From a virus (Duplodnaviria; Caudoviricetes), in IMG/VR virus record IMGVR_UViG_2910510430_000001, positions 1-64,000 of that record: a stretch of DNA of 64,000 nucleotides; one strand, written 5' to 3'. Each line of letters opens with the position of its first letter. Position 1 is the stretch's first letter. The notes beneath the pieces were generated by a model. That model did not search any database and was not told the origin of the DNA. It was given only the letters and a program-made list of their open reading frames with translations. Positions 1 through 64,000 of the stretch are shown here, in pieces. A program made the translations under genes and the position numbers.

Positions 1-312
1 ATGTCTGATGACGATCTGCCGAAATACCCGCTGGTAAAGGCGCTTGAGTACATCGACAAGCACACAGGGTCATCGGCCTGCCCATTTTGCCAGAATGTTA
101 GCTGGGTCGCGGAGACCGACGCAGACACGGTATGGGAACTCGCACAGGACTCGCCCGCGCCAACCTACGTGATGAAAGACCCTCGCGGATTCTTCGGCCC
201 AGCTCCATCGGTGCCGGCGCTCACGCTAACCTGCACAAAGTGCGGGTTCATGCGGTCGCACAATCTCCCTTGGATCATGGAGAAGATTGGGAAGCCCGAT
301 GAGTCTGCATGA
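1..312 (+). CDS. Hypothetical zinc-ribbon protein
   Basis: CPFC and CTKC motifs; coherent ORF (may extend upstream of window). Confidence 0.6.
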   Translation: MSDDDLPKYPLVKALEYIDKHTGSSACPFCQNVSWVAETDADTVWELAQDSPAPTYVMKDPRGFFGPAPSVPALTLTCTKCGFMRSHNLPWIMEKIGKPDESA

Positions 313-841
313 ACGCCGAGACAGCACTCCGCCCAGCCTCACGCCGGTGAAGGGAACGCGAGACGAGATGATCTCGCTGCTCACCGATATCCGGGATCGC
401 TTGCCCTCTGGTGGTGGCGGGAGCATATATGACGACATGGGAACCGATCGTATTGCCCGGCTTGAAACTTCGATGTCGCGTCTTGAGGGTGCCTTTGACG
501 GCCTCAAGCACGTCCAGACGCTCACGCTGAGCGTGATCAGCATCGCTGTCGCATTGGCCATTTTCGGTGGCGGATACGTACTGACGCGGGTCGACGCCCT
601 ATCAACACGGATCGAAGCCCTGCCGGGCCAGATTAGCAGCGACATTCAGGAGCTGAACCGAACGCTCTCGCAGTCGATCACCGCGGCCCGCTCGGTCGAG
701 AGCCCAGCACCGGTGGTTATCCAACTGCCGGATTCCTTCGTCGGCACCTCCGCTGGAGGAGATGGAGGAAACGAAATAACCCGACCGGACGGTCCAGGCA
801 CCGAAAATCAGACGTTAGAATTTCAGCAGCAGAGAAATTAG
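287..841 (+). CDS. Hypothetical membrane-anchored coiled-coil protein (start uncertain)
   Basis: RIARLE heptads, one hydrophobic segment (TLSVISIAVALAIFGGGYVL), followed by a terminator. Confidence 0.6.
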   Translation: MGSPMSLHERRDSTPPSLTPVKGTRDEMISLLTDIRDRLPSGGGGSIYDDMGTDRIARLETSMSRLEGAFDGLKHVQTLTLSVISIAVALAIFGGGYVLTRVDALSTRIEALPGQISSDIQELNRTLSQSITAARSVESPAPVVIQLPDSFVGTSAGGDGGNEITRPDGPGTENQTLEFQQQRN

Positions 842-866
842 GCCTCGCTTCGGCGGGGCTTTTTTT
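842..866 (+). terminator. Rho-independent terminator
   Basis: GCCTCGC-TTCG-GCGGGGC then T7, directly after stop at 841. Confidence 0.85.
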
Positions 867-969
867 GAGCTCGCGTCCGTGCGGGTGAGCCTACCCTTCG
901 ACCGCTCGCTTGTATCGACAGGCTCGGATGTAGAAATCCATTCCTGCTAGAGCCGTTCCGTAGAAGGAA

Positions 970-1287
970 TTACTCCCTCCCGAACCCTGCCTCAAAGGCC
1001 TCCCAGTCGATCGGGTCGGGCTCCCGGCCGCAGTTCGAGGGCGCCATCAGCGCGTTGTAGGCCCAGCGGATCATCTCGCGAGCGACCGGCCTCAACCTCT
1101 TCCACTGCCCGACGTTCATGCCGGCGGCGACGTGGAGCGTCTTGGCGGGCCGTGTGTGTCGCGGGGCCTTCTTGATCTTGCCCTGTGCGGCGGCGTCAGG
1201 AATGCGGACGGTCGCCAGGCCAGGGATCACGATGCCGTCCCGGTAGGCGCACCAGGGCGTGGTCGAAGGTGTGGCCATGATGGCCAT
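970..1287 (-). CDS. Hypothetical protein
   Basis: Abuts upstream ORF stop at 1290; same-strand operon. Confidence 0.5.
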   Translation of the reverse strand: MAIMATPSTTPWCAYRDGIVIPGLATVRIPDAAAQGKIKKAPRHTRPAKTLHVAAGMNVGQWKRLRPVAREMIRWAYNALMAPSNCGREPDPIDWEAFEAGFGRE

Positions 1288-1289
1288 AC

Positions 1290-1733
1290 CTATGCCGCCG
1301 CACGGATCGCCATGGCTGCCTCCAGACGGGCGTAGATAAGCCCGCGCAGAGTATGCCGCACCGGCCACGGCCGAAGCGCTACAGCGCTTTCCCTGAGGCT
1401 CCTGAGCGGGATTGCATCGAAGGCGTCGAGGAGGGCCCCGCCGGCATCCCGCCAGTCCGGCCGCGCGGCCAGAATGTCGCTGATGGCGAGGATGGTCTCG
1501 CTCCACATTTCCTCACGGTTCGCCCGGGTTTCCCGGATGCACCGGAGGACGGTGATGAGGTGCCCTTCGCCATGCCCGGCGACGATCGCCTTGAAGGCAC
1601 CGCGGGCGTGGGTCTCGTTCGGCCCCCGGCGGCGCCAGGTCGGAATGATCCGGATCCCGAGTTGATCGGCGAGGGCATCGAGGCGGCCCTTCGGACGGCA
1701 GGCCTTCGGTTTCGCGTCGATAACCAAACTCAT
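1290..1733 (-). CDS. Hypothetical phage protein
   Basis: Helical, protein-like composition (GEGHLITVLRCIRET...WSETILAISDIL); operon context. Confidence 0.6.
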   Translation of the reverse strand: MSLVIDAKPKACRPKGRLDALADQLGIRIIPTWRRRGPNETHARGAFKAIVAGHGEGHLITVLRCIRETRANREEMWSETILAISDILAARPDWRDAGGALLDAFDAIPLRSLRESAVALRPWPVRHTLRGLIYARLEAAMAIRAAA

Positions 1734-1854
1734 CGCCCATGAGCCTCGCCGATCAGGAAATCCTATCGGTGTTGTAGGCTGCGGGCGACGGGTCGGCAAC
1801 TCACCGATGCTTATGGCAAGCCCATTCACTGACCGATACCGTGGTCACACCGCT

Positions 1855-2211
1855 TTAGACTACAGTGGGGATGATAGCCGAAATGAGCAGGATGGCCCCG
1901 ACTGCGATGAGGGCGCACACAGCGACGGTAACGATGTCTGACGATCGCGTCTTGGGCTCGTCCCGATCAAGCCGGCCCGCGAGATCCAAACTCCGGCGCA
2001 ATGCTGCTCGCCGCTCCTCGGCCAACCGGTCGACAGGGTCCGGTCGACCCTTGCGAAGCGCATGGCGCCTCGACCCCATCTCTATCCCGTGAGTTCTCTT
2101 TCCGAATGTTTTCATAACCTTCCCGGGCTTAGTTCGCTCGAACAAACTAGGTTCCGGAGGTGAATGAACGGCTACCGTAGAAGATCGAAGTGGAGTGATC
2201 ACGGTGAGCAT
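1855..2211 (-). CDS. Hypothetical protein with C-terminal transmembrane helix
   Basis: Hydrophobic C-terminus IVTVAVCALIAVGAILLISAII; start uncertain. Confidence 0.45.
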   Translation of the reverse strand: MLTVITPLRSSTVAVHSPPEPSLFERTKPGKVMKTFGKRTHGIEMGSRRHALRKGRPDPVDRLAEERRAALRRSLDLAGRLDRDEPKTRSSDIVTVAVCALIAVGAILLISAIIPTVV

Positions 2212-2226
2212 GGCCGGTTAATCGCC

Positions 2227-2697
2227 TTATCGGAAGACTGAACGAGCCACGCTGGACAGTAGACCGCCGCCGCTGCTCTTCTCGACCGAATAGGACACCC
2301 GGGCGCGCATCTCGCCGGTGTCGATGAGAGGCGACGAGCTTCCTTTCAGACGGATCGTAACCGGGCTGTTCGGCGGCGACTGGAGCGACGTGATGGTGCT
2401 CTGCACATCACCCTGGGCGAGGATGCCGAGACGCGACAGGATGGCCTCAGGGTCCACCCGGTGCCCGGCGATGATCGCCCTCACAATGCCGCGCATCTCT
2501 GCCTTCATGGCGTGCTGGTACTTCCCGCGGTTCGCACGCATGGTGCTCCGAAGCATCGGGCGCTCTGGAATAGGCCCACCGAACCCGCCGCCGCGTGGCG
2601 TCTTGACGCCCGCCCGTGCCAGCTTGGCCCGTGCCACCAGATAGCCGGCGGACGTGACCCTGATCCCGTCAACGGGCGAAGCGTCCGCGAACAGCAT
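2227..2697 (-). CDS. Chimeric head-morphogenesis protein: DUF2213-like N-terminus fused to neck/virion-morphogenesis-like C-terminus
   Basis: N-term MLFADASPVDGIRVTSAGYLVARAKLARAG recalls DUF2213 starts; C-term IPERPMLR...SPPNSP.TI..KGSS.PLIDTG.MR recalls phage neck proteins (recall, not searched). Confidence 0.6.
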   Translation of the reverse strand: MLFADASPVDGIRVTSAGYLVARAKLARAGVKTPRGGGFGGPIPERPMLRSTMRANRGKYQHAMKAEMRGIVRAIIAGHRVDPEAILSRLGILAQGDVQSTITSLQSPPNSPVTIRLKGSSSPLIDTGEMRARVSYSVEKSSGGGLLSSVARSVFR

Positions 2698-2700
2698 CGA

Positions 2701-3211
2701 TCAGCCCTTCCAGGCGTTCGAAGTACGATGCTTCATCGCCTCATAGGAGGCTTCCACGCCGGCCTTGGCATCGTCGAGGCCTCGAGCTTTGGCGTCGACG
2801 AAGGCCTGGTCGCGGACACGATCGTTCTCGGCCGAAATGCTGTCGGCTACGGCGACCTTCGAAGCGCCAGCGTCCTGCCGATGAGCAGTCGACAGGTTCT
2901 CCACCATCCGATCATAGGCGGCATCACGCTGGGCAATCGCCCGCTGCGCCTCCGGAGTATCGGCAGCCGCGTCGAGGGCGGCGTAATATTCCTCAGCCGG
3001 TCGGCCGCCGACGATGCAGCCGCGGACGTTGTCGTATTGCGGAAGCTTGGCGCGATCGGCGATCGACATCGGGGCGCCGGTGGCGCTGTCCATCATCATC
3101 GCCGACGGCCTGCTTCGATGCGGCCTCGGCCTCGAAGATCAAGGATTCGACGCCCTGGCTCTTGCCGGCCTTGATCGCGGCCTGGATGCGTTCGTTCAAC
3201 GGCGTTCCCAT
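2701..3211 (-). pseudogene. Scaffold-like protein, possibly split by a 1-nt frameshift near 3103 (ORFs 2993-3211 and 2701-3099)
   Basis: Two helices (AYDRMVENLSTAH, SYEAMKHRTSNAW) recall DUF2213 C-termini; deleting one G in GTCGGCGATG joins the two frames. Confidence 0.45.
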
Positions 3212-3501
3212 CAGGCCATCTCCTCGCGGGAGTTGCGCTGGGCCTGCTTCGCCTTGATGGTCGCCGCGACCTCGGCGTTGCGCTCGTAGTTCGTCTTCGG
3301 CACGTCGATCCCGGCGGCGCGGGCGCGCTCGGCAATCATCTGTTCCACGAGGGCGAGCGGGCTGCTGTGCTCGATGGCGACGAGCTTCATCAGCGCATCC
3401 TCAATTCCAGCCTTGGTGAAGCCGGAGATATTCATCGAGACGGTGCGCTCCGGATCCCGGGTCGGCGCCCGCTTTTTCGTTTCCTCAGTGATGACGACCA
3501 C
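3211..3501 (-). CDS. Hypothetical protein
   Basis: Stop/start overlap with downstream ORF; helical composition. Confidence 0.55.
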   Translation of the reverse strand: MVVITEETKKRAPTRDPERTVSMNISGFTKAGIEDALMKLVAIEHSSPLALVEQMIAERARAAGIDVPKTNYERNAEVAATIKAKQAQRNSREEMA

Positions 3502-3546
3502 GGGGGCCTCCTTTTTCTGGTGTCGGAAAACTACCCTGGCGATGGC

Positions 3547-3753
3547 TCACGCGGCCTCGCTTCCGGCAGGCACGTCGCCGGCGCGGAACACGCCTGGAAA
3601 CGACGCGCCGGAGCGGGCCAGCTTCTCGGCCGCGGCGGTGATGACGAATTCGTTGGGGGTAATGCCGGCGCGATTGGCCGCGTCAAAAAGCGCCTCGCGG
3701 AAGTCGGACGTGACGCGGGCACCGTTCAGGAAGAGTTGAGCTGTTGCCATCAT
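3547..3753 (-). CDS. Small ribbon-helix-helix-like DNA-binding protein
   Basis: FREALFDAANRAGITPNEFVITAA pattern. Confidence 0.5.
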   Translation of the reverse strand: MMATAQLFLNGARVTSDFREALFDAANRAGITPNEFVITAAAEKLARSGASFPGVFRAGDVPAGSEAA

Positions 3754-3826
3754 AGCCTCCGTTGTTGGAAGCTATTGGATCACGGGTGCTTTTACATGGC
3801 GACTTGGCACGGGTTATCTTACCCTA

Positions 3827-4120
3827 TCATTCCGGGATATTCAGGAACGCAAGATAACGCTGAACCTCAGGAGCACTCCGCTCGCCCTCGCGCAACATCT
3901 CTAGGGCCGCCATGTCGCCGTGCAGCACCATTTCCAGGGCGACGCGCGATATCTCTTGTGGCGAATTGGGCGTCGTCTGCCGACTGATGCCATATTGCTT
4001 GCACCAGCGACGTATTTGGACTTCAGACCGTCTCGCATAAGCAGAGGCACGTGCAAGCGATATGATCTCGTCACGACGCATCAAGACTGGCAGCGGCGCG
4101 GGCATCATCCGAGCGTCCAT
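3827..4120 (-). CDS. Hypothetical HTH-like protein
   Basis: ISLARASAYARRSEVQIRRWCKQYG helix-turn-helix pattern; overlaps TerL stop. Confidence 0.55.
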   Translation of the reverse strand: MDARMMPAPLPVLMRRDEIISLARASAYARRSEVQIRRWCKQYGISRQTTPNSPQEISRVALEMVLHGDMAALEMLREGERSAPEVQRYLAFLNIPE

Positions 4121-5529
4121 GCTTCGATGTTATAGCCGCTGCCGGCCGTTTTGAGCGTGGACAGAATGCCGGCAACCGCGTTGGCTACGTCGTCGTGACC
4201 ACCCGGCGCATGATCGATGCTGTCACGGCCGCCGCGGCTGGTTCGCCGCTCGAGCCCTACGATCTGCGTCACGATCCGTTCGCTGTCCAGAAGTTCAACC
4301 TCGCCACTGTTCAGGTACGGCAGAAGATCGCGGTACAGGTCTGACTTCGGCTTGGCCGACGGGTCGTAGGTAATATTGTGGTTCCCGAAGGCCTCGCGCG
4401 GCCATTCGCCTGCGTAGCGGTCGCCAACGATCTTGTGGACGCGATAGCGCTTCAGAAGCTGCGCATAATCCGACACCACCGCCTCCGGGCTGAAGGGCGG
4501 CTTCGTCTCCCGCACGGCATCGAGGATGGCGACCTTCTTAGACCCGGTTCCCTCCAGATGCCCGATGGCCAGCGTGAAGCTGTCAGCGCTGCCGCCAGAC
4601 GGATCGACGAAAGCCTTGTATTGGACCGTCGACAAGGGCGCCCGCTCATAGACCCCGAGCGACACGCAAGCCTCGACAACCTCCCGCGTAACGAATGCTT
4701 CGATGTCCGTCCTGAACTCGGCGAGGTACTCGGCCCGGGCAGAGGACTCGTCCCGTTCCATGGCCCGGTCCACGACCTTCTGCGGCAGGGATGGATTCAG
4801 CGTGCGGGATGGCGCCTGCGCCACGAGGATGAGCGGATCGCCCTTGGGTCCGTAGTGCCTGCGCCAGTTGGTGTAGACCTCGCCACGGCGGGCATAGGGC
4901 GATGAGATCACGATCAGCGGCCCGCCGGTGGTGGCCAGGGCCGGACGGATGGCGTTCAGGATCTCGGTGTCGGGATTGGCCGAATTGTCCGATCGCCAGA
5001 ACGCAGCCTCGTCGCCGATCGCCGCCACCGCGGTGATGCCACGAGCGGTTCTGTAGCTGGCTGGCCGGACCTCCAGATCGACCCCGGTGCTAAGGCTGAT
5101 CGTCTCGGCCGTCTTGTTCGTCACCAGCCCGGCGAGCATGGGGACCGTCTCGAAGATGCCGGCGGCATAGCCATAGGCGACCGCTGCCTGTCGGGTGGAC
5201 GCGGCCATGAAGGGGATCACCCCGCGCTCACCCTGAGCCAGCTTCTGAGAGTGGTCGACGAAGGATCCGAAGTAGGTTGCCAGGACTGCCGCAGCGCGAG
5301 TCTTGCCGCCACGACGCCCGACCACAGCCCAGAACTCTTCGACCATCTCCATCGGTTCGACATCGCGACCGGTGAGGGCTGTGAAGATCGCCCGCTCTTC
5401 GTCGTCGAGGCGCTCGCCCATGACGGCGATGAGGAGGGCACGCCACGCCTTCCACGTGTCGCCCGGCATCACGCTCCCGAGGAGCTGAGGATCGGCCAAG
5501 GCTTCGCGCATCGTGATCAGGGCGCTCAA
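4105..5529 (-). CDS. terL: Terminase large subunit (T4 gp17/Terminase_6-like)
   Basis: Walker A GRRGGKT, Walker B IGDEAAF, RNase H-like AFVDPSGG and HDDVANA. Confidence 0.9.
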   Translation of the reverse strand: MSALITMREALADPQLLGSVMPGDTWKAWRALLIAVMGERLDDEERAIFTALTGRDVEPMEMVEEFWAVVGRRGGKTRAAAVLATYFGSFVDHSQKLAQGERGVIPFMAASTRQAAVAYGYAAGIFETVPMLAGLVTNKTAETISLSTGVDLEVRPASYRTARGITAVAAIGDEAAFWRSDNSANPDTEILNAIRPALATTGGPLIVISSPYARRGEVYTNWRRHYGPKGDPLILVAQAPSRTLNPSLPQKVVDRAMERDESSARAEYLAEFRTDIEAFVTREVVEACVSLGVYERAPLSTVQYKAFVDPSGGSADSFTLAIGHLEGTGSKKVAILDAVRETKPPFSPEAVVSDYAQLLKRYRVHKIVGDRYAGEWPREAFGNHNITYDPSAKPKSDLYRDLLPYLNSGEVELLDSERIVTQIVGLERRTSRGGRDSIDHAPGGHDDVANAVAGILSTLKTAGSGYNIEAWTLG

Positions 5530-5918
5530 ACGGCGACCCTCCCGCCGAGGTAGCTGGCAAGATCAGGAGCTTTCGGCTTGGCGGCCTGCGCCTTCACGCC
5601 GATGTCCTTCATCATCCGAGCCAGGGTGTTCGACAGCCGCACGAGCTGCTCGGCGTCGATCGTCTCGCCCCTGACGATGGCGGACTGCATCCGCTCTGCC
5701 TGGATCATCACGCCGGCCGCGTGACGGACCATCGCCCGCTGCGGTTCGGTGAGGGAGGCTTCGCCCCCAAGCTCGTCGGAGAGGGAACGCACCAGGTCTC
5801 GGAAGCGGCGGGCGGATGCGCTCCGGCCGTCCACTCCGGAAAGTAGCCGCGTTCCATTCGATACCGCAGCACGAGCGGCGGAGGATCGGCCTGCGAAGGA
5901 TGGTGCAATCGTGTCCAT
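5526..5918 (-). CDS. Putative terminase small subunit
   Basis: Helical 130-aa ORF translationally coupled (ATGA) directly upstream of terL. Confidence 0.6.
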   Translation of the reverse strand: MDTIAPSFAGRSSAARAAVSNGTRLLSGVDGRSASARRFRDLVRSLSDELGGEASLTEPQRAMVRHAAGVMIQAERMQSAIVRGETIDAEQLVRLSNTLARMMKDIGVKAQAAKPKAPDLASYLGGRVAV

Positions 5919-6061
5919 GTCCGAAGAAATGAACCGATTTCGGCGGCACTTCAACGGCAGTTGCGCGAGCTAGACTGGCGCTAGTTCACCTGTTGCATGT
6001 TGTTGCCTGTTCACGCACTTGGCTGCTCAAGACGAGCGTGGGATATTTATTTTCGCTGGCC

Positions 6062-6070
6062 TGTGGATAA
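6062..6070 (-). promoter_or_regulatory. Consensus DnaA box
   Basis: TGTGGATAA on + (TTATCCACA on -) in the intergenic region upstream of terS. Confidence 0.45.
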
Positions 6071-6162
6071 GCCTTTGATCGGTTACGCCCTGCATGTCCG
6101 CCAAGGCTACTAGCCTCAATGCGTGGGTTTCCGGACTGGTCCCGCACCGGGCACGGCTATCA

Positions 6163-6645
6163 CTACAGCTGCCGGATGAGCGACGACGCGATTATCAACT
6201 GGATTTGCAGGGCTTTAGTGATCCAGGTGCCAGCGTATGTGAGGTTTAAGAACGGTATCAGCGCCCAGATCAGTTCCTTGAACCCTTGCCAGAATGTTGC
6301 GTGGTCGGTGGCGATCCAACGTGACAGGCCGATCACATAGCCGATGGTGCAGAGGTAGATTTTCACCAGCGTGAACAGGAGCTTGGGGACTTTGTCGAGC
6401 CCCTCCATTCCTTGCGCCGGCTCAAACACCGTTTGGTTCCGCCATTTACCTCTCTTGATGGCTTCCTCCGACATGCCCCACGGGGGAGTTACCTTGACCG
6501 GATCGATCTCAGTGCGGAAGAACCTGGACACCACGGTGTAGGAAACGATGCCAAGCAATAAGGCGAAAATCGCCGTGGGAATGCCGGAGATGCCACCGAT
6601 GATCAGCATGGCCCTCGGTGTGAGATCCGCGAAGTCCATTCCCAA
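6163..6645 (-). CDS. Membrane protein (cargo)
   Basis: Several hydrophobic segments; lower GC. Confidence 0.6.
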   Translation of the reverse strand: MGMDFADLTPRAMLIIGGISGIPTAIFALLLGIVSYTVVSRFFRTEIDPVKVTPPWGMSEEAIKRGKWRNQTVFEPAQGMEGLDKVPKLLFTLVKIYLCTIGYVIGLSRWIATDHATFWQGFKELIWALIPFLNLTYAGTWITKALQIQLIIASSLIRQL

Positions 6646-6685
6646 TCTCCTTCCGACCTGAAACAGGCGGAGCCGTGGAGTGCCA

Positions 6686-7345
6686 CTACGACCCGGCGCG
6701 TTCCATGACCCGCGATACCTGCTTTGCCGTCCACTGGCCGCCCCTCGACGTCGACACGCCCATATCGTTCAGGCTGGCCGCTATGGCGTTCAGGGAAGCG
6801 CCCCCAGCCTTCAGGGGGCCGATCATCTTCATCGCCTGCCCAGCCTCTGCATGGGCCTTCTGCTGGATCGCCACGTTCCGCTGCATCGTCTTGTCCCGGA
6901 TGCCGCCGAGCTTCACGCCGCGGGCCTTGGCGGCCTTCAGAGCGGCCTTGGTGCGCTCGCTGATAAACGTCCGTTCCTGTTCGGCCAGGGCTGCGTAGAT
7001 GTGGAGCTGGAACTTGTCGGCGTAGGGCATCTGGGCAACCCGGAGCTTCAGCCGCTTGTCATCCATGAGCCCGGCGATGAAGGACACCTTGCGGCTGAGG
7101 CGATCGAGCTTGGCCACCAGAAGCTCCGCCCCGCTCTCACGCGCCATCTTCAGGGCAAGGGCGAGCTGCGGGCGGTCATCTTCGCCACCGGACTGGACGT
7201 CCTGAAACCGTCCGAGGATCTCATAGGGCACCTCGGAGAAGGTCGTGAGGAACAGATCGATGTCGCGGTCCTGCGCGTCCAGGCCGAGGCCGCTACGGCT
7301 TTGCTCTGCGGTGCTGACGCGGGTGTAGACAACGTAGCTCTTCAT
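6686..7345 (-). CDS. Serine recombinase (resolvase/invertase family)
   Basis: YTRVST catalytic motif, SG...RPQL, LLVAKLDRLSR, ERTFISERTKAAL. Confidence 0.92.
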   Translation of the reverse strand: MKSYVVYTRVSTAEQSRSGLGLDAQDRDIDLFLTTFSEVPYEILGRFQDVQSGGEDDRPQLALALKMARESGAELLVAKLDRLSRKVSFIAGLMDDKRLKLRVAQMPYADKFQLHIYAALAEQERTFISERTKAALKAAKARGVKLGGIRDKTMQRNVAIQQKAHAEAGQAMKMIGPLKAGGASLNAIAASLNDMGVSTSRGGQWTAKQVSRVMERAGS

Positions 7346-7804
7346 GGCGGCCTCGCTTGTTCGAGACCAAGATATCGACACCGTGTCTAATGTCAACGTT
7401 CATTGTGACTGACACAAGCCACCGCACAAGACGGTCGAACCGTCGGTTTTGGTGGTCAATCTCAAGCGAACCGGCTCGCGGCAAGAACGGGATTTGGGCG
7501 GCGGAAAAAAAGGGCCGTTTTGGTGTTTGAAAAAAATGGGCCCCAGACCGTCGATAAGCCAATCCTATCGTGATGCCGAATGTTGATCGGCTTTCCCTAT
7601 TGGCATCGGTCTTAACGCTGGGCGCGTGAGATCGTCCGCATAGACACCGATGAGCGTTGGATCGCCCATGGTGCATGGTTGCACCTTCCCTGCGGGGGCT
7701 GCGCCCCTTCCTGCTACGTCCTCTCACGTCTACAGGTGTCTCATGCACAGGAGGGCTCGGGATCGGTCCTTCGCGGACACGGGCGTGTTCCTGCACGAAG
7801 CCTG

Positions 7805-8524
7805 ATGATCCATCACGCCGACAACGAGGCACGTGAGTTGGACCCCACTCAGTTGATCTTCACCGCGACGACCTGGATCGTTCCAATTCTCACGGCGATC
7901 ACGCTGCACGAGGCTGCGCATGCCTACAGTGCGTGGCGCCTTGGGGACGATACCGCCTTCAGGCTCGGCCGGGTGACGTTCAACCCCATCCGGCATGTCG
8001 ATCCCTTCGGCACGGTCATCGTTCCCGGTCTGTTGCTCCTCACTGGCGCGCCGTTCCTGTTCGGCTGGGCGAAGCCGGTACCGGTGGCCGTGGGGCGGCT
8101 CGGCAATCCACGTCGCGATATGGCGCTGGTAGCCTTCGCGGGCCCGCTGATGAACGTCGGCCTGGCGATCCTGTCGGCGCTCCTGTTGCGGGCCGTTCCG
8201 CTGTTTCCCGAAGCCGCGGCGCCGTGGATCGTTCAGACGCTCTACCAGTCGATCTTGCTCAATCTGGTGCTGGCGATCTTCAACATGCTCCCGTTGCCGC
8301 CGCTCGACGGTAGCCGCATCCTCGCAAGTCTCCTTCCGGCTGGGCTGGCGCGTCACTACGCCCGGCTGGATCGGTTCGGCTTGCTCATCCTGATCGGGAT
8401 CATCTTCCTCCTTCCGATGCTTGGGCGGCAGGTGGGATTCGATCTGAACCTGTTCCGGTGGCTGGTCGGCGTCCCACTGGCGTGGCTGACGCCGTTCTTC
8501 TTGGCATTGGCAGGAGGCGGATAG
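7805..8524 (+). CDS. Site-2 protease family (M50) intramembrane zinc metalloprotease
   Basis: HEAAH zinc motif, AGPLMN, FNMLPLPPLDG. Confidence 0.92.
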   Translation: MIHHADNEARELDPTQLIFTATTWIVPILTAITLHEAAHAYSAWRLGDDTAFRLGRVTFNPIRHVDPFGTVIVPGLLLLTGAPFLFGWAKPVPVAVGRLGNPRRDMALVAFAGPLMNVGLAILSALLLRAVPLFPEAAAPWIVQTLYQSILLNLVLAIFNMLPLPPLDGSRILASLLPAGLARHYARLDRFGLLILIGIIFLLPMLGRQVGFDLNLFRWLVGVPLAWLTPFFLALAGGG

Positions 8525-8537
8525 CCTGCGCCGAAAC

Positions 8538-8969
8538 TCAGTTGCAGAGATCAGCGCCTTTCCATTCCGCTCCAACGAGGAATGATCCGCCTGCGAATAG
8601 CGAGAAGTGAACTTCAACCGACGCGTTCACGGTCTCCGGGAGTGGATCCATCAAGCAGAACGTGTCCTTCGCGCGCGCCAGCAGCCGCTGCGAGGCTTGG
8701 GAGGCAATGCTCTCGGCCTGAGCCTCCGTCGGCGGCGTGGTGCTGTCTAACTCTGCATCTCCTTCGGCTGACGTGTAGGCTTCGGCAGCTGCCGGAGTCA
8801 GCGGTCGGAGCTCGATCTCCCCGTTCGGAAGGATCACCGCCTCGAACTGCAACGACATCGTATCAGAGCTCTCCGTCGTGATAGCGCGTTCCTGCGCGAT
8901 TGCTGTGCCAAGGAACAAGCATGCAAGGACGAAGAGGGTGGAGACAAATCGCAAGTGAATACCTTCCAT
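8538..8969 (-). CDS. Putative exported protein
   Basis: Signal-peptide-like N-terminus (FVLACLFLGTAIAQ). Confidence 0.6.
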   Translation of the reverse strand: MEGIHLRFVSTLFVLACLFLGTAIAQERAITTESSDTMSLQFEAVILPNGEIELRPLTPAAAEAYTSAEGDAELDSTTPPTEAQAESIASQASQRLLARAKDTFCLMDPLPETVNASVEVHFSLFAGGSFLVGAEWKGADLCN

Positions 8970-9059
8970 CTCTTTGCGCTCGAATATGCTGCATTGTTAC
9001 CGTGTTTCGTCTCTCTCCGCTATTTTGTTCGCCATCCGTTGGTCGACCTCCTGCTCGAG

Positions 9060-9200
9060 CTAGGGAGTCGTATCAGGAGAAGGGCGCACAGGTCGGGGGA
9101 GCCGGCCGGCTGACATGAGATCGATCATGGTCCGGCGGCTGAGGCCGACGCGGTCGATGACTGCGCCAATGCCGAGAAAACGAGGAACGGTGCTGCTCAT
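9060..9200 (-). pseudogene. Truncated AlpA-like HTH (46 aa, below ORF-track cutoff)
   Basis: Own translation MSSTVPRFLGIGAVIDRVGLSRRTMIDLMSAGRLPRPVRPSPDTTP*; lacks the AlpA C-terminal helix. Confidence 0.55.
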
Positions 9201-9395
9201 GCGGCTGCCCTTCCGTGCTGAACGCGGAACCGGCGAGATGACGGCTGCTCAGCATCGATGATTTCCGTGACGGACTATTGGCACAGGAACGCCGCGGTTT
9301 ACCAAGCCGATCACTATGGAGGCTGGGGCAGATTGTGCGGCATCGACTGAGCAACTATACGTTCCCCAACGTGATCGGCCGGGAGGGGTCGTGTA

Positions 9396-9686
9396 GTGGG
9401 GCAACGTCGCATTTCGCAACGAACTTTGATTTTCGAATACCCTTTCGAAATCTTGTTCAATCAGCAGACACACACATTCGCGCCCGGCACGTACAAGCTG
9501 GTGACCGAAGAATTCGAGATGACGTTGGGGTCGTCTCGGAAATGGAGAAAAGGCCGGGCAAGCCTGTTTCCCGCCGGCGAACCTGTCGGATCCTGGGTTG
9601 ACCGAAATCAGCGCCGCGTCATCGCCAACGAGGTTGTGGCTCGCCACGCTGATGATGTTCTCCGACGGACGCAGGCTTCGGGATGA
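9396..9686 (+). CDS. Hypothetical protein
   Basis: FEYPF...APGTYKLVTEEF pattern seen in rhizobial hypotheticals (recall). Confidence 0.45.
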   Translation: MGQRRISQRTLIFEYPFEILFNQQTHTFAPGTYKLVTEEFEMTLGSSRKWRKGRASLFPAGEPVGSWVDRNQRRVIANEVVARHADDVLRRTQASG

Positions 9687-9715
9687 GCTGACCGCCGCGT
9701 TGGGGATGCCGGCCG

Positions 9716-10033
9716 TCATGCCGCGTCACCGCCTGGTCGAGACTGACGGCCGACATAGGCGCGGCGCGTGAGTTCGGTCTGCACGGCATCGAAGAACTTC
9801 CGCCATTCATCGATGACTATCTGCTCCGGCAGTCCGAGTCGGCGCAACGATCGCAATTGGCCATCGCGTACCTGCCGCCAGTAGGCTTCCTGCTGCGCCC
9901 GGGTCTTTCCGCTGAAACGGTCAACCACATCGCGAATCCGCCCGACACGGGATGCCAGCGGAAACGGGATGATTTCTGCCTTCGGAGGCTCCCAACGGAA
10001 CAAGGGCAAGTCGGAATGTCTGTCCATCACCAT
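9716..10033 (-). CDS. DUF6074-like protein
   Basis: DLPLFRW...IIPFPLASRVGRIR motif; directly downstream of rep. Confidence 0.65.
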   Translation of the reverse strand: MVMDRHSDLPLFRWEPPKAEIIPFPLASRVGRIRDVVDRFSGKTRAQQEAYWRQVRDGQLRSLRRLGLPEQIVIDEWRKFFDAVQTELTRRAYVGRQSRPGGDAA

Positions 10034-10647
10034 CCCCTCGATGCCTTGAGGTACTCGTTCTCGGACGCGTCCAGAGATCTTCCTCCTCTCTCAGTGCTAT
10101 TCTGAGATGAAGGTGTTCTATGAAGGTGTTCGTCTAAACCCGTGTTGTGAGACAGCTCTAAACCCGTGTTGCGAGACATCGGTGGGTCTGGTCTAAACCC
10201 ATGTTTAGAGACATCCGAGCGGCGGGACGCCTCCCGTCGCATCGCTTTGCGGGCCGCCTGTCTCTCTCTCAGCCGGTCCAGGTCGATGGCGAGTTGGTCG
10301 AGAACCGTGTTCATCCGGTGGTCGTGCACTTCGTAAATGGCTGTCCCCTTGCCCGACTTCTCTGCGCAGCGCTTCAGCCATTTGGCCTCGATCAGGATGG
10401 CGAGGTACTTGCGGATCGTCGGGACCGACACGCCGAGCGCCAGTGCCAAGCTCCCTTCCGAGGGCCATGCCTTTTTCGTCTTCGCATTCACGAAATCCAT
10501 GAAAGCCGCAAAGAGCGAGGCGGCACCGGGCGTGACCTTGTGATCAGCCCGGACCGCGCGGCAGAGATCCAACTTCCATCCGGTAAAGGAGGCGAGTTCC
10601 TTGCTCTCATCTGCCTTTTCGGGAGTCGGAGCCGCGCGCCTGCTCAA
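10027..10647 (-). CDS. HTH replication initiator (TTG start)
   Basis: AWPSEGSLALALGVSVPTIRKYLAIL winged HTH; GGAGG RBS before TTG at 10647; internal iterons. Confidence 0.75.
   Translation of the reverse strand: MSRRAAPTPEKADESKELASFTGWKLDLCRAVRADHKVTPGAASLFAAFMDFVNAKTKKAWPSEGSLALALGVSVPTIRKYLAILIEAKWLKRCAEKSGKGTAIYEVHDHRMNTVLDQLAIDLDRLRERQAARKAMRREASRRSDVSKHGFRPDPPMSRNTGLELSHNTGLDEHLHRTPSSQNSTERGGRSLDASENEYLKASRGW
10107..10213. repeat. Iteron-like repeats, probable origin of element 1
   Basis: Three 22-bp TCTAAACCCRTGTTkwGAGACA-type repeats (10133, 10157, 10192) and two ATGAAGGTGTTC (10107, 10120) inside the rep 3' end. Confidence 0.7.
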
Positions 10648-10847
10648 TGGGTCCTCCTGCGGATAGCTTCCGCTTCGGTGATTGCCGTGCAGGCCTCGAT
10701 CGCGGACAATCCGAACCGGCGCCGGAGCGCCGGAACTATGGGCGATGGAAGCTGACGCTCGGAGGCAAGCCATGCGGCCGCCTCGTCGATCGCAGCGGTG
10801 CTCTCGTGGCAATGGCCGGTGGTGCCGCCTATGGGGATGGTGCTCAT
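10644..10847 (-). CDS. Hypothetical protein
   Basis: Overlapping stop/start chain in leftward operon. Confidence 0.65.
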   Translation of the reverse strand: MSTIPIGGTTGHCHESTAAIDEAAAWLASERQLPSPIVPALRRRFGLSAIEACTAITEAEAIRRRTH

Positions 10848-11077
10848 GCATCACCCCCGATCGCCTTGCGAATGGTCTCGCCATCGATCGTTCGCTCGAC
10901 CTGCTGCCACCACCTCTCGGTTTCGGCGCGGTCGGCAATCACCCACGCTTCCGCGGCTACGGATGTCGGCACGCCCATGTTCTCGACGGCCTTCATTCCG
11001 TCCTCGCCGCGGGCAATGGCTTCGGATGCTACCCGGGCGAGTTCGTCGAGGACTTCTTCTCTGGTCCGGCTTGTCAT
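10844..11077 (-). CDS. Hypothetical protein
   Basis: ATGA-coupled on both sides. Confidence 0.65.
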   Translation of the reverse strand: MTSRTREEVLDELARVASEAIARGEDGMKAVENMGVPTSVAAEAWVIADRAETERWWQQVERTIDGETIRKAIGGDA

Positions 11078-11361
11078 CGGCCCGGCTCCTCCTCGGAGCG
11101 GTCGATGATCCGGCAGCCCACGTCTCGGGCCCAGGCTACGGCGGCCTCGTCGGCCGCGGCTCGGTCGATGCCGGCATAGTCGTGAATGATGCCGCCATCC
11201 TCATCGACGAAATCGACCATGTGGATCCATCGTCCGATCATGTGGCGGTCAGTTCCACCGGTGCAGCGACCGGATGAAATCAGGACGTGAGCCGGGTTGA
11301 AGGCGACGACGTTGCTCATGCTTCCCTCCCTTCGGCGGCCGCGATCTTCGCGTCGATCCAT
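11074..11361 (-). CDS. Hypothetical protein (likely start at MSNVVAF)
   Basis: Coupled operon member. Confidence 0.55.
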   Translation of the reverse strand: MDRREDRGRRREGSMSNVVAFNPAHVLISSGRCTGGTDRHMIGRWIHMVDFVDEDGGIIHDYAGIDRAAADEAAVAWARDVGCRIIDRSEEEPGR

Positions 11362-11513
11362 GCCTGGACGGCGTCCTCGGACCAGCCGACACAGCGTGAA
11401 GTGATCGATATCGAGCGGGGGAACCGGCCGGCGCTGATCTCGGCATAAAGCGTCCGACGGGTCAGCCCCGTCCTGTCCAGGACCGCGTCAATGCGGAGAA
11501 TGCGGTTTGCCAT
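11316..11513 (-). CDS. AlpA-family transcriptional regulator/excisionase
   Basis: ILRIDAVLDRTGLTRRTLY...FPRSI...VGWSEDAVQAWI. Confidence 0.9.
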   Translation of the reverse strand: MANRILRIDAVLDRTGLTRRTLYAEISAGRFPRSISITSRCVGWSEDAVQAWIDAKIAAAEGREA

Positions 11514-11563
11514 GCAGGCACCTCGGCTTCGCGTTCGTTGATGAGGGAGGGCGAGGACATTGC

Positions 11564-11818
11564 TCATCGGCCGTCCTCCTCGATTTTGCGGACGATCATG
11601 GGCTCGATCAGGTCTCGCCGACCCCAGTAGGTGCCCCGGTTTGGCATCGGCCGCGACCGGTCCTCAGCCGTCTCCGACCAGATCAGCCAGTCTTCGTGAT
11701 AGTCGGCCTGCGGCTCCGGCAGCGGATCGAGGTAGACACGGCCACCCGTGGTGGTCACGTACTCCCCCGGCCCGTCGTAGCGGCCGGTCGCCGGCGTGGT
11801 GGTAGGAATGGTGCTCAC
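11564..11818 (-). CDS. Hypothetical protein
   Basis: GTG start coupled to upstream ORF. Confidence 0.45.
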   Translation of the reverse strand: MSTIPTTTPATGRYDGPGEYVTTTGGRVYLDPLPEPQADYHEDWLIWSETAEDRSRPMPNRGTYWGRRDLIEPMIVRKIEEDGR

Positions 11819-12369
11819 GCCGCGGCCCTCCCTTCTAGGAAGACCATCACCGCCGACAGGACGTTCTCGATCAAAGCAGGCTGGTAGCCGCAGCCGGAAC
11901 ATTCCTGCCGGACGAGCCGGACGGCAGCGATTGCCCCGGCATCGGTCGTAGGTGCGGGTGGTGCCGTGCAGAGCCGTTCATAGGAGGCGCGCCATGTCGC
12001 GGCGGCCAGGGCTTCGCCCTCTGCGTCCGTCAGGTCGCCCGAGGCGTTGAAGACGGCGACCCCCTTCCGGTACTCACTGACCAGCGCCAACATCGGATCC
12101 TGGTCCGGCAAGCCATAGTCCCGCAGCACAGCTGCGTTCCAGCCCTCGGACCAAACGGTGGCGACCTTCCTGCTGGCGTCCCAGACCTCTCCGATCAGAT
12201 GGATGAAGCAGTCCTTATGCTCCTCGGAGAGCACATAGCCGTTTTCGCACAGCGTCAGTTCGCACAGACACTGAAGGGCATTCGCTCGATCCTTGGCTTC
12301 GAAGATCGGCGTCTCGATCTCGCCCATGGCGTCAGCGAACGTCTCGCCGCGGGTGGTGGTACCGGTCAT
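11815..12369 (-). CDS. Hypothetical protein
   Basis: ATGA-coupled, acidic helical protein. Confidence 0.55.
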   Translation of the reverse strand: MTGTTTRGETFADAMGEIETPIFEAKDRANALQCLCELTLCENGYVLSEEHKDCFIHLIGEVWDASRKVATVWSEGWNAAVLRDYGLPDQDPMLALVSEYRKGVAVFNASGDLTDAEGEALAAATWRASYERLCTAPPAPTTDAGAIAAVRLVRQECSGCGYQPALIENVLSAVMVFLEGRAAA

Positions 12370-12671
12370 GACGCCCTCCGCAGATCGAAGGTCATCTCGT
12401 TCGCTTCGTCCCAAGAAGCGTGCACGGCCTCGAACATCGTCTCTGTCTGATAAACCGCCCACATCAGGGCCTCGGCGCGGTTCTGTCCGATGACGAGGCA
12501 ACGTTGCCCAAGGACTTCCTCGTAGCGGCCCTGCTCCATCAGCATACGGACGATCCGCACCATGTTCAGCGCGTCATAAAGTGGCCCTTCAAGATTGCCA
12601 ACGGCGTCGGTGACTTGATCCCGAGCGTCTGGCGCGTTGCCGCCGGTGGTGCTATCGGTGTGGATGTTCAT
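12366..12671 (-). CDS. Hypothetical protein
   Basis: Operon member; N-terminal pattern resembles the next ORF downstream (VGNLEGPLYDA vs MGEIETPIFEA). Confidence 0.55.
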   Translation of the reverse strand: MNIHTDSTTGGNAPDARDQVTDAVGNLEGPLYDALNMVRIVRMLMEQGRYEEVLGQRCLVIGQNRAEALMWAVYQTETMFEAVHASWDEANEMTFDLRRAS

Positions 12672-12757
12672 ATGCTTGTCCTGACCTAGGTTTGCGTTGG
12701 ACTGCGGCTCGGCGGGATTGCACTCCCGACCGGGCCTTTTCTTTTCGTCGAGGGCGA

Positions 12758-13072
12758 TCATGCTTCGCCCCTGACATGCTTGCTCCAAAGTGAGATGCTG
12801 GAGAGAACCGCGCCTGCGCCGTTCCGATACCGGCCGCCGTGGAGATGGCAGCCGCCGTCTTCGAGGATGGTGATGATGTCGCCGGGCATCTGCCGGTCAT
12901 CGCCCTTCAGGGCCTGGCTGACACGGGTTAGAAGCTCGCTCCGCTTGGACGGACTGGCCCCCTCGATCGTGTCCTGATGCGGCCAGCCAACCAGAGCCCG
13001 GAAGGCATCCTCGATGTCGGAGATGTTGCCGCGCTCCAGCGCAGTCTCGATGTCGCTGAGGTGAAGGGTCAT
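12758..13072 (-). CDS. Hypothetical protein
   Basis: ATGA-coupled to HTH gene. Confidence 0.55.
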   Translation of the reverse strand: MTLHLSDIETALERGNISDIEDAFRALVGWPHQDTIEGASPSKRSELLTRVSQALKGDDRQMPGDIITILEDGGCHLHGGRYRNGAGAVLSSISLWSKHVRGEA

Positions 13073-13260
13073 GCCGCGGTCTCCGTGAAGAAGCTCGTCA
13101 GCTTGCCGCGCTCGGCGACCCAGCGTGTGCCGACCTGCTTTGCAGGCAGGTGGCCTGATGCGAGCATGTCGTATGTCTGGCGTTCGTTTCGGCCGATCAT
13201 CTTCGCGATCGCTGCGATCCCCCAAACCAGATCGATGGGTTGCTCATCATTTTGCGTCAT
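13069..13260 (-). CDS. Excisionase/Cro-like HTH protein
   Basis: WGIAAIAKMIGRNERQTYDML...LPAKQVGTRWVA; divergent from Arc gene. Confidence 0.75.
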   Translation of the reverse strand: MTQNDEQPIDLVWGIAAIAKMIGRNERQTYDMLASGHLPAKQVGTRWVAERGKLTSFFTETAA

Positions 13261-13370
13261 TATCGGTAACCTCCTGGTTATATCCAGCAGGTATGTGTAT
13301 CCAGCAGATATGATTGCGGGTCAAGCGCAAATCGTATCTGCTGGATATGACACTCAGGATTGTCGTGAAG

Positions 13371-13850
13371 ATGGGCGTGAACCGAACCAACACTGATCAG
13401 TTTCAGCTACGCCTTCCGCCGGGGTTGCGAGAGCGGATCAAAGCGTATGCGGACACGCAGGGGCGTTCCATGAATGCCGAGATTGTCCGCATCCTTGAGC
13501 GTGAATTCCCAGAACCGGTATCCGTTGATGAACAAGTGGAGGAATTGCTCGGCCTTGTGTCCGCGCTGAACGAGACTAGCGCACAAGAGGGGCTAGCTCG
13601 TCTAAACCACGCGCTGCTTGAAGCAGTCGACAGGATCGCACTTGGTCGCGTCGAAGGAGTCTCTGAAGAAGACCAGAAGAAGGTCTGGAACCGGTTCGAA
13701 GCGTGGCGAGAACAAGTTCATGAAGAGCGGTATCACCGCGACATAGCGGATCTGGACGAGGAAGAACTCGAAGCAGTTTCTCGTGGTAGGGGCACCGCGA
13801 AGTTTGTCGATCCCGGCGGGGACCTCGATGACGAGGATCTGCAACAGTGA
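13371..13850 (+). CDS. Arc-family repressor
   Basis: QFQLRLPPGLRERIKAYA...GRSMNAEIVRIL; co-transcribed with integrase. Confidence 0.9.
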   Translation: MGVNRTNTDQFQLRLPPGLRERIKAYADTQGRSMNAEIVRILEREFPEPVSVDEQVEELLGLVSALNETSAQEGLARLNHALLEAVDRIALGRVEGVSEEDQKKVWNRFEAWREQVHEERYHRDIADLDEEELEAVSRGRGTAKFVDPGGDLDDEDLQQ

Positions 13851-15022
13851 GCGTCCGCAAGCGCACCTGGACGACGAAGGGCGTCGAGCGATCGGCCTGG
13901 GTGGTCGATTACGTCGACGGCACCGGCAAGCGCCGGATGAAGACATTCGCGAAGAAGAAGGACGCTGACGGGTTCTCGGCCACGGCGCATGTCGAGGTCC
14001 GCGAGGGGACGCACGTCGCCGATAGCGTGAGCGCCACGGTCGAAACTGCCGGGAAGCTGTGGATCGCCAGTGCGACAGCCGCCGGCTTGGAGAGATCGAC
14101 GATCGCCAGCTACGAACAGCACCTCCGCCTGCATATCGTTCCCATCCTCGGCACCACGAAGATCTCCGCCCTCACGATCCCCATCCTGCGAAGCTTCGAA
14201 GACGAGCTGCGTCAGAAGGACCGCTCGGCTGCGATGACGAGGCGCGTCGTGGTCAGCCTCGGCACGATGCTCGCTGACGCTCAGGAGCGTGGCCTGGTCA
14301 GGCGCAACATCGTCCGCGATCTGCGGGGCCGGCGAGGGGGCCGCGACGAGCGCCAGGAGAAGCGCCACAAGGGCCGCCTGAAGATCGGCGTGGACATTCC
14401 GACCCGGGAAGAGGTCAAGGCGCTCGTGGACGCGGCTGATGGCCGTTGGCGGCCGTTCCTTCTCGTGGCGATATTCTGTGGTCTGCGGGCGTCAGAGTTG
14501 CGTGGCCTGCGCTGGAGCGATGTCGATATGGCCAAGCGCGAAGTGCGCGTTCACCAGCGGGCCGACCGCTTCAACGAGATCGGCGCGCCAAAATCAGCAT
14601 CTGGCGAGCGCACGATCCCGGCGCCGCCTATGGTCATCAACGCTCTGAAGGAATGGAAGCTGGCCTGCCCGGCAGGCAATCTCGACCTAGTGTTCCCGAA
14701 CGGCGCAGGGAAGGTCGAAGAGCTGACGAACATCCTGCGCCGCGGATTGCGCCCCACGTGGATTGCAGCCGGCGTGACGGTCCCTGGCGACGACGGACGA
14801 CCGAAGGCGAAGTACGGCGGGATGCATTCGCTCCGCCACTTCTATGCCTCGTGGTGCATCAATCGAAAACAGGAGGGCGGTCTCGGACTTCCCGCAAAGC
14901 TCGTGCAGGAGCGCATGGGGCACTCGACGATCGCGCTCACGATGGACCGATATTCGCACCTCTTCCCGAACCACGATGACGGCTCGGAACTGGCCCAGGC
15001 CTCGGCTTGGATGACAGCCTGA
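13847..15022 (+). CDS. int: Tyrosine integrase
   Basis: GLRASELRGL (R), HSLRH (HxxR), MGHSTIALTMDRYSH (H/Y). Confidence 0.95.
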   Translation: MSVRKRTWTTKGVERSAWVVDYVDGTGKRRMKTFAKKKDADGFSATAHVEVREGTHVADSVSATVETAGKLWIASATAAGLERSTIASYEQHLRLHIVPILGTTKISALTIPILRSFEDELRQKDRSAAMTRRVVVSLGTMLADAQERGLVRRNIVRDLRGRRGGRDERQEKRHKGRLKIGVDIPTREEVKALVDAADGRWRPFLLVAIFCGLRASELRGLRWSDVDMAKREVRVHQRADRFNEIGAPKSASGERTIPAPPMVINALKEWKLACPAGNLDLVFPNGAGKVEELTNILRRGLRPTWIAAGVTVPGDDGRPKAKYGGMHSLRHFYASWCINRKQEGGLGLPAKLVQERMGHSTIALTMDRYSHLFPNHDDGSELAQASAWMTA

Positions 15023-15041
15023 CGCGACATGAACGCGACAT
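15022..15041 (+). repeat. Integrase arm-type direct repeats
   Basis: ACGCGACAT x2 between int stop and att core. Confidence 0.55.
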
Positions 15042-15081
15042 AGGCGGTGGAATCCCTTATGGCGCAGGGGTGTTCATCCAA

Positions 15082-15126
15082 TTTGTAAACCGAAGGTCGG
15101 GGGTTCAATCCCCTCATCCGGCACCA
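15082..15126 (+). repeat. attR core: duplicated 3' half of tRNA-Thr(TGT)
   Basis: TTTGTAA anticodon loop, T-arm GGTTCAATCCC, acceptor end GGCACCA; 5' half absent. Confidence 0.85.
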
Positions 15127-15151
15127 TTCATCCAGACTGTCGAGCGTCCGT

Positions 15152-16006
15152 TCAGCCCAGATGCCGCCGCGTTGCGTAGAGCGCGATGGCGGCGGCGTTG
15201 GAGACGTTGAGCGAGCGGATCGCGCCGGGCATTTCCAGCCGGGCGAGGGCATCGACCGTCGCCTGGGTCTTCTGCCGAAGGCCCTTGCCCTCGGCGCCGA
15301 GAACAATCGCGATGCGCTCGCCGGAAAGGCTTGCCTCGAAGGATTCCGGACCGTCCGAATCAAGGCCGATGGTGCGAAAGCCCTGCTTCGAAAGTGCGCT
15401 GAGCGCATCGGCGAGATTGACCACCTCGATCTGGGTGACGTGTTCGAGCGCGCCCGAGGCAGCCTTGGCGAGAACGCCGCTCTCCTGCGGGGAATGCCGC
15501 GCCGTGGTCACCAGCGCATCGGCGCCGAAGGCCGTCGCCGAGCGCAGGATCGCGCCGACATTGTGCGGGTCGGTCACCTGGTCAAGGACGATGACGAGCC
15601 GGGCCTTGCCGAGGTCGCTCAGCCGGATCGCCGGCAGCGGCTCGGTTTCCAGCATGACGCCCTGATGCACGGCCTCTCCGCCGAGTTCGGCATCGAGGCG
15701 CTTCGGCTCGACCATCTCGACCGGGCAGCGAATCGCGTCTTCGGCGATCTCCAGGCGGGCGAGGGCGTTGCGTGTCACCAGCAGGGAGTGGAGCTTGCGG
15801 TGCGGGTTGTTCAGCGCCGCCGCGACCGTATGGATGCCATAGAGGCGTACCCGTCCGGCAGGCGCCGGGCGACCGGGCTGCGGCCGCCGCTTTTGCGCAC
15901 CCGCGGGCGCCGCGCCGCCATCGGCGCGCTTGCGGTCGCGGTGGGCACGCCTGAGAGTGGCGTAATGGGTGTCCTTGGGGGTGCCCGAAGGCGTATCGTC
16001 GCTCAT
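15152..16006 (-). CDS. rlmB: 23S rRNA 2'-O-methyltransferase RlmB (TrmH/SpoU family), host gene
   Basis: VLDQVTDPHNVGAILRS, VLGAEGKGLR, SLNVSNAAAI. Confidence 0.92.
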   Translation of the reverse strand: MSDDTPSGTPKDTHYATLRRAHRDRKRADGGAAPAGAQKRRPQPGRPAPAGRVRLYGIHTVAAALNNPHRKLHSLLVTRNALARLEIAEDAIRCPVEMVEPKRLDAELGGEAVHQGVMLETEPLPAIRLSDLGKARLVIVLDQVTDPHNVGAILRSATAFGADALVTTARHSPQESGVLAKAASGALEHVTQIEVVNLADALSALSKQGFRTIGLDSDGPESFEASLSGERIAIVLGAEGKGLRQKTQATVDALARLEMPGAIRSLNVSNAAAIALYATRRHLG

Positions 16007-16269
16007 GCGGCCTCTCTATCCCACCCGGCGATGCGAAGAAAGCGGCGATCCCCGCGCGGGCTCCCTTGCTTCGCGGGGGACGCAGCGGGTCGGACATCCG
16101 GTTTCGTGCGGCGATGATCGACGCTGGGTGAAATTCGATGCGATTTCCAGTGCCATTCGGCGTTGACAGATTGCGCCAAGGCCATCATAAGGCCGCTCGG
16201 AAACGCTCGGTCCCGCGCCGAACGCTTCCAGCAGCCAGGCCAAGCGCCTGCATGCTTCGACGGCAGTCC

Positions 16270-16354
16270 GGAGGGGTGCCCGAGTGGTTAAAGGGGACGG
16301 ACTGTAAATCCGTTGGCTATGCCTACGTTGGTTCAAATCCAACTCCCTCCACCA
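16270..16354 (+). tRNA. tRNA-Tyr(GTA)
   Basis: Cloverleaf GGAGGGG...CCCTCCACCA, anticodon loop CTGTAAA, long variable arm. Confidence 0.97.
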
Positions 16355-16381
16355 CTGCCGGTCGAACGCTGATGCGAAGGC

Positions 16382-16455
16382 GCGGGTATAGCTCAATGGT
16401 AGAGCAGCAGCCTTCCAAGCTGAATATGCGGGTTCGATTCCCGCTACCCGCTCCA
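16382..16455 (+). tRNA. tRNA-Gly(TCC); probable attL of the prophage
   Basis: GCGGGTA...TACCCGCTCCA, anticodon loop CTTCCAA; integrase gene ends 80 bp downstream. Confidence 0.97.
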
Positions 16456-16500
16456 GCATCACTCTGAAAAGACTGCGGTTTTATCATTGATCTCTGGGGC

Positions 16501-16531
16501 CCGTTTCACTCGTTACACTGCCGTTACACTG
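16501..16531 (+). repeat. Integrase arm-type repeats
   Basis: CCGTTTCACT / CGTTACACTG / CCGTTACACTG, about 10-bp period, between tRNA-Gly and int. Confidence 0.6.
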
Positions 16532-16534
16532 GCG

Positions 16535-17707
16535 CTATGAGCGCAGCTTCTGCCGCGCCATCGCCGTCGTCCGATTGGATTCCAGCACATCGCTTCGGAC
16601 ATACCGGAGCGTCGTCTTCACGTTGGAGTGGGTGGCAAGCTTTCGCGCCGCCTCGATGCCGCCAACGGACTCGGCTTCGCTGATCGCGCCGGCCCGGGTA
16701 TCCATCGACCAGATCGAATCCGGCACGCCGGCTTCCCGCGCGATCTCTCTCCATGCCTGGGCGTAATAATTCTCCCGGTACGGGACGCCCGTCTGTTCGC
16801 TCACGATGAGCGGCCCGATCTTCGGCAGGTCGTATTGCGCCAGCACCATCATGGTCAGCGGGCAATGGGTCAGGTCGTGGGACGACCTGGCCCCGGTCTT
16901 CGACGTGGCTTCGATCGTCAGGATGAGATCCGACGAAATGACCGATACGGACGGACCCTGCCAGCGTGTTCCGCCGCGAACGATACCGCCGTCACCCTTT
17001 GCGGCCGGAACCCACTCGCCGATGATGTCGATCCGGCGAAGGGCCGTGTCCCACTGAAGCGCTTGCGTGAGCGCGATCGAGTAGCGGCCCTTCTCCATCG
17101 CCTTCTCGACGACGGCGACGGCGTGCTCCCATTCGAGCATGACCTTGCGCGGTGCCGGCGCTTCGAAGCGGATGAGAGACAGGATCTCGCGGGCATTGCG
17201 GCATTCCGGATAGCCCTTCTCCACGCCATAGCTCATCACGGCGCGAAGCTTGCGAATGGCATTGTGCCCGCGATGGACACGCCCCTCGCTTCCCCACTTA
17301 CGGTTCCATCGGCGGAAGTCGTCCCCGGTCAGCTCGTCGATCAGCCGCTCGCCGACAGTCTCCACGATGGTCTGCAGGCTGGGGTCGTAGTCGCGCTGGC
17401 GAGTGGAGCGCTTCAGGCTCTGATACGGTGAGAGCTCGTCTGCCCGATACTCACGAACCAGGCTGGCGATCGTGCCGTCATACGCCTGCTGCGCGCCGAG
17501 GTCGCGGAGATCGGCCCGAAGCTCATCGGTCCATCGCTGGCACAACTCGACGATCTGCGCTTCCGTTGCCGCCGCATCGATCGGGCGGACCCCTAACGAC
17601 TTCGGCGCACCCTTCACCGCACGTTGCGGATTCCAGTAGTGCGCCGTTGAGCCGTCAGATCTCTTCCGCCCCTGATAGCCGGGGCGGTCCTTTCGTAAAC
17701 GTGTCAT
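16535..17707 (-). CDS. int: Tyrosine integrase
   Basis: ALRRIDI (R), DTRAGAISE, ATHSNVKTTLRY (H/Y); points toward tRNA-Gly. Confidence 0.88.
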   Translation of the reverse strand: MTRLRKDRPGYQGRKRSDGSTAHYWNPQRAVKGAPKSLGVRPIDAAATEAQIVELCQRWTDELRADLRDLGAQQAYDGTIASLVREYRADELSPYQSLKRSTRQRDYDPSLQTIVETVGERLIDELTGDDFRRWNRKWGSEGRVHRGHNAIRKLRAVMSYGVEKGYPECRNAREILSLIRFEAPAPRKVMLEWEHAVAVVEKAMEKGRYSIALTQALQWDTALRRIDIIGEWVPAAKGDGGIVRGGTRWQGPSVSVISSDLILTIEATSKTGARSSHDLTHCPLTMMVLAQYDLPKIGPLIVSEQTGVPYRENYYAQAWREIAREAGVPDSIWSMDTRAGAISEAESVGGIEAARKLATHSNVKTTLRYVRSDVLESNRTTAMARQKLRS

Positions 17708-17708
17708 C

Positions 17709-17948
17709 TCAGAACCTATCCTTCTCGACGACGGCAGGTCTGCCGCCGCGAGCATTGGGCTCCAATCCAGATGACCTGTCAAAGTACCGGTCGACCGCTT
17801 TGCTGTCGGTCTTGCCTGCCAGCACGTCGCGCTTGGGAAAATCCTTGGTGGCCCGGAACCGGCGCAGAGCCCGCTCGGTCAGGCCGAAATGGGCTCGCAG
17901 CTGCTCATCGGTCATGAAGCGGGGTGGGACCACGAACTCGTGTGTCAT
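17709..17948 (-). CDS. Putative excisionase
   Basis: Small basic HTH-like ORF immediately upstream of int. Confidence 0.7.
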   Translation of the reverse strand: MTHEFVVPPRFMTDEQLRAHFGLTERALRRFRATKDFPKRDVLAGKTDSKAVDRYFDRSSGLEPNARGGRPAVVEKDRF

Positions 17949-17953
17949 GTCGT

Positions 17954-17995
17954 TTCTCACAATTGAGAAGGGGGAGGGGGTGCCGCTCAGGCGGC
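17954..17995 (-). promoter_or_regulatory. Bipartite hairpin element, copy 1 (upstream of xis)
   Basis: GCCGC-CTGA-GCGGC, ACCCCCTCCCCC, TTCTCA-ATTG-TGAGAA, 5 nt, ATG. Confidence 0.8.
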
Positions 17996-18478
17996 CTGCT
18001 GCTGGGGTGCGGCGACGCCGCGGAAGTAGCCACGGGACTGCAGGTCCCGGAGCAATCGGCGCGCGGCCTTTTGCGCGCTGGCGTCCAGGCGCTCGATCTC
18101 GGCGGCATGCTCGATCGCGGGCAAGACGATGTCGAGCGCTCGCGACAGGTCGCCGCCGTCGACGATGACCATGTAGTCGGATTCCACGATCGCCTGCAGG
18201 GCGTAGAAGGCGATCAGCCCGGCCTTGTCGGTCCGCATGCCCTCGGCGCGGAAGGGCGCCATGACCTCGTCGTGCAGGCGGATGATGCGGCGGAGAAGCT
18301 TCACCTGCTCCTTGCGCGGCAGATCCTCGACGGGCGCCACCGAGGCGAGCGCGAGGAGGCGCTCAGCCTCCTTCGCGTCGGGATGGTCGGGATCGTTCAC
18401 CCCGGCCACCAGGATCGAGAGGAGCATGTTCGGGAGCAAGCCGAACTCGACGCGCTGACGCTCGGACAGGTAGCTCAT
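17987..18478 (-). CDS. Hypothetical phage protein
   Basis: Helical ORF in PL operon, ATGA-coupled. Confidence 0.7.
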   Translation of the reverse strand: MSYLSERQRVEFGLLPNMLLSILVAGVNDPDHPDAKEAERLLALASVAPVEDLPRKEQVKLLRRIIRLHDEVMAPFRAEGMRTDKAGLIAFYALQAIVESDYMVIVDGGDLSRALDIVLPAIEHAAEIERLDASAQKAARRLLRDLQSRGYFRGVAAPQQQAA

Positions 18479-19008
18479 ACGTCGTAGCCCTGTCGCCAGA
18501 GACCATAGCGGCGGACGACCTCGTCGAACTTCTGGCCGGCAACCTCGTCATGGTCGAGGTGAGCCCGGGTCTTCACGCCGCAGGTCAGACGAAGGGCGTC
18601 GGCGACCTCCTTCGCGCTGCTCGCGTCCATGAAGGACTGGAAACCCTTGTCGTCGCAGAGCATGCCCGCGCGCTTGGCGCGGGCTCCCCCCTTCAGCTCG
18701 GGCTCTGCTGCTCGCTGCTGTTCCGGGGCGCTCTCCCCTTCAGCATCGGGCGATTGCGACGGACCATCCTCAGCATCCGGCGCCACGCCATCGCTTTGGT
18801 CATCTGCGGCTTGACCGGTCGGCCCCGCCTGAACTCGATCCTCATTCCGGTTCTCCTGCTGCACGGTTGCGGGGTTCACAAGATCCACGACGACGCAGCC
18901 GTCGATGACGCGGATCTCGTAGCTGTCCGCGTCGATCTGCTGATCGCCCAAGAGGGCGGCCATCGCTTCGCGGATTGGAAAAGTGTGACGGTGGATGACC
19001 TCAGGCAT
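18475..19008 (-). CDS. Hypothetical phage protein
   Basis: C-terminal AGMLCDD..FQSF...LRLTCGV.TRAHLD domain typical of phages. Confidence 0.7.
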   Translation of the reverse strand: MPEVIHRHTFPIREAMAALLGDQQIDADSYEIRVIDGCVVVDLVNPATVQQENRNEDRVQAGPTGQAADDQSDGVAPDAEDGPSQSPDAEGESAPEQQRAAEPELKGGARAKRAGMLCDDKGFQSFMDASSAKEVADALRLTCGVKTRAHLDHDEVAGQKFDEVVRRYGLWRQGYDV

Positions 19009-19342
19009 AGCGCGTGATCCTCAGCGGTCTGAAGAGGGCGTTCACAGGATCTGGGAAATCCATGTAGACGTTGGTCGGGGGCAGCCTTGACCCTTCACCG
19101 TGTTCAATCCGGACTTCCGGCTCGGTGAACATCGGCCGCAGAAGCTCCGGCAGCTTCGCGATCTCATTCTCGAACGTCTCCGAAGCTGCCTCCTGCATGC
19201 GCTGCCGAAGACGGTCGTCCAGAGGCTCGCCAAGAAAGTCCTCAACGGCCGCCCATATCCGGTCTCCGATCTGCGGGTGCACCGCCAGCGCCTCCTGCAT
19301 AGCCGCCTCTTGGCGAAGCGCGTCTCCGATAGGAAGCGTCAT
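19001..19342 (-). CDS. Hypothetical protein
   Basis: Overlapping operon member. Confidence 0.6.
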   Translation of the reverse strand: MTLPIGDALRQEAAMQEALAVHPQIGDRIWAAVEDFLGEPLDDRLRQRMQEAASETFENEIAKLPELLRPMFTEPEVRIEHGEGSRLPPTNVYMDFPDPVNALFRPLRITRYA

Positions 19343-19542
19343 GTCCGCCTCCGCTGCTTCTCCCCGCGCCTGCGGGCCGCTCGATTGAGCGGCGCCGTTT
19401 CGGGCGTCTGGACATCGTCGACCATCATGTTGCGAGGAGAATCCTCGACCATGCGGTTCTCATTGGCGCAGCAGATCTCCCGGATCTCGGTGCGCGGATC
19501 GGTCTGGCCGACGAAGAGGTGAGGGCAGTCGGGACAGCGCAT
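19339..19542 (-). CDS. Small Cys-containing hypothetical protein
   Basis: CPDCP and ICC; coupled on both sides. Confidence 0.55.
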   Translation of the reverse strand: MRCPDCPHLFVGQTDPRTEIREICCANENRMVEDSPRNMMVDDVQTPETAPLNRAARRRGEKQRRRT

Positions 19543-19865
19543 CAGTTGAGCCCTCCCTCGTGCTTCTTCAGTTCGCTCTCAGCCGCGCATTCGAGCGTCC
19601 GGTCGAACTGGTAGGAGAACTTGTTCAGGCAGCCGGCACAGTTGTGCCCGCCGTGCGATGCCGCGGAGATCCGAATGACCGCCATGCTGGCGATGTGGAT
19701 GATCTCGGCGACGAGCGCGCCGGCATCCCGGGTCGATTCGCAGCGGTCCACCGCGTCGGCGATCGCGTCTTCGATGACGCCGGAGGTCCGCTTGTCGACC
19801 GTCGCTGGGTTGCGCCGCATTTCGGCGGCGACCTGGTGGTAGGGGTTTGCGGTCATCAGAAGCAC
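19542..19865 (-). CDS. Hypothetical protein
   Basis: Operon member with RBS. Confidence 0.6.
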   Translation of the reverse strand: MLLMTANPYHQVAAEMRRNPATVDKRTSGVIEDAIADAVDRCESTRDAGALVAEIIHIASMAVIRISAASHGGHNCAGCLNKFSYQFDRTLECAAESELKKHEGGLN

Positions 19866-20362
19866 ACCTCCATACTCGGGATCGGCGCCTCATTTGCCGG
19901 GGTTAAAACGGCGTCCTCTTCGTCCCATCCGCGTGCTAGGCGTCGGGAAACCGTCGAATAGGGCGCGTAGGCGAAGTATTCGATCGCCGCCGCCAAGCTG
20001 AAGACATGGCCGCAGACGTTCACGACGCGATTGCGCCGCGTGTTGCGAGCTTGCTCTACTCGCGTCGCCCACCGGCAATTCTCGGGGCTATACCCGAGGG
20101 CATTCTCCCGCCGATCAAGCGAATGCTCGGGGCTGGGCTTCGACCCCATGTCTAGGAGGAAGCACTCAAACCCGGTCAGCCCATCCGAGCCTCGGAGCCA
20201 ACGATCGCAGACCGTTATTCCGCAGCCGCCATAGTCGCGATAGCGCGCCTGACGCTTGTTCAGACACCGGTTCTTCATCGCAGTGAAGGCCCGGTACTCC
20301 GGCGAATCTACCCGGCCTCCGCCGGCGAGCCGCCGTGTGTGGCCGTGGACAATCTTTTTCAT
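19856..20362 (-). CDS. HNH-type (homing) endonuclease
   Basis: AMKNRCLN...YGGCGITVCDRW...HSLDRRENALGYSPENCRWAT..EQARN; lower GC. Confidence 0.8.
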   Translation of the reverse strand: MKKIVHGHTRRLAGGGRVDSPEYRAFTAMKNRCLNKRQARYRDYGGCGITVCDRWLRGSDGLTGFECFLLDMGSKPSPEHSLDRRENALGYSPENCRWATRVEQARNTRRNRVVNVCGHVFSLAAAIEYFAYAPYSTVSRRLARGWDEEDAVLTPANEAPIPSMEVCF

Positions 20363-21474
20363 GGGGTCACCACCGTTAGATTCTTGGATGCGCGGGTGAC
20401 GGCCGTGTAGAGGTGCCGCGCCGCGTTCGCGCCGAAGAAGCGGCTCTCGTCGAACACGACCACGTCGTCCCACTGCGAGCCTTGGCTTTTGTGGCAGGTG
20501 ATGGCGTAGCCGTAGTCGAACTGCTGGGTGCGCTTGAGAGACTTGAACGGGATCTCCTCGATCCGCGCCTTGCCCTGAAAGAAGTGCTCGTAGACCGACG
20601 CCTTGAACGCTTCGCGGCCCGGGTCCTCAGGGTCGTGCATCGTGAAGTTCAGCACCCGGCCGTGCTCTGTCCGGCGCGGCCTGCGAACCTTCTTCACGCG
20701 GAAGGTCTCGCCGTTCGAGATCTTCAGGTTCCTGTCGTTCCGCAGGCAGATGAGCGTCTCGCCCACCTGCGGCGTGTCGCCCTCGAAGCCGGAGATCTCG
20801 CGAAGCCTGTGATTGTAGCGTTCGCGGGTGGCGTTCCTGCCGACGATCACGGCGCCCGCCGCCGGCACCAATGCCGGGTCGAGTTCCGTCTTGCGGCAGA
20901 TGGTCAGCCCGTCGAGCTGACGTGGTCGACCGTCGAACCGTCCCTCGCGCACTTCCGTGGCGAGCTGGATGATGGGGCTGTCGGCCGCCTGCCGGTGGAC
21001 GTCGGTCAACATGAAGGCCGGCTCGCTGGCGGTGAAGAAGCCTGCGCCCTTCACCGGTGGCAGCTGGCCGGGATCGCCCAGCACAAGCACCGGAATGTCG
21101 AAGGAGAGGAGATCCCGTGCGAGTTCCTCGTCGACCATCGAGCACTCGTCGATGACGATCAGGCTGGCGTTGCGAACCCGCACGTCGGTCATGTGAAGCG
21201 TCACCTGGCCAGTCTTCTCATCCACCTCGGGGTGGTAGATAAGCGAGTGGATCGTCGAGGCCTTCTCGCAGCCGTTCGCCCGCATGACCTTGGCGGCCTT
21301 GCCGGTATAGGCGGCATAGCGCACCTCGCCGTTCACCTGCTCGGCGATCGTCCTGGCGATCGTGGTCTTGCCGGTGCCGGCAAAGCCCGCGAGGTAGAAG
21401 AAGGGCGCGTAGCGGATGCGCAGCCAGGCCGTCACCTTGGCGTAGGCATCCTGCTGCTGGGGAGCGAGCTTCAT
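20359..21474 (-). CDS. Dda/RecD-like superfamily 1B helicase
   Basis: GFAGTGKT, IVIDECSMV, GDPGQLPPV, YAITCHKSQGS, YTAVTRA. Confidence 0.9.
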   Translation of the reverse strand: MKLAPQQQDAYAKVTAWLRIRYAPFFYLAGFAGTGKTTIARTIAEQVNGEVRYAAYTGKAAKVMRANGCEKASTIHSLIYHPEVDEKTGQVTLHMTDVRVRNASLIVIDECSMVDEELARDLLSFDIPVLVLGDPGQLPPVKGAGFFTASEPAFMLTDVHRQAADSPIIQLATEVREGRFDGRPRQLDGLTICRKTELDPALVPAAGAVIVGRNATRERYNHRLREISGFEGDTPQVGETLICLRNDRNLKISNGETFRVKKVRRPRRTEHGRVLNFTMHDPEDPGREAFKASVYEHFFQGKARIEEIPFKSLKRTQQFDYGYAITCHKSQGSQWDDVVVFDESRFFGANAARHLYTAVTRASKNLTVVTP

Positions 21475-21662
21475 GGCTTCCCGCCTTCCTTGGCAGTCAT
21501 CGCCATTTCCTCCAGCTCTCGGGCCGCAAGTTCAATCCCTCTTTCGATGACCGACGTGAGGGAAATCGCGTAAGGCCCAACTTGCGAGGCGGCATCAAGC
21601 CGAGCGCGCGCCTCCGTTGAAAGGCGGACAGTAAGCGATGTGCTCTTCTGCTGCTCAGCCAT
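21471..21662 (-). CDS. Arc/RHH-like DNA-binding protein
   Basis: SLTVRLSTEARARLDAA...SLTSVIERGI. Confidence 0.6.
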   Translation of the reverse strand: MAEQQKSTSLTVRLSTEARARLDAASQVGPYAISLTSVIERGIELAARELEEMAMTAKEGGKP

Positions 21663-21984
21663 CAGACCCGACCTCCACCCCCAGCTGCGACAGCTCGACG
21701 TCGACGTCGATCAGCTTGTCTGCGGCGATCTCCGCAAGGAGGTCGACGAGGCGCTTGGAGGCGTCCTCCTCGCGAAAGCCGAGGCGATTGAAGATGCCGG
21801 CCAGAGAGAGGTCGCTCGCCAAGCCCAGGCCAGTGATGGGATCTCGCTCATCGCCGTCGTAGACGACCTTGGTGTTCGGCAGGCCGACGACGCGGCTCGC
21901 ATTACGAAGCGCGCGAGCGACTTCCGCGTAACCCTTACGGCGTTCGAGGAGACGGCCGGCTTCGTGGATCTGCGATGGGGTCAT
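21655..21984 (-). CDS. Hypothetical protein
   Basis: GGAG RBS before ATG 21984. Confidence 0.6.
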   Translation of the reverse strand: MTPSQIHEAGRLLERRKGYAEVARALRNASRVVGLPNTKVVYDGDERDPITGLGLASDLSLAGIFNRLGFREEDASKRLVDLLAEIAADKLIDVDVELSQLGVEVGSDG

Positions 21985-22322
21985 GAGAACCTCCTGATGG
22001 ATTTGAAAATCTCGTGGGCTTCGCGAAGGCGCTTCAGGCCTTCTTCGCGGGCTTCGGTTGCCCGGATCACGTCCTCGCGGACCTCTGGGGTCCACGGGGC
22101 AAGCCAGCTGCCCGGCACCCGTTCGGTGCGGTAGGGCCCTTTGCCGGCGGAGGTGCCGATGGCGCGCAGCTTCACGGCATGGAACCGCTCGCCATACGGG
22201 CACCGCTCACCCGTCACGCCGCTTACATATTCGCCGACGCTGAAGGCGCTCATCTGCGGATGGCAGACGAAGACCCTGTCGCCGGGCCGCAGTGGTGGGA
22301 GATCGGGAGGGCGGCGCGGCAT
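21981..22322 (-). CDS. Hypothetical protein
   Basis: Coupled operon member. Confidence 0.55.
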   Translation of the reverse strand: MPRRPPDLPPLRPGDRVFVCHPQMSAFSVGEYVSGVTGERCPYGERFHAVKLRAIGTSAGKGPYRTERVPGSWLAPWTPEVREDVIRATEAREEGLKRLREAHEIFKSIRRFS

Positions 22323-22325
22323 TGG

Positions 22326-23051
22326 TCAGCCCTCACCACGGCGGCCTAGTTCCCGCCGCGCGTTGAACTTCACGTCTTCCTTGAGGTCGTTCTTGTCGCT
22401 AACGATCCACTGCAGGTAGTCGAGCGGCAGGTCTGAGAAGCGCGTCCCCGAATGCTTGCCGAACGGGATCGTCAGCATGCGGCGGGGCTCCTTCGAGACC
22501 TTGAGCAAGGCTTCGAGCCGGTATTCGGCGAGGAGCGCCAGCAGGATGTGCGCGGTGACGTAGGTGTCTGGCCCGGCGCGGTGCGACGGGTGCGACTTCG
22601 GATCGTCGTATTCGACCAGGTTCTTCGCGTAGCGAATCGTCTGGTTCTTGTGGTTCGGCAGGTCAGGCCAGATCGCAGCAGCCGCCTTCATCGTGCAGAT
22701 GAAGGGCGTTCGCTTGTCCGGGAAGAACGCGGAATCGAACTCGGCGTGATGGGCGGCGAGATAGTCGACGCCCTCCAGGAGCTGCGGCAGCCGCTGGGAA
22801 AACTCCGGCTTGCCGACCAGCATGTCCTGGACGATGTGATGAACGCCCATCGCCGCCGGCTCGATGTCACAGGTGACGTCGCACAGCTCGGAGTGCGGGC
22901 CGTCCTCGATCTGCCAGCCTTGGCCGGGGAAAAGCCGGACGTCGGTCCAGCCGATCTCGATGACCTCGGCGTCGACGGCCATGCCGGTCGTCTCGGTGTC
23001 GATCACGCGGACGAGCGTGAAGGGCGCGGCATCCTCAGGAGTGCGCAGCAT
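22326..23051 (-). CDS. DEDDh 3'-5' exonuclease (ExoX-like) with C-terminal FGKH domain
   Basis: VIDTETTG, AHHAEFD, HRAGPDT, MLTIPFGKHSG. Confidence 0.9.
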   Translation of the reverse strand: MLRTPEDAAPFTLVRVIDTETTGMAVDAEVIEIGWTDVRLFPGQGWQIEDGPHSELCDVTCDIEPAAMGVHHIVQDMLVGKPEFSQRLPQLLEGVDYLAAHHAEFDSAFFPDKRTPFICTMKAAAAIWPDLPNHKNQTIRYAKNLVEYDDPKSHPSHRAGPDTYVTAHILLALLAEYRLEALLKVSKEPRRMLTIPFGKHSGTRFSDLPLDYLQWIVSDKNDLKEDVKFNARRELGRRGEG

Positions 23052-23214
23052 GAGCACCCTCCTTGACCAGCTTGGTCTTGGCGTAGGCGAGGCGCTGGCC
23101 TTTATGCCGCGCCTGCGCCGCTTCCCGGGCCGCCGCAGGCGACCCGCTGTCGACGTCGAGGGTCTTGGCCTCGCCCGTCTCGACAATCGTGAAGTGGACG
23201 CGGAAGAGGGGCAT
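23035..23214 (-). CDS. Small hypothetical protein
   Basis: Coupled to recT stop. Confidence 0.5.
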   Translation of the reverse strand: MPLFRVHFTIVETGEAKTLDVDSGSPAAAREAAQARHKGQRLAYAKTKLVKEGAHAAHS

Positions 23215-24284
23215 CAGCCTTCCTCCCCTTCGCCCTCGCCGGCATCGGCCGGGTTGTCGTAGCCGTCCAGCCAAGCGGCCTGCAGGCGCTCGTCGTTGCG
23301 GAACTTCGCCGGCATGGACTTGCGGGCCATGTTCTTCGCCCGCGCCTCACGGCCGGCGGCTGCAGCCTCGTCGATGGCATCGACCTCGGCGCTCGCGTCG
23401 GACTGGTCGGCCTGCTGCTGCTGCTCGGCCTTCTTGTCCTGCGCAGGCTTCGCGTCGGCCTTCTGCTTGCGCTCGATCGTCTCGGTCTGAGCATCCTCGA
23501 TGATCTCGCCGGTGTTCGGATCGTGCGCGACGTCGTCGCTCTCGTCCGCGATCGCGTCGAGGCGGCCGGCGAGGGAGCGAGCCCGCTCCTGCTGCTCGTC
23601 CCGCTGGGCGCCCTCGGTGTTGAGATCGTAGAGGTGATCGTCCCGGCGGATGAGGTCATCGAGATCCGACGACATCGGCAGTACCTTCGAGTGCCGTCGG
23701 GCAACCGTCTTCTTCGCCATTTCCGGATAGAAGGTCGGGTCCTTCCACGGGCCGTTCTGCGCCCGCGACTTCTTGCGGATCTCCTCGACCTCGCTGACCG
23801 ACATGACGTCACGGCTCTTCTCGCCGCTCTTCAGCGTGGCGACCGAATAGACCGCGATCAGCTTGCCCCGTGCCTGGAGCGTCGGCCTGTGCTTGATGTA
23901 GGGGTTGTCGCCCAGCTCGAACTCGAACAGGTCGTTCTCGTAGGCCGCCTGCACGTCCCAAGTGGCGATCTCGCCCGAGTTGCGGACCTTCTTACGGATG
24001 CCGCCGATCATCGGCATCCACGTCACTTCGCCTTTGTAGGGCACCATGGCGCCCTCGCGCCCGTCCGGCAGAAGGCCGTCCTGAGCGGCCTTCATGGCGG
24101 AGTTCCAGAGCGAGCTCCGCGTGCATTCGAGCAGCGTCGGGTTCTGCTGGATGGCGGTCATGACGACGCGCTCGAACCGCTCGGGCGGGATGTGCGATGG
24201 CAGGGCGCGGGTGAACTCCGCGGTCATCCGGCCCATCTGCGCCCGCACCTCGACGACCGCGGTCTTGTTTGCCTGTCTGGCCAT
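23214..24284 (-). CDS. recT: RecT-family single-strand annealing protein
   Basis: AAQDGLLPDGREGAMVPY, EMAKKTVARR; next to YqaJ exonuclease. Confidence 0.9.
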   Translation of the reverse strand: MARQANKTAVVEVRAQMGRMTAEFTRALPSHIPPERFERVVMTAIQQNPTLLECTRSSLWNSAMKAAQDGLLPDGREGAMVPYKGEVTWMPMIGGIRKKVRNSGEIATWDVQAAYENDLFEFELGDNPYIKHRPTLQARGKLIAVYSVATLKSGEKSRDVMSVSEVEEIRKKSRAQNGPWKDPTFYPEMAKKTVARRHSKVLPMSSDLDDLIRRDDHLYDLNTEGAQRDEQQERARSLAGRLDAIADESDDVAHDPNTGEIIEDAQTETIERKQKADAKPAQDKKAEQQQQADQSDASAEVDAIDEAAAAGREARAKNMARKSMPAKFRNDERLQAAWLDGYDNPADAGEGEGEEG

Positions 24285-24309
24285 GTGGGATCTCCTGTCG
24301 CTCGCCGCC

Positions 24310-25089
24310 TCAGCGGAACGAGGCCTTGGTTTCCTTGAAGAAGGTCACGCCCTTGACGGCGACCGTGTCCTTGTTCTTGCGAGCGAAGGCGTTGACCGCC
24401 TTGTCGATTTCGGCGGTCGAGAAGACCGAGCGAAGCTTGTTCAGGTCGACCTTCGAGTAGTCGTCGACCTTGCCGACCCACTTGCCGGTCGTGGACACTG
24501 TCCCGGCGCCGGTGCGCGTGCGGGTGAGGTCGGCGGACGATGCCGTTGCCTGCCGCGCAAGTCTTTCGGCACGCTCAGCGGCCTCGGACGCTTCCTGCTC
24601 GGCGATCTCACGGCTCACGCTGCCGGCGTTCGCGTCGGCGGCCTCCTGCGCCTTCTGGCGGGCCTCCTCCTGCGCCTTCTCGTGCTCGGCAGCGATGCGG
24701 CGGCGCTCGGCCGCTTCCTGGGCGCGCTGGAATGCGGTCGTGCGATCGGTCAGGACGGTCTTGATCCGGTCCAGACGATCGGTGAGCACGCGGAAGAAGG
24801 CGTTGGTCTCGCGCTGGGCCTTGAGGTGCGGTTCGTTCTCTTCCGACCGGTTCCCCTCGGCGGTCTTCGCCAGCTCGCGGCTTTCCTTGACGATCTTCGT
24901 CGCCGCCTCGATGTCCTCGTCAGTCGCGAACTCCTTCGGCAGGGCATCCGCCTTCTTCGCGACCGCGTCGATGTCGCCGATCAGCGAGCCGTAGGAATCC
25001 TTCAGCACCTCGTCGCGTGGTGGTCGGTTGTCGCCAGCGACTGCCCGCGGGTTCTCCGCGGCGTCGGCCGTCGTCTCAGAAACTGCCAT
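24310..25089 (-). CDS. Coiled-coil phage protein (Gam/Gp157-like position)
   Basis: Long heptad helix; lies between exonuclease and recT. Confidence 0.6.
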   Translation of the reverse strand: MAVSETTADAAENPRAVAGDNRPPRDEVLKDSYGSLIGDIDAVAKKADALPKEFATDEDIEAATKIVKESRELAKTAEGNRSEENEPHLKAQRETNAFFRVLTDRLDRIKTVLTDRTTAFQRAQEAAERRRIAAEHEKAQEEARQKAQEAADANAGSVSREIAEQEASEAAERAERLARQATASSADLTRTRTGAGTVSTTGKWVGKVDDYSKVDLNKLRSVFSTAEIDKAVNAFARKNKDTVAVKGVTFFKETKASFR

Positions 25090-26029
25090 CGTAGGATTCC
25101 TTCTTCGGTTTGATGCGCAGGACGCGAGTGGTCGTCGCCTTGACGACGTGGCCGGGCCTGCGCTGGGTGGATGCGGTGATGTCGAAGCGCTCGGTCTCGC
25201 CGCACTCGGCGTTTCCGAGCGCGTAGATCAGCTGCGGTTTCAGCTCGTCGCGGAGCGCGGTGGCGTCGCGGATCGCCTCGCCGGCGCGCTGATATTCGTC
25301 GATGAGCGCGTCGACCCCGGCGACACCGGTGAGATCGATCCGGTCTGGCTCGCTCTCCTCGAACACGCGCATGATGGTCCGGCCGTCACGCCCCCAATCG
25401 GGGTCCATTTCCTCGCCGGATTCGACGATCGCCCAGAACTCGGCGACTGCTCGCTTGATGCGTTTCCAGACGCCGTCGTGGATCGGCATGTCGATCGGCT
25501 CGAGGTCGAGCGTGCCCTCGCCGACAACGAGCGGGGCGATCGTCGCCCACGCGGCGCCGGTGAGCTTCGCCTCGATCAGCGTCTGGACGGCGATCCACAG
25601 CGGCGGCACAACGTCGCCGGTGTCCGGATCCACCCACTTCGTCCGGAACGCCGGACGGGACACGGTCTTCACCTGGATGACGCCGCGGCCCTGAATGTCG
25701 TCGCGGTAACCGAAGGCGTCAGGCGTGCAGCCGATGCGGAGGTCGGTGTCCCGGGTGTAGGCGCGGTCGTTCTTGTAATCGATCGTCCAGTTCGGACGCT
25801 CCTCGCGCAGCAAGTCGATCGCTACCGGCTCCAGCAGGCGTCCACGCTGCATCGGCTTGGTCTCTTCGAGATCGCGTGACACGCGGCCGGTCTTCTCGGC
25901 CCAGAGCGAATAGGCGGTGACGTATTCGTGGACGCCGAGGAGGGCGCCGGCGACGGAGGCGGTCACATCCTTCGAGCGCGCCTTGTGCCAGGCAGCCTCG
26001 TCCTTCGGGAGGATGGTGCGAATGGTCAT
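25076..26029 (-). CDS. YqaJ/lambda-exo-like exonuclease
   Basis: VTASVAGALLG, RGRLLEP, GCTPDA...QVKT PD-(D/E)xK-like motif. Confidence 0.88.
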   Translation of the reverse strand: MTIRTILPKDEAAWHKARSKDVTASVAGALLGVHEYVTAYSLWAEKTGRVSRDLEETKPMQRGRLLEPVAIDLLREERPNWTIDYKNDRAYTRDTDLRIGCTPDAFGYRDDIQGRGVIQVKTVSRPAFRTKWVDPDTGDVVPPLWIAVQTLIEAKLTGAAWATIAPLVVGEGTLDLEPIDMPIHDGVWKRIKRAVAEFWAIVESGEEMDPDWGRDGRTIMRVFEESEPDRIDLTGVAGVDALIDEYQRAGEAIRDATALRDELKPQLIYALGNAECGETERFDITASTQRRPGHVVKATTTRVLRIKPKKESYDGSF

Positions 26030-26190
26030 CGTGCGGAGACGCCCGCCTCGAACGACCGCGCCAGGCCGGTCGCATAGCTCGTGGCGAGAATGGCCATGAC
26101 AGCCTGCGCGTCGGCGACCGCGAGGCGGTCACCGCGCATCCACGCGGCGATCAGGTCCTTGGCGTTTCGTGATGGTGGGAAAACCGGCAT
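26026..26190 (-). CDS. First PL gene, 54-aa hypothetical (below ORF-track cutoff)
   Basis: AAGGAG RBS; MPVFPPSRNAKDLIAAW...; stop overlaps YqaJ start. Confidence 0.6.
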   Translation of the reverse strand: MPVFPPSRNAKDLIAAWMRGDRLAVADAQAVMAILATSYATGLARSFEAGVSAR

Positions 26191-26212
26191 CGGCTAATCT
26201 CCTTCGCCGGGA

Positions 26213-26265
26213 GTTAGCGCCAAACGCCAATGTCCTGTCAAGCAAATATTCGCAAAAAATGCTAA
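26213..26265 (-). promoter_or_regulatory. PL promoter with operators OL1/OL2
   Basis: TTGACA (26241-26236), 17 nt, GCTAAC; TTAGC-N7-GCCAA (26214) and TTCGC-N7-GCTAA (26249). Confidence 0.8.
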
Positions 26266-26599
26266 GGTTCTGATCGCGCTGAATGACAGCCTCGCGCGGA
26301 TACGCCAACCCCGGAAGTCAGGCGCGGCGTTTCGGATGGGCTCGCCGAGAGCCCATTCCTGCCCTGAAGGGCCGTCACGTTAGACGATCACCCACAGCGT
26401 CCGTGTCGACGTGTGAGGAAGATCTCCAACGTGGAAATAATCGCTAACGTAGGGGTTCTTTGTCCGCGCGGCGCACGCCTACGGGTGCGCGCACGTGAAC
26501 GATCTCCGCCGTCAGATCAAGACGGAAAATCGCAGAGCTTTCTCGCTGTGGAGAAGCTAATTCGACGCGGAAAGAGGAGGCTGCTTCGGTGGCCTGCGC

Positions 26600-26881
26600 C
26601 TACCTGGCCCGCTCTCGGGCCCACTGCACGCAGTCGGGCAGAATAGCCTTCATCGGCTGCACCTGCGTGTCTGGATAGTGCCCAGCCACCTTGATGCAGG
26701 CGTTGAGGTGCTGGTACTCCACGCCAACTTCGTCTGCGTAGGGCTGCAGAAGTTCCGACCGGACGAAAAGCCCGAGCTCGTTGTATTCCTGCGCCGTCAT
26801 GTCTTTTACCGCGTCGTAGCCACTGGCTGCGAGGGCCGGCGCGGCGCCTGCGACGATGATTGCTGCGACGAGGGATCTCAT
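26600..26881 (-). CDS. Exported protein co-transcribed with cI
   Basis: Signal peptide MRSLVAAIIVAGAAPALAA; ATGA overlap with cI stop. Confidence 0.7.
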   Translation of the reverse strand: MRSLVAAIIVAGAAPALAASGYDAVKDMTAQEYNELGLFVRSELLQPYADEVGVEYQHLNACIKVAGHYPDTQVQPMKAILPDCVQWARERAR

Positions 26882-27501
26882 GCGGGGCTCCTCAGTGCCG
26901 ATGATACCTTGGTCCGTCGGAACTGGCTGGCGGGGATGATGGTGAAGATCTCGCCGATCCACTCCAGGGCAACCCCGGTGATCGGCCGGGCATTCCAACT
27001 CAACAGGGCGATGTCGTCGCCGTCGCGCATGATCTGCTTGAGGTAGCGCCTGCCGTCCATCGTCCGGACTGCGGCCTCCTCACCGAAGAACGTATAGATG
27101 GGCCGGCGCTGCTCCGTGAAGACGAGGATGACGTCGCCCTCGTTGAAGCGCGGCAGCATCGAGTCGCCACGCACCTCGAAAGCCACGATACCGTCAGGCA
27201 CGGGGAAGGGGATCTCGACCTGGTGCAGGCCTTCCGGCGGCACCTGCTCGAACTCCGGTTCGATCTCGGCGCCCGCGCCGATGTAACCCATCACCGGGAC
27301 CTCGTGCTTATCGGACCCGCCCACCAGCTCGTCCGGCCGCACCCGCAGGATCTTCGCGATCTGCTCAAGGCGGGCGCCAGACGGAACCGACGATTTGCGC
27401 TCGATGCGGTTCATCGTGGTGACGTGCACCCCAAGCGCCTCGGCGAGGTCCACCTGGGACATCCCGCGCAATTTTCTGATTGAGGCGATCTCGTTAGACA
27501 T
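26878..27501 (-). CDS. cI: CI-like repressor (HTH + S24 peptidase)
   Basis: HTH LRKLRGMSQVDLAEALGV; AG cleavage site (GAGA), Ser (GDSM), Lys (YLKQ). Confidence 0.93.
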   Translation of the reverse strand: MSNEIASIRKLRGMSQVDLAEALGVHVTTMNRIERKSSVPSGARLEQIAKILRVRPDELVGGSDKHEVPVMGYIGAGAEIEPEFEQVPPEGLHQVEIPFPVPDGIVAFEVRGDSMLPRFNEGDVILVFTEQRRPIYTFFGEEAAVRTMDGRRYLKQIMRDGDDIALLSWNARPITGVALEWIGEIFTIIPASQFRRTKVSSALRSPA

Positions 27502-27510
27502 TTCATAGCC

Positions 27511-27589
27511 TTAGCGTCCGGCGCCTATAAAATCATTGGCAAAGCGCGCTAATGATGCTTGACAGGGCCTTAGCGAATGTTGCTAAGGT
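27511..27589 (+). promoter_or_regulatory. PR/PRM region with operators OR3, OR2, OR1
   Basis: TTAGC-N7-GCCTA (27511), TTGGC-N7-GCTAA (27536), perfect TTAGC-N7-GCTAA (27570); TTGACA 27559, 17 nt, GCTAAG. Confidence 0.82.
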
Positions 27590-27595
27590 TCGGCC

Positions 27596-27868
27596 ATGGA
27601 CCTCAGAACATGGCGCCAGAAGCAGGGCCTCACACTGCTCGAACTCGCACATCGGCTCGGCATCGGCGGCAACAACCCGTCGAGTCAGGTCAGTCGAATC
27701 GAGCGTGGCAGGCACGCCGTCGACGCCCTGACCGCTGAGAAGATCGTAATCGTAACGAATGGCCAGGTTTCAGTTCTGGACCTGCACAACACCCGCAAGG
27801 CGTGGATGTTGGAGAATACCCAGGCTGCCCATCAGGCGGAGCACAACTCCGCCGAGGCTGGCGCCTGA
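27596..27868 (+). CDS. cro: Cro-like HTH regulator
   Basis: LRTWRQKQGLTLLELAHRLG...VSRIERG; divergent from cI. Confidence 0.85.
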   Translation: MDLRTWRQKQGLTLLELAHRLGIGGNNPSSQVSRIERGRHAVDALTAEKIVIVTNGQVSVLDLHNTRKAWMLENTQAAHQAEHNSAEAGA

Positions 27869-28084
27869 TGAACACCCCGGCGCGCACCTCTACCCGCAAT
27901 CGTGCAAGCGCGCCCTTCGCCGGCATGCCCTCCGTCTTGGTGGGCCTCGTGCAGACCATGCCGGCCTTTCCTTCGTCCTCATCGCTCCGCTCCTTCCGTC
28001 TCGTCTCTGAGACTGAACGTAGCGGCAACAGCTTCCGCAACCTTGGGTGTTTTCCCCAAGGCCTTCGAACCTCGGGAGATCGTC

Positions 28085-28507
28085 ATGTCTAGTGTCGCCG
28101 TCGCCCGCAATCGCGTGCGTGATCTGGGCCTGCTGTTGGCACCAGAGCAGCCCGTGAAGGTTCGTCTCGACCGACTCCACCGGGAACTCGTCAAGCGCCT
28201 GCCGGATCTCACCGAACGCCGGGTGCGCGCCTACTACGACGGCGAGGTTCGCCGCGTTGAGCACGACGAAATGGTCGCCATTACCGAAGCGCTCGAACTT
28301 CAGGAGGCTCGTTGTGAGCACCGGGACTTCCTTGCCGCAACCAACCGGATGGTGGCGCTTCTTGCCGCCGAGGGTGCGGGGCTCTCTAGCGCGCAGATGG
28401 CTGCGCTTGGGCGAATTGCGAAGCAGGCGCCTGTTGCTCGAAGCGATCAGGCAGCGAGAGCGCTATCGGCTCAGGGCGGAGCGCGTTGCGCCGGAGCTCG
28501 TGTCTGA
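28085..28507 (+). CDS. CII-like regulator
   Basis: Position after cro; LTERRVRAYYDGEVRRV helix; GGAG RBS. Confidence 0.5.
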   Translation: MSSVAVARNRVRDLGLLLAPEQPVKVRLDRLHRELVKRLPDLTERRVRAYYDGEVRRVEHDEMVAITEALELQEARCEHRDFLAATNRMVALLAAEGAGLSSAQMAALGRIAKQAPVARSDQAARALSAQGGARCAGARV

Positions 28508-28887
28508 TGAGCGCCGGCCCACTCTCCAAGGTGAAGACCGAAATCGCCCATCGGATGCGAGCCCATGGCTCTCCCGTTGCGACGATCGCGAAGATGCTGG
28601 CCGAGAGCGAGACGAAGATCCTCGCAGTTTTTGAGCCCTCCCGCCCGCTGAGCGCCGCCGTGGTGAGCGGCGCACCGGACACCGAGAAGGCACGTGCTGC
28701 TCGCAGGCGGCCGCTCGTTACCCGAGCCCAGACATCCGGCTCGGCGGTTCGTGCGGCGGACCGCGACGACTTCTACGACCGCCTCGCCGAAATCCCACCA
28801 GACACCCGCGACCTGACCGGTCGGATCCTCGGGGATCCGATTCCTGGCCGGCGGGCAATCGACCGCCGGAACCAAGGAGCGAAGTGA
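28507..28887 (+). CDS. Hypothetical HTH protein
   Basis: SPVATIAKMLAES; C-terminal TGRILGDP.PGR. Confidence 0.55.
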   Translation: MSAGPLSKVKTEIAHRMRAHGSPVATIAKMLAESETKILAVFEPSRPLSAAVVSGAPDTEKARAARRRPLVTRAQTSGSAVRAADRDDFYDRLAEIPPDTRDLTGRILGDPIPGRRAIDRRNQGAK

Positions 28888-29411
28888 TGGCAGGCAATCT
28901 GAAGAACAGGGCCGATCAGGGCGAAATGCGCGACATCGTTGAGCGCATCGAGAAGCTGAACGGAGAGAAGGAATCCGAGCGCGGCACCTACATGCAGCGC
29001 TGCGCCAAGATCAACGAGCGCATCGACCAGGTTCTCGAGGAGGCCAAGGACAAGGGCCTGCCGAAGAAGGTCGTGAAAGCCGTGCTGAAGGCGCGTGATC
29101 TGGAGCGCAGGGCGGACGCGCAGTTCGATGCCCTTGAAGCTGACGACGCCGAGCTGTTCCACGACATTCGCGAGGCCCTCGGTGACTTCGCCGACAGCCC
29201 GCTCGGCGCCGCCGCCGTGCAGCGTGAGGAATCCGGCCAGGACGAGACCACCGCAGCCATCGTCGGCGCCATCGAGGCGGACGAGGAGCGCGAGAAGATC
29301 GACGCTCAGAAGGCCGAGGACGCGGAAGCCTTCGGCGACGACAGCAAGGTGACTTCGATCGATCCCAAGGCCGCTCGCGCGAACCGAGCCAAGAAGACCG
29401 CGAACGCCTGA
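28887..29411 (+). CDS. GapR/DUF2312-like DNA-binding protein
   Basis: IVERIEKLNGEK...IDQVLEEAKDKGLPKKVVKAVLKAR. Confidence 0.65.
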   Translation: MAGNLKNRADQGEMRDIVERIEKLNGEKESERGTYMQRCAKINERIDQVLEEAKDKGLPKKVVKAVLKARDLERRADAQFDALEADDAELFHDIREALGDFADSPLGAAAVQREESGQDETTAAIVGAIEADEEREKIDAQKAEDAEAFGDDSKVTSIDPKAARANRAKKTANA

Positions 29412-29526
29412 TCCCTTTCCGCATGGCGTCATGCCGCGACGAGCCATGCGGATCGGCTGCCACTTCGTCTTCGTCCCCGTTGGCGGAGTGGCAGCCATCA
29501 CCCCTCAACCGTGAAGGACTGACCGC

Positions 29527-29799
29527 ATGGAAACCGCACCGCAGAACCGCATGGTCGACAGCGCTGACGATAATCGCACCGCGAACAACGCCGTTCGCCA
29601 CCAGTATCGCGTCCTCTCCGAGGAGGAGAAGTCGCAGATGCAGGAGATCAAAGACATGGGGGCGGCGTTTATCGCCAAGCTCCATGAGATTGGCGGGACC
29701 AACCCGACTGGCCAGTCCTTCGGATCTCGCGATCTCTCCCTCGCCAACACACACGCCGAAGACGCCGTGATGAGGGCAGTGCGCCACATCACTCGCTGA
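29527..29799 (+). CDS. Acb2/Tad1-like cyclic-nucleotide sponge (anti-CBASS/Thoeris candidate)
   Basis: QYRVLSEEEKSQMQEIKDMG..F and SRDLSLA.T..EDAVMRAVR match the recalled Acb2 pattern. Confidence 0.7.
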   Translation: METAPQNRMVDSADDNRTANNAVRHQYRVLSEEEKSQMQEIKDMGAAFIAKLHEIGGTNPTGQSFGSRDLSLANTHAEDAVMRAVRHITR

Positions 29800-30021
29800 C
29801 CAGTAGCCAGCGGCTCCGGCTGCGAACCTCCTCCCGTTCGCAGATGGCCCGTCGGCAGAACCGGTGCACCGGAGCTGCCACCACTCTCCCGGCCGGAGCG
29901 GGAGAGCACCCAATTTTACGAGGGGCCCAATGATCTTCTGGATTCTAGCGAGCTTTGCTGTCGGGTTTGTCCTCGGCGCCGCCGCAGTCGTTGGCCTTCT
30001 GGCCCGCGCCATAGGACCGCT

Positions 30022-30615
30022 GTGGTGAGCCCGGTGCGCGCCCCAACCATCCTCTTCATCGACGCGGCCTCAGCTGCCGGCTGGGCCTTCGGGCCCGCCG
30101 GGCAGGCGCCGCGCTCTGGCTCTTTCCGCTGGGCTTCTGTCGGCGCGTCTCACGGCGCGATCTCGTGGGGCGTCATCCGCTGGATGCAGAAGTTCCTCGC
30201 CGAGAATAAGCCGGACGAGGTGGTCTACGAGAAGCCAATGACGCCCACCCAGATGGGCGGCAAGACCAATGTGGCTACCACCCGCATGCTCATGGGCATT
30301 CCGTTCGCGATCGAAGGGATCTGCTACGGTCTCGGCCATCGCAAGCTCTCTGAATTGTCAGTCGACTCCATCCGCAAGCACTTCATCGGCCGCAATGTTC
30401 GCGGCGAGGAGGGCAAGGAGAAGGTTTGGCGGAAATGCGTCGGCCTCGGCTGGATCGACCCCGAGAGCGACGATGATCTGAGCTTGGACCGGACCGACGC
30501 CCTAGCCGGTTGGTCCTATGCCGAGACCATCCTTGCCCCAAGGCTCGCAACGCCCGTCGATGACCTGGTCGTGGCGGCCGAGGCGAAGAAGCGCGGGAAG
30601 GTGTTCCGGCCATGA
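30022..30615 (+). CDS. RuvC-like Holliday junction resolvase
   Basis: ILFIDAAS, VVYEKP, DRTDALA. Confidence 0.75.
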   Translation: MVSPVRAPTILFIDAASAAGWAFGPAGQAPRSGSFRWASVGASHGAISWGVIRWMQKFLAENKPDEVVYEKPMTPTQMGGKTNVATTRMLMGIPFAIEGICYGLGHRKLSELSVDSIRKHFIGRNVRGEEGKEKVWRKCVGLGWIDPESDDDLSLDRTDALAGWSYAETILAPRLATPVDDLVVAAEAKKRGKVFRP

Positions 30616-31118
30616 GTTCGCACGCCTGCCCATGCTGCGGCGGTGCGATCGCGCCGCTCGAACTGGTCATCGACTATGAGCACCGCCGTGTGACGCGCGC
30701 CGGCGTGACCGTTTTGGTGCCGCCCTCCGCCTTCACCCTTCTTGTCCGGCTGGTTGACGCTTACCCGCGGGTGGTGTCCCGGGCCGAGCTTGCGGAGGGC
30801 ATTGGCCCTCACGCGCTCAAGAAGGCGTTCAGCGTCCATATGAGCCGGCTGCGCAAGCGGATCGAGGCTCTAGGCATTCGCATCGACGTGAATTTCGGCA
30901 TCGGCCACGCTCTTCGCCTCGTCGATCCGTCGGCAACCGACGAGCCAGATCGGCAGGCGACCTACGCTCGGCGATCGATTGGCAGCGGCGACGTTGCTGT
31001 CGTGCGGATGCTCCTCGCGCAGGGGCTCGGCAACGTCGAGACGGCGATGCGGGCGAATGTCACCCTCGCCAACGTCCTGTCCATCGCTTCGAGCCCGGCC
31101 GAACAGGTGCGGCCATGA
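30612..31118 (+). CDS. Winged-helix (OmpR C-terminal-like) DNA-binding protein
   Basis: VVSRAEL...VHMSRLRKRIEALG..I....GIGH.L. Confidence 0.7.
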   Translation: MSSHACPCCGGAIAPLELVIDYEHRRVTRAGVTVLVPPSAFTLLVRLVDAYPRVVSRAELAEGIGPHALKKAFSVHMSRLRKRIEALGIRIDVNFGIGHALRLVDPSATDEPDRQATYARRSIGSGDVAVVRMLLAQGLGNVETAMRANVTLANVLSIASSPAEQVRP

Positions 31119-31711
31119 GCGAGACGAAGGTCAAGAGCGCCCATGTGTGGGAGCGCAACGAGCACGACTGGTATGTCGAGCCCGAGGTCGCAACCCTCCA
31201 GCTGCTCTCTCAGGAGCGCTTCGTCGGCCGGATCCACGATCCATGCTGCGGGCAGGGGAACATCGTCCGGTCGTTGATCGCCTCCGGCTACCCCGCAAGC
31301 GGCTCCGACGTCGTGGATCGAACTGGCGGCGCCGGCTGGTTCAAGGGGGAATCCGACTTCCTCAGCGACCGCGCCTGCTTCGCCGACAACATCGTGATGA
31401 ACCCGCCCTTCTTCAAAGCGAAGGGGGCCGAGGCCTTCATCCGCAAGGCGCTGTCGGTCGCCAGGGGCAAGGTCGCGGCCTTCGTGGACGTCCGGTTTAT
31501 CTCCGGCGCCGGTCGCGCAAACGACCTGTTCGCCGAGTTCGCCCCTGATCGCGTCTGGATCCTGACGCCGCGCGTCTCATGCCCGCCGGGCGAGGTGCTG
31601 CTCGCCGGCGGCAAGGCCACCGGCGGCACCGCGGACTGGTGCTGGCTGGTCTGGGACAAGACCGCCCCCTTCACGGGTACCACCCTTAACTGGCTGCGTA
31701 GGAGCGCCTGA
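31115..31711 (+). CDS. Putative N6-adenine DNA methyltransferase
   Basis: WYVEP, DPCCGQG motif I, IVMNPPF motif IV. Confidence 0.75.
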   Translation: MSETKVKSAHVWERNEHDWYVEPEVATLQLLSQERFVGRIHDPCCGQGNIVRSLIASGYPASGSDVVDRTGGAGWFKGESDFLSDRACFADNIVMNPPFFKAKGAEAFIRKALSVARGKVAAFVDVRFISGAGRANDLFAEFAPDRVWILTPRVSCPPGEVLLAGGKATGGTADWCWLVWDKTAPFTGTTLNWLRRSA

Positions 31712-31878
31712 TGCCATACGTCTTCGACTTGCTGTCCTTGGCCGTCCTGGTGATCGGGATGGTGGGCGTCCTCCGCTCTGGGCGGGCGTGGGGCCCGGGC
31801 GAAAAGTTCTTCATGATCTGCCTTGGCTGGGCCTGCATCCGCCTCGTGATGCCGGTCTACTGGCTGGTGACGTCATGA
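31711..31878 (+). CDS. Small membrane protein
   Basis: Own translation, 55 aa with two hydrophobic segments; coupled both sides. Confidence 0.5.
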   Translation: MPYVFDLLSLAVLVIGMVGVLRSGRAWGPGEKFFMICLGWACIRLVMPVYWLVTS

Positions 31879-32198
31879 GCGAGAAGCGCGTCAAGGGCGC
31901 AGCCTTCTTCGACATCCCGATTGTCGACTCCCTGAAGCTCAACCGGACGATCGTCGATCGCGGCGAGGCTGGCATCACAGTCGGCACCCGTGATCGCAAC
32001 GCCAGCCCGAATGCGACGGTCGTCAACGAGGAAGTCTCGTTCACCATCGCCGAGCTGCAGTCGTGCGCGATCCTCGTCATGGAGGGAAATCCCCGCGTGA
32101 CCGAGGTGAAGGGCAAGCAGATGGGCAAGGTGCTCGCTGCCGGCGTCATCGCCCTCGCTCATGCGATCGGCCTCGCCCAACAGGGGCAGGGCGAATGA
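31875..32198 (+). CDS. Hypothetical protein
   Basis: ATGA-coupled. Confidence 0.6.
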   Translation: MSEKRVKGAAFFDIPIVDSLKLNRTIVDRGEAGITVGTRDRNASPNATVVNEEVSFTIAELQSCAILVMEGNPRVTEVKGKQMGKVLAAGVIALAHAIGLAQQGQGE

Positions 32199-32380
32199 CC
32201 TCGCTCCCCATCCTCAACCTCGCCGTGGCTCTGCTCGTCTCGGCGCTCCTCTTCGGCATCGGGATCGGGGTGTGCTTCGACCCTTCCGAAAGTGCCCGGA
32301 CCCTGCGGGCAGTCATCGGCGCAGCGCTCATGACCATGGGCGCCTTCGTCTACCTCCTCGTCTACATCGCGGTGATCTGA
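32195..32380 (+). CDS. Small two-TM protein
   Basis: Two hydrophobic helices. Confidence 0.55.
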   Translation: MTSLPILNLAVALLVSALLFGIGIGVCFDPSESARTLRAVIGAALMTMGAFVYLLVYIAVI

Positions 32381-32691
32381 TGAACGTCTTCTACGTCTGC
32401 ACCACTCACACCAGCGCGGCCACCGGGCGACCAAGCTGGTACTTTTTCGAGGCCGATGTCGCTGGCCTCGCGGAGCTAACCCAGCGCCTGAACGACGGCG
32501 AACTGATCTACGGCCACGTCCTGAATTACACACGCGATCCGGACGGCGACGAAGGTCTGCGAATCGTGGTCGGCGCCCGCGAGCACGTCCTCAGCAAGCA
32601 CGAGGTCAAGAATGCGGCTGTCCCGCATTGCCGGTTCGTTCGGTACGAGGACGAGGGGGCGACCCTTGCTGTGAACGAGGTGCGCCCATGA
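32380..32691 (+). CDS. Hypothetical protein
   Basis: TGATG-coupled. Confidence 0.6.
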   Translation: MNVFYVCTTHTSAATGRPSWYFFEADVAGLAELTQRLNDGELIYGHVLNYTRDPDGDEGLRIVVGAREHVLSKHEVKNAAVPHCRFVRYEDEGATLAVNEVRP

Positions 32692-33224
32692 CTTGCATCG
32701 TGGGGCTTGTTGCCGAGGGCCGCATTCACATGGGGGCGGACAGCGCCGGTGTCGCTGGCCTGGACCTCGTGGTCCGTGCCGACCGCAAGGTGTTCCGCAA
32801 TGGCGAGTTCGTCATGGGCTTCACCTCGTCTTTCCGGATGGGGCAGCTGCTGGCCTACTCCCTCACGCCGCCGCGGCGTCACGCGGACGAGGATGTGTTC
32901 GCCTTCATGGTGAAGGACTTCGTCGACGAGGTGCGAAGCTGCCTGAAGCGCGGCGGCTTCGCTTCCTTGAACAATGGTGTTGAGGAGGGCGGGACCTTCC
33001 TCGTCGGCCATGCTGGCCGCCTATTCGAGGTGGCGGGGGATTATCAGGTCGGCGAGTGCGCGCTTCCGTTCGCTGCCTGCGGCTGTGGCGCGCAGGTGGC
33101 ATTGGGATCGTTGCATTCGACCGAAGGTCTCTCTCCGGACGAGCGAGTGCTGAAAGCGCTGCAGGCGGCGGAGGCGTTTTCGGCTGGCGTCCGCGCCCCG
33201 TTCCACACTGAGGTGCTCGGGTGA
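32688..33224 (+). CDS. Ntn-hydrolase (HslV/proteasome beta-like) protein
   Basis: N-terminal MTCIVG, GADS, RKVF, GCGAQVALGSL. Confidence 0.75.
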   Translation: MTCIVGLVAEGRIHMGADSAGVAGLDLVVRADRKVFRNGEFVMGFTSSFRMGQLLAYSLTPPRRHADEDVFAFMVKDFVDEVRSCLKRGGFASLNNGVEEGGTFLVGHAGRLFEVAGDYQVGECALPFAACGCGAQVALGSLHSTEGLSPDERVLKALQAAEAFSAGVRAPFHTEVLG

Positions 33225-33535
33225 CCAACGCCATCCGCATTGGCTTCATGGCCGGGCGCGGCGTCTCCGTCGAGGAGATCGCCGCGCAGTTCAGCACGCA
33301 GCCGGGCCTCATCCGCAATGCGTTGCGTGTCGCTGGTGTCGAGGTGCCGAAGAGCGCCGGCGGCCCGACGATCCACCTGATCGTGCCGATCGCATCCTTC
33401 ATTCCCGAGATCGACGACGTCGGCCGCCGCCGGAAGATGAGCCGCGAAGAAATCGCGTGCGAGATCCTCCGCGTCGTCATGGCCGGCGGCGCCGGCGACA
33501 TCGAAGCGATCATCGACAGAGGTGACAGATCGTAA
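33221..33535 (+). CDS. Hypothetical HTH/RHH protein
   Basis: SVEEIAAQFS...IRNALR; RRKMSREEIACEIL. Confidence 0.6.
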   Translation: MTNAIRIGFMAGRGVSVEEIAAQFSTQPGLIRNALRVAGVEVPKSAGGPTIHLIVPIASFIPEIDDVGRRRKMSREEIACEILRVVMAGGAGDIEAIIDRGDRS

Positions 33536-35772
33536 TGGCAACCGAAGGGTTCGATCTCAGGCCCGGCGCCATCGAGCACGTCGCGCAGGCTTTCCTCGAG
33601 GCGAGCCAAGGGGCGCCGAACAAGCACCTGTCGACGCCCGGGCGGGAGCTGCGCTATGGCCGCAACGGCTCACTGTCGGTCGACCTCGTCAAACAGACCT
33701 GGCACGACCACGAGGATCAGACGGGCGGCGGGGTCTTCGACCTGCTGCAGTCCTTCGGCGGGCTCAACAAGGCCGAGGCAGTCGAGTGGCTGCAGAGCCA
33801 CGACTACCTGCCGAAGCGCGACATGCCGCAGCGATCGAACGGGAAGGGGGCATCGGCCCCCTCGAACATTCCCGGGGGATTCCCCGACTGGATGGATCCG
33901 AAGCCGATCGCCTGCTTCGAATATCACGACGATCACGGGCGCCTGGCCTATCAGGTCCTGAAATTCCCAAAGGATGCGCAGCGCCGCTACATGCAGCGCC
34001 GCCGGGCACCGGATGGCGGCTGGATCTGGGCGCTGCAGGCCGGCGACTTCCACAAGATCAAGTCCGGGGACTGGTTCAAGGTCAAGGACGACAAGGTCTA
34101 CCCGGAGGTGCGCCGCTTCGAGGAGTCCGAACGCTGGCTCTACCATCGCGCCGAGGTGCTGAAGGCGATCAAGGCCGGCACGCCAGTCTTCCTGACCGAA
34201 GGCGAGAAGGACGTCGAGACGCTGCGCGCCTGGGGTTTCGTCGCGACGACGAACGCGGGCGGCGCGAAATACTGGCAGGAGTCCTTCAACGAGGATCTCG
34301 CCGGCAGCAACATCGTCATCCTCAACGACAACGACGACCCCGGCCGGACCCGCGCGCTCGTGCGCGGCGGCGAACTGAGGGGCAAGGCGAAGACGGTCCG
34401 GCTGCTGGATCTGTCGAAGCACTGGCCGGACATGCCCGAGAAGGGCGACGTGACAGATTGGGCGGAGAAGGGTGGCGGCACCAAGGATCGGTTCGCCGAG
34501 CTGGCCAAGGACGCGCCGCTGTGGCGGCCGGAGCCGCCGAAGACCCGCTTCGGTGCACTGCAGTGGAACGAGATCGATTCCGCCGGGCCTGAATACGAAT
34601 ACCTGATCGACGGCTGGCTGACTGAGCACGGCCGGTCGATCATTGGCGGGCCATCGCAGTCCGGCAAGAGCTTCCTCGCCATCCATGCGGCGCTGTCGGT
34701 GGCGCGCGGCGTCGACTTCTTCGGCTGCCCAACCAAGCGCGGCGGCGTGATCTATCAGGCGGGCGAGGGCGCCGCCGGCGTGAAGAAACGGATCAAGGCC
34801 TACCGCGCACACTTCGGGGTCGAGCTGGACGACGATGTGCCGCTCGTCTTCCTCGGTGCCAAGGTCGACCTGTTCTCCAAGGAAGGCGACACGGCCCCCC
34901 TGATCGAGGAGATCAAGGCGCAGGCGCTGATGATGTCGGAGAAGCTTCGGCTCATCGTCATCGACACGCTGGCCACCGCCACGTCAGGCGCCGACGAGAA
35001 CTCCGGCAAGGATATGTCGGTCGTCCTCGCGAACATCGCCAAGATCGAGCAGGAGTGCCGCGCGCACGTCGTTCTCGTCCATCACATGAACTCGGAAGGC
35101 CGCAAGCTGCGTGGCCACACGTCGCTGTTCGCTGACGTCGACCAGGTCATCACGGTGACCATGGACGAGGACAGCCGGATTCGGACGGCCGTCCTGGCCA
35201 AGCAGAAGGACGACGAGAACAACATCAAGATCGCCTTCGAGCTGCATTCGGTGAAGGTCGGCTATCACGAGCGTCTGCAGAAGGACATCACGTCCTGCGT
35301 CGTGCTGCCGGTGGGCGAGAAGGAGAAGCTGAAGGCCGAGCAGGAGCGCCAGGGGCTCTCGGTGAACCCGACCGAGCGGGACATCATGACCTACCTGTTC
35401 GAGGCGATCGAGCGCTACGGCGTCTTCGTTGCGTCGAGCGACGACGGGCCGCCGGCGGCCATCGGCAAGGTGGCGGTGGACTTCCGCCGGGTAATCGACA
35501 TCGCGGTATCCAAGACCGTCGCCGAGGAGGACCCGAAGAAGGCGCGCGACGCTTTCAGCAAGCGCTTCAGCCGGGCGATGGGCGGTATGCTCAAGGCTCG
35601 CCTGATCGGCATCGACCGGCCGTTCATCTGGTGGACCGGCAAGCCGATCCGCGGATTCCCCCGCACCTTCGGCAGGCAGGATGAGTATCAGCGCGTGCCA
35701 CCCCAGATCTCGAGCGACACGTCGCCCGGTCTGGACGAGGTCCTCGATGAGCCGGAGATCCCGTTCCTATGA
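33535..35772 (+). CDS. Primase-helicase (TOPRIM + AAA_25/RepA-like SF4 helicase)
   Basis: TEGEKDV, LNDNDDPG, GPSQSGKS, IVIDTLA, VHHMN..RGHTSL. Confidence 0.92.
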   Translation: MATEGFDLRPGAIEHVAQAFLEASQGAPNKHLSTPGRELRYGRNGSLSVDLVKQTWHDHEDQTGGGVFDLLQSFGGLNKAEAVEWLQSHDYLPKRDMPQRSNGKGASAPSNIPGGFPDWMDPKPIACFEYHDDHGRLAYQVLKFPKDAQRRYMQRRRAPDGGWIWALQAGDFHKIKSGDWFKVKDDKVYPEVRRFEESERWLYHRAEVLKAIKAGTPVFLTEGEKDVETLRAWGFVATTNAGGAKYWQESFNEDLAGSNIVILNDNDDPGRTRALVRGGELRGKAKTVRLLDLSKHWPDMPEKGDVTDWAEKGGGTKDRFAELAKDAPLWRPEPPKTRFGALQWNEIDSAGPEYEYLIDGWLTEHGRSIIGGPSQSGKSFLAIHAALSVARGVDFFGCPTKRGGVIYQAGEGAAGVKKRIKAYRAHFGVELDDDVPLVFLGAKVDLFSKEGDTAPLIEEIKAQALMMSEKLRLIVIDTLATATSGADENSGKDMSVVLANIAKIEQECRAHVVLVHHMNSEGRKLRGHTSLFADVDQVITVTMDEDSRIRTAVLAKQKDDENNIKIAFELHSVKVGYHERLQKDITSCVVLPVGEKEKLKAEQERQGLSVNPTERDIMTYLFEAIERYGVFVASSDDGPPAAIGKVAVDFRRVIDIAVSKTVAEEDPKKARDAFSKRFSRAMGGMLKARLIGIDRPFIWWTGKPIRGFPRTFGRQDEYQRVPPQISSDTSPGLDEVLDEPEIPFL

Positions 35773-36065
35773 CGAAGCTACTCCCGCAGAAGCGCCAGAC
35801 CTACACCGAGAAGCAGCGCTTCATCGTCTATGTTCTCTGGCTGCACGGTGCGACCGAATCCACGGCCGGCAAGGTCGCCGGCCTGCGCAAGAAGCAGGTC
35901 GCCGGCATCATCGCGCGGTCCGAATACACCAATCGCGGCGCCATGACGCTCGACCAGCGGGCGGCCTACCTCCGAGAGCTGGCCGCTATTCGCTATGATG
36001 AACAGGGCAAGCCTGTCGACGACGGGTTGCTGCCGGATCTCGTGTTCATGCCGTCGACCGGCTAG
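35769..36065 (+). CDS. Hypothetical HTH protein
   Basis: ATESTAGKVAGLRKKQVAGII. Confidence 0.6.
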   Translation: MTKLLPQKRQTYTEKQRFIVYVLWLHGATESTAGKVAGLRKKQVAGIIARSEYTNRGAMTLDQRAAYLRELAAIRYDEQGKPVDDGLLPDLVFMPSTG

Positions 36066-36146
36066 GTTCGTCTTCACCGCTCCTTAGATCTCCGCGTGTT
36101 GATGAAGATGGGCGAGTAGCTAATCCCGATCGAGAGGGGTCTTGAA

Positions 36147-36356
36147 TTGAAAAAACCCGTCATAGGCGAGCGTCAAGCTGATCTACTGCAGAACAATTGC
36201 TACAACTTGCAAGGCTTAGCGGAGAGACTTCGCGAGGCCGGGTATGGACAAGAGGCAAGAGACGTCGACAAAGCCGCAAATGAGCTGTTTCGCATCGGCG
36301 CCAGCCTGAGGGAGGAGCTCAACAGGAAATGGGCCCTCAAGAACAGGAGCCGGTAG
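36147..36356 (+). CDS. Small lower-GC inserted gene
   Basis: TTG start after AGAGGGG; codon usage differs from neighbours. Confidence 0.45.
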   Translation: MKKPVIGERQADLLQNNCYNLQGLAERLREAGYGQEARDVDKAANELFRIGASLREELNRKWALKNRSR

Positions 36357-36989
36357 GTGGCGGGAACTATCGAAGAGCGCAAGCGCAAGCTGCGAGATGG
36401 CGGTTGGCAGCCTCACCCGCAGGCGTCGATGCTGCGGCCGGTCGAATCCCGGCCGCGCTCCATTGCCGGGCTCGACTTCACGGACACCGAGACCGTCGTG
36501 AAGGACGGCGAGCTGCGGGTCGAGGCGATCCGCGTCTTCGCCATCGTCAACGAGAACTCCGATGCGTTCTCGCACCTCGTCGTTCAGGGCTGGCTCAAGC
36601 GCAACCACGAAGCGCAGTCGACGGCGGACATCCGGGCGGTGGTGGCGAACCGCTATCGCTCGCTCCGCGAATCCTCGCAGGTCTCCGCCCTGAAGGGGCA
36701 GAGCTACGAGCCGCGGATGTCGGTTGGTGGGGGCGGCGGCCGGAGTGTCAGCGATCACGCGCTCGACAGCATTCGAGTGCTGGAGCGGATCAACCAGACA
36801 GTCGCCGATCACAATGCGCTGGTCGCCGTGCAGCAGGTGCTCTGGGAGGACCGCTGGATCTGGGCGGGGAAAAAGGGGAAGGCGGCGACGCGGCAAGTGA
36901 ACCGCGTTCTCCGCGGACTTGACCACCTCGCCGCCTCCTTCGGCTACATCACGCCTGACGAGGTCAGGCTGCGTTGGACTGCTGACTGA
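36357..36989 (+). CDS. Putative late-gene activator/antiterminator (Q position)
   Basis: Last gene of rightward early operon; helical C-terminus LRGLDHLAASFG. Confidence 0.45.
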   Translation: MAGTIEERKRKLRDGGWQPHPQASMLRPVESRPRSIAGLDFTDTETVVKDGELRVEAIRVFAIVNENSDAFSHLVVQGWLKRNHEAQSTADIRAVVANRYRSLRESSQVSALKGQSYEPRMSVGGGGGRSVSDHALDSIRVLERINQTVADHNALVAVQQVLWEDRWIWAGKKGKAATRQVNRVLRGLDHLAASFGYITPDEVRLRWTAD

Positions 36990-37257
36990 TCGCCTTGCGA
37001 TCTTCTTCGGCCTTGATCTCAGCTTCACGGGCTTTGCCCAGCTCGACCAGCTCGTCGTCTGCCTGAGGGGACCAGGGCGGCAAGCCAACGCGCAGTGCGG
37101 ACATCGCGAGCTGCTCCTGTCGCGTCAGGTCCCTGTTCCCTGTTGCGAGCATGCTGGTGGTTCGGGCGTTGCCGATACCGAGCAGCTCTCCCGCCGCCTT
37201 GTTCGTCAGCCCCATCGCCGCCGCCCATCGGCGGAACAGGGTCGGGCTCTTGCGCAT
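36964..37257 (-). CDS. HTH protein
   Basis: MGLTNKAAGELLGI...TSML. Confidence 0.65.
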   Translation of the reverse strand: MRKSPTLFRRWAAAMGLTNKAAGELLGIGNARTTSMLATGNRDLTRQEQLAMSALRVGLPPWSPQADDELVELGKAREAEIKAEEDRKAISQQSNAA

Positions 37258-37259
37258 GC

Positions 37260-37706
37260 TCACTCCTCCTTCATCGCCTTGTCGGTGATCGCCTTGGCGA
37301 TCGCCCGGTTCTTGGGATCCTGCAGCAGGCCGATCACAACAGCTGCTACGTGGGGGATCTCCTGCTCGTCGTCGAGCCACTTCACGATGCGCGCCTGGGG
37401 CACGCCGTAGAGCAGCGCGAAGCTGTGCGGGTTCAGCTCGGCCGTGCGCAGGGCAACGGCCAGTTCCTCGCCGGTCATGCGAGTGTATTCCCCCTTGCGC
37501 TTGGACTCGACCCGGCGATGGGTGAGCTTGGCAGAGAGGGCGCGCTGTGCCGCGCCCTCCGCTTCCTCGGCCGTGTCGAACCGGGCCACCTGACCGCCGA
37601 CCTTCACCAGCTCGGGGACGAAACCGGCAAGGGCGAACTGCCCGACGAACCGATCTCCTCGGGCGAGGGCCTTGGCGATGGGGCGGGATGCCGGCTTGTC
37701 GGCCAT
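37260..37706 (-). CDS. HTH protein
   Basis: LNPHSFALLYGVPQARIVKWL. Confidence 0.65.
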   Translation of the reverse strand: MADKPASRPIAKALARGDRFVGQFALAGFVPELVKVGGQVARFDTAEEAEGAAQRALSAKLTHRRVESKRKGEYTRMTGEELAVALRTAELNPHSFALLYGVPQARIVKWLDDEQEIPHVAAVVIGLLQDPKNRAIAKAITDKAMKEE

Positions 37707-37768
37707 GTCGGAACTCCGTGCGCTGGCCTGCTCGTATAGCGCAGGGACATGCAGGAAGTCAGGTCCGA

Positions 37769-39325
37769 TCACCATTTGCGTCGCCCGATCACGCACAGCA
37801 GCGTGTTCACGTTCGTCCCGCACTCGGCGAAGGACCGGTCCGGGAGATCCTGGAAGAAGCCGCGCTTTTCAACCAGCTCGCGGAAGGCCTGGCTCTTCTT
37901 GGTCTCCCGGAACTCGGTACCGGCAGACATCACCGACACCAGAATGCCGTCGGGCTCCAGGAAGTTCAGGGCGTGGACGACGTGGTCGATGTCACGCTCC
38001 CGGTCGAAGGGCGGGTTCATGACGATGCGATCGTAGAGCCCGGTCACGTCCGGGTTCAGGGCGAGGAAGTCGCAGTGGTGCACCTTGCGGTACCGGCCGG
38101 CCATGGTGAGATCCCGGGCCCGCTCGTTGTGGATCTCGACGCAGTCGACGATCGGCTTGGAGACCTTGGTCGGGATGCAAATCCGCTCCCGCTCCTCCTC
38201 CGACCATTCCCAATTCGCGTCGACGATGATGTCTTCCGCTGCCAGGCGGGCAAGGTTGCCGCTGCCGGCGGAAGGCTCGAGGATCTTCACCCTCGCGTCG
38301 GTGGCCTTCGCCGCAGCGTGGAGCCGGGCCTCCTCGATGACCTTCTCGCCGACAGCGAGCGGGGTCGGGAAGAAGCCGTAGTTCTTGGCGAGCCCGGTCT
38401 TGGCGGTCTTCAGCGGGTCGGCGTTCTGCGGGACATTCTCGTTGTCGCCGATCGCCTCGCCGTAATACTCGCCGAGGATCTTGTTGACCTTCTGCACGAG
38501 ATCCTTGCGCTGCATCCACAGATGGGCGTTGCCGTTCTTGAAGATGCGGATCTTGAAATACTCGTTCTCGTGCTCGGACTGGTGCGGTCCGCGGCTGCCT
38601 CGCCGCTCATACTCAACCTGCCCGACGATGCCGGCATAGTTTGGAGGCACCGGCTTACCGTCGAGGACGAGGAAGGCACGCTCGATGTCCATGAGGTTCT
38701 CGGACTGCCGTCCGCTCATGCTGTAGTGCATGAAGCCAGAGAAGGCGTAGTCGAGGATCACCCGACTGCCGATCTTCCAACCATCGTGCGAGCGGAACCG
38801 GCGATCGAGCTTGGCGAAGACGTTGGCAATGCCGCGGCGCCAGATGAAGTCGGCTTCGGCCATGAAGCCTTCGAGCGTGGCCTGCACGTTCTCGACCGTC
38901 ACCGGCGGCAAGCCGGCGTCGATCTCCTCCTGGTTGATGATCTCGCCATCGCGGCCGGACCGCTCGGGAACGTAGCGCATCTGGTCGCGCAGCTGCTTCT
39001 TCGCCTCGGAATCCATCAGGCGCTCCAGGTCGGTGCGCTCGATGATGTGGCTCCAGATCTGGATGTCGGTCAGCCGGCGGGCGACCCGTTGAAACTGATC
39101 GGCATCGGGAAGGCTGACGGCATTGTAGAAGGCCTGCACCTCGCGGGCGTCGCGGTCGTACCAGGCGGTGCCGCCGGGCGCCGCGGCCTTCACCATCTGG
39201 TGCGCGGCCATCATCTTCTCATGGGCGTCGGCGATGGCGATGAAGGCGTCGCCGTAGAGTTCGAGGGCGCGGTCACGACGCGAGCAGATCTCGTCGATGG
39301 TGGCGCGGTGGATCATCTGGTTCAT
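37769..39325 (-). CDS. DUF4942-like domain + N6-adenine DNA methyltransferase
   Basis: FKNGNAHLW, FFPTP, ILEPSAGSG, IVMNPPF; alternative in-frame start at 39406. Confidence 0.85.
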   Translation of the reverse strand: MNQMIHRATIDEICSRRDRALELYGDAFIAIADAHEKMMAAHQMVKAAAPGGTAWYDRDAREVQAFYNAVSLPDADQFQRVARRLTDIQIWSHIIERTDLERLMDSEAKKQLRDQMRYVPERSGRDGEIINQEEIDAGLPPVTVENVQATLEGFMAEADFIWRRGIANVFAKLDRRFRSHDGWKIGSRVILDYAFSGFMHYSMSGRQSENLMDIERAFLVLDGKPVPPNYAGIVGQVEYERRGSRGPHQSEHENEYFKIRIFKNGNAHLWMQRKDLVQKVNKILGEYYGEAIGDNENVPQNADPLKTAKTGLAKNYGFFPTPLAVGEKVIEEARLHAAAKATDARVKILEPSAGSGNLARLAAEDIIVDANWEWSEEERERICIPTKVSKPIVDCVEIHNERARDLTMAGRYRKVHHCDFLALNPDVTGLYDRIVMNPPFDRERDIDHVVHALNFLEPDGILVSVMSAGTEFRETKKSQAFRELVEKRGFFQDLPDRSFAECGTNVNTLLCVIGRRKW

Positions 39326-39340
39326 GGGTTTCTCCTGTTT

Positions 39341-39382
39341 GCCACGTTTGGCGGTGCATTCGGGCGGGCGATGTGCCCGCCC
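39341..39382 (-). promoter_or_regulatory. Bipartite hairpin element, copy 2 (variant loop AACG)
   Basis: GGGCGGGC-ACATC-GCCCGCCC, linker, GCCA-AACG-TGGC, RBS AGGAG. Confidence 0.65.
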
Positions 39383-39425
39383 TGGTGGTCCTGTTGCGCT
39401 GGGCATGGTGTCTCCTTCGGCTTGG

Positions 39426-39758
39426 TCAGCGGGATAGGGCGGCGCGGAGAATTATTCGAATGTCCGACTCGTGGACGTACAGGCTGCGGTACGGACCCAA
39501 TGCCTCTTGCGCTGCCCGCACCACGTCATCGGGCACGTCAGATGCGATGGGCTGGGGGGCGGCGAAACCGGAGAACGCGAAGTCACGCCCCGCCTTCTTC
39601 TCGTCGTCGTAGGCGTGCAGCAACCAACCCGGCTCGGGATGCCACTCGGTCGAGGCGTAGCTGATGCCGATCGGACGAACGGTGCGGGTCGCAGTCTCGC
39701 CGCGCCAGTTGGTATAGGTGAATGTCAGCGGCGGAATTTCGGTCTTCGCGTCTTCCAT
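39426..39758 (-). CDS. Stand-alone WYL-like domain protein
   Basis: FTYTNWRGE...RTVRP......EPGWLLHAYD..K...RDF. Confidence 0.72.
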   Translation of the reverse strand: MEDAKTEIPPLTFTYTNWRGETATRTVRPIGISYASTEWHPEPGWLLHAYDDEKKAGRDFAFSGFAAPQPIASDVPDDVVRAAQEALGPYRSLYVHESDIRIILRAALSR

Positions 39759-39786
39759 GGTCGTCTCCATGCCGGCGCTGCCGGCG

Positions 39787-39825
39787 TTCACGATTGAGGG
39801 GGGAGGCGGCGGGTCACCCTGCCGC
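39787..39825 (-). promoter_or_regulatory. Bipartite hairpin element, copy 3
   Basis: GCGGCAGGG-TGA-CCCGCCGC, CTCCCCCC, TCA-ATCG-TGA. Confidence 0.75.
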
Positions 39826-39852
39826 TCAGGTCAAGTCAGAGGTGAGGTCAGG

Positions 39853-41025
39853 TCACACCCGCATCGGCATCAGGACAGCCGACCAGGTCGGCGAGGCGCC
39901 GCGAATGACGGCGGGGCTGCCGCAATCGGAGAACCGCATTTCGAACTCCTCGCCGATCTCGCCGGCGACGGCTGCCAGGGCCTTGAGGTAGCTGGCGTTG
40001 AAGCCGATCTCGAACTCGTCCACCTCGGTGGTGCAGGTGATGTCGGCCTCGGCCGTCCCGGCATCCGGGCTGCGCACCATCAGCCGGCAGCTGCCGGGCG
40101 ACAGCGTCAGCTTCACCGCCCTGCCGCGCTCGGTCGAGATCACGGTGACGCCGTCGACTGCGGCGGTCAGGGCATCGCAGTTGAAGGTCACCGCCTTGTC
40201 GTTCGCCGACGGGATCACCCGCTGGTAGTCGGGGAAGGTGCCGTCGATGACCTTCGACGTGATGGTGATGCGGCCGAAGGTCATCCGGACCTTGGCCGTC
40301 TGCACCTCGATCGCCACCTCGCCCCGCTCCCGGGACATCAGCTTCTCAACCACCTCGATTGTCTTCCGGGGGATGATCACGCCGGGGATTGCGGCGGTGC
40401 CGGCAGGCGCCGTCACCGTCTTGATGGCGAGGCGGTGCCCATCGGTGGCGACGAAGCGCAGGTCGCCTTCGCCGTCCCCGGTCACCGGCCGGTGCATGAA
40501 GATCCCGTTGAGGTAGTAGCGGGTCTCCTCCTTGGAGACCGCGAAGGACACCATGCCGAAGGACCCGGTCAGGGCCGGCGCCGACATGACGAAGCTGTGA
40601 GTGAAGGTGCCGGGCTCGACCTCTGGATAGTCGGCGACTGGCAGGGTCGGCAGCTTCATCGACGCGGCGCCGTGGGTGATCGTCAGCGGAGCGTCTTCGT
40701 CGCCGCCGAGCGGCGCCGTCAGCTCGATCGTGTCGGCCTTGGACTTGGTGACCAGGTCGCGCAGCGAGTGTGCCGGAACGGTCGCAGCGAAGCGCCGATC
40801 GAGAGCCTCGCACGGCACCCGGACAGCGATCTCGATGTCGAGGTCGGTGGCAGTGATGATCAGCTGGTCGGCATAAGTCGACAGCTTGACGTTCGACAGG
40901 ATCGGGATGGTGTTGCGCTTCTCAATGACCTTGATCGCGGCGTCGAGGCCGGCCTTCAGGTGGGTGCGGGCCATCGTAGCGACAGCCTGGTGCATGTTGG
41001 CGCGGATGGGGGTGACGTTCGTCAT
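39853..41025 (-). CDS. dnaN: DNA polymerase III beta sliding clamp, phage-encoded
   Basis: TIPILSNV, ATDLDI, SKEETRYYLNG, ATDGHRL, IDGTFPDYQRVIP, IGFNASYL, VLMPMRV. Confidence 0.93.
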   Translation of the reverse strand: MTNVTPIRANMHQAVATMARTHLKAGLDAAIKVIEKRNTIPILSNVKLSTYADQLIITATDLDIEIAVRVPCEALDRRFAATVPAHSLRDLVTKSKADTIELTAPLGGDEDAPLTITHGAASMKLPTLPVADYPEVEPGTFTHSFVMSAPALTGSFGMVSFAVSKEETRYYLNGIFMHRPVTGDGEGDLRFVATDGHRLAIKTVTAPAGTAAIPGVIIPRKTIEVVEKLMSRERGEVAIEVQTAKVRMTFGRITITSKVIDGTFPDYQRVIPSANDKAVTFNCDALTAAVDGVTVISTERGRAVKLTLSPGSCRLMVRSPDAGTAEADITCTTEVDEFEIGFNASYLKALAAVAGEIGEEFEMRFSDCGSPAVIRGASPTWSAVLMPMRV

Positions 41026-41048
41026 GTCGATGTCCTTCTGTTGAGGGT

Positions 41049-41079
41049 CCGCACAATTGCGGGGGTCGGCATGCTGCCG
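41049..41079 (-). promoter_or_regulatory. Bipartite hairpin element, copy 4
   Basis: CGGCA-GCA-TGCCG, ACCC, CCGCA-ATTG-TGCGG. Confidence 0.8.
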
Positions 41080-41181
41080 GGACACGGCCACCACGACGGT
41101 GACCGTCGCCTTGCGGCATGATCCTGTCTTCATCTATGTCAGGTGAGACGTGACGCTCCTTTTCTAGCCGAAGGCAAAAAT

Positions 41182-41718
41182 ATGTTCGATTCGCTTTCAT
41201 CGATCTGGAAGTATTTCGAGGCGAGCGAGAAGGTCGGGTGGATTGCCGTTACCGCTGGTAGCCTTCTCATGCTGTCCGCCGAGGTTGACCATGGATGGCT
41301 AACCGGCCTCGACTTCGTCGGTCTTGCCGGTCAGACCGTCATAATTGTCGGCGCCGCGATCGTGGTCGTGAACGCGGTGAGCAGGGCGTGGATGTCGTTC
41401 TCCAAGTGGAGCGAGGGCAGACGCGAGCGGCTCGACACAGCTGTTGCTGAACGAAAGGCGGAGGAGAATGCTCTAGCCAACATCGAGGCGCTCGATGAGC
41501 ATGGGTTGGTACAATTGATCTGGCTCCTGGCGAACGATCGGCGACGTTTTCAGTACTCCAACGTCCTCTTTCGAGCTGGCGTAGCAAGGCACGCACCCAA
41601 CTGTACGGCGATCTACGAGTTACGTCCGATTTTCTGGGAGAACCGCGAGCGTCTTTTGGAAGAGCATGACAAACTCCGTATTCCGCAGCAATTCCCTGCA
41701 ACTAGGTACGTCGCCTAG
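41182..41718 (+). CDS. Membrane-anchored moron (superinfection-exclusion-like topology)
   Basis: Two N-terminal TM segments plus helical domain; antisense to cluster; lower GC. Confidence 0.6.
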   Translation: MFDSLSSIWKYFEASEKVGWIAVTAGSLLMLSAEVDHGWLTGLDFVGLAGQTVIIVGAAIVVVNAVSRAWMSFSKWSEGRRERLDTAVAERKAEENALANIEALDEHGLVQLIWLLANDRRRFQYSNVLFRAGVARHAPNCTAIYELRPIFWENRERLLEEHDKLRIPQQFPATRYVA

Positions 41719-42930
41719 CTATGCCTCGAGGTGGATCGCTTCGCCGAACGGCGTCCGGCTGCTGACGTTCTGAAACTCCCGGGGATCGCCTGGTACCGCC
41801 CACAGCACCGGGCAATCGGGCTCGTCGCCGAAGTCGGTGACGTATAGGTCGGTCAGGTAGACGACGGCCCTGGCGTCGCTGGCATTCTCCCGCACCCATT
41901 CGAAAGTGTCGGCGAAGGCGGTGCCGCCGCCGCCTAGCATGCGCAGATCCACGACATCGCCGGTCTCGTATTCGTCATGTCCCTGCACGGCGGCGTCGGC
42001 ATAGATCACCGTCACCTTGTCGATCGCGCCGTCGCCGAAGGCGCCGTTGATCTCGGCGGCGAAGGCGTCGAGCATGTCCTTCGTGATGGAGCCGGACGTG
42101 TCGACAGCGAAGACGATGTGCGACACGCCGTCAGACACCAGCGACGGCAGGACGTAGCCCATCTGCAGGAAGCGGCGGTTCGGCCGGGACCAGGAATAGT
42201 CCCGGTTCTGCGACTGGTCGATGAAGCGGCGGAACACCTGCCGCCAGTCGACCTTGGGCTGCAGAAGCTGGTCGACGATGCGCTGCAGGGCACCGGGCAG
42301 GGAGCCGGCGTTCGCCGCCTTGGCGATCGACGCGGCCTGACGGATCTTCACCGTCATTTCCGCCTCAGCTGCCGCCTTGGCCGCCTCGTCATGCTGGCCG
42401 CAGGCATCGAGCACCTCGCCGCAGCCGCCGGGATCGTTGCGCTCGCCGGCGCCCGGCTGGCCGGTGCCCTGGCCGCCATCCTCATCCTCGTCATCGAGGA
42501 GGCGATAGATTTCCTCGGCACCGAGCCCGGTGTATTTGCGGTCGAGCAGGCCACCTTGCGGCATGACCATCGGCGGGCGCTTCAGGTTCTTCGTCTTCTG
42601 GATCTCGTCGGCATAGTCCTGCAGCTCGACGTTGATCGCGAAGTCTGCGGCGATGTTGAACCGGCGGTGCTGCCGGTCGCCCCGCCTGGTGTGGTGCATC
42701 GAGGCATTGTGCATGATCTCGTGGGCGATGACGAAGACCAGCTCCTCACGGCTCAGCTTGTCGACGAAGGGCGGGTAATAGATCAGCCGGCGGCTGTCGG
42801 TCGCCATCGTCTTGCAGATGGCGCCGTCGGAGTCCTCCTCGAGCATCAGCTGCACGGCGAGGGCGCCGAAGAAGGGGTGATCCCACATCAGGGCGGTGCG
42901 GGCGGAGAGGATCTTGGTCTCGGTGTCCAT
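41719..42930 (-). CDS. DUF2201-like metallopeptidase + VWA domain protein
   Basis: MATD, AHEIMH (HExxH), VDTSGS MIDAS, GGGTAF, YLTDL. Confidence 0.9.
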   Translation of the reverse strand: MDTETKILSARTALMWDHPFFGALAVQLMLEEDSDGAICKTMATDSRRLIYYPPFVDKLSREELVFVIAHEIMHNASMHHTRRGDRQHRRFNIAADFAINVELQDYADEIQKTKNLKRPPMVMPQGGLLDRKYTGLGAEEIYRLLDDEDEDGGQGTGQPGAGERNDPGGCGEVLDACGQHDEAAKAAAEAEMTVKIRQAASIAKAANAGSLPGALQRIVDQLLQPKVDWRQVFRRFIDQSQNRDYSWSRPNRRFLQMGYVLPSLVSDGVSHIVFAVDTSGSITKDMLDAFAAEINGAFGDGAIDKVTVIYADAAVQGHDEYETGDVVDLRMLGGGGTAFADTFEWVRENASDARAVVYLTDLYVTDFGDEPDCPVLWAVPGDPREFQNVSSRTPFGEAIHLEA

Positions 42931-42938
42931 GGCGGGGT

Positions 42939-42960
42939 CTCACGATTGAGGGAAGGGTTG
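42939..42960 (-). promoter_or_regulatory. Hairpin element, copy 5 (second hairpin and linker only)
   Basis: CAACCCTTCC, CTCA-ATCG-TGAG, 8 nt, ATG. Confidence 0.75.
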
Positions 42961-43025
42961 TTTGACGTTCGGTAGGGTGTAATAGCTGTCTGATCGTAGA
43001 GGAAACAGCTGATGCGGAGGTCAGA

Positions 43026-43349
43026 ATGAAGACGTTCTTCAGGTGCGTACTCATCGCCGCGGGCCTAGCGTCTTCTACCGCAGCTGGTGATGAACATTCT
43101 GTCGGGGGTAAGTCTGCTCTCGAGCGTGGTTCCCCTGCCCCATCTGGCGGTCTGCCCCCCGCCGCAAATGTGCCGGAAGCAGAGGATGGATGCGTGGTCA
43201 AAATCGAAGGTGCGGGGAGCTCATTCGCCGACGAGTACTGCAAGCCCGAAAATACACCGATCGACGATGGGACTGTCGCCACTTCGAATGATGGGGTTGA
43301 AGGACAAGGAACCATGGATATGATGAACTCGGAAGCCGTTCAGAAATAG
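43026..43349 (+). CDS. Exported moron protein
   Basis: Signal peptide MKTFFRCVLIAAGLASSTAA; GGAGG RBS. Confidence 0.6.
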   Translation: MKTFFRCVLIAAGLASSTAAGDEHSVGGKSALERGSPAPSGGLPPAANVPEAEDGCVVKIEGAGSSFADEYCKPENTPIDDGTVATSNDGVEGQGTMDMMNSEAVQK

Positions 43350-43363
43350 AGTAGAAGAGCAGA

Positions 43364-43939
43364 ATGCATCTCTTCACTCTATGGCTCCTGATTGCTGTCG
43401 GTTCAGCCACGCTGTGTTGGTCTGCAGTGTTGAGGTTCCTAAAGCGAGGCGAAAGATTAGAGGCTTTCGTGGTGTTGCTTGGGCTAACCGCAATCGCAGC
43501 AACTGCGGGGCTTACAGGCGGACTTAGCCGAGTCGGTGCTGTCGGAAGCGTTATCGCAGCTGCACTTGGACTCATGAGCGGCGTCGTACTATTTTTGTTT
43601 GCGGCAGATCGATCGAAGGGCACGATCGTATCGATCGGAGCGATCGCGTTCTCTTTGTCACTAAGTCTCGCCTATTTCGAAGCGTCTGAGCTAAGGGCAG
43701 TACCAGAGAGGTACGCTTACTGGCGTGACCGCTGTGTTTCGATATATTCCGGTTCTACCGTTGTCGCGGACGAGAATATCGTGAACGTCCGCGACGGCAT
43801 TTTCGGCCGAACGTGTGCCCGCATCATCAGGTCTGAGCAGGATAAGCTTCTGGCCGAGGACGAGCCATTGTTGCAGGGCTTGTGGGATCGGCTAGCTGCC
43901 GGAGTGTGCTCGATTCTACCGATCTGCAGAGAGCGATAG
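43364..43939 (+). CDS. Multi-pass membrane moron protein
   Basis: About 4 hydrophobic segments; lower GC. Confidence 0.6.
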   Translation: MHLFTLWLLIAVGSATLCWSAVLRFLKRGERLEAFVVLLGLTAIAATAGLTGGLSRVGAVGSVIAAALGLMSGVVLFLFAADRSKGTIVSIGAIAFSLSLSLAYFEASELRAVPERYAYWRDRCVSIYSGSTVVADENIVNVRDGIFGRTCARIIRSEQDKLLAEDEPLLQGLWDRLAAGVCSILPICRER

Positions 43940-43954
43940 TTTTAGGCGAGACAA

Positions 43955-44941
43955 TCAATTCAACGTCACGTCCTGGTTCTCTGTCGCCCACGTCGTGAAC
44001 GCCTGAGTGTGCGACAGGCCGGGGTCACGGCGCACCGCGTCGATCACCATCATGATGTTGAACTCGCGGCTGATCCGACTGGTGTAGGCCATGGCCGCGC
44101 CGAAGGTCTTGCGGTCCACCTTGCGGGCAAGGCCGGCGCTGATCGCATACTTGGCGGCCGGATCCTTGACGAGCGGGGCGCCGGTCGGATTGGCCAGCAC
44201 CAGGTCGAGCGAGGGCAGATCCTTGTAGACCCGGACGAAGCCTTCGAATTCGGCCGCTGCGCCTTCACCGACGAGGCCGGTGACAAGCGACAGGCGGAGC
44301 GCTTCCGGAGCGTTGGCGATCTTGGCCACCTGCGACCATGCCCGGGGCGTCGGGAACGCCCGCAGGTCGTTCCCTTCCATGTTGTGCAACAGGCCGGAGC
44401 GAAACCGCACGAAGGCGACGACCATCGGGTCGACGTTGTTCTTGAACGCCCAGGCGGAGAAGGATTCGACATCCGGCTCTATGTCGATGTGGGCGAAGCG
44501 GTTGGCGAGCGCAGTGGGCATCCGCTGCGCCGCCGCCCGGTCCGCCTGCCGGTTGCCGGCGGCGATGATCCGCCAGCCCTCGGGTAGGCGATACTCACCG
44601 ACCTTGCGGTCGAGCACCAGCCCGAAGCATGCCGCCTGCACGCTGGCCGGTGCCGCGTTCAGCTCGTCCATGAAGAAGATGCCTTCCTCGCCGTCGCGAT
44701 CGGCACGGGGCAGGTCATCCGGGGCGAGCCACTTGGCAGTGTCGCCATTGACGGAGGGCAGGCCGCGGAGATCGACCGGATCGCGGAGGATGGCGCGGAA
44801 GTCGATCATCGGGATGTCGCGATCGTTGGCGATCTGGCGGACGGTGTCCGACTTGCCGACGCCTGGCGCTCCCCACAGGAAGACGGGGATGTCGGCGTCG
44901 AGGTAGGCAGCGAGCGCCTTGGTAGCGTTCATCAGGTTCAT
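43955..44941 (-). CDS. MoxR/CbbQ-like AAA+ ATPase
   Basis: GAPGVGKS, FFMDELN, IIAAGN, ALANRF, PTPRAW. Confidence 0.92.
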   Translation of the reverse strand: MNLMNATKALAAYLDADIPVFLWGAPGVGKSDTVRQIANDRDIPMIDFRAILRDPVDLRGLPSVNGDTAKWLAPDDLPRADRDGEEGIFFMDELNAAPASVQAACFGLVLDRKVGEYRLPEGWRIIAAGNRQADRAAAQRMPTALANRFAHIDIEPDVESFSAWAFKNNVDPMVVAFVRFRSGLLHNMEGNDLRAFPTPRAWSQVAKIANAPEALRLSLVTGLVGEGAAAEFEGFVRVYKDLPSLDLVLANPTGAPLVKDPAAKYAISAGLARKVDRKTFGAAMAYTSRISREFNIMMVIDAVRRDPGLSHTQAFTTWATENQDVTLN

Positions 44942-44957
44942 GGGTCTCTTCCTTCGT

Positions 44958-44990
44958 TGCACAATTGCAGGGGGGGTGAGCGTCAGCTCA
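44958..44990 (-). promoter_or_regulatory. Bipartite hairpin element, copy 6
   Basis: TGAGC-TGAC-GCTCA, CCCCCCC, TGCA-ATTG-TGCA. Confidence 0.8.
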
Positions 44991-45281
44991 GTTCTTGGCG
45001 TTGCGCCATTGCTGGCAGATCATGTCGGCGTTGCCGGAGCTCGAGAATTGGCCGGCGATATTGCCGGCCATCATTGCTGTTTCGGAGAGCGTGGTGCTCA
45101 CCGATTTGCCTTGCGCCTCGGCGGACTTCTCCACCGCACGCATCCAAACCTCCTCGGTGATCTCGCCGGGACAAAGCGCCTTAACCGTGCCGATGAGGAT
45201 GGCCGCCTTCGGGAAGTCGTCGGCGGCGAGAGCCGGGGCAGAGAGACTGCCGAGTAGCGCGGCAAGCAGAAGCTTCTTCAT
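44988..45281 (-). CDS. Exported protein
   Basis: Signal peptide MKKLLLAALLGSLSAPALA; one Cys pair. Confidence 0.7.
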   Translation of the reverse strand: MKKLLLAALLGSLSAPALAADDFPKAAILIGTVKALCPGEITEEVWMRAVEKSAEAQGKSVSTTLSETAMMAGNIAGQFSSSGNADMICQQWRNAKN

Positions 45282-45466
45282 CGGTGTTCCTTCGGCTGTT
45301 GCGCACGTCGGCGCTTGCGAGGTTCAGGCGGGGGCGTATCGACCCCCGCCATCTTTCTCAACTCTGCGACACCCTTCTGCAATCCGTCCTCGTATTTCGC
45401 GAACGGCATCCAGAAGGCTTCGCGATCGGTGACGCCGGCAAGGCGTTCGAGTTTGCCGATGTTCAT
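45278..45466 (-). CDS. Small hypothetical protein
   Basis: ATGA-coupled both sides. Confidence 0.6.
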   Translation of the reverse strand: MNIGKLERLAGVTDREAFWMPFAKYEDGLQKGVAELRKMAGVDTPPPEPRKRRRAQQPKEHR

Positions 45467-45723
45467 GCGGCCTCGCTCTCGTCGTCGACAGCGGGATCGA
45501 AAGCCTGCGGCCCGACAAGATCGCGGGCAGATACGATCATCGCCTCGAAGGCAGAGAACTCATCGAGCAGGCGATCGTCGGACAGGTCAGCGCGCATATC
45601 TTCGGGATCGTCATAGTCCTCGTTATCTGCGGCGAAGCAATCGTCGAGGGTCATCAGGCGCGCCATGTTCTTGGTGTAGGCGAGGAGGTCTCCATAAGAG
45701 GGTTGAGTTTTAGGAAGCGACAT
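45463..45723 (-). CDS. Small acidic hypothetical protein
   Basis: Coupled operon member. Confidence 0.6.
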   Translation of the reverse strand: MSLPKTQPSYGDLLAYTKNMARLMTLDDCFAADNEDYDDPEDMRADLSDDRLLDEFSAFEAMIVSARDLVGPQAFDPAVDDESEAA

Positions 45724-46555
45724 CTTCTTCATCCTCCTCGTTCTGCACGGGCACCAGCACCCATGCTTGCACCCAGGTGCCGTCGTTTCCGCGCGATGCC
45801 TCGGCACCCTCGTCGATGTTGATCTCGTCGCTGCCGTACTGTTCGCGGGCGGCATGGACTTCGTCGTCGGTGGCGAGGGTGGCGATGGGCTTCGGCTCTA
45901 GGTCGACGAGCTCGTGATGGTCGTCCTCGTTCTCGTCGCGGATGTAGATGACCGTCGGGTTGGTGCCGTCCACCTCAGTTTCGATCCCATCATAGTTGAT
46001 AGAGCCAATCAGTCCGCTTTCGTTCAGCTCCTTGATCTTTTGAAGCGCACTATCGGGGGACGTCGTTTCAACAGTGATGTCGTAATAGACGCGGGCATCG
46101 ACGCCGACCTTGCAGCTGAATTCCTGCATCACTGGCTCGTCGTCGCCGGGCTCGTCATCCTCGTTAGGCTCGAAAAGGCCGGTCTCGACCGCATGGCGCA
46201 GAGTGTTCTTGATCGCCGCGTCACAGCCGGTCTCGTGCCATTCGGTCAAAAGAGCCTTGCCGGCGGCATACTCCGCGCTAGCCTGCCACTCGGCATAGGT
46301 TTCGAAGCCGAGTTCCTTTCCGCGTTCGTGGCCGATGTGCGGGGGCATGTCGGAAAGCGTCGGCCCGGTTGGCGGCTCGGGAAGGTGGCGGACGTCGAAG
46401 GCAAACTCGCTGTCTTCGCCTTCCGATATATCAGTCGTGAACCAATAGGTACGGGGGCCTTGGCCGAGGTCGTCGTCTTTGTAGACGCACCAGATCGAAA
46501 CGTTCTGATGGCGGATCATGCGCTCGGGCGCGACCCATTCTTGGCGGTAGGGCAT
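45710..46555 (-). CDS. Acidic multi-module hypothetical protein
   Basis: GGAGG RBS; very acidic; C-terminal GTWVQAWVLV. Confidence 0.7.
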   Translation of the reverse strand: MPYRQEWVAPERMIRHQNVSIWCVYKDDDLGQGPRTYWFTTDISEGEDSEFAFDVRHLPEPPTGPTLSDMPPHIGHERGKELGFETYAEWQASAEYAAGKALLTEWHETGCDAAIKNTLRHAVETGLFEPNEDDEPGDDEPVMQEFSCKVGVDARVYYDITVETTSPDSALQKIKELNESGLIGSINYDGIETEVDGTNPTVIYIRDENEDDHHELVDLEPKPIATLATDDEVHAAREQYGSDEINIDEGAEASRGNDGTWVQAWVLVPVQNEEDEEDVAS

Positions 46556-46569
46556 GGTGTCCTCCAGGA

Positions 46570-46797
46570 TTACGGGGCGATCAGTTCGCTGTGGCCTTCG
46601 CTGAAGCCGCCGCCGTAGCAGCGCCGGCATTCGAGGCGGTCGAAGTCTTCACCGTCGGCGGCGCCCCATATCTTGCGCCGGCGGAGCGCCGGGAACATGC
46701 GCTCCAGCATGTTGCCGGGGCCGGCCAGGCGCTCAGGCTTGGCGTCCAGATTGTCGATGTGGGTGACGTGTCCGCAGTTCGCGCAGCGGCCGAGCAT
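46570..46797 (-). CDS. Zinc-finger-like small protein
   Basis: CANC and CRRC. Confidence 0.6.
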   Translation of the reverse strand: MLGRCANCGHVTHIDNLDAKPERLAGPGNMLERMFPALRRRKIWGAADGEDFDRLECRRCYGGGFSEGHSELIAP

Positions 46798-47042
46798 CAG
46801 GCTTGCTCTTCGACTGGCACCATGACCAGCTGGCTGAACACCCAGCTGACACCGTCTTCGTCGAGGAAGACCATTTCGCCATCGCGCTCGACCGTCTCTG
46901 CCTCGTCCCAGAAGACGTCGGTGCCGCCGGCATACTCCGGGACGCGGGTCTCGGGGTCGATGCCAGTGATGTTGGCGCGGCCAGATAGCCGCTCCATTGT
47001 GCCGACGATCGGCGAGCCGGTCGGGGACTGAAAGTCTGCCAT
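46797..47042 (-). CDS. Small acidic hypothetical protein
   Basis: GGAG RBS. Confidence 0.65.
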   Translation of the reverse strand: MADFQSPTGSPIVGTMERLSGRANITGIDPETRVPEYAGGTDVFWDEAETVERDGEMVFLDEDGVSWVFSQLVMVPVEEQA

Positions 47043-47059
47043 ATGATGTTCTCCGAGTT

Positions 47060-47098
47060 GCACAATTGCGGGGAGGAGGAGGCGGGTCGGAGCCCGCC
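47060..47098 (-). promoter_or_regulatory. Bipartite hairpin element, copy 7
   Basis: GGCGGG-CTCCGA-CCCGCC, TCCTCCTCCCC, GCA-ATTG-TGC. Confidence 0.75.
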
Positions 47099-47257
47099 CC
47101 CGGTAATCAGGTTGTCACGGTTTCTTGGCGCCGCACTTTCGGCAGAAGAGGCTAGCTTTTGTTAGGGGCTCGCCGGTTCCAAGGACGACCAAGGGGAGCG
47201 GCTTGCGCCATTCGTGAGCGCAGACTTTCCGCTTAAGCCAGAGCGATATCGCCCCTC

Positions 47258-48178
47258 TCACGCCAGGAACCCCGACACATCCTCGAGGATCTTCGCCGCT
47301 TCGGCGGCGACGTCCCGGCGCTTGCCCTCATCCTTGCGCAGCACCGCCGCATCATAGGCGGCGAGCGGGGCGAGCTTGTCGGCCATCGCGGCCAGCTCCG
47401 GATCGCCGGTGATGTTGAGCGACGGCAGGATGCCGATCAGGTCGCGGACGTTCTCGACGAGCGAGTCCTTGAAGATGCCCTCCGAACGGTCGCCCTTGCC
47501 CTTGGCCGGCTTGTAGCCGTTGAGCCGCTCGACCATGCGGCCGGTCACCTCGGCGATGCGGCGATAGACATCCGACACGGCGGTCTTCGTCGCCTTCTGC
47601 ACATGCGCCTCGATCTCGGCGCGGATCTCGGCCGCCTGCGCCTCGCTCATCGACACACGGAAGTCGTCGGCTGACGGGACCGGCATGACCTTCATGTCGA
47701 TCGAGAACTTGTCCCGGATCTCTGAGACGGTCGGGTAGTCGTCGAGGTTGAACATGCCGTTGAGGCGGACCCGGGCGTCGGCGACGTGCTTCGGATACTC
47801 GGCGATGAAGGCGTCGACGGCGGCGTCGAACTCGCCCTTCACGCGGCGAAACCAGGCGGCGTGCTGCATGTAGAGCTGGTTCGACATGATGCGGGAGCCG
47901 CCGTCGAGCCACGGCAGGGTGCGCTCGTTGAACTCGGTGCGGGCGGCGTTGGCGATCTTGGCGATCGGATCGAGCGCGGTCTTGTCGAGGAGCAGCTTGT
48001 TATAGCGGCCGGCGTCGGCGGCGGCGTTGTGCGAGGAGTTGACCTCGTCGGTGATCTGGCGATCGAGGCGGCGCCCGGTCCACTGCGACATGGACAGCGT
48101 CACGATCATGGCGCGGGCGGCGAGGGTGTTGGAGGCGACCGAGTCAGTGGCCGCACGGATTGGGGAAATGGCGTTCAT
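47258..48178 (-). CDS. DUF3150-like protein
   Basis: QWTGRRLD, ERTLPW, F...YP, R.EGIFKDSLVENV...LNITGDP (recalled family pattern). Confidence 0.7.
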   Translation of the reverse strand: MNAISPIRAATDSVASNTLAARAMIVTLSMSQWTGRRLDRQITDEVNSSHNAAADAGRYNKLLLDKTALDPIAKIANAARTEFNERTLPWLDGGSRIMSNQLYMQHAAWFRRVKGEFDAAVDAFIAEYPKHVADARVRLNGMFNLDDYPTVSEIRDKFSIDMKVMPVPSADDFRVSMSEAQAAEIRAEIEAHVQKATKTAVSDVYRRIAEVTGRMVERLNGYKPAKGKGDRSEGIFKDSLVENVRDLIGILPSLNITGDPELAAMADKLAPLAAYDAAVLRKDEGKRRDVAAEAAKILEDVSGFLA

Positions 48179-48200
48179 GCTGGTGTTCCTTTCGGAGGGT

Positions 48201-48232
48201 GCCACGATTGGCGGGGGTGCTCAGAGGTGAGC
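48201..48232 (-). promoter_or_regulatory. Bipartite hairpin element, copy 8
   Basis: GCTCA-CCTC-TGAGC, ACCCCC, GCCA-ATCG-TGGC. Confidence 0.8.
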
Positions 48233-48248
48233 GGGGGAGCTGGGTCTG

Positions 48249-48557
48249 CTACTGGCTGTCGCCTCGCCAGTCGCGATAGTCGTCTTCGGGCGGCTCGTAG
48301 ATGCCGTCGAGCGTCCAGAAGCCGATGGCGAGGATGTCTTCGCACACGTCGGTCGGGTCCTGGCCGTAGAACCCGCGCCATTCCTGCACGTTGAAGCGCT
48401 GGATGACGGAGTAGATCTCGGCGTCGTCAGCGTCGCTGACATCAAGCCAGAGGACGGTGCCGGTCTGCACGTCGACGGTGAGGGTGCCGTTGTTGCCGAA
48501 GACCTCCATCGTCGGGCGAGAGGTCTTCATCGGCATGGGCGAGCGTTCGGGCTGCAT
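48249..48557 (-). CDS. Acidic hypothetical protein
   Basis: AAGGAAG RBS. Confidence 0.65.
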   Translation of the reverse strand: MQPERSPMPMKTSRPTMEVFGNNGTLTVDVQTGTVLWLDVSDADDAEIYSVIQRFNVQEWRGFYGQDPTDVCEDILAIGFWTLDGIYEPPEDDYRDWRGDSQ

Positions 48558-48571
48558 GGTCTTCCTTTCGT

Positions 48572-48602
48572 GCCACGATTGGCGGGGTGCCGGCGGACCG
48601 GC
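48572..48602 (-). promoter_or_regulatory. Bipartite hairpin element, copy 9
   Basis: GCCGG-TCCG-CCGGC, ACCCC, GCCA-ATCG-TGGC. Confidence 0.8.
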
Positions 48603-48671
48603 GGCGTCACTCTGAAGCGAACTTCAGAGTGGTTGATAGTGCTAGAAGACGGGAGCTAGAGGCGCAGGCGA

Positions 48672-49163
48672 CTAAAGCCGACTGCAGGAGCCCGCTGCCA
48701 TCGACAGTTTCGCACCGGGCACTGCAATCCGAGGTGCATAAAAGAATGTCATCCGATCGAGGTCAAAATTGTATGACAAAGATAGGTTCGCGGTGCACAG
48801 AATTGTGCCGCCGAGAAGATATGATTGATTCTCATTCAGGGGGTAGCATTCCGAAAGTTTTCGGATCTTACTTCGTTCGTCGCTGACAAATACTGTGTAG
48901 TTTGATGCGTATTCCTCAAACCGATAATCTTTCGGCATATTCGGCGTGACGGTCAGTTGGAACGCGTGGTCGTTGGGGTTCTCATCCAACTCCGATACAT
49001 CCCCAGTATCATCCATACGAAATGCCGCGATGTGAGCAGGTATGCAGAGATAGGTCCCGGCGTAACGCTCGTCGTTGTGAGGCGGTGTCCATGTCCCCTG
49101 CGAACACGCCTCGCTGATGGGCCAAATGATGGAACAAAGCACAACGGCTGCTCGCTTGAGCAT
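48672..49163 (-). CDS. Low-GC exported moron protein
   Basis: Signal-peptide-like start, GGAGG RBS, clearly lower GC. Confidence 0.65.
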   Translation of the reverse strand: MLKRAAVVLCSIIWPISEACSQGTWTPPHNDERYAGTYLCIPAHIAAFRMDDTGDVSELDENPNDHAFQLTVTPNMPKDYRFEEYASNYTVFVSDERSKIRKLSECYPLNENQSYLLGGTILCTANLSLSYNFDLDRMTFFYAPRIAVPGAKLSMAAGSCSRL

Positions 49164-49294
49164 TCAAGACCTCCTACTGGGGATTGGACTCCGCAAGAAC
49201 CATACTTTGTCGTTCCGGTCATCGAGCCGCAAGCGAAGCGTCCGCGCCGCCGGACGGGCCATCGGGCGCCCAAGGCAGCTATACGGTCGGTAAC

Positions 49295-49651
49295 CTAAAA
49301 CCATACCCGCCGACTGAAAAGCACTGCCGCTCCACAGACGGGTGGCAGCGATTCGGGATCATCGAGCGGGTTCCGGGTCAGCCAGGCGTTCCGATAGATC
49401 GCCGTGGCAGTGATGTTGCGGGGCTGAGATCCAAGCGCACTGTTCTCGCCGACGAACATATCACGGCGCTCGCCCTGATAGAGGACCGTCAGGTGCTCGA
49501 AGCCACCGGGCTGGAATATCGGCGCCAGCAACTCCTTCAGGTGGTCGTAGCTGGGCTCCGGCTTCAGCATGACGGTCCGCTCCTCGGGAGCGCCAATTAC
49601 GGCCGGGATGATGGTCATGAAGGTCTCGATAGACCCTGGGCGCGCGGGCAT
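49295..49651 (-). CDS. Hypothetical phage protein
   Basis: DMFVGE...N..ATAIY...PVCGAAVLF pattern. Confidence 0.65.
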   Translation of the reverse strand: MPARPGSIETFMTIIPAVIGAPEERTVMLKPEPSYDHLKELLAPIFQPGGFEHLTVLYQGERRDMFVGENSALGSQPRNITATAIYRNAWLTRNPLDDPESLPPVCGAAVLFSRRVWF

Positions 49652-49965
49652 CAGTACGGCGCCCCATTCTCCGGCTCGCCGTAGCAGGCGCGCAGGTTGC
49701 CGTCGGTCGGCTCTTCGGCGGCAAGGCGGCAGGCGGCGAGATCCTGGCCGACGAGGAGCACATCGTCGTCGGGGATAGGGTCCGCCCCGATCGCGATAAG
49801 GCAGGCCACCGGGTCGGAATCGAACTCACACATGGAGGGTGCCGACCAGAGAATGGCCCGGTCCTGCGGCAGGGTGACGAGGGGCGACGGCTTGGTCACG
49901 GTGACCGCGCCGAGGAGCGCGCCGAACAGGCCGGCGGCGGTAATCGAGAGGGTGCTGAAATGCAT
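49651..49965 (-). CDS. Exported/membrane-anchored Cys-containing protein
   Basis: Hydrophobic N-terminus, four Cys. Confidence 0.6.
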   Translation of the reverse strand: MHFSTLSITAAGLFGALLGAVTVTKPSPLVTLPQDRAILWSAPSMCEFDSDPVACLIAIGADPIPDDDVLLVGQDLAACRLAAEEPTDGNLRACYGEPENGAPY

Positions 49966-49979
49966 GGTGTATCCTTCGT

Positions 49980-50013
49980 TGCCACGATTGGCAGGGGGTC
50001 GGCCTAGCGGCCG
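49980..50013 (-). promoter_or_regulatory. Bipartite hairpin element, copy 10
   Basis: CGGCC-GCTA-GGCCG, ACCCCC, TGCCA-ATCG-TGGCA. Confidence 0.8.
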
Positions 50014-50047
50014 GTAGGCGAGCGCGGAGACGCTCTCCAGTCTGACG

Positions 50048-50398
50048 CTAGTGGAAGTGTCCGGCAGGCCGGGAGGGATCGAAGTGCTGAACGCACTTCG
50101 CGATTGCGGCCATGGTTGAATGCGTCTCGTCGGTGACGGGCAGCATCATCATGGCGTCAGGGTTCGTCGGGTGCTCGACGCCTGTCAGAGGAATGACGCT
50201 CACCTGTGTCTGGAGCCGGAGCACGGGCTCGTCGGTGACGCGGATGGTCAGACCTGGGAATGCCGTCTCGCAGTAGCGAGTAAGCGGCTCGATCCACGCG
50301 GAGCCGCCCCATTCTGGCCCGTAGGGAGGCGTGACGTAGAACTCCGTGATCCGCTTTTCGGCGGTCTGGGGGCGGCTGGAAGCGACGTTGATTTCCAT
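50048..50398 (-). CDS. Hypothetical protein, probably LexA-regulated
   Basis: AGGAG RBS; own promoter with SOS box. Confidence 0.65.
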   Translation of the reverse strand: MEINVASSRPQTAEKRITEFYVTPPYGPEWGGSAWIEPLTRYCETAFPGLTIRVTDEPVLRLQTQVSVIPLTGVEHPTNPDAMMMLPVTDETHSTMAAIAKCVQHFDPSRPAGHFH

Positions 50399-50414
50399 GA
50401 AGGCTCTCCTGTTT

Positions 50415-50449
50415 GTTCTATATTCGTTCCGCATAGGAGGAGGAGTCAA
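50415..50449 (-). promoter_or_regulatory. Alphaproteobacterial LexA box overlapping a sigma70 promoter
   Basis: GTTC-TATATTC-GTTC (50415-50429); TTGACT -35 at 50449-50444. Confidence 0.75.
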
Positions 50450-50604
50450 TACGTGTTCTTTTGGAAGGAACGGCGCCTGACGAGGATGGCCAGGCGCCGT
50501 GCGGGATTTACCGCCGGGCGCGCGCCGCGCTGCGATCTACATGGCATGCTCCTTTCGCTGGAGAGCAGGGAAGGGCCGGCGGATGTTTGCGCCGGCCGAA
50601 CGGG

Positions 50605-50742
50605 TCAGGCGCGCACCTCCCAAAGGATGCGGCGAACCTCGTCGGCAGCCTCGCGCGAGGTGGGCTCGCGGCCCAGGCGGGCGGCGAGCTTGGCCCAGAT
50701 CGTATGCGGGCCGGCGTTGTGCCAGGTGACGGTGACGATCAT
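50605..50742 (-). CDS. Small hypothetical protein
   Basis: ATGA-coupled. Confidence 0.55.
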   Translation of the reverse strand: MIVTVTWHNAGPHTIWAKLAARLGREPTSREAADEVRRILWEVRA

Positions 50743-50951
50743 GCGCGCACCTTCGTCTTGAAGTGCTTCACCTCGCCATCGAACTGGCACAGGTCGCAGG
50801 AGGCGGCGGACTCGTTGGTCCATTCGTGGCCGCCGTGGACTTCTTCCGTGCCGTCGGTGGTGAGCTGCACGGTGGTCAGACAGACGATCTGAATGCCGTG
50901 ATCCTTGCCGCATTGCGGGCAGGCCATGCCCCATTGTGATCGGATGCTCAT
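50739..50951 (-). CDS. Small zinc-ribbon protein
   Basis: CPQC and CDLC. Confidence 0.7.
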   Translation of the reverse strand: MSIRSQWGMACPQCGKDHGIQIVCLTTVQLTTDGTEEVHGGHEWTNESAASCDLCQFDGEVKHFKTKVRA

Positions 50952-51127
50952 GCGCGCACCTCGGGGCGGCTCGCGTCTGCGATGACCGGCAGAATGCGGC
51001 GCCCTTCCATGGCGCGGTTGCGGCGCTCCTGGGCGTCGAGAAAGCGGCGGATGTCTTCGCGGGCTTGGCGCCGGGCGCGCTGGGCGAAGGTCTCGAAATG
51101 CGGATGGCGCAGGTCGGACGTGGGCAT
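50948..51127 (-). CDS. Small Arg-rich hypothetical protein
   Basis: GGAG RBS; basic helix (AQRARRQAREDIRRF). Confidence 0.6.
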   Translation of the reverse strand: MPTSDLRHPHFETFAQRARRQAREDIRRFLDAQERRNRAMEGRRILPVIADASRPEVRA

Positions 51128-51150
51128 GACGGTTCTCCGGTCTGGAGGTG

Positions 51151-51183
51151 CGGCACGATTGCCGAGGAAGGGCCGAGCGGCCC
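51151..51183 (-). promoter_or_regulatory. Bipartite hairpin element, copy 11
   Basis: GGGCC-GCTC-GGCCC, TTCCT, CGGCA-ATCG-TGCCG. Confidence 0.78.
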
Positions 51184-51293
51184 GAAGATGGCTCGCGCGG
51201 GCGCGGCCATCGTCATGCAGCTCGGGTAGGGCAACGGGCGAAAGGCAGGCCCGTTGCCGGTTGGTGGGCCGCGAATGCGGTGGGACCGGGCCA

Positions 51294-51509
51294 TCAGTAG
51301 CCCAGCCAGGAGCGGACGTCATCCAGTGAGACGTGGCCGCGGTCGTCGATGGGGAAGGTCGTCGTCTCGTCGAACACGCGGTCGTCGAGGAAAGCGATGC
51401 CATCGGCCGGCCCAAGGCAGGGGGCGGAGGCGAGCAGGCCGTCGGGCGTGACGGTGGCGAACTGGCCGTGATCGAGGATGAAGGCGACGGCGGACGTAGC
51501 GGTGCACAT
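51294..51509 (-). CDS. Small hypothetical protein
   Basis: GGAG RBS. Confidence 0.6.
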   Translation of the reverse strand: MCTATSAVAFILDHGQFATVTPDGLLASAPCLGPADGIAFLDDRVFDETTTFPIDDRGHVSLDDVRSWLGY

Positions 51510-51530
51510 GGTCAGGATCTCCGATTAGGA

Positions 51531-51562
51531 CGCCACGATTGGCGGGGTTGGCCTAGCGGCCA
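51531..51562 (-). promoter_or_regulatory. Bipartite hairpin element, copy 12
   Basis: TGGCC-GCTA-GGCCA, ACCC, CGCCA-ATCG-TGGCG. Confidence 0.8.
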
Positions 51563-51623
51563 TGTCACGGGACGCCGTAGGGGCGTCCCGTCACGATTGC
51601 AGCTAGGTGGGCAGGGGCGAGGC

Positions 51624-52127
51624 TCAGGCAGCCTTGCGGTCGGCAGCCTTGGGCATCTGGACGACTTCGCCGGCCGGCTTCTTCAGGAGGCGGATTGCGC
51701 CCTCGATGGCGCCGATCGTCTTCGCGGTCGCGCCCTTTTCCTGCATCTTCTTCAGGAACGTCTCGAGGGTCCGGAGTTCGTCGAAGTCGGCGGCGTTCTT
51801 CTTCGCGTCGGTGGCGTACTCAGCCGGGGACACGGTGAAGGCGGTTTCGAGGTCGGACGTCGCCTTGGCGTCATAGGTGAAGGCGAGCGCGTCCTTGTCC
51901 CATGCGACCTTGCCGAATTTCACGGCCCACTTGCGCAGCGCGCCGCGATAGTTGGTCGGCGTCACGTTGTAGAGCGTGTTGAGGTGCGAGGCGCAATGGT
52001 GGACCTCGACATGGTTGATCGCGCCATAGGCGACTTCGTGCGTTGCGGCTGCAAAGGTCGCGGCGACCTTGCCATAGCCTGCAATGCGCTTGGCGAGGGT
52101 CTTACCGGTGAGAATCTTGATGGACAT
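51624..52127 (-). CDS. Hypothetical protein, first gene of the leftward cluster
   Basis: Lys/Ala-rich 167 aa from MSIKILTGK; AAAGG RBS. Confidence 0.7.
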   Translation of the reverse strand: MSIKILTGKTLAKRIAGYGKVAATFAAATHEVAYGAINHVEVHHCASHLNTLYNVTPTNYRGALRKWAVKFGKVAWDKDALAFTYDAKATSDLETAFTVSPAEYATDAKKNAADFDELRTLETFLKKMQEKGATAKTIGAIEGAIRLLKKPAGEVVQMPKAADRKAA

Positions 52128-52148
52128 GGGTTTAGCCTTTCGAGGTTT

Positions 52149-52180
52149 GGCACGATTGCCGTTTCGTTCCGATTGGAACG
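52149..52180 (-). promoter_or_regulatory. Bipartite hairpin element, copy 13
   Basis: CGTTCC-AATC-GGAACG, AAAC, GGCA-ATCG-TGCC. Confidence 0.75.
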
Positions 52181-52394
52181 GCGCAACGGCCGGACCCTTG
52201 CGAGCCCGGCCGTTGAAACTTTCCAATCTGTCGGACGCGGTTTCAGTGGGAACCGCGTCAATCCCGATGTCGCTTTTTTTCCGTTGGTTTGACTATCCAA
52301 CCGCCCATGCCTTTGCGGTTGTGGGGTGCGCGGCCGCTGTGATCGGCATTCAACGGCTTTCAAGGCCGTTTCGCTTTCGGTTATCCCCATCTTG

Positions 52395-52670
52395 CTAGGC
52401 ACTGTGCCCGCCGTTGTCCCATCGCTCGCTTACTAAGTGCAGGTCCCGCAAAGCTTTTACCCTTTGCCGTTGCCTACTGGCATTCGCGCCAGTGTTCCCC
52501 CGATTGGCATTCGCGCCAATCGTTGCCCGTTCCGTGTTCACACGATGGAAGTCCCAGCCTCTAGCGTTTCCGCCAGTTCGCCCGGTCTTTCCGAACTCCA
52601 ATCCAATTTTCGCAAGCGTGGATTGTGCCGCTTCCTTCCCTTTGCCCCTCCATCCGTCCGGCTTTGTCAT
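52395..52670 (-). CDS. Possible small basic protein (uncertain)
   Basis: Open frame only; weak RBS, atypical codon use. Confidence 0.25.
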   Translation of the reverse strand: MTKPDGWRGKGKEAAQSTLAKIGLEFGKTGRTGGNARGWDFHRVNTERATIGANANRGNTGANASRQRQRVKALRDLHLVSERWDNGGHSA

Positions 52671-53370
52671 GCCGTCGTTGGTCCGACCTTGGTCGCCCTA
52701 ATTGCGTTTCGTGGTTGCCGTTGTCCGCCCGGTTTCGCAATCGCCTTCACCCGTCCCCGGTTTCCCGGAAAGCTTGGAAGGAACCGCTTGCCGTTTGGCA
52801 GCATCCCCGATCCTGATTTTCAATGATCCCGGGGACATTCCCCGTCCGGCCCGGTCTTCGTCGTCCGCTTGCCGATGACCAACATAACCACAGAACTTTC
52901 CGCTTGTTCCAGCGATAAAACGAAAATAATTCGCCTAAATCAGCCAAGATAATGAAAACATTGAGAAACAAACTTTCAAGCGCCCTTGGCTTTGCCCGGT
53001 TCAGCCTATCGAAAACCGGCCGAAACCGGCCGTTTCTCGACCTCAATTCGCACCCGTTTCGCCAATGTTTTCAGCCGCTTGGCCAAGGTCGACCGGCCGT
53101 TTCCAGCACCGCAAGCCGGCCGTTTCTAAACCGCTAGAAGGTTATGAAAATCGCCAAGCCGTTGATTTTCCTAAATCCGGCCCACTTCGCCCCTGTTCAC
53201 CTGGTAAACGCCCCCGGCCGTTCACCTGGTCAATTCGTGACATCCCGGCCGGCCGTCCGCCTCGCCAATGTCCCCGGCCGCCCCCTGAGCCGCTCCCCGG
53301 CCGCTCCCCGGCCGTCACGTCCCAGAACGTCCCAGCCGGTCCCCGTCGCCACCCTGAGCCGTCCCCGGCC

Positions 53371-53670
53371 GTTCTGAGCATGTCCCCGGCTTGTCCCCGT
53401 CGCGTCCGGCATATGTCCGCCGACCGTCCGCCAATCGTCCGGCGCTTGTCCCCGGAATGTCCGCCAATCGTCCGGCATATGTCCGGCGCTTGTCCGCCTA
53501 TCGTCCCCGGCCGGCCGTCCCCGTTCCCGGCGCCCATCGCCACGTCCCGGCCGGCGCCCGGAAAGTTATCCACAATTTCCCGGAACGCCGGGCACTTTCC
53601 CCGATGTCGCGGAATGTCCGGGGAATGTCCGGGGAATGTCCGCCATATGTCCGGGAAACGTCCGGCCCGG
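53371..53670. repeat. 11-bp-period GTCC direct-repeat array in two blocks
   Basis: GTCC at 53382+11n through 53503 (12 units) and at 53616, 53627, 53638, 53649, 53660 (5 units). Confidence 0.9.
53566..53574 (+). promoter_or_regulatory. Perfect DnaA box between the two repeat blocks
   Basis: TTATCCACA. Confidence 0.6.
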
Positions 53671-54087
53671 CCCAAAGCCGGCCGGCCACGTCGCGATTGC
53701 GGAATTGACGCGCCGCAATATCATCCGCCTCGCGGAACGTAGAGAGCCAACGTTGCGGCCGGCCCTATAGGGACCGGCCAAGCGAGCAACGTAGCGGGCT
53801 GCACAAGCGTCTAAGGTTAGCGTTTACGTAGCAAAGCCAATGCTTTGAGCCTTTCCCCCCGGGCTGGACAAAAGCCCGGGCAAGAGTCAAAACGGTTCCG
53901 ACGGGACGAATTGCGCGCTGCAACATCCCGCACTGCACACCCCACCACTTCCCGCACTGCACCAACGCTGGACGCCTTGAGCGACCGGCGCTTGCGTCGT
54001 GTGTGCGCTGCAACATGGTGCGATGCACAACGGCCGATGATGCGCTGCACCCGCTGCACCGCACATGCTGCACCGCACCCCACGGTT

Positions 54088-54150
54088 GGGTCCTTTCTGG
54101 GTTTTCGGGGGCCGCCGCGGGTCGAGCGCAGCGCAGGATTTCGGAGTTTT
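54088..54150 (+). other. Probable cos site (cosQ-like GGGTCCT plus downstream cosN region)
   Basis: GGGTCCTTTC matches lambda cosQ start; upstream of gpZ-terS-terL of the gpA type; cut position not determinable. Confidence 0.6.
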
Positions 54151-54247
54151 TTCGATTTTCTCGATCGACTTTCTGATTCCACGCCAAGGACTTAGCGGGA
54201 TTGGCTGCCTCTCGGCTTCCGATTGCCTGATTTCGTAGGAGGTTCGC

Positions 54248-54949
54248 GTGGCCCGGATCGTCGTTCAGAAGACGAACGTGAAGCTGGTTCTTTCCCTCCG
54301 GGATCGCGCTGCACTCTTCGGTCGCGGAGACTGGAAGAAGCACGCGAACCGAGGTGTGATCGACGCGGGCCGCAAGACGAAGACGCAGGTCCAGCGAGCG
54401 GTCTACCGGCAGATGGCCCTGAAGGAAGGGCACTATCAGCGATACGTGGTTTCAGGCACCCGTGGCATTCCGCGTAAGGCCCAGCTCGCCTACGAGATCT
54501 TCGGCGTGCCAGGCGGCCAGCGGATCGAAATCTACAAGGGCCTGCGGGCCATGAAGATGAGCGGCGCCGCCGCTGCACGGTTCAACTCAGGACGTGGGGC
54601 AGGTGATGCCGGCTCGGTCCGGTCCGGCGTCTGGAACAACCCCCGAGTTTTCAAGCGGTCGTTCGCCACCGGCAGCGGCTTCTTCGCGCTCCTGCCGAAG
54701 AGTGCCGGCGGGTCCGGCACGGCGCCGAAAGCGCTCTGGACGTTCGGCGCGAAGCCCGACCAGAACCGCGACGACCGCGGACGGTTCGCCTCGAGTGGCA
54801 TCCGCTACGGCAAGGTCCGTCGGCTGTACGGTCCGGCGCTCCAAAAGGAGATCCCGAAGGATGCGTCGCTCGCCACCTTCCTCGCTGTCGCTCCGGTGGA
54901 GCTGGAGCAGAAGGTGATGAAGCGGCTGACCCCGCTGATGAGGTTCTGA
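54248..54949 (+). CDS. Lambda gpZ-like minor tail/neck protein
   Basis: Basic protein, GRKTKTQV.R, VRRLYGPAL..E; GGAGG RBS. Confidence 0.6.
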   Translation: MARIVVQKTNVKLVLSLRDRAALFGRGDWKKHANRGVIDAGRKTKTQVQRAVYRQMALKEGHYQRYVVSGTRGIPRKAQLAYEIFGVPGGQRIEIYKGLRAMKMSGAAAARFNSGRGAGDAGSVRSGVWNNPRVFKRSFATGSGFFALLPKSAGGSGTAPKALWTFGAKPDQNRDDRGRFASSGIRYGKVRRLYGPALQKEIPKDASLATFLAVAPVELEQKVMKRLTPLMRF

Positions 54950-55656
54950 TGCCTGTTGCGAAGAAGACGAAACCCCGGAGTTTGCCGGCGGCGCCGTCGT
55001 CGAAGGTGAAGCGCGGAACCTCCCCGCAGCTTCCGGAAACCCGAACTGGCGCGCGGTCTCCTTCCCGCAGTGCCGGCAAGGGCTCGACGACGAAAGCGCC
55101 GCCGGCAAGCGCCAGCAAGGCGCCCGCCAGGAACAAGGGTGGCCGGCCGAAGGGCCCGGCCAAGCCCAAGCTGCCGGAGACGATCGGCACGACCGAGCTG
55201 GCGAAGCTTCTATCGATCACCGACCGACGGCTCACACAGCTCGTCGACGAAGGGGTGATCGAGAAGGAAGGGCGCGGTGCCTTCAACACGGTCGCCGCCG
55301 TCGCAGCCTTCGTGAATTTTCGTGCCGAATCCGAGAAGCGCCGGTCGGCATCGACCAGTGCCGACAAGCTGCGCGAGCAGCGGCAGGAAGAGATCGCCCG
55401 GAAGATGGCGCGCGAAGATCGAGAGATCATCGCGCTCGATGAGGCGATGGACGCACTCGACGAGGCCGCCGGCCTGTTCGTCGAGGTGATCGGCGGTCTG
55501 CCCGCCAGGATCACACGCGATCCGAAGGAACGCCGAAGGATCGAGGATGTCTGCAACGCCGAGCGTGACCGGCTCTCACAGGGCTTCGCTGAAAAAGCAC
55601 AGGCTCTTCGCACGGGTCTCAGCGATGCTGAAGACCCCGAAGAGGATGACGCCTGA
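54949..55656 (+). CDS. terS: Terminase small subunit (Nu1-like)
   Basis: TTELAKLLSITDRRLTQL wHTH plus coiled coil; overlaps terL start. Confidence 0.8.
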   Translation: MPVAKKTKPRSLPAAPSSKVKRGTSPQLPETRTGARSPSRSAGKGSTTKAPPASASKAPARNKGGRPKGPAKPKLPETIGTTELAKLLSITDRRLTQLVDEGVIEKEGRGAFNTVAAVAAFVNFRAESEKRRSASTSADKLREQRQEEIARKMAREDREIIALDEAMDALDEAAGLFVEVIGGLPARITRDPKERRRIEDVCNAERDRLSQGFAEKAQALRTGLSDAEDPEEDDA

Positions 55657-58600
55657 CGAGTGGGCGAGCACCAACCGGGTCTATCCGAAGACGGCTGCGA
55701 TCCCCGGACCGCGTGATCCGTCGCTGACCCCGTACATTATCCCGATCGAGCGCGCGATCGCCGCGCGCACGCATCGCCGAGTGGTCGCCGTGTTCGGCAC
55801 CCAAATGTCGAAGGCGCTAGCACTCGACACGCGCCTTCCCACCCCGTCCGGCTGGACCACGATGGGTAAGGTGCAGCCGGGCGACCGCTTGTTTGATGAG
55901 CGCGGCGAGCCTTGTCTCGTCACCGGTGTATCGCCGGTGATGCTCGGGCACGTCTGCTATCGTGTCGAGTTCTGTGATGGCTCGTCAATAATTGCCGACG
56001 CCGGCCACCTCTGGACCGTCAATCGCGCTCACAAGGTCCCGTCTGGGATCGAGCGGCGCGTGGAAATTCTGACGACCCAGGACATGATCGACATTGGCGT
56101 TGCGCGGACTGGTGGTGCGTCGCGCTTCTCAATTCCGATCGCTGCGCCGCTGCACTGTGAGGCCAACTCGCTTCCGGTCGATCCTTACGTGCTCGGCGCG
56201 TGGCTCGGCGATGGCAACTCCCGCTGCGCAGCAATATCGGTTGGCGACGAAGACCTCGTCGACATGGTTGCGAACCTCGGCGACCGTGGCGTCGAAACCT
56301 CCGTCGTCCGTGAGCGGACATGCAACCGCGTCGGCGTCTTTGGACGCGACGCGAGCGGCGCGCGTGTGGCGCGCGGTGCCGCTGAAAATCTACAGAAGCA
56401 GCTGCGCGCCATCGGAGTGCTCGGCAACAAGCACATCCCGATCTCGTACCTTCGCGCACCCGAAGAGAGCCGCTGGGCATTGCTCCGCGGCCTCATGGAC
56501 ACCGACGGTACGCCGAATGGCGGCACCTGCCGTTTCTCCGTGGTGTCGAAGGTGTTGGCCGACGGCATGATCGAGCTTCTCTCAGGACTCGGATTCCGTC
56601 CTCGGATGCGGACCCGCATTTCGGCCGACGGTTACACCGTTCACCAAGCTGAGTTCCGAGCCTACCGGGACCAAGCCGTTTTTGGGCTAGAGCGCAAGCA
56701 GGCGCAGCTTCCTGCTGAGGACGCGGCCTCGCGTCGGCATCTGAGCCGCCAACGCTACATCCGCGCCATCACGCCGGTCGAAAGTCGGCCGGTGAAGTGC
56801 ATTGCGGTCTCGTCCGCCTCTCACCTGTTTCTCGCGGGCGAGCGGATGATCCCGACACACAACACCGAGCTGTCCATGGACGTGCTCGGCCACCGCCTCG
56901 ATACGGCGCCGACACCGATGGCGTTCATCGCGCCGTCCAAGCAGATCCTCGACGACGAGTTCGAGCCGCGCGTCGAAGCGCTGATCAAGCAGTCGATCTC
57001 GCTCCGCCGGAAGGCTGGGCGCAAGAAACGGACGAAGGCGAAGAAGGTGATCGCCGGCGTAACGCTTCGCCTGGTGCACGGCGGCTCCGCGACCGCGCTC
57101 GCTGCGCAGTCGCTCGGCCTGATCGTCACCGACGAGGTCGACAAGATGCTGGCCAACGTGAAGGGCCAGGGTGACGTCATCGGCCTGGCCGATCGCCGCG
57201 GCGACGCCTACGCCGACTTCGTCCATTTCGCGACGTCGTCCCCCTCGCGTGGTCTCTCGGACGTGGTGTTCGACGAGGCGAGCGAGCTGCACTTCTGGGC
57301 CGACCAGGACCCGAAGGAGATCCACTCGACCATCTGGCGCATGTGGCAGTCCGGCAGCCGGTATCATTGGGCCGTGCCGTGTCCCCACTGCAGCGAGTAT
57401 TTCATCCCCCGCTTCCGTAACCTGAAGTGGGAGAAGCCTCTCGATGCCGAGGGCAAGGAACTGCCGTCGACGCCGATCCTCGCTCACAAGACCGCGCACA
57501 TGGTCTGCGAGTTCTGCACCGAGACGATTCTCTACGACGACCTGGAGGACATGAACGCCCGTGGCGTTTTCGTCGCTCCTGGCCAAGCCGTCATGAACGA
57601 CGGCACGGTGAACGGCGCCGACCCCGAGGCATGGACGCTGTCCTATTGGGTGTCTGGGCTGTGCTCGCCGTTCGTCCCCTGGGGGCAGCGGGCGGCGGAG
57701 TTTGTCGAAGCGGCTCGCTCCGGCAAGACCGACGATGTCCAGGCGATCGTCAACGGTATGGGCGAGCTCTATTCGCCCGGCGACGGCGATGCTCCGGAAT
57801 GGCAGGAGCTGCGCCAGCTGGCCCGGCCCTATGTCACCGGCGACATTCCGGAGTGGGTCCGGATACTGACGCTGACCTGCGACGTCCAGAAGGACCGGCT
57901 GGTCTACGTGATCCGCGGCTGGGGTGAGGGCGGTTCGTCCGCTCAGATCATCGCGTCCGAGATCTACGGCGACACGGCTGAGCTGGACGTGTGGAACAAG
58001 CTCGGCGTGGTGCTGACCGATCTCTACGACGGCATCCCGATCAAGCTTGCGCTGATCGACTCCGGCTATCGGCCGGGGAAGAAGTTCGCGGTGCCGGACA
58101 ACATGGTCTACCGCTTCTGCCGGCGCTTCCCGAAGCTTGCCTATGCGACGAAGGGTGCATCGAACCCGATGCGCAAGCCGATCGCGGCGAACAAGCTCGA
58201 CATCAACCTGGACGGCAAGGCCTACAAGCGCGGCCTCGACATCCGCATCCTCGACACCGGCTTCTTCAAGCGGTGGCTCCACCAGAAGTTCAGGTGGCCG
58301 AAGGATGAGGTCGGCGAATGGGTCCTGCCGGAAGACGTCTCTGACGACTTCCTGCAGCACATGGTCTCGGAAGCCGAAGTCAACCTGGCGAACGGCAAGA
58401 CCAAGTGGGTCGCCCGCTCGAAGCACAACCACTTCTTCGACTGCGAATCCATGCAGGGCGCCTGCGCGATGATGCTCAATCTGCATCTGCTTCGCGCCGG
58501 CCCCGCCATGAAGGTCCGCAAGAAGGAGCCGGCCGCTGAAGTGGACCTGGCTCCGAAGAAGACATCGGGCGCCGACATCACCGACGACGAGCTGCAGCCC

Positions 58601-58672
58601 CGCCGTCCAGCACCGCGACGCCGTCCTGAGCGTGGCGGAGCCGGTTGGCTGAAACGAGAAAGCATCTGGTGA
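55625..58672 (+). CDS. terL: Terminase large subunit gpA, intein-containing
   Basis: Walker A TQMSK/T split by intein, VTDEVDK, HWAVPCPHC, TCDVQKD, IDSGY, NHFFDC. Confidence 0.93.
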   Translation: MLKTPKRMTPDEWASTNRVYPKTAAIPGPRDPSLTPYIIPIERAIAARTHRRVVAVFGTQMSKALALDTRLPTPSGWTTMGKVQPGDRLFDERGEPCLVTGVSPVMLGHVCYRVEFCDGSSIIADAGHLWTVNRAHKVPSGIERRVEILTTQDMIDIGVARTGGASRFSIPIAAPLHCEANSLPVDPYVLGAWLGDGNSRCAAISVGDEDLVDMVANLGDRGVETSVVRERTCNRVGVFGRDASGARVARGAAENLQKQLRAIGVLGNKHIPISYLRAPEESRWALLRGLMDTDGTPNGGTCRFSVVSKVLADGMIELLSGLGFRPRMRTRISADGYTVHQAEFRAYRDQAVFGLERKQAQLPAEDAASRRHLSRQRYIRAITPVESRPVKCIAVSSASHLFLAGERMIPTHNTELSMDVLGHRLDTAPTPMAFIAPSKQILDDEFEPRVEALIKQSISLRRKAGRKKRTKAKKVIAGVTLRLVHGGSATALAAQSLGLIVTDEVDKMLANVKGQGDVIGLADRRGDAYADFVHFATSSPSRGLSDVVFDEASELHFWADQDPKEIHSTIWRMWQSGSRYHWAVPCPHCSEYFIPRFRNLKWEKPLDAEGKELPSTPILAHKTAHMVCEFCTETILYDDLEDMNARGVFVAPGQAVMNDGTVNGADPEAWTLSYWVSGLCSPFVPWGQRAAEFVEAARSGKTDDVQAIVNGMGELYSPGDGDAPEWQELRQLARPYVTGDIPEWVRILTLTCDVQKDRLVYVIRGWGEGGSSAQIIASEIYGDTAELDVWNKLGVVLTDLYDGIPIKLALIDSGYRPGKKFAVPDNMVYRFCRRFPKLAYATKGASNPMRKPIAANKLDINLDGKAYKRGLDIRILDTGFFKRWLHQKFRWPKDEVGEWVLPEDVSDDFLQHMVSEAEVNLANGKTKWVARSKHNHFFDCESMQGACAMMLNLHLLRAGPAMKVRKKEPAAEVDLAPKKTSGADITDDELQPRRPAPRRRPERGGAGWLKRESIW
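55814..56863 (+). mobile_element. Class-3 intein with LAGLIDADG homing endonuclease (350 aa)
   Basis: Ala1 (ALALDT), block B DAGHLW, block F PVKCIAV, block G IPTHN, Thr+1; LGAWLGDG and LRGLMDTDG. Confidence 0.92.
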
Positions 58673-58893
58673 TGGCCACGATCGCAGAACTGCAAAAACA
58701 GCTCGACAGCCTCAAAGAGGCCCGGCGATCCGGCGTCAAGCGCGTGATCTTCAACGAGCGAGACGTCACCTACAAGTCCGACGACGACATGGCCCGAGCC
58801 CAGAAGGATCTCGAACGTGAGATCCGGAAGATGGGCAACGGCCGTCGGCGTCGGACCGCCACCCTCGCAACCTTCCGATCGGGGCTCAGATGA
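58672..58893 (+). CDS. gpW-like head completion protein
   Basis: MATIAEL...SGVKRV.FNER.VTYKS between terL and portal. Confidence 0.85.
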   Translation: MATIAELQKQLDSLKEARRSGVKRVIFNERDVTYKSDDDMARAQKDLEREIRKMGNGRRRRTATLATFRSGLR

Positions 58894-60467
58894 AGCGCAC
58901 CATCCTAGACAGGACGATCGGATACTTCTCGCCGAAGCGAGAGGCCGAGCGCCTGGCCTATCGCAAGAAGACCGATGTCCTGGCCGGGACGCAGAAGCGC
59001 CGGGGATACGAAGCTGCCGCAGTCGGCCGCCGGACATCCGGCTGGCTGACGAGGCCCGGGACGAATGACGACGAGCTCCGCCGCGCTGCGCCGAAGTTGC
59101 GGGAGCGGTCGCGAGACCTCGACCGGAACAACGCGATCGCGACGCTCGGCGCCACTCGACACGCCGACTACATGATCGGCACCGGCATCATCGCGAAGTC
59201 GCGGACGCAGAACCCCGCGCGCGACGAGGTGGTCAACGATCTCTGGAAGGCCTTCACGAAGAGGATTGATCCTGAAGGGCTTCTGACCTTCGACGGCCTC
59301 TGCCACAAAGCAGTCCGGACGATGGTCGTCGACGGCGAGATCTTCGCCCGGATGCGGATGCGAAAGGCATCCGATGGCCTGAAGGTGCCCCTGCAGGTGC
59401 AGCTCCTCGAAGCCGAGTTCCTGGACAGTTCGAAGCATGGTCCGACAACGGGCCGGAACCGAGCGGTCAACGGAATCGAGTTCGATGCGATCGGCGGGCG
59501 GAAGGCCTACTGGCTTTTCCCCCAGCACCCGCAGTCCTCGGCGTCGCCCTTCGGCATGAAGAGTAGCGCCGTCCGTGCCACCGAGGTCGCGCATCTGTTC
59601 GAGCCTCGCGGCAACCAGACGCGCGGCGCTCCGTGGTTCGCGCCGGTCATGCTCGATCTGAAGGATCTCGACGAATACCACGAGGCCGAGCTGGTCCGTA
59701 AGAAGATCGAGGCCTGCAACGTCGGCGTGATCACTCGCCGCGATGACGACGACGAGATTAGCGAAGATCCGAACCAGTTCCTGCCGAACGACGACGGCGA
59801 ATACGAGGAGCAAGGTTCTCGGATCGACGAGTATCGCGGCGTTCGGGACGGCAATGGTGACCCGGTCGAACGCTTCGAGCCGGGCATGTTCGCCTACGCG
59901 AACGAAGGCGACGACATCCACTTCAACAACCCGTCGGTCTCGGCGGGTCAGGAGGCCTACATCCGCTCGCATCAGCGACGGATCTCGGCGGGAGTTCGCA
60001 TGCCCTACGAGCTGCTGACGAACGACCTCAGCCAGGTGACGTTCGCCTCCGGCAAGATGGGGCAGCTGGCCTATCAGCAGTTCGTTCGCACGATGCAGTG
60101 GAACTTCATCATCCCGATGTTCTGCGACCGGATCTGGACCTGGTTCATCGAGACCTGCATCATCACCGGGCTGCTGCCGGACGGGGACTACCCGGTCGAG
60201 TGGACGGTCCCGCGGTTCCAGTCGATCACCCCGATCGATGACGTCCGCGCTGACATGCTCGAAGTCCGCAACGGGTTCATCCCGTGGGACGAGAAGGTGA
60301 CCGAGCGGGGCTACGATCCCGACAAGGTCCAGCAGCAGATCGCCGACCGCAACAAGAAGCTCGACGACGACGCGATCGTCCTCGATTGCGACCCCCGGCG
60401 AGTGGCGATCAACGGTCAAGCTCAGTGGGTCGCGGAGCAAACCGACCAGCCCAAATCAAACGGCTAG
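58890..60467 (+). CDS. Portal protein, lambda family
   Basis: YEAA..GRR..GW, RSRDL.RNN, GEIFAR, RG.PWFAPV, YELLTNDLSQV. Confidence 0.93.
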   Translation: MKRTILDRTIGYFSPKREAERLAYRKKTDVLAGTQKRRGYEAAAVGRRTSGWLTRPGTNDDELRRAAPKLRERSRDLDRNNAIATLGATRHADYMIGTGIIAKSRTQNPARDEVVNDLWKAFTKRIDPEGLLTFDGLCHKAVRTMVVDGEIFARMRMRKASDGLKVPLQVQLLEAEFLDSSKHGPTTGRNRAVNGIEFDAIGGRKAYWLFPQHPQSSASPFGMKSSAVRATEVAHLFEPRGNQTRGAPWFAPVMLDLKDLDEYHEAELVRKKIEACNVGVITRRDDDDEISEDPNQFLPNDDGEYEEQGSRIDEYRGVRDGNGDPVERFEPGMFAYANEGDDIHFNNPSVSAGQEAYIRSHQRRISAGVRMPYELLTNDLSQVTFASGKMGQLAYQQFVRTMQWNFIIPMFCDRIWTWFIETCIITGLLPDGDYPVEWTVPRFQSITPIDDVRADMLEVRNGFIPWDEKVTERGYDPDKVQQQIADRNKKLDDDAIVLDCDPRRVAINGQAQWVAEQTDQPKSNG

Positions 60468-60477
60468 GAGAAGCCCC

Positions 60478-62652
60478 ATGGCTCAAGGCAACCAGACCGG
60501 CCGAAAGCCGGTGGGGGATGCGATCCGTATCCCCGACCGCGCATTCGGCGAGGTCGAGGTGCGCGCCGACACGTTCAGCTCAGAGGACCGCACGGTCGAG
60601 ATCATCTGGGCAGCCGGCGCGAAGGTGCGGCGCTACAGCTGGGATGAAGGCTACTTCATGGAGGAACTCTCCATGGATGCGTCACACATCCGGATGGACC
60701 GCTTCGCCTCTGGCATGTCGCTCCTCGACAGCCACGACGCCTACTCGATGGACAACCGGATCGGCACCGTGATCCCGGGCTCTGTCCGCGTCGACGGCGG
60801 CAAGGCTTACGCAACGGTCCGGCTGTCCCGGAACCAGCGCGGCGAGTCGATCTACCAGGATCTGCAGGACGGCCACCCGTTCCCTGTCAGCGTCGGATAC
60901 CGAATCCACGCCTACGAGAAAACCGAAGGTGACGACAGTCAGCTTCCCACCCTTCGCGCGATCGATTGGGAGCCGCTCGAATTGTCGGCGGTCCCGATCC
61001 CCGCGGATGCTGGCGCCTTCTCACGGTCGGAAGCCCGTGAAGAAGCCGCTGTAACAGTCGCCGTCTCACGGCGCGACAACCCCAACGCCGGATCGGCAAC
61101 TTCTGGAGACAAAGGCATGGCGAACCAGCCGAACAAGACCGGCAAGAAGCCGGGTGAAGAGGGCAACCCGAGCGGCGCTGACGGCGCTCGTAGCGCCGAA
61201 GATGAAGCCTCGACCGACGAGACGTCGAGCGAGGACGAAGCGGCTACGGTGACCGCCGATACCCGCTCCGCCCCGGCAAGCCAGTCTCGCTCGGCCGCTC
61301 CGGCTCCGACGCAGCAGACTGATACCCGCCAGGCTCCGGCCGCAGATCCTGAGGCCGTGCAGCGCGCTGCGCAGACCGCAGCCACCGAGGCAGTCCGCCA
61401 CGAGCGCGTCCGCACCGAGACCATCACGGATCTCGGTCGTCGCTACGGCATGACGGACGACTTCGTCCGCCAGCACATCCGCGACGGCAGCTCCGAAACG
61501 GCGTTCAAGAACGCGGTCACCGAAGCGATGCTCGCCGAGCAGGAGCGCACCGGCTCCTTCCCGCACATCGAAACCCGCGGCATGCAGGACGAGGTCGACA
61601 CCCGTCGCTCGCTCGTCGCCAACGCGCTGCTGCATCGCTCCGGCGTTGTGACCGAGCTCCAGGAAGGTGCTCGCGAGTGGCGCGATATGTCGATGGTCGA
61701 CACCGCCAAGGAACTGATGCGCGCACGCGGCGAGAGCACCCGCGGCTCGGTCAACGAAGTGGTGAAGCGCGCCCTGCACTCCACCAGCGACTTCCCCGCC
61801 ATCCTGGGCGAGGTCACCCGCCAGACGCTCGTCGCCGGCTATGAGAGCTACGAGAACACCTTCCAGCTGATCTCCAATCGCCAGGTCGTCTCCGACTTCC
61901 GCGACGTGAAGATGCTGGAAATCGGCAACGGTCCCGACCTGCTGCCGGTCAACGAGCACGGCGAGTTCAAGCGCGGCACGCTCAAGGAAAGCGAAGAGAG
62001 CTTCAAGATCGGGACCTTCGGTCGCGTCTTCGGGCTCACCCGTCAGATGATCATCAACGATCAGCTGAACGCCTTCGCCCGCGTCATCCAGGATTGGGGC
62101 CGCAAGGCTGCCAAGCTCGAAGGTGACATGGTCTGGGGTGTCATCATCGACAACGCGAAGCTGAAGGACGGCAAGGGCCTGTTCCACGCCGACCATAAGA
62201 ACCTCGGCACGCCGACGGCTCTGTCGACCGACGCGCTGACGGCAGCTCGCACGATGTTCCGCAAGCAGGTCGACATCGACGGCGAGCCGATCAACGTCCC
62301 GCCGCAGTATCTCTTCGTCGGCTCGGATCTTGAGATCCCGGCGCAGAAGATCATCACCGGCGTCACCGTCCCGAACACCACTGCCAATGTGGTGCCGGAA
62401 GCCATCCGCTCGCTGACCCCGGTCTACGAGTATCGCCTCGACAAGATCAGCGCGACCGTCTGGTTCCTGTTCGCGTCGATGCAGGCAACGATGGGCCGCG
62501 GTCTGCAGCACGCATACCTGTCCGGCCAGGAGCAGCCGTTCTTTGACGAGCGTCTCGGCTTCGATGTCGACGGCATCGAGTACAAGATCCGCCACGACTT
62601 CGGCGCGGGTCTGACCGACTACCGCTTCGCCTACAAGAACGCCGGCGCCTAA
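60478..62652 (+). CDS. Fused prohead protease/scaffold/major capsid protein
   Basis: LLDSH, VSVGY, WEPLELSAVPIPAD; low-complexity linker; STSDFPAIL capsid region. Confidence 0.92.
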   Translation: MAQGNQTGRKPVGDAIRIPDRAFGEVEVRADTFSSEDRTVEIIWAAGAKVRRYSWDEGYFMEELSMDASHIRMDRFASGMSLLDSHDAYSMDNRIGTVIPGSVRVDGGKAYATVRLSRNQRGESIYQDLQDGHPFPVSVGYRIHAYEKTEGDDSQLPTLRAIDWEPLELSAVPIPADAGAFSRSEAREEAAVTVAVSRRDNPNAGSATSGDKGMANQPNKTGKKPGEEGNPSGADGARSAEDEASTDETSSEDEAATVTADTRSAPASQSRSAAPAPTQQTDTRQAPAADPEAVQRAAQTAATEAVRHERVRTETITDLGRRYGMTDDFVRQHIRDGSSETAFKNAVTEAMLAEQERTGSFPHIETRGMQDEVDTRRSLVANALLHRSGVVTELQEGAREWRDMSMVDTAKELMRARGESTRGSVNEVVKRALHSTSDFPAILGEVTRQTLVAGYESYENTFQLISNRQVVSDFRDVKMLEIGNGPDLLPVNEHGEFKRGTLKESEESFKIGTFGRVFGLTRQMIINDQLNAFARVIQDWGRKAAKLEGDMVWGVIIDNAKLKDGKGLFHADHKNLGTPTALSTDALTAARTMFRKQVDIDGEPINVPPQYLFVGSDLEIPAQKIITGVTVPNTTANVVPEAIRSLTPVYEYRLDKISATVWFLFASMQATMGRGLQHAYLSGQEQPFFDERLGFDVDGIEYKIRHDFGAGLTDYRFAYKNAGA

Positions 62653-62676
62653 GCCGCAATCGCAACCTGAGAGCTT

Positions 62677-62712
62677 CGAAGACCGCCGGCCTTAGCGCCG
62701 GCGTCTTCGTTT
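62677..62712 (+). terminator. Stem-loop after capsid gene
   Basis: CGAAGA-C-CGCCGGC-CTTAGC-GCCGGCG-TCTTCG then TTT. Confidence 0.55.
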
Positions 62713-62740
62713 CCAGAACACCCGAGAAAGGCTTGGGAGC

Positions 62741-63076
62741 ATGGCAAAGAATTTCATCCAGCCGGGCAAGGTCCTTACGATGACCGCGCCGTCCGGCGGC
62801 TGCGCAAGCGGCATCGTCTACGTCTTCGGCAAGATCTTCGGCGTCGCCGTCACGAGCGCCGCCGAAGCCGCTGAGTTCGAGCTCGAAGTCGGCGGCGTCT
62901 TCGAACTGCCGAAGGTCTCGGCCGAAGCCTGGACCGTCGGCGCCGAGATCTATTGGGACGCCGCCGCCGAGCTGGCGACCACGGTCTCCACCGCTAACAC
63001 CAAGATCGGTGTCGCGGTGCTCAGCGCCGCGAACCCGTCCGGCCTGGGCGTCGTCCGTCTGAACGACGCCTTCTAA
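62741..63076 (+). CDS. DUF2190-like capsid cement protein
   Basis: MAKNFIQPG, GVAVT, GVFELPK, GAEIYWD. Confidence 0.88.
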   Translation: MAKNFIQPGKVLTMTAPSGGCASGIVYVFGKIFGVAVTSAAEAAEFELEVGGVFELPKVSAEAWTVGAEIYWDAAAELATTVSTANTKIGVAVLSAANPSGLGVVRLNDAF

Positions 63077-63122
63077 TCCTCGCCTACCGTAGGCCGGGCG
63101 GCGCTGCCGCCCGAACACCGGG

Positions 63123-63395
63123 ATGACCCCTATGGACAAGAAGCTGTACCGCGCCAACGCGGCGACGATGGTCGGCGGCAAATACGTCGCTGCCGGCGAC
63201 ACTGCGATGATGACGGAAAAGCAGGCCAAGGCCCGCGACGTCACCCTCGCATCTGAGACGGATGGCAGCACTCAGCAGTACGCCGACGTTGCCCCTTCGG
63301 AAGCCAAGTTCGCTCGCGTCAAGGGCGTCGTGCCTGTCGACAAGAACGGCAAGGCAACCGAAGGCGCCGAGAAGACTGCACCGAAGAACTCCTGA
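63123..63395 (+). CDS. Hypothetical head-associated protein
   Basis: Position in head cluster. Confidence 0.6.
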   Translation: MTPMDKKLYRANAATMVGGKYVAAGDTAMMTEKQAKARDVTLASETDGSTQQYADVAPSEAKFARVKGVVPVDKNGKATEGAEKTAPKNS

Positions 63396-63406
63396 GGATC
63401 TGACCG

Positions 63407-63856
63407 ATGAACCACTTCGATCGCTTGGAGCGTATGGCGAGTCAGACGATCGATTGGCTCAACGGTGAGTCTTTCACCCTGATCCCGATCCAGCAGGCCA
63501 TCAACGGCCGAGCTGGCCGGGATCAGGATCGCCCGATCATCGAGGGCAAGGGCGTGTTCGAATACACGTCCATCGAGAGCGGCCTGCAGCTCGGTGTTCG
63601 CAAGAGCTACCGCGAGGCCAACGACCTTCGCGCCCTCCAGGTGGGCCGGCAGCCGATCCTCTCGGTCGATCGCCGCGTCTTCGACGACGTGAACGGCGAT
63701 CCCATCGAGGATGCGCTTGTTCGCCAGGGCGACTTCGTCCGGTTCCCCGAGGACCAGAACCTGCCCGACTTCGATGTCGTCTCGGCCCAGCCGGACGGAC
63801 ATTCCCGCATCGTGATCAAGCTCGTCAGCCGTGGCAGGAGCTTCAAGGAGGAGTAG
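63407..63856 (+). CDS. Head-tail joining protein (gpFII-like)
   Basis: Beta-rich; QGDFVRF...FDVVSAQPDG...IKL. Confidence 0.7.
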   Translation: MNHFDRLERMASQTIDWLNGESFTLIPIQQAINGRAGRDQDRPIIEGKGVFEYTSIESGLQLGVRKSYREANDLRALQVGRQPILSVDRRVFDDVNGDPIEDALVRQGDFVRFPEDQNLPDFDVVSAQPDGHSRIVIKLVSRGRSFKEE

Positions 63857-63858
63857 TC

Positions 63859-64000
63859 GTGAGCGCAGCGCATCGCATCACCCTCCGCCTGGCCGCCGTC
63901 GCGGCCATCAGCAATTTTCAGCGGCAGCCATGGCCCACGCTGGCCGGCCCGCAGATCTTCGATTCGAAGATCGAACCGCAAGAGCTGTACGAGGGCGAGA
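63859..64000 (+). CDS. Probable tail terminator/completion protein, partial
   Basis: GTG start after GGAG RBS; runs off the window. Confidence 0.5.
   Translation, partial: MSAAHRITLRLAAVAAISNFQRQPWPTLAGPQIFDSKIEPQELYEGE

Follow-up and report, generated by a model that had tools for sequence, protein, structure and literature searches.

A short covarying hairpin phased to the ribosome-binding site precedes non-structural genes in a lineage of phages of Alphaproteobacteria

Leftward genes located between 39.3 and 52.2 kb of the window, which is the whole 64,000-nucleotide stretch of the IMG/VR record IMGVR_UViG_2910510430_000001 (Caudoviricetes) analyzed here, are repeatedly preceded by sequences related to the octamer CAATYGTG. 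Whether such sequences are sites recognized in duplex DNA, or elements functioning in transcripts, is the question raised by this locus. The window contains 16 matches to the octamer, whereas shuffled sequences yield 3.67 ± 1.9 (0 of 100 shuffles reached 16); 12 of the matches map to the minus strand within 39789-52158. The observation is stronger than that made in the first-pass annotation, whose 12 array copies and xis copy (at 17958) were all confirmed, the CAAACGTG variant at 39343 among them, but whose list was incomplete. Sixteen clean copies were identified by scanning the 84-kb provirus with the covariance model R1, and repeats at 18854-18881 (minus strand), 27885-27912 and 29494-29521 (both plus strand) have been added. 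Twelve of the 16 reside in the array, and the remaining four are found upstream of the xis-like gene, the gene at 18475-18834, the Acb2/Tad1-like gene, and the gene directly downstream of the cro-like one. No copies were found in the structural genes or in the host flank of the provirus, nor in the late operon, despite the presence of gaps of 46-218 nt. The CAATCGTG sequence at 51592-51599 (minus strand) was discarded as a 13th array copy; flank complementarity, C tract and downstream gene are missing, R1 does not match it, and it is not kept in the closest relative, L006.

Array copies are all on the minus strand. The rightmost, at 52143-52170, lies in the 5' leader of the first array gene, 51624-52127, of the phrog_1448 family (R1 score 19.7 bits), and its GGCA/UGCC stem is GCCA/UGGC in the orthologous L006 copy, a double change. 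Copies at 51526-51553 (26.5 bits; hairpin base-pair probability 0.95), 51146-51173 (24.7 bits), 49975-50002 (25.9 bits) and 48566-48593 (26.9 bits) are found upstream of small genes, 51294-51509 (71 aa), 50948-51127 (59 aa), 49651-49965 (104 aa) and 48249-48557 (102 aa), respectively; the first of these shows a compensatory swap in its L006 orthologue, and a block of homology to L006 begins at the third. The repeat at 48195-48222 (27.9 bits) precedes the DUF3150 gene (47258-48178; Pfam DUF3150), which is preceded by the element in all relatives checked (L006, L002, L004, L003). Further leftward, copies at 47053-47080 (25.2 bits) and 44952-44979 (24.9 bits) lie upstream of a small gene (about 46797-47040) and of a MoxR-like AAA ATPase gene (43955-44938); the hairpin is kept at orthologous sites of the latter in 11 relatives, with differing stems. 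The copy at 42933-42960 (24.9 bits), upstream of a DUF2201 VWA-like/metallopeptidase gene (41719-42930), has no upstream GC hairpin, and the SD-like sequence GAGAC overlaps its 3' arm. The array is completed by elements at 41044-41071 (25.7 bits), 39781-39808 (27.3 bits) and 39335-39362 (24 bits; loop AACG), located upstream of genes for a phage DnaN sliding clamp (39853-41025; Pfam), a WYL-domain protein (39426-39770; Pfam WYL) and a DUF4942 methyltransferase-like protein (37769-39325); the last copy also features a compensatory swap in L006. Outside the array, the minus-strand copy at 17950-17977 (21.4 bits; pairing probability 1.00), 9 nt upstream of the ATG of the xis-like gene (17709-17948), has the longest stem of all, UUCUCA/UGAGAA. 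Another minus-strand copy, with loop ACCG, is at 18854-18881 (18.6 bits), upstream of 18475-18834. On the plus strand, the element at 27885-27912 (23.8 bits) lies between the cro-like gene (27596-27868) and 27935-28102, a CI-like repressor gene being located at 26878-27501, and the element at 29494-29521 (22 bits; loop ACCG) precedes 29527-29799, assigned as Acb2/Tad1-like by Pfam PF24729 (E=5e-18).

On the sense strand, elements conform to the consensus 5'-CCC-G-(N)-C-A-[A-N-Y-R]-U-G-(N')-C-A-3', set within a G-poor leader. The N-N' pair is Watson-Crick in all 117 covariance-model hits (GC in 60, CG in 40, UA in 17, zero mismatches), and the pair beyond it is GC in 57, CG in 28 and UA in 6; pairing was far lower in shuffled and slid controls than at either position. 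Complementarity of the flanking pair, as described in the first-pass annotation, holds in all true copies, and is also evident in a test not selecting on pairing, in which 117 of 141 sites upstream of a SD and start codon were paired, compared to 147 of 470 elsewhere. Compensatory double changes are seen at orthologous sites of the window and L006 as across ATPase orthologues. At least 6 copies from two related phages have G·U in place of A-U, and the antisense-type A·C is found in one at most, indicating that it is the sense strand that folds. Stems can be as short as 3 bp, and both arms may be lengthened symmetrically by an optional base pair, features pointing to a hairpin needing a partner rather than to a dimer DNA site. 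The mini-hairpin fold is predicted in 11 of the 16 window copies. Covariation, symmetric pair insertion and sense-strand G·U thus support the notion, advanced from the first, that the element would function as a folded single strand, plausibly RNA, and not as a dsDNA operator. The C, A, U and G residues and the A-N-Y-R loop are invariant across phages in which the ATPase is only 46-62% identical. The final loop base is constant per lineage, being G in 16/16, 12/13 and 7/7 copies of three lineages and A in all others; AUCA is the commonest loop (33 of 117 copies), followed among A-ending loops by AUUA. This conservation supports the view that the apex of the hairpin may be read in a sequence-specific manner. 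The element matches no described RNA family, as anticipated, a search of Rfam having returned zero matches.

The strand of the element is that of the gene behind it for 117 of 117 model hits. In the window, start codons lie 9-26 nt from the UG, in agreement with the 5-28 nt from the stem end originally reported. Across the lineage, the most frequent spacing from UG to the SD core is 7 nt, with 80 of 98 copies falling within 5-9 nt, and 73 of 114 copies have UG 16-20 nt away from the start codon; about 5 nt separate the end of the hairpin from the SD. In the copies preceding the xis and VWA-like genes the SD-like sequence is inside the 3' arm, so that these two would work in a slightly different way. 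Some array genes lie behind intergenic gaps devoid of the element, and none of the genes whose start overlaps the upstream stop codon is preceded by a copy. The element is oriented with genes, kept as a base-paired stem with a conserved apex, and phased to the ribosome-binding site.

A GC hairpin is located upstream of about 12-13 of the 16 window copies, and the region upstream of copies is more structured than shuffled sequence (-10.0 vs -6.8 kcal/mol). None of these hairpins carries a U tail. The bipartite architecture initially described is common, but it is not obligatory: the GC hairpin is missing in many copies from relatives, in which the upstream stop codon is found 4-6 nt before the C tract, and must be viewed as a frequent accessory rather than a defining feature.

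More than 100 copies, each upstream of a gene, were found in roughly 20 related records, which include prophages of Aurantimonas, Devosia, Peteryoungia and a Phyllobacteriaceae bacterium, as well as IMG/VR contigs; the invariant bases are common to phages of four host families. In host genomes it is in the prophage alone that matches form clusters, the chromosomes of hosts of element-bearing prophages being otherwise free of the element. Only single matches were detected in 150 sampled Hyphomicrobiales genomes, and the element is absent from more distant phages. The repeat is real, and specific to this phage lineage. Blocks of homology between the window and L006 begin no more than 10 nt from an element and end at stop codons, genes located between blocks being different, and the region at 18-32 kb is common to a motif-less phage, yet bears copies here.

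The hairpin most likely marks its genes for shared post-transcriptional control. The best explanation, to which we give somewhat less than an even chance, is that it may be a cis-acting mRNA element of non-structural genes, a translation-linked operator or tag having a sequence-specific factor as its reader. Tight SD phasing favours translational reading. Sitting beside the SD, towards the 30S platform, this factor would control translation initiation, so that early, lysogeny-switch and accessory genes might be regulated as one set. Repression by occlusion would be the likeliest effect, activation the alternative; the upstream GC hairpin may have an accessory role, shielding the upstream cistron at its 3' end or insulating cistrons from one another. 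A phage gene probably encodes the reader, given that the last loop base or the second pair changes in concert in every copy of a lineage. These switches could also result from homogenising recombination between copies instead of reader co-evolution, and SD phasing could partly reflect a leader of roughly 45 nt inherited whole as a cassette. Examination of lineage-specific genes revealed no RNA-binding protein, and the trans factors proposed in the first-pass annotation received little support: the WYL protein occurs in this phage alone, homologues of 50948-51127 are limited to L006 and L031, and 36357-36989 is lineage-wide with no family match. The product of 51624-52127 is also lineage-wide, but is found at the left end of T7-like podophages as well, and has no recognisable RNA-binding fold, its predicted fold giving no structural match.

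Other readings have been weighed against an RNA operator. The array, 15 kb in length, contains neither U-tailed terminators nor sigma-70 promoters, and is therefore likely to be spanned by a single long transcript. A host or phage endoribonuclease could cut this polycistronic RNA in or beside the C tract, the GC hairpin shielding the 3' end of the upstream cistron and the mini-hairpin capping the downstream 5' end, in a way resembling RNase III sites in T7 early RNA. The order of hairpin, C tract, mini-hairpin and SD, the structured upstream region and the phage specificity of the element fit such punctuation. It is nevertheless unlikely: many copies have no upstream hairpin, with a stop codon just before the C tract, the first gene of each operon is tagged though there is no upstream cistron to separate, and gene searches revealed no nuclease candidate. 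In addition, C-rich sequence is not known to be targeted by RNase E or RNase III. Still less likely appears a standard leader read by the host ribosome with no dedicated factor, in which the hairpin and its G-poor, A/C-rich flanks would keep the SD unpaired or dock on the 30S platform, boosting de novo initiation on internal cistrons. Tight phasing, base composition of the flanks, invariance across four host families, and the presence of copies at some intergenic gaps and at no overlapping start agree with this, but neither host genes nor late phage genes behind gaps use the module, a pure insulator would not keep the C, A, U, G residues and the loop, and it is difficult to see why bases would switch in concert by lineage.

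In phage lambda, nutR and nutL are located downstream of cro and in the early-operon leader. Similarly, one copy directly follows the cro-like gene and another belongs to the leader of the first array gene, and a conserved single-stranded tract preceding a hairpin whose loop is conserved and whose stem covaries recalls boxA plus boxB. An N-like factor loaded on RNA polymerase would allow transcription to pass the GC hairpins recurring between genes. The chances of this are small, as each phage has 12-16 sites against two in lambda, GC hairpins have no U tracts, the 4-nt A-N-Y-R loop is not a GNRA-like pentaloop, the RecE/RecT operon left of the repressor starts without a copy, no N-like protein was found, and SD phasing stays unexplained. 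Equally improbable is a PeSL-like DNA cassette boundary, in which the stem-loop terminates one cassette and the motif is the promoter for the next, or is merely a recombination linker having modular shuffling of accessory genes as main consequence. The L006 block boundaries, the copies in the 18-32 kb region and PeSL precedents (PMC4122927, PMC2839356) argue for it. A promoter does not account for Watson-Crick covariation, symmetric pair insertion and sense-strand G·U; moreover, no -35/-10 consensus was found, transcription starting 7 nt past the motif would land on the SD, no phage RNA polymerase was recognised among the genes, and any conserved 16-20-nt repeat may cause shuffling as a by-product.

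The element has parallels in known systems. The MS2-type coat-protein translational operator is a hairpin with an AUUA/AUCA tetraloop (PMC13720505). As the element, it is a small hairpin at a ribosome-binding site with a 4-nt A-N-Y-A loop and a covarying stem, and its loop bases are read, as they would be here, but it is a single site containing the start codon and needing a bulged A, whereas elements here are bulge-free, upstream of the SD, present in 12-16 copies, and G-ending in some lineages, in a dsDNA phage with no coat-like protein. The lambda nut sites (boxA, boxB and N) share the single-stranded tract, the hairpin with conserved loop and free stem, and the location of copies; they differ in number (2 vs 16) and loop type, and boxA, an N-like protein and U-tailed terminators were not found here, where copies are SD-phased. 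In T4, as would be the case here, a short motif at the ribosome-binding site of many early genes lets phage-encoded readers shut them off together; RegB cuts GGAG within the SD and RegA binds around the AUG, however, neither site being a covarying hairpin, and no homologue of either was found in this phage. The closest analogues are the SAS/ESAS of mycobacteriophages and the PeSL (promoter-early stem-loop) motifs of T4-type phages. SAS/ESAS occur in 11-19 copies per genome, in a single orientation directly upstream of start codons, and are confined to the non-structural genome half; an inverted repeat precedes about half of them, the consensus varies by phage sub-lineage, the element is kept at orthologous genes, and a role in translation is suspected. 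SAS is, in contrast, a 13-bp sequence containing the SD (GGGATAGGAGCCC), not a covarying hairpin upstream of it, ESAS arms are 17-bp conserved sequences while the sequence of the present upstream hairpin is not conserved, hosts are Actinobacteria rather than Alphaproteobacteria, and the sequences are unrelated. PeSLs are likewise composites, located before accessory ORFs, in which a stem-loop is joined to a conserved motif; the motif varies slightly between phage pairs, and mosaic junctions of close relatives fall at motifs (PMC2839356; PMC4122927). The conserved part of PeSLs is a sigma-70 early promoter, a consensus absent here, whereas that of the present element is a base-paired hairpin set about 5 nt upstream of the SD.

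The analysis establishes that a phage-specific hairpin, formed on the sense strand, is conserved at a set spacing from the ribosome binding site of non-structural genes, and that its apex is conserved in sequence. The excess of the octamer CAATYGTG claimed in the first-pass annotation is real: 16 occurrences were counted in the window against 3.67 +/- 1.9 expected, and 12 matches lie on the minus strand of the 39.8-52.2 kb region. Copies feature, in order, a C-rich tract, the octamer with complementary flanks, a Shine-Dalgarno (SD) sequence and a start codon. From 55 copies a covariance model of 28 nt (R1) was built; in the 84-kb record it set apart 16 copies, at 18.6-27.9 bits versus noise of at most 12.6 bits. 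Twelve reside in the leftward accessory array, one precedes xis, and three are new (18854-18881, minus strand; 27885-27912 and 29494-29521, both plus strand). No R1 copy was found in the late genes or the host flank of this record. A 13th array CAATCGTG (51592-51599) was rejected as a member: its flanks do not pair, no gene follows it, and it is not kept in L006 (a contig from an uncultured Aurantimonas sp.). The gene preceded by the 29494-29521 copy (29527-29799, plus strand) encodes a protein of 90 aa that contains an Acb2/Tad1 hairpin domain (PF24729, Pfam E = 5e-18), likely a cyclic-nucleotide sponge (anti-CBASS/Thoeris) in an alphaproteobacterial prophage.

The provirus record measures 83.9 kb in IMG/VR, and the window covers its first 64 kb. 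The phage is a temperate myovirus whose terminase and portal are lambda-like, and it resides in a bacterium of the Hyphomicrobiales akin to Aurantimonas. L006, with an ATPase 91% identical to that of the window, is the nearest relative; others come from Devosia, Peteryoungia, a Phyllobacteriaceae MAG and Mesorhizobium. Among cultured phages, megablast gave no match and protein searches gave distant relatives only; a look-up of contigs encoding a window protein found none on record. The prophage is adjoined by tRNA-Tyr and tRNA-Gly. Next to the latter, a 415-aa ORF (16535-17782, minus strand) features a C-terminal H-x4-T-x2-Y motif (HSNVKTTLRYV) resembling that of tyrosine recombinases; it has no match in Pfam, NCBIfam, PHROGs or PDB, and its product is probably a very divergent tyrosine integrase. 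After this ORF and the xis-like gene (17709-17948) comes a leftward RecE/RecT/helicase operon. The switch region includes a CI-like repressor (26878-27501) and a cro-like HTH gene (27596-27868). A TTGACA at 27559-27564 (plus strand) is followed 16-19 nt further on by a -10-like TGCTAA/TAAGGT. The cro-like ATG lies only 6 nt past the -10-like site; the cro-like mRNA, divergent from the repressor gene, is probably leaderless or nearly so.

The replication operon runs rightward up to ~37 kb, and the accessory array leftward from 52.2 to 37.3 kb (15 kb), encoding DUF3150, a MoxR-like ATPase, a DUF2201 VWA-like protein, DnaN, a WYL protein and a DUF4942 methyltransferase-like protein. Beyond the array, about 2 kb (52230-54248), with no called gene in the L006 counterpart, are followed by late and packaging genes. 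This gap holds a 9-bp inverted repeat (GACGCGGTT ... AACCGCGTC) at about 52235-52259; a GTTCC-AATC-GGAAC palindrome, conserved in L006, is found at about 52174-52187, and each is located a short way upstream of the first copy of the element. The terminase TerL (GpA family, 55547-58672, plus strand, 1041 aa) has an ATPase domain starting at residue 406, consistent with a large insertion or extension.

The element was found, upstream of orthologous as of non-orthologous genes, in L006, in L002 (Devosia), in L003, in L004 (Peteryoungia), and in the viral contigs L015, L016, L017, L019, L022, L026 and L031. Over these sources R1 gave 117 matches, all 117 on the gene strand. In whole host genomes the matches cluster inside the prophage only, and 150 sampled genomes of the order gave single R1 matches only. 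The element is wholly absent from the related records G161 to G165, which have only the ATPase, VWA and DUF3150 genes in common with the window, and other structural modules. When IMG/VR was scanned for exact 16-mers, 102 loci came up, most of them chance matches within coding sequence; genuine carriers of multiple copies number about a dozen, roughly eight of them additional.

The consensus of the element is CCC-G-(N)-C-A-[A-N-Y-R]-U-G-(N')-C-A. Apical C, A, U and G residues are invariant, save in lineage variants (G·U in the related records G159/G160, a G-C inversion in L031). The loop carries A in first position in 102/117 copies, Y in third position in 112/117, and R in fourth position in 115/117 (A in 80, G in 35). 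The pair outside the apex is Watson-Crick in 117/117 copies (GC 60, CG 40, UA 17), and the next outward is GC in 57, CG in 28, UA in 6, and unpaired in the 26 copies having a 3-bp stem only. Copies align without gaps or bulges, and folding predictions yield the mini-hairpin for 11 of the 16 copies in the window. The stem is found in two forms, G-CA/UG-C and G-N-CA/UG-N'-C, related by a base pair inserted symmetrically in both arms, a change natural for a hairpin, not for a dimeric DNA-binding site.

In shuffled and slid controls pairing was far below that observed. Since R1 matches are pre-selected for pairing, the test was repeated with a pattern ignoring it: 117 of 141 pattern matches were paired upstream of an SD and start codon, versus 147 of 470 elsewhere and 8 of 22 in phages lacking the motif. 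Double compensatory changes were found at orthologous sites in 3 of about nine window/L006 pairs, and several stem switches at the element site of ATPase orthologues. Seven copies in G159, and two more in G160, feature C-G followed by G·U (CG-NNNA-UG); the antisense equivalent of the latter pair, A·C, occurs at most once, and the fold is hence assigned to the sense strand, that is, to the mRNA. Covariation, symmetric pair insertion and sense-strand G·U pairing all bear out the earlier proposal of a folded RNA rather than a dsDNA operator.

The distance between the UG residues and the SD core is 5-9 nt in 80/98 copies (mode 7), and that to the start codon 16-20 nt in 73/114 copies, seemingly shorter distances being mostly due to mis-called starts. 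As noticed in the first-pass annotation, in the xis and VWA-like copies an SD-like GAGA(A/C) overlaps the 3' arm. The distance from the upstream stop codon is broad, ranging from 4 to >100 nt. A GC-rich hairpin had also been described in front of the element. The upstream region is more structured than shuffled sequence (-10.0 kcal/mol over 34 nt versus -6.8), and the hairpin is lacking where only 4-6 nt separate the upstream stop codon from the C tract. Upstream GC hairpins are followed by an A plus C tract, never by a U tail, and none has the intrinsic-terminator form (GC stem plus U tract); the two terminator-like sites found on the minus strand of 37-54.4 kb (53032 and 43269) do not coincide with the upstream GC hairpin of any copy. 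Pairing of the C tract to the SD was discarded as a general feature, given the mismatch between CCCC and GGAG and its rarity in minimum-free-energy folds. In element-bearing leaders of L002, L004 and G159 (= L111-L115) the SD is very often the heptamer GGAGACC, and the entire leader (~45 nt) may act as a single conserved cassette for expression.

Copies vary by lineage. The last loop base is G in 16/16 window copies, 12/13 copies in L006 and 7/7 in L026, and A in every other phage that contributed to the 117 copies. Most copies in G159 have switched to the G·U form, and one copy in L031 has the apical C-G inverted to G-C. Because copies of one lineage change together, either a co-evolving reader or homogenisation between copies is suggested. 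Elements also mark the boundaries of cassettes where accessory genes are exchanged. Blocks of window/L006 homology starting at 49999, 48216, 44974 and 42952 each begin at most 10 nt from an element, and two more (51199 and 41118) begin inside the upstream hairpin, some 40-60 nt before an element; blocks end at stop codons, and differing genes lie between them. The 18-32 kb block (RecE/RecT, helicase, small genes), which carries element copies in the window, is common mainly to the Mesorhizobium prophage G161, devoid of the element, and is absent from phages having the structural genes of this phage, which denotes a strong mosaic boundary. As blocks start at or near copies, and the 18-32 kb block carries copies here, the element travels with, or is installed upstream of, individual genes.

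A translational operator or tag is the best reading of these data, preferred tentatively and at somewhat less than even probability. The element would be read, where translation initiates, by a sequence-specific factor; at ~5 nt upstream of the SD, a bound ligand would sit on the platform side of the 30S subunit, and could either block or assist 30S binding. Control of this kind is established for ThrRS and ribosomal-protein operators. It is possible, rather than probable, that these temperate myoviruses of Alphaproteobacteria form a lineage with a post-transcriptional regulon, in which one phage protein reads the hairpin and switches translation or stability of its targets together. The RNA read would be a 12-14-nt hairpin with C-G and A-U apical pairs and an A-N-Y-R loop, located upstream of the SD, and targets would be 10-16 early, switch, excision and anti-defence genes per genome; reader and site would co-evolve, the variable features being loop position 4 (G or A) and the second pair (A-U or G·U).

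Processing or punctuation of the transcript is an unlikely function, and a leader module working independently of any factor is less likely still. Nut-like antitermination might be favored by the location of one copy just downstream of the cro-like gene and of one in the array leader, but is very doubtful, given 16 sites, a 4-nt loop and the lack of terminators with a U tail. A lambda-type nut system has one site per early operon, placed upstream of terminators, and an N-like ARM protein; none such was recognised here, though proteins of this kind are small and poorly conserved. Similarly improbable is a promoter or recombination linker akin to the PeSLs of T4-type phages, which leaves the covariation unexplained. 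Comparison by eye with textbook consensus sequences led to rejection of sigma-54, ECF and sigma-70 -10 readings: the spacing of the invariant A and U is 4 nt instead of 3, a conserved -35 is lacking, and TGGCAC-N5-TTGC was not found. A promoter for a phage RNA polymerase was discarded because no polymerase was recognised among the large ORFs, and a uORF or pseudo-start because the AUG/GUG spanning the loop and 3' arm opens frames of random length, in random phase to the gene.

As to a factor reading the element, phylogenetic profiling of carriers versus non-carriers singled out 51624-52127, 35769-36065, 36357-36989, 54248-54949 and 54949-55656, in addition to structural genes; none of these candidates has an informative match in Pfam, PHROGs, NCBIfam or PDB. 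Of the proteins proposed earlier, the WYL protein is unique to this phage, with no homologue in any relative. The 51624-52127 product (minus strand; phrog_1448), whose gene opens the array in those carriers in which it was located, is carrier-wide, yet distant homologues reside also at the left end of T7-like podophages (e.g. L096:623-1159, L102:919-1449). Its AlphaFold model (pLDDT 74) gave no convincing fold match (best Z 5.4), and a search of the ESM Atlas retrieved unnamed viral clusters only. These homologues lie in the first 1-3 kb of the T7-like podophages Pseudomonas NV1 and Rhizobium RHEph27/RHEph15, and toward one end of Curvibacter P26059B (at 36.2 of 41.3 kb); the phrog_1448 protein may be a first-expressed host-takeover or anti-defence protein. 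The 36357-36989 gene is common to carriers and absent from non-carriers, and is without informative family or PDB match.

The element is a dispersed gene-start cis element of phages, for which the structural evidence is unusually clean. Covariation, sense-strand G·U pairs and fixed phasing to the ribosome binding site make the RNA-level hypothesis directly testable. Tagged genes include switch, excision, replication-accessory and anti-defence functions (the Acb2/Tad1-like sponge), and the element may thus show how temperate phages coordinate them after transcription. If the regulon exists, it would be without precedent among dsDNA phages as a multi-site RNA-operator regulon defined by covariation, and could also account for what motifs of the SAS/ESAS type do. 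Gains are a compact, portable control module proximal to the ribosome binding site, and a covariance model to annotate an uncultured phage lineage.

That the motif matches no described RNA family holds for Rfam: a gathering-threshold scan of the window identified two tRNAs only, and a permissive scan of 37000-54500 six weak matches, none at a copy. The GNRA-like pentaloop of lambda boxB differs from the 4-nt loop, A-N-Y-R in consensus over 117 copies, seen here. The MS2 operator has an A-N-Y-A loop. The element shares this tetraloop, with G as last base in some lineages, but lacks the bulged purine (bulged A) and the coat protein, and its AUG/GUG, in random frame to the gene, is no counterpart of the MS2 start codon held inside the hairpin. 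Unlike the single-stranded DNA hairpins of integron attC sites and REPs, the element has no GTTRRRY / RYYYAAC cores, and copies are confined to the prophage rather than spread genome-wide; the probable, divergent tyrosine integrase (16535-17782) is the only recombinase seen.

In cassette behaviour the nearest system is that of the PeSLs, since indel and replacement junctions of close relatives (window/L006) fall at the motif (PMC4122927). In PeSLs a sigma-70 early promoter follows a stem-loop, whereas here no promoter-like site was found at any copy, and the conserved part is the hairpin itself. Among described phenomena, the SAS/ESAS motifs of Cluster K mycobacteriophages come closest; SAS is a 13-bp GGGATAGGAGCCC at the start codon (PMC3203893). 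The element differs in sequence, CCCG(N)CA-ANYR-UG(N')CA, and lies upstream of a separate SD, but is likewise multi-copy, gene-oriented, restricted to non-structural genes and kept at orthologous genes. Dispersed start-associated motifs have been recognised in mycobacteriophages since 2011, and the element provides an independent alphaproteobacterial example of them.
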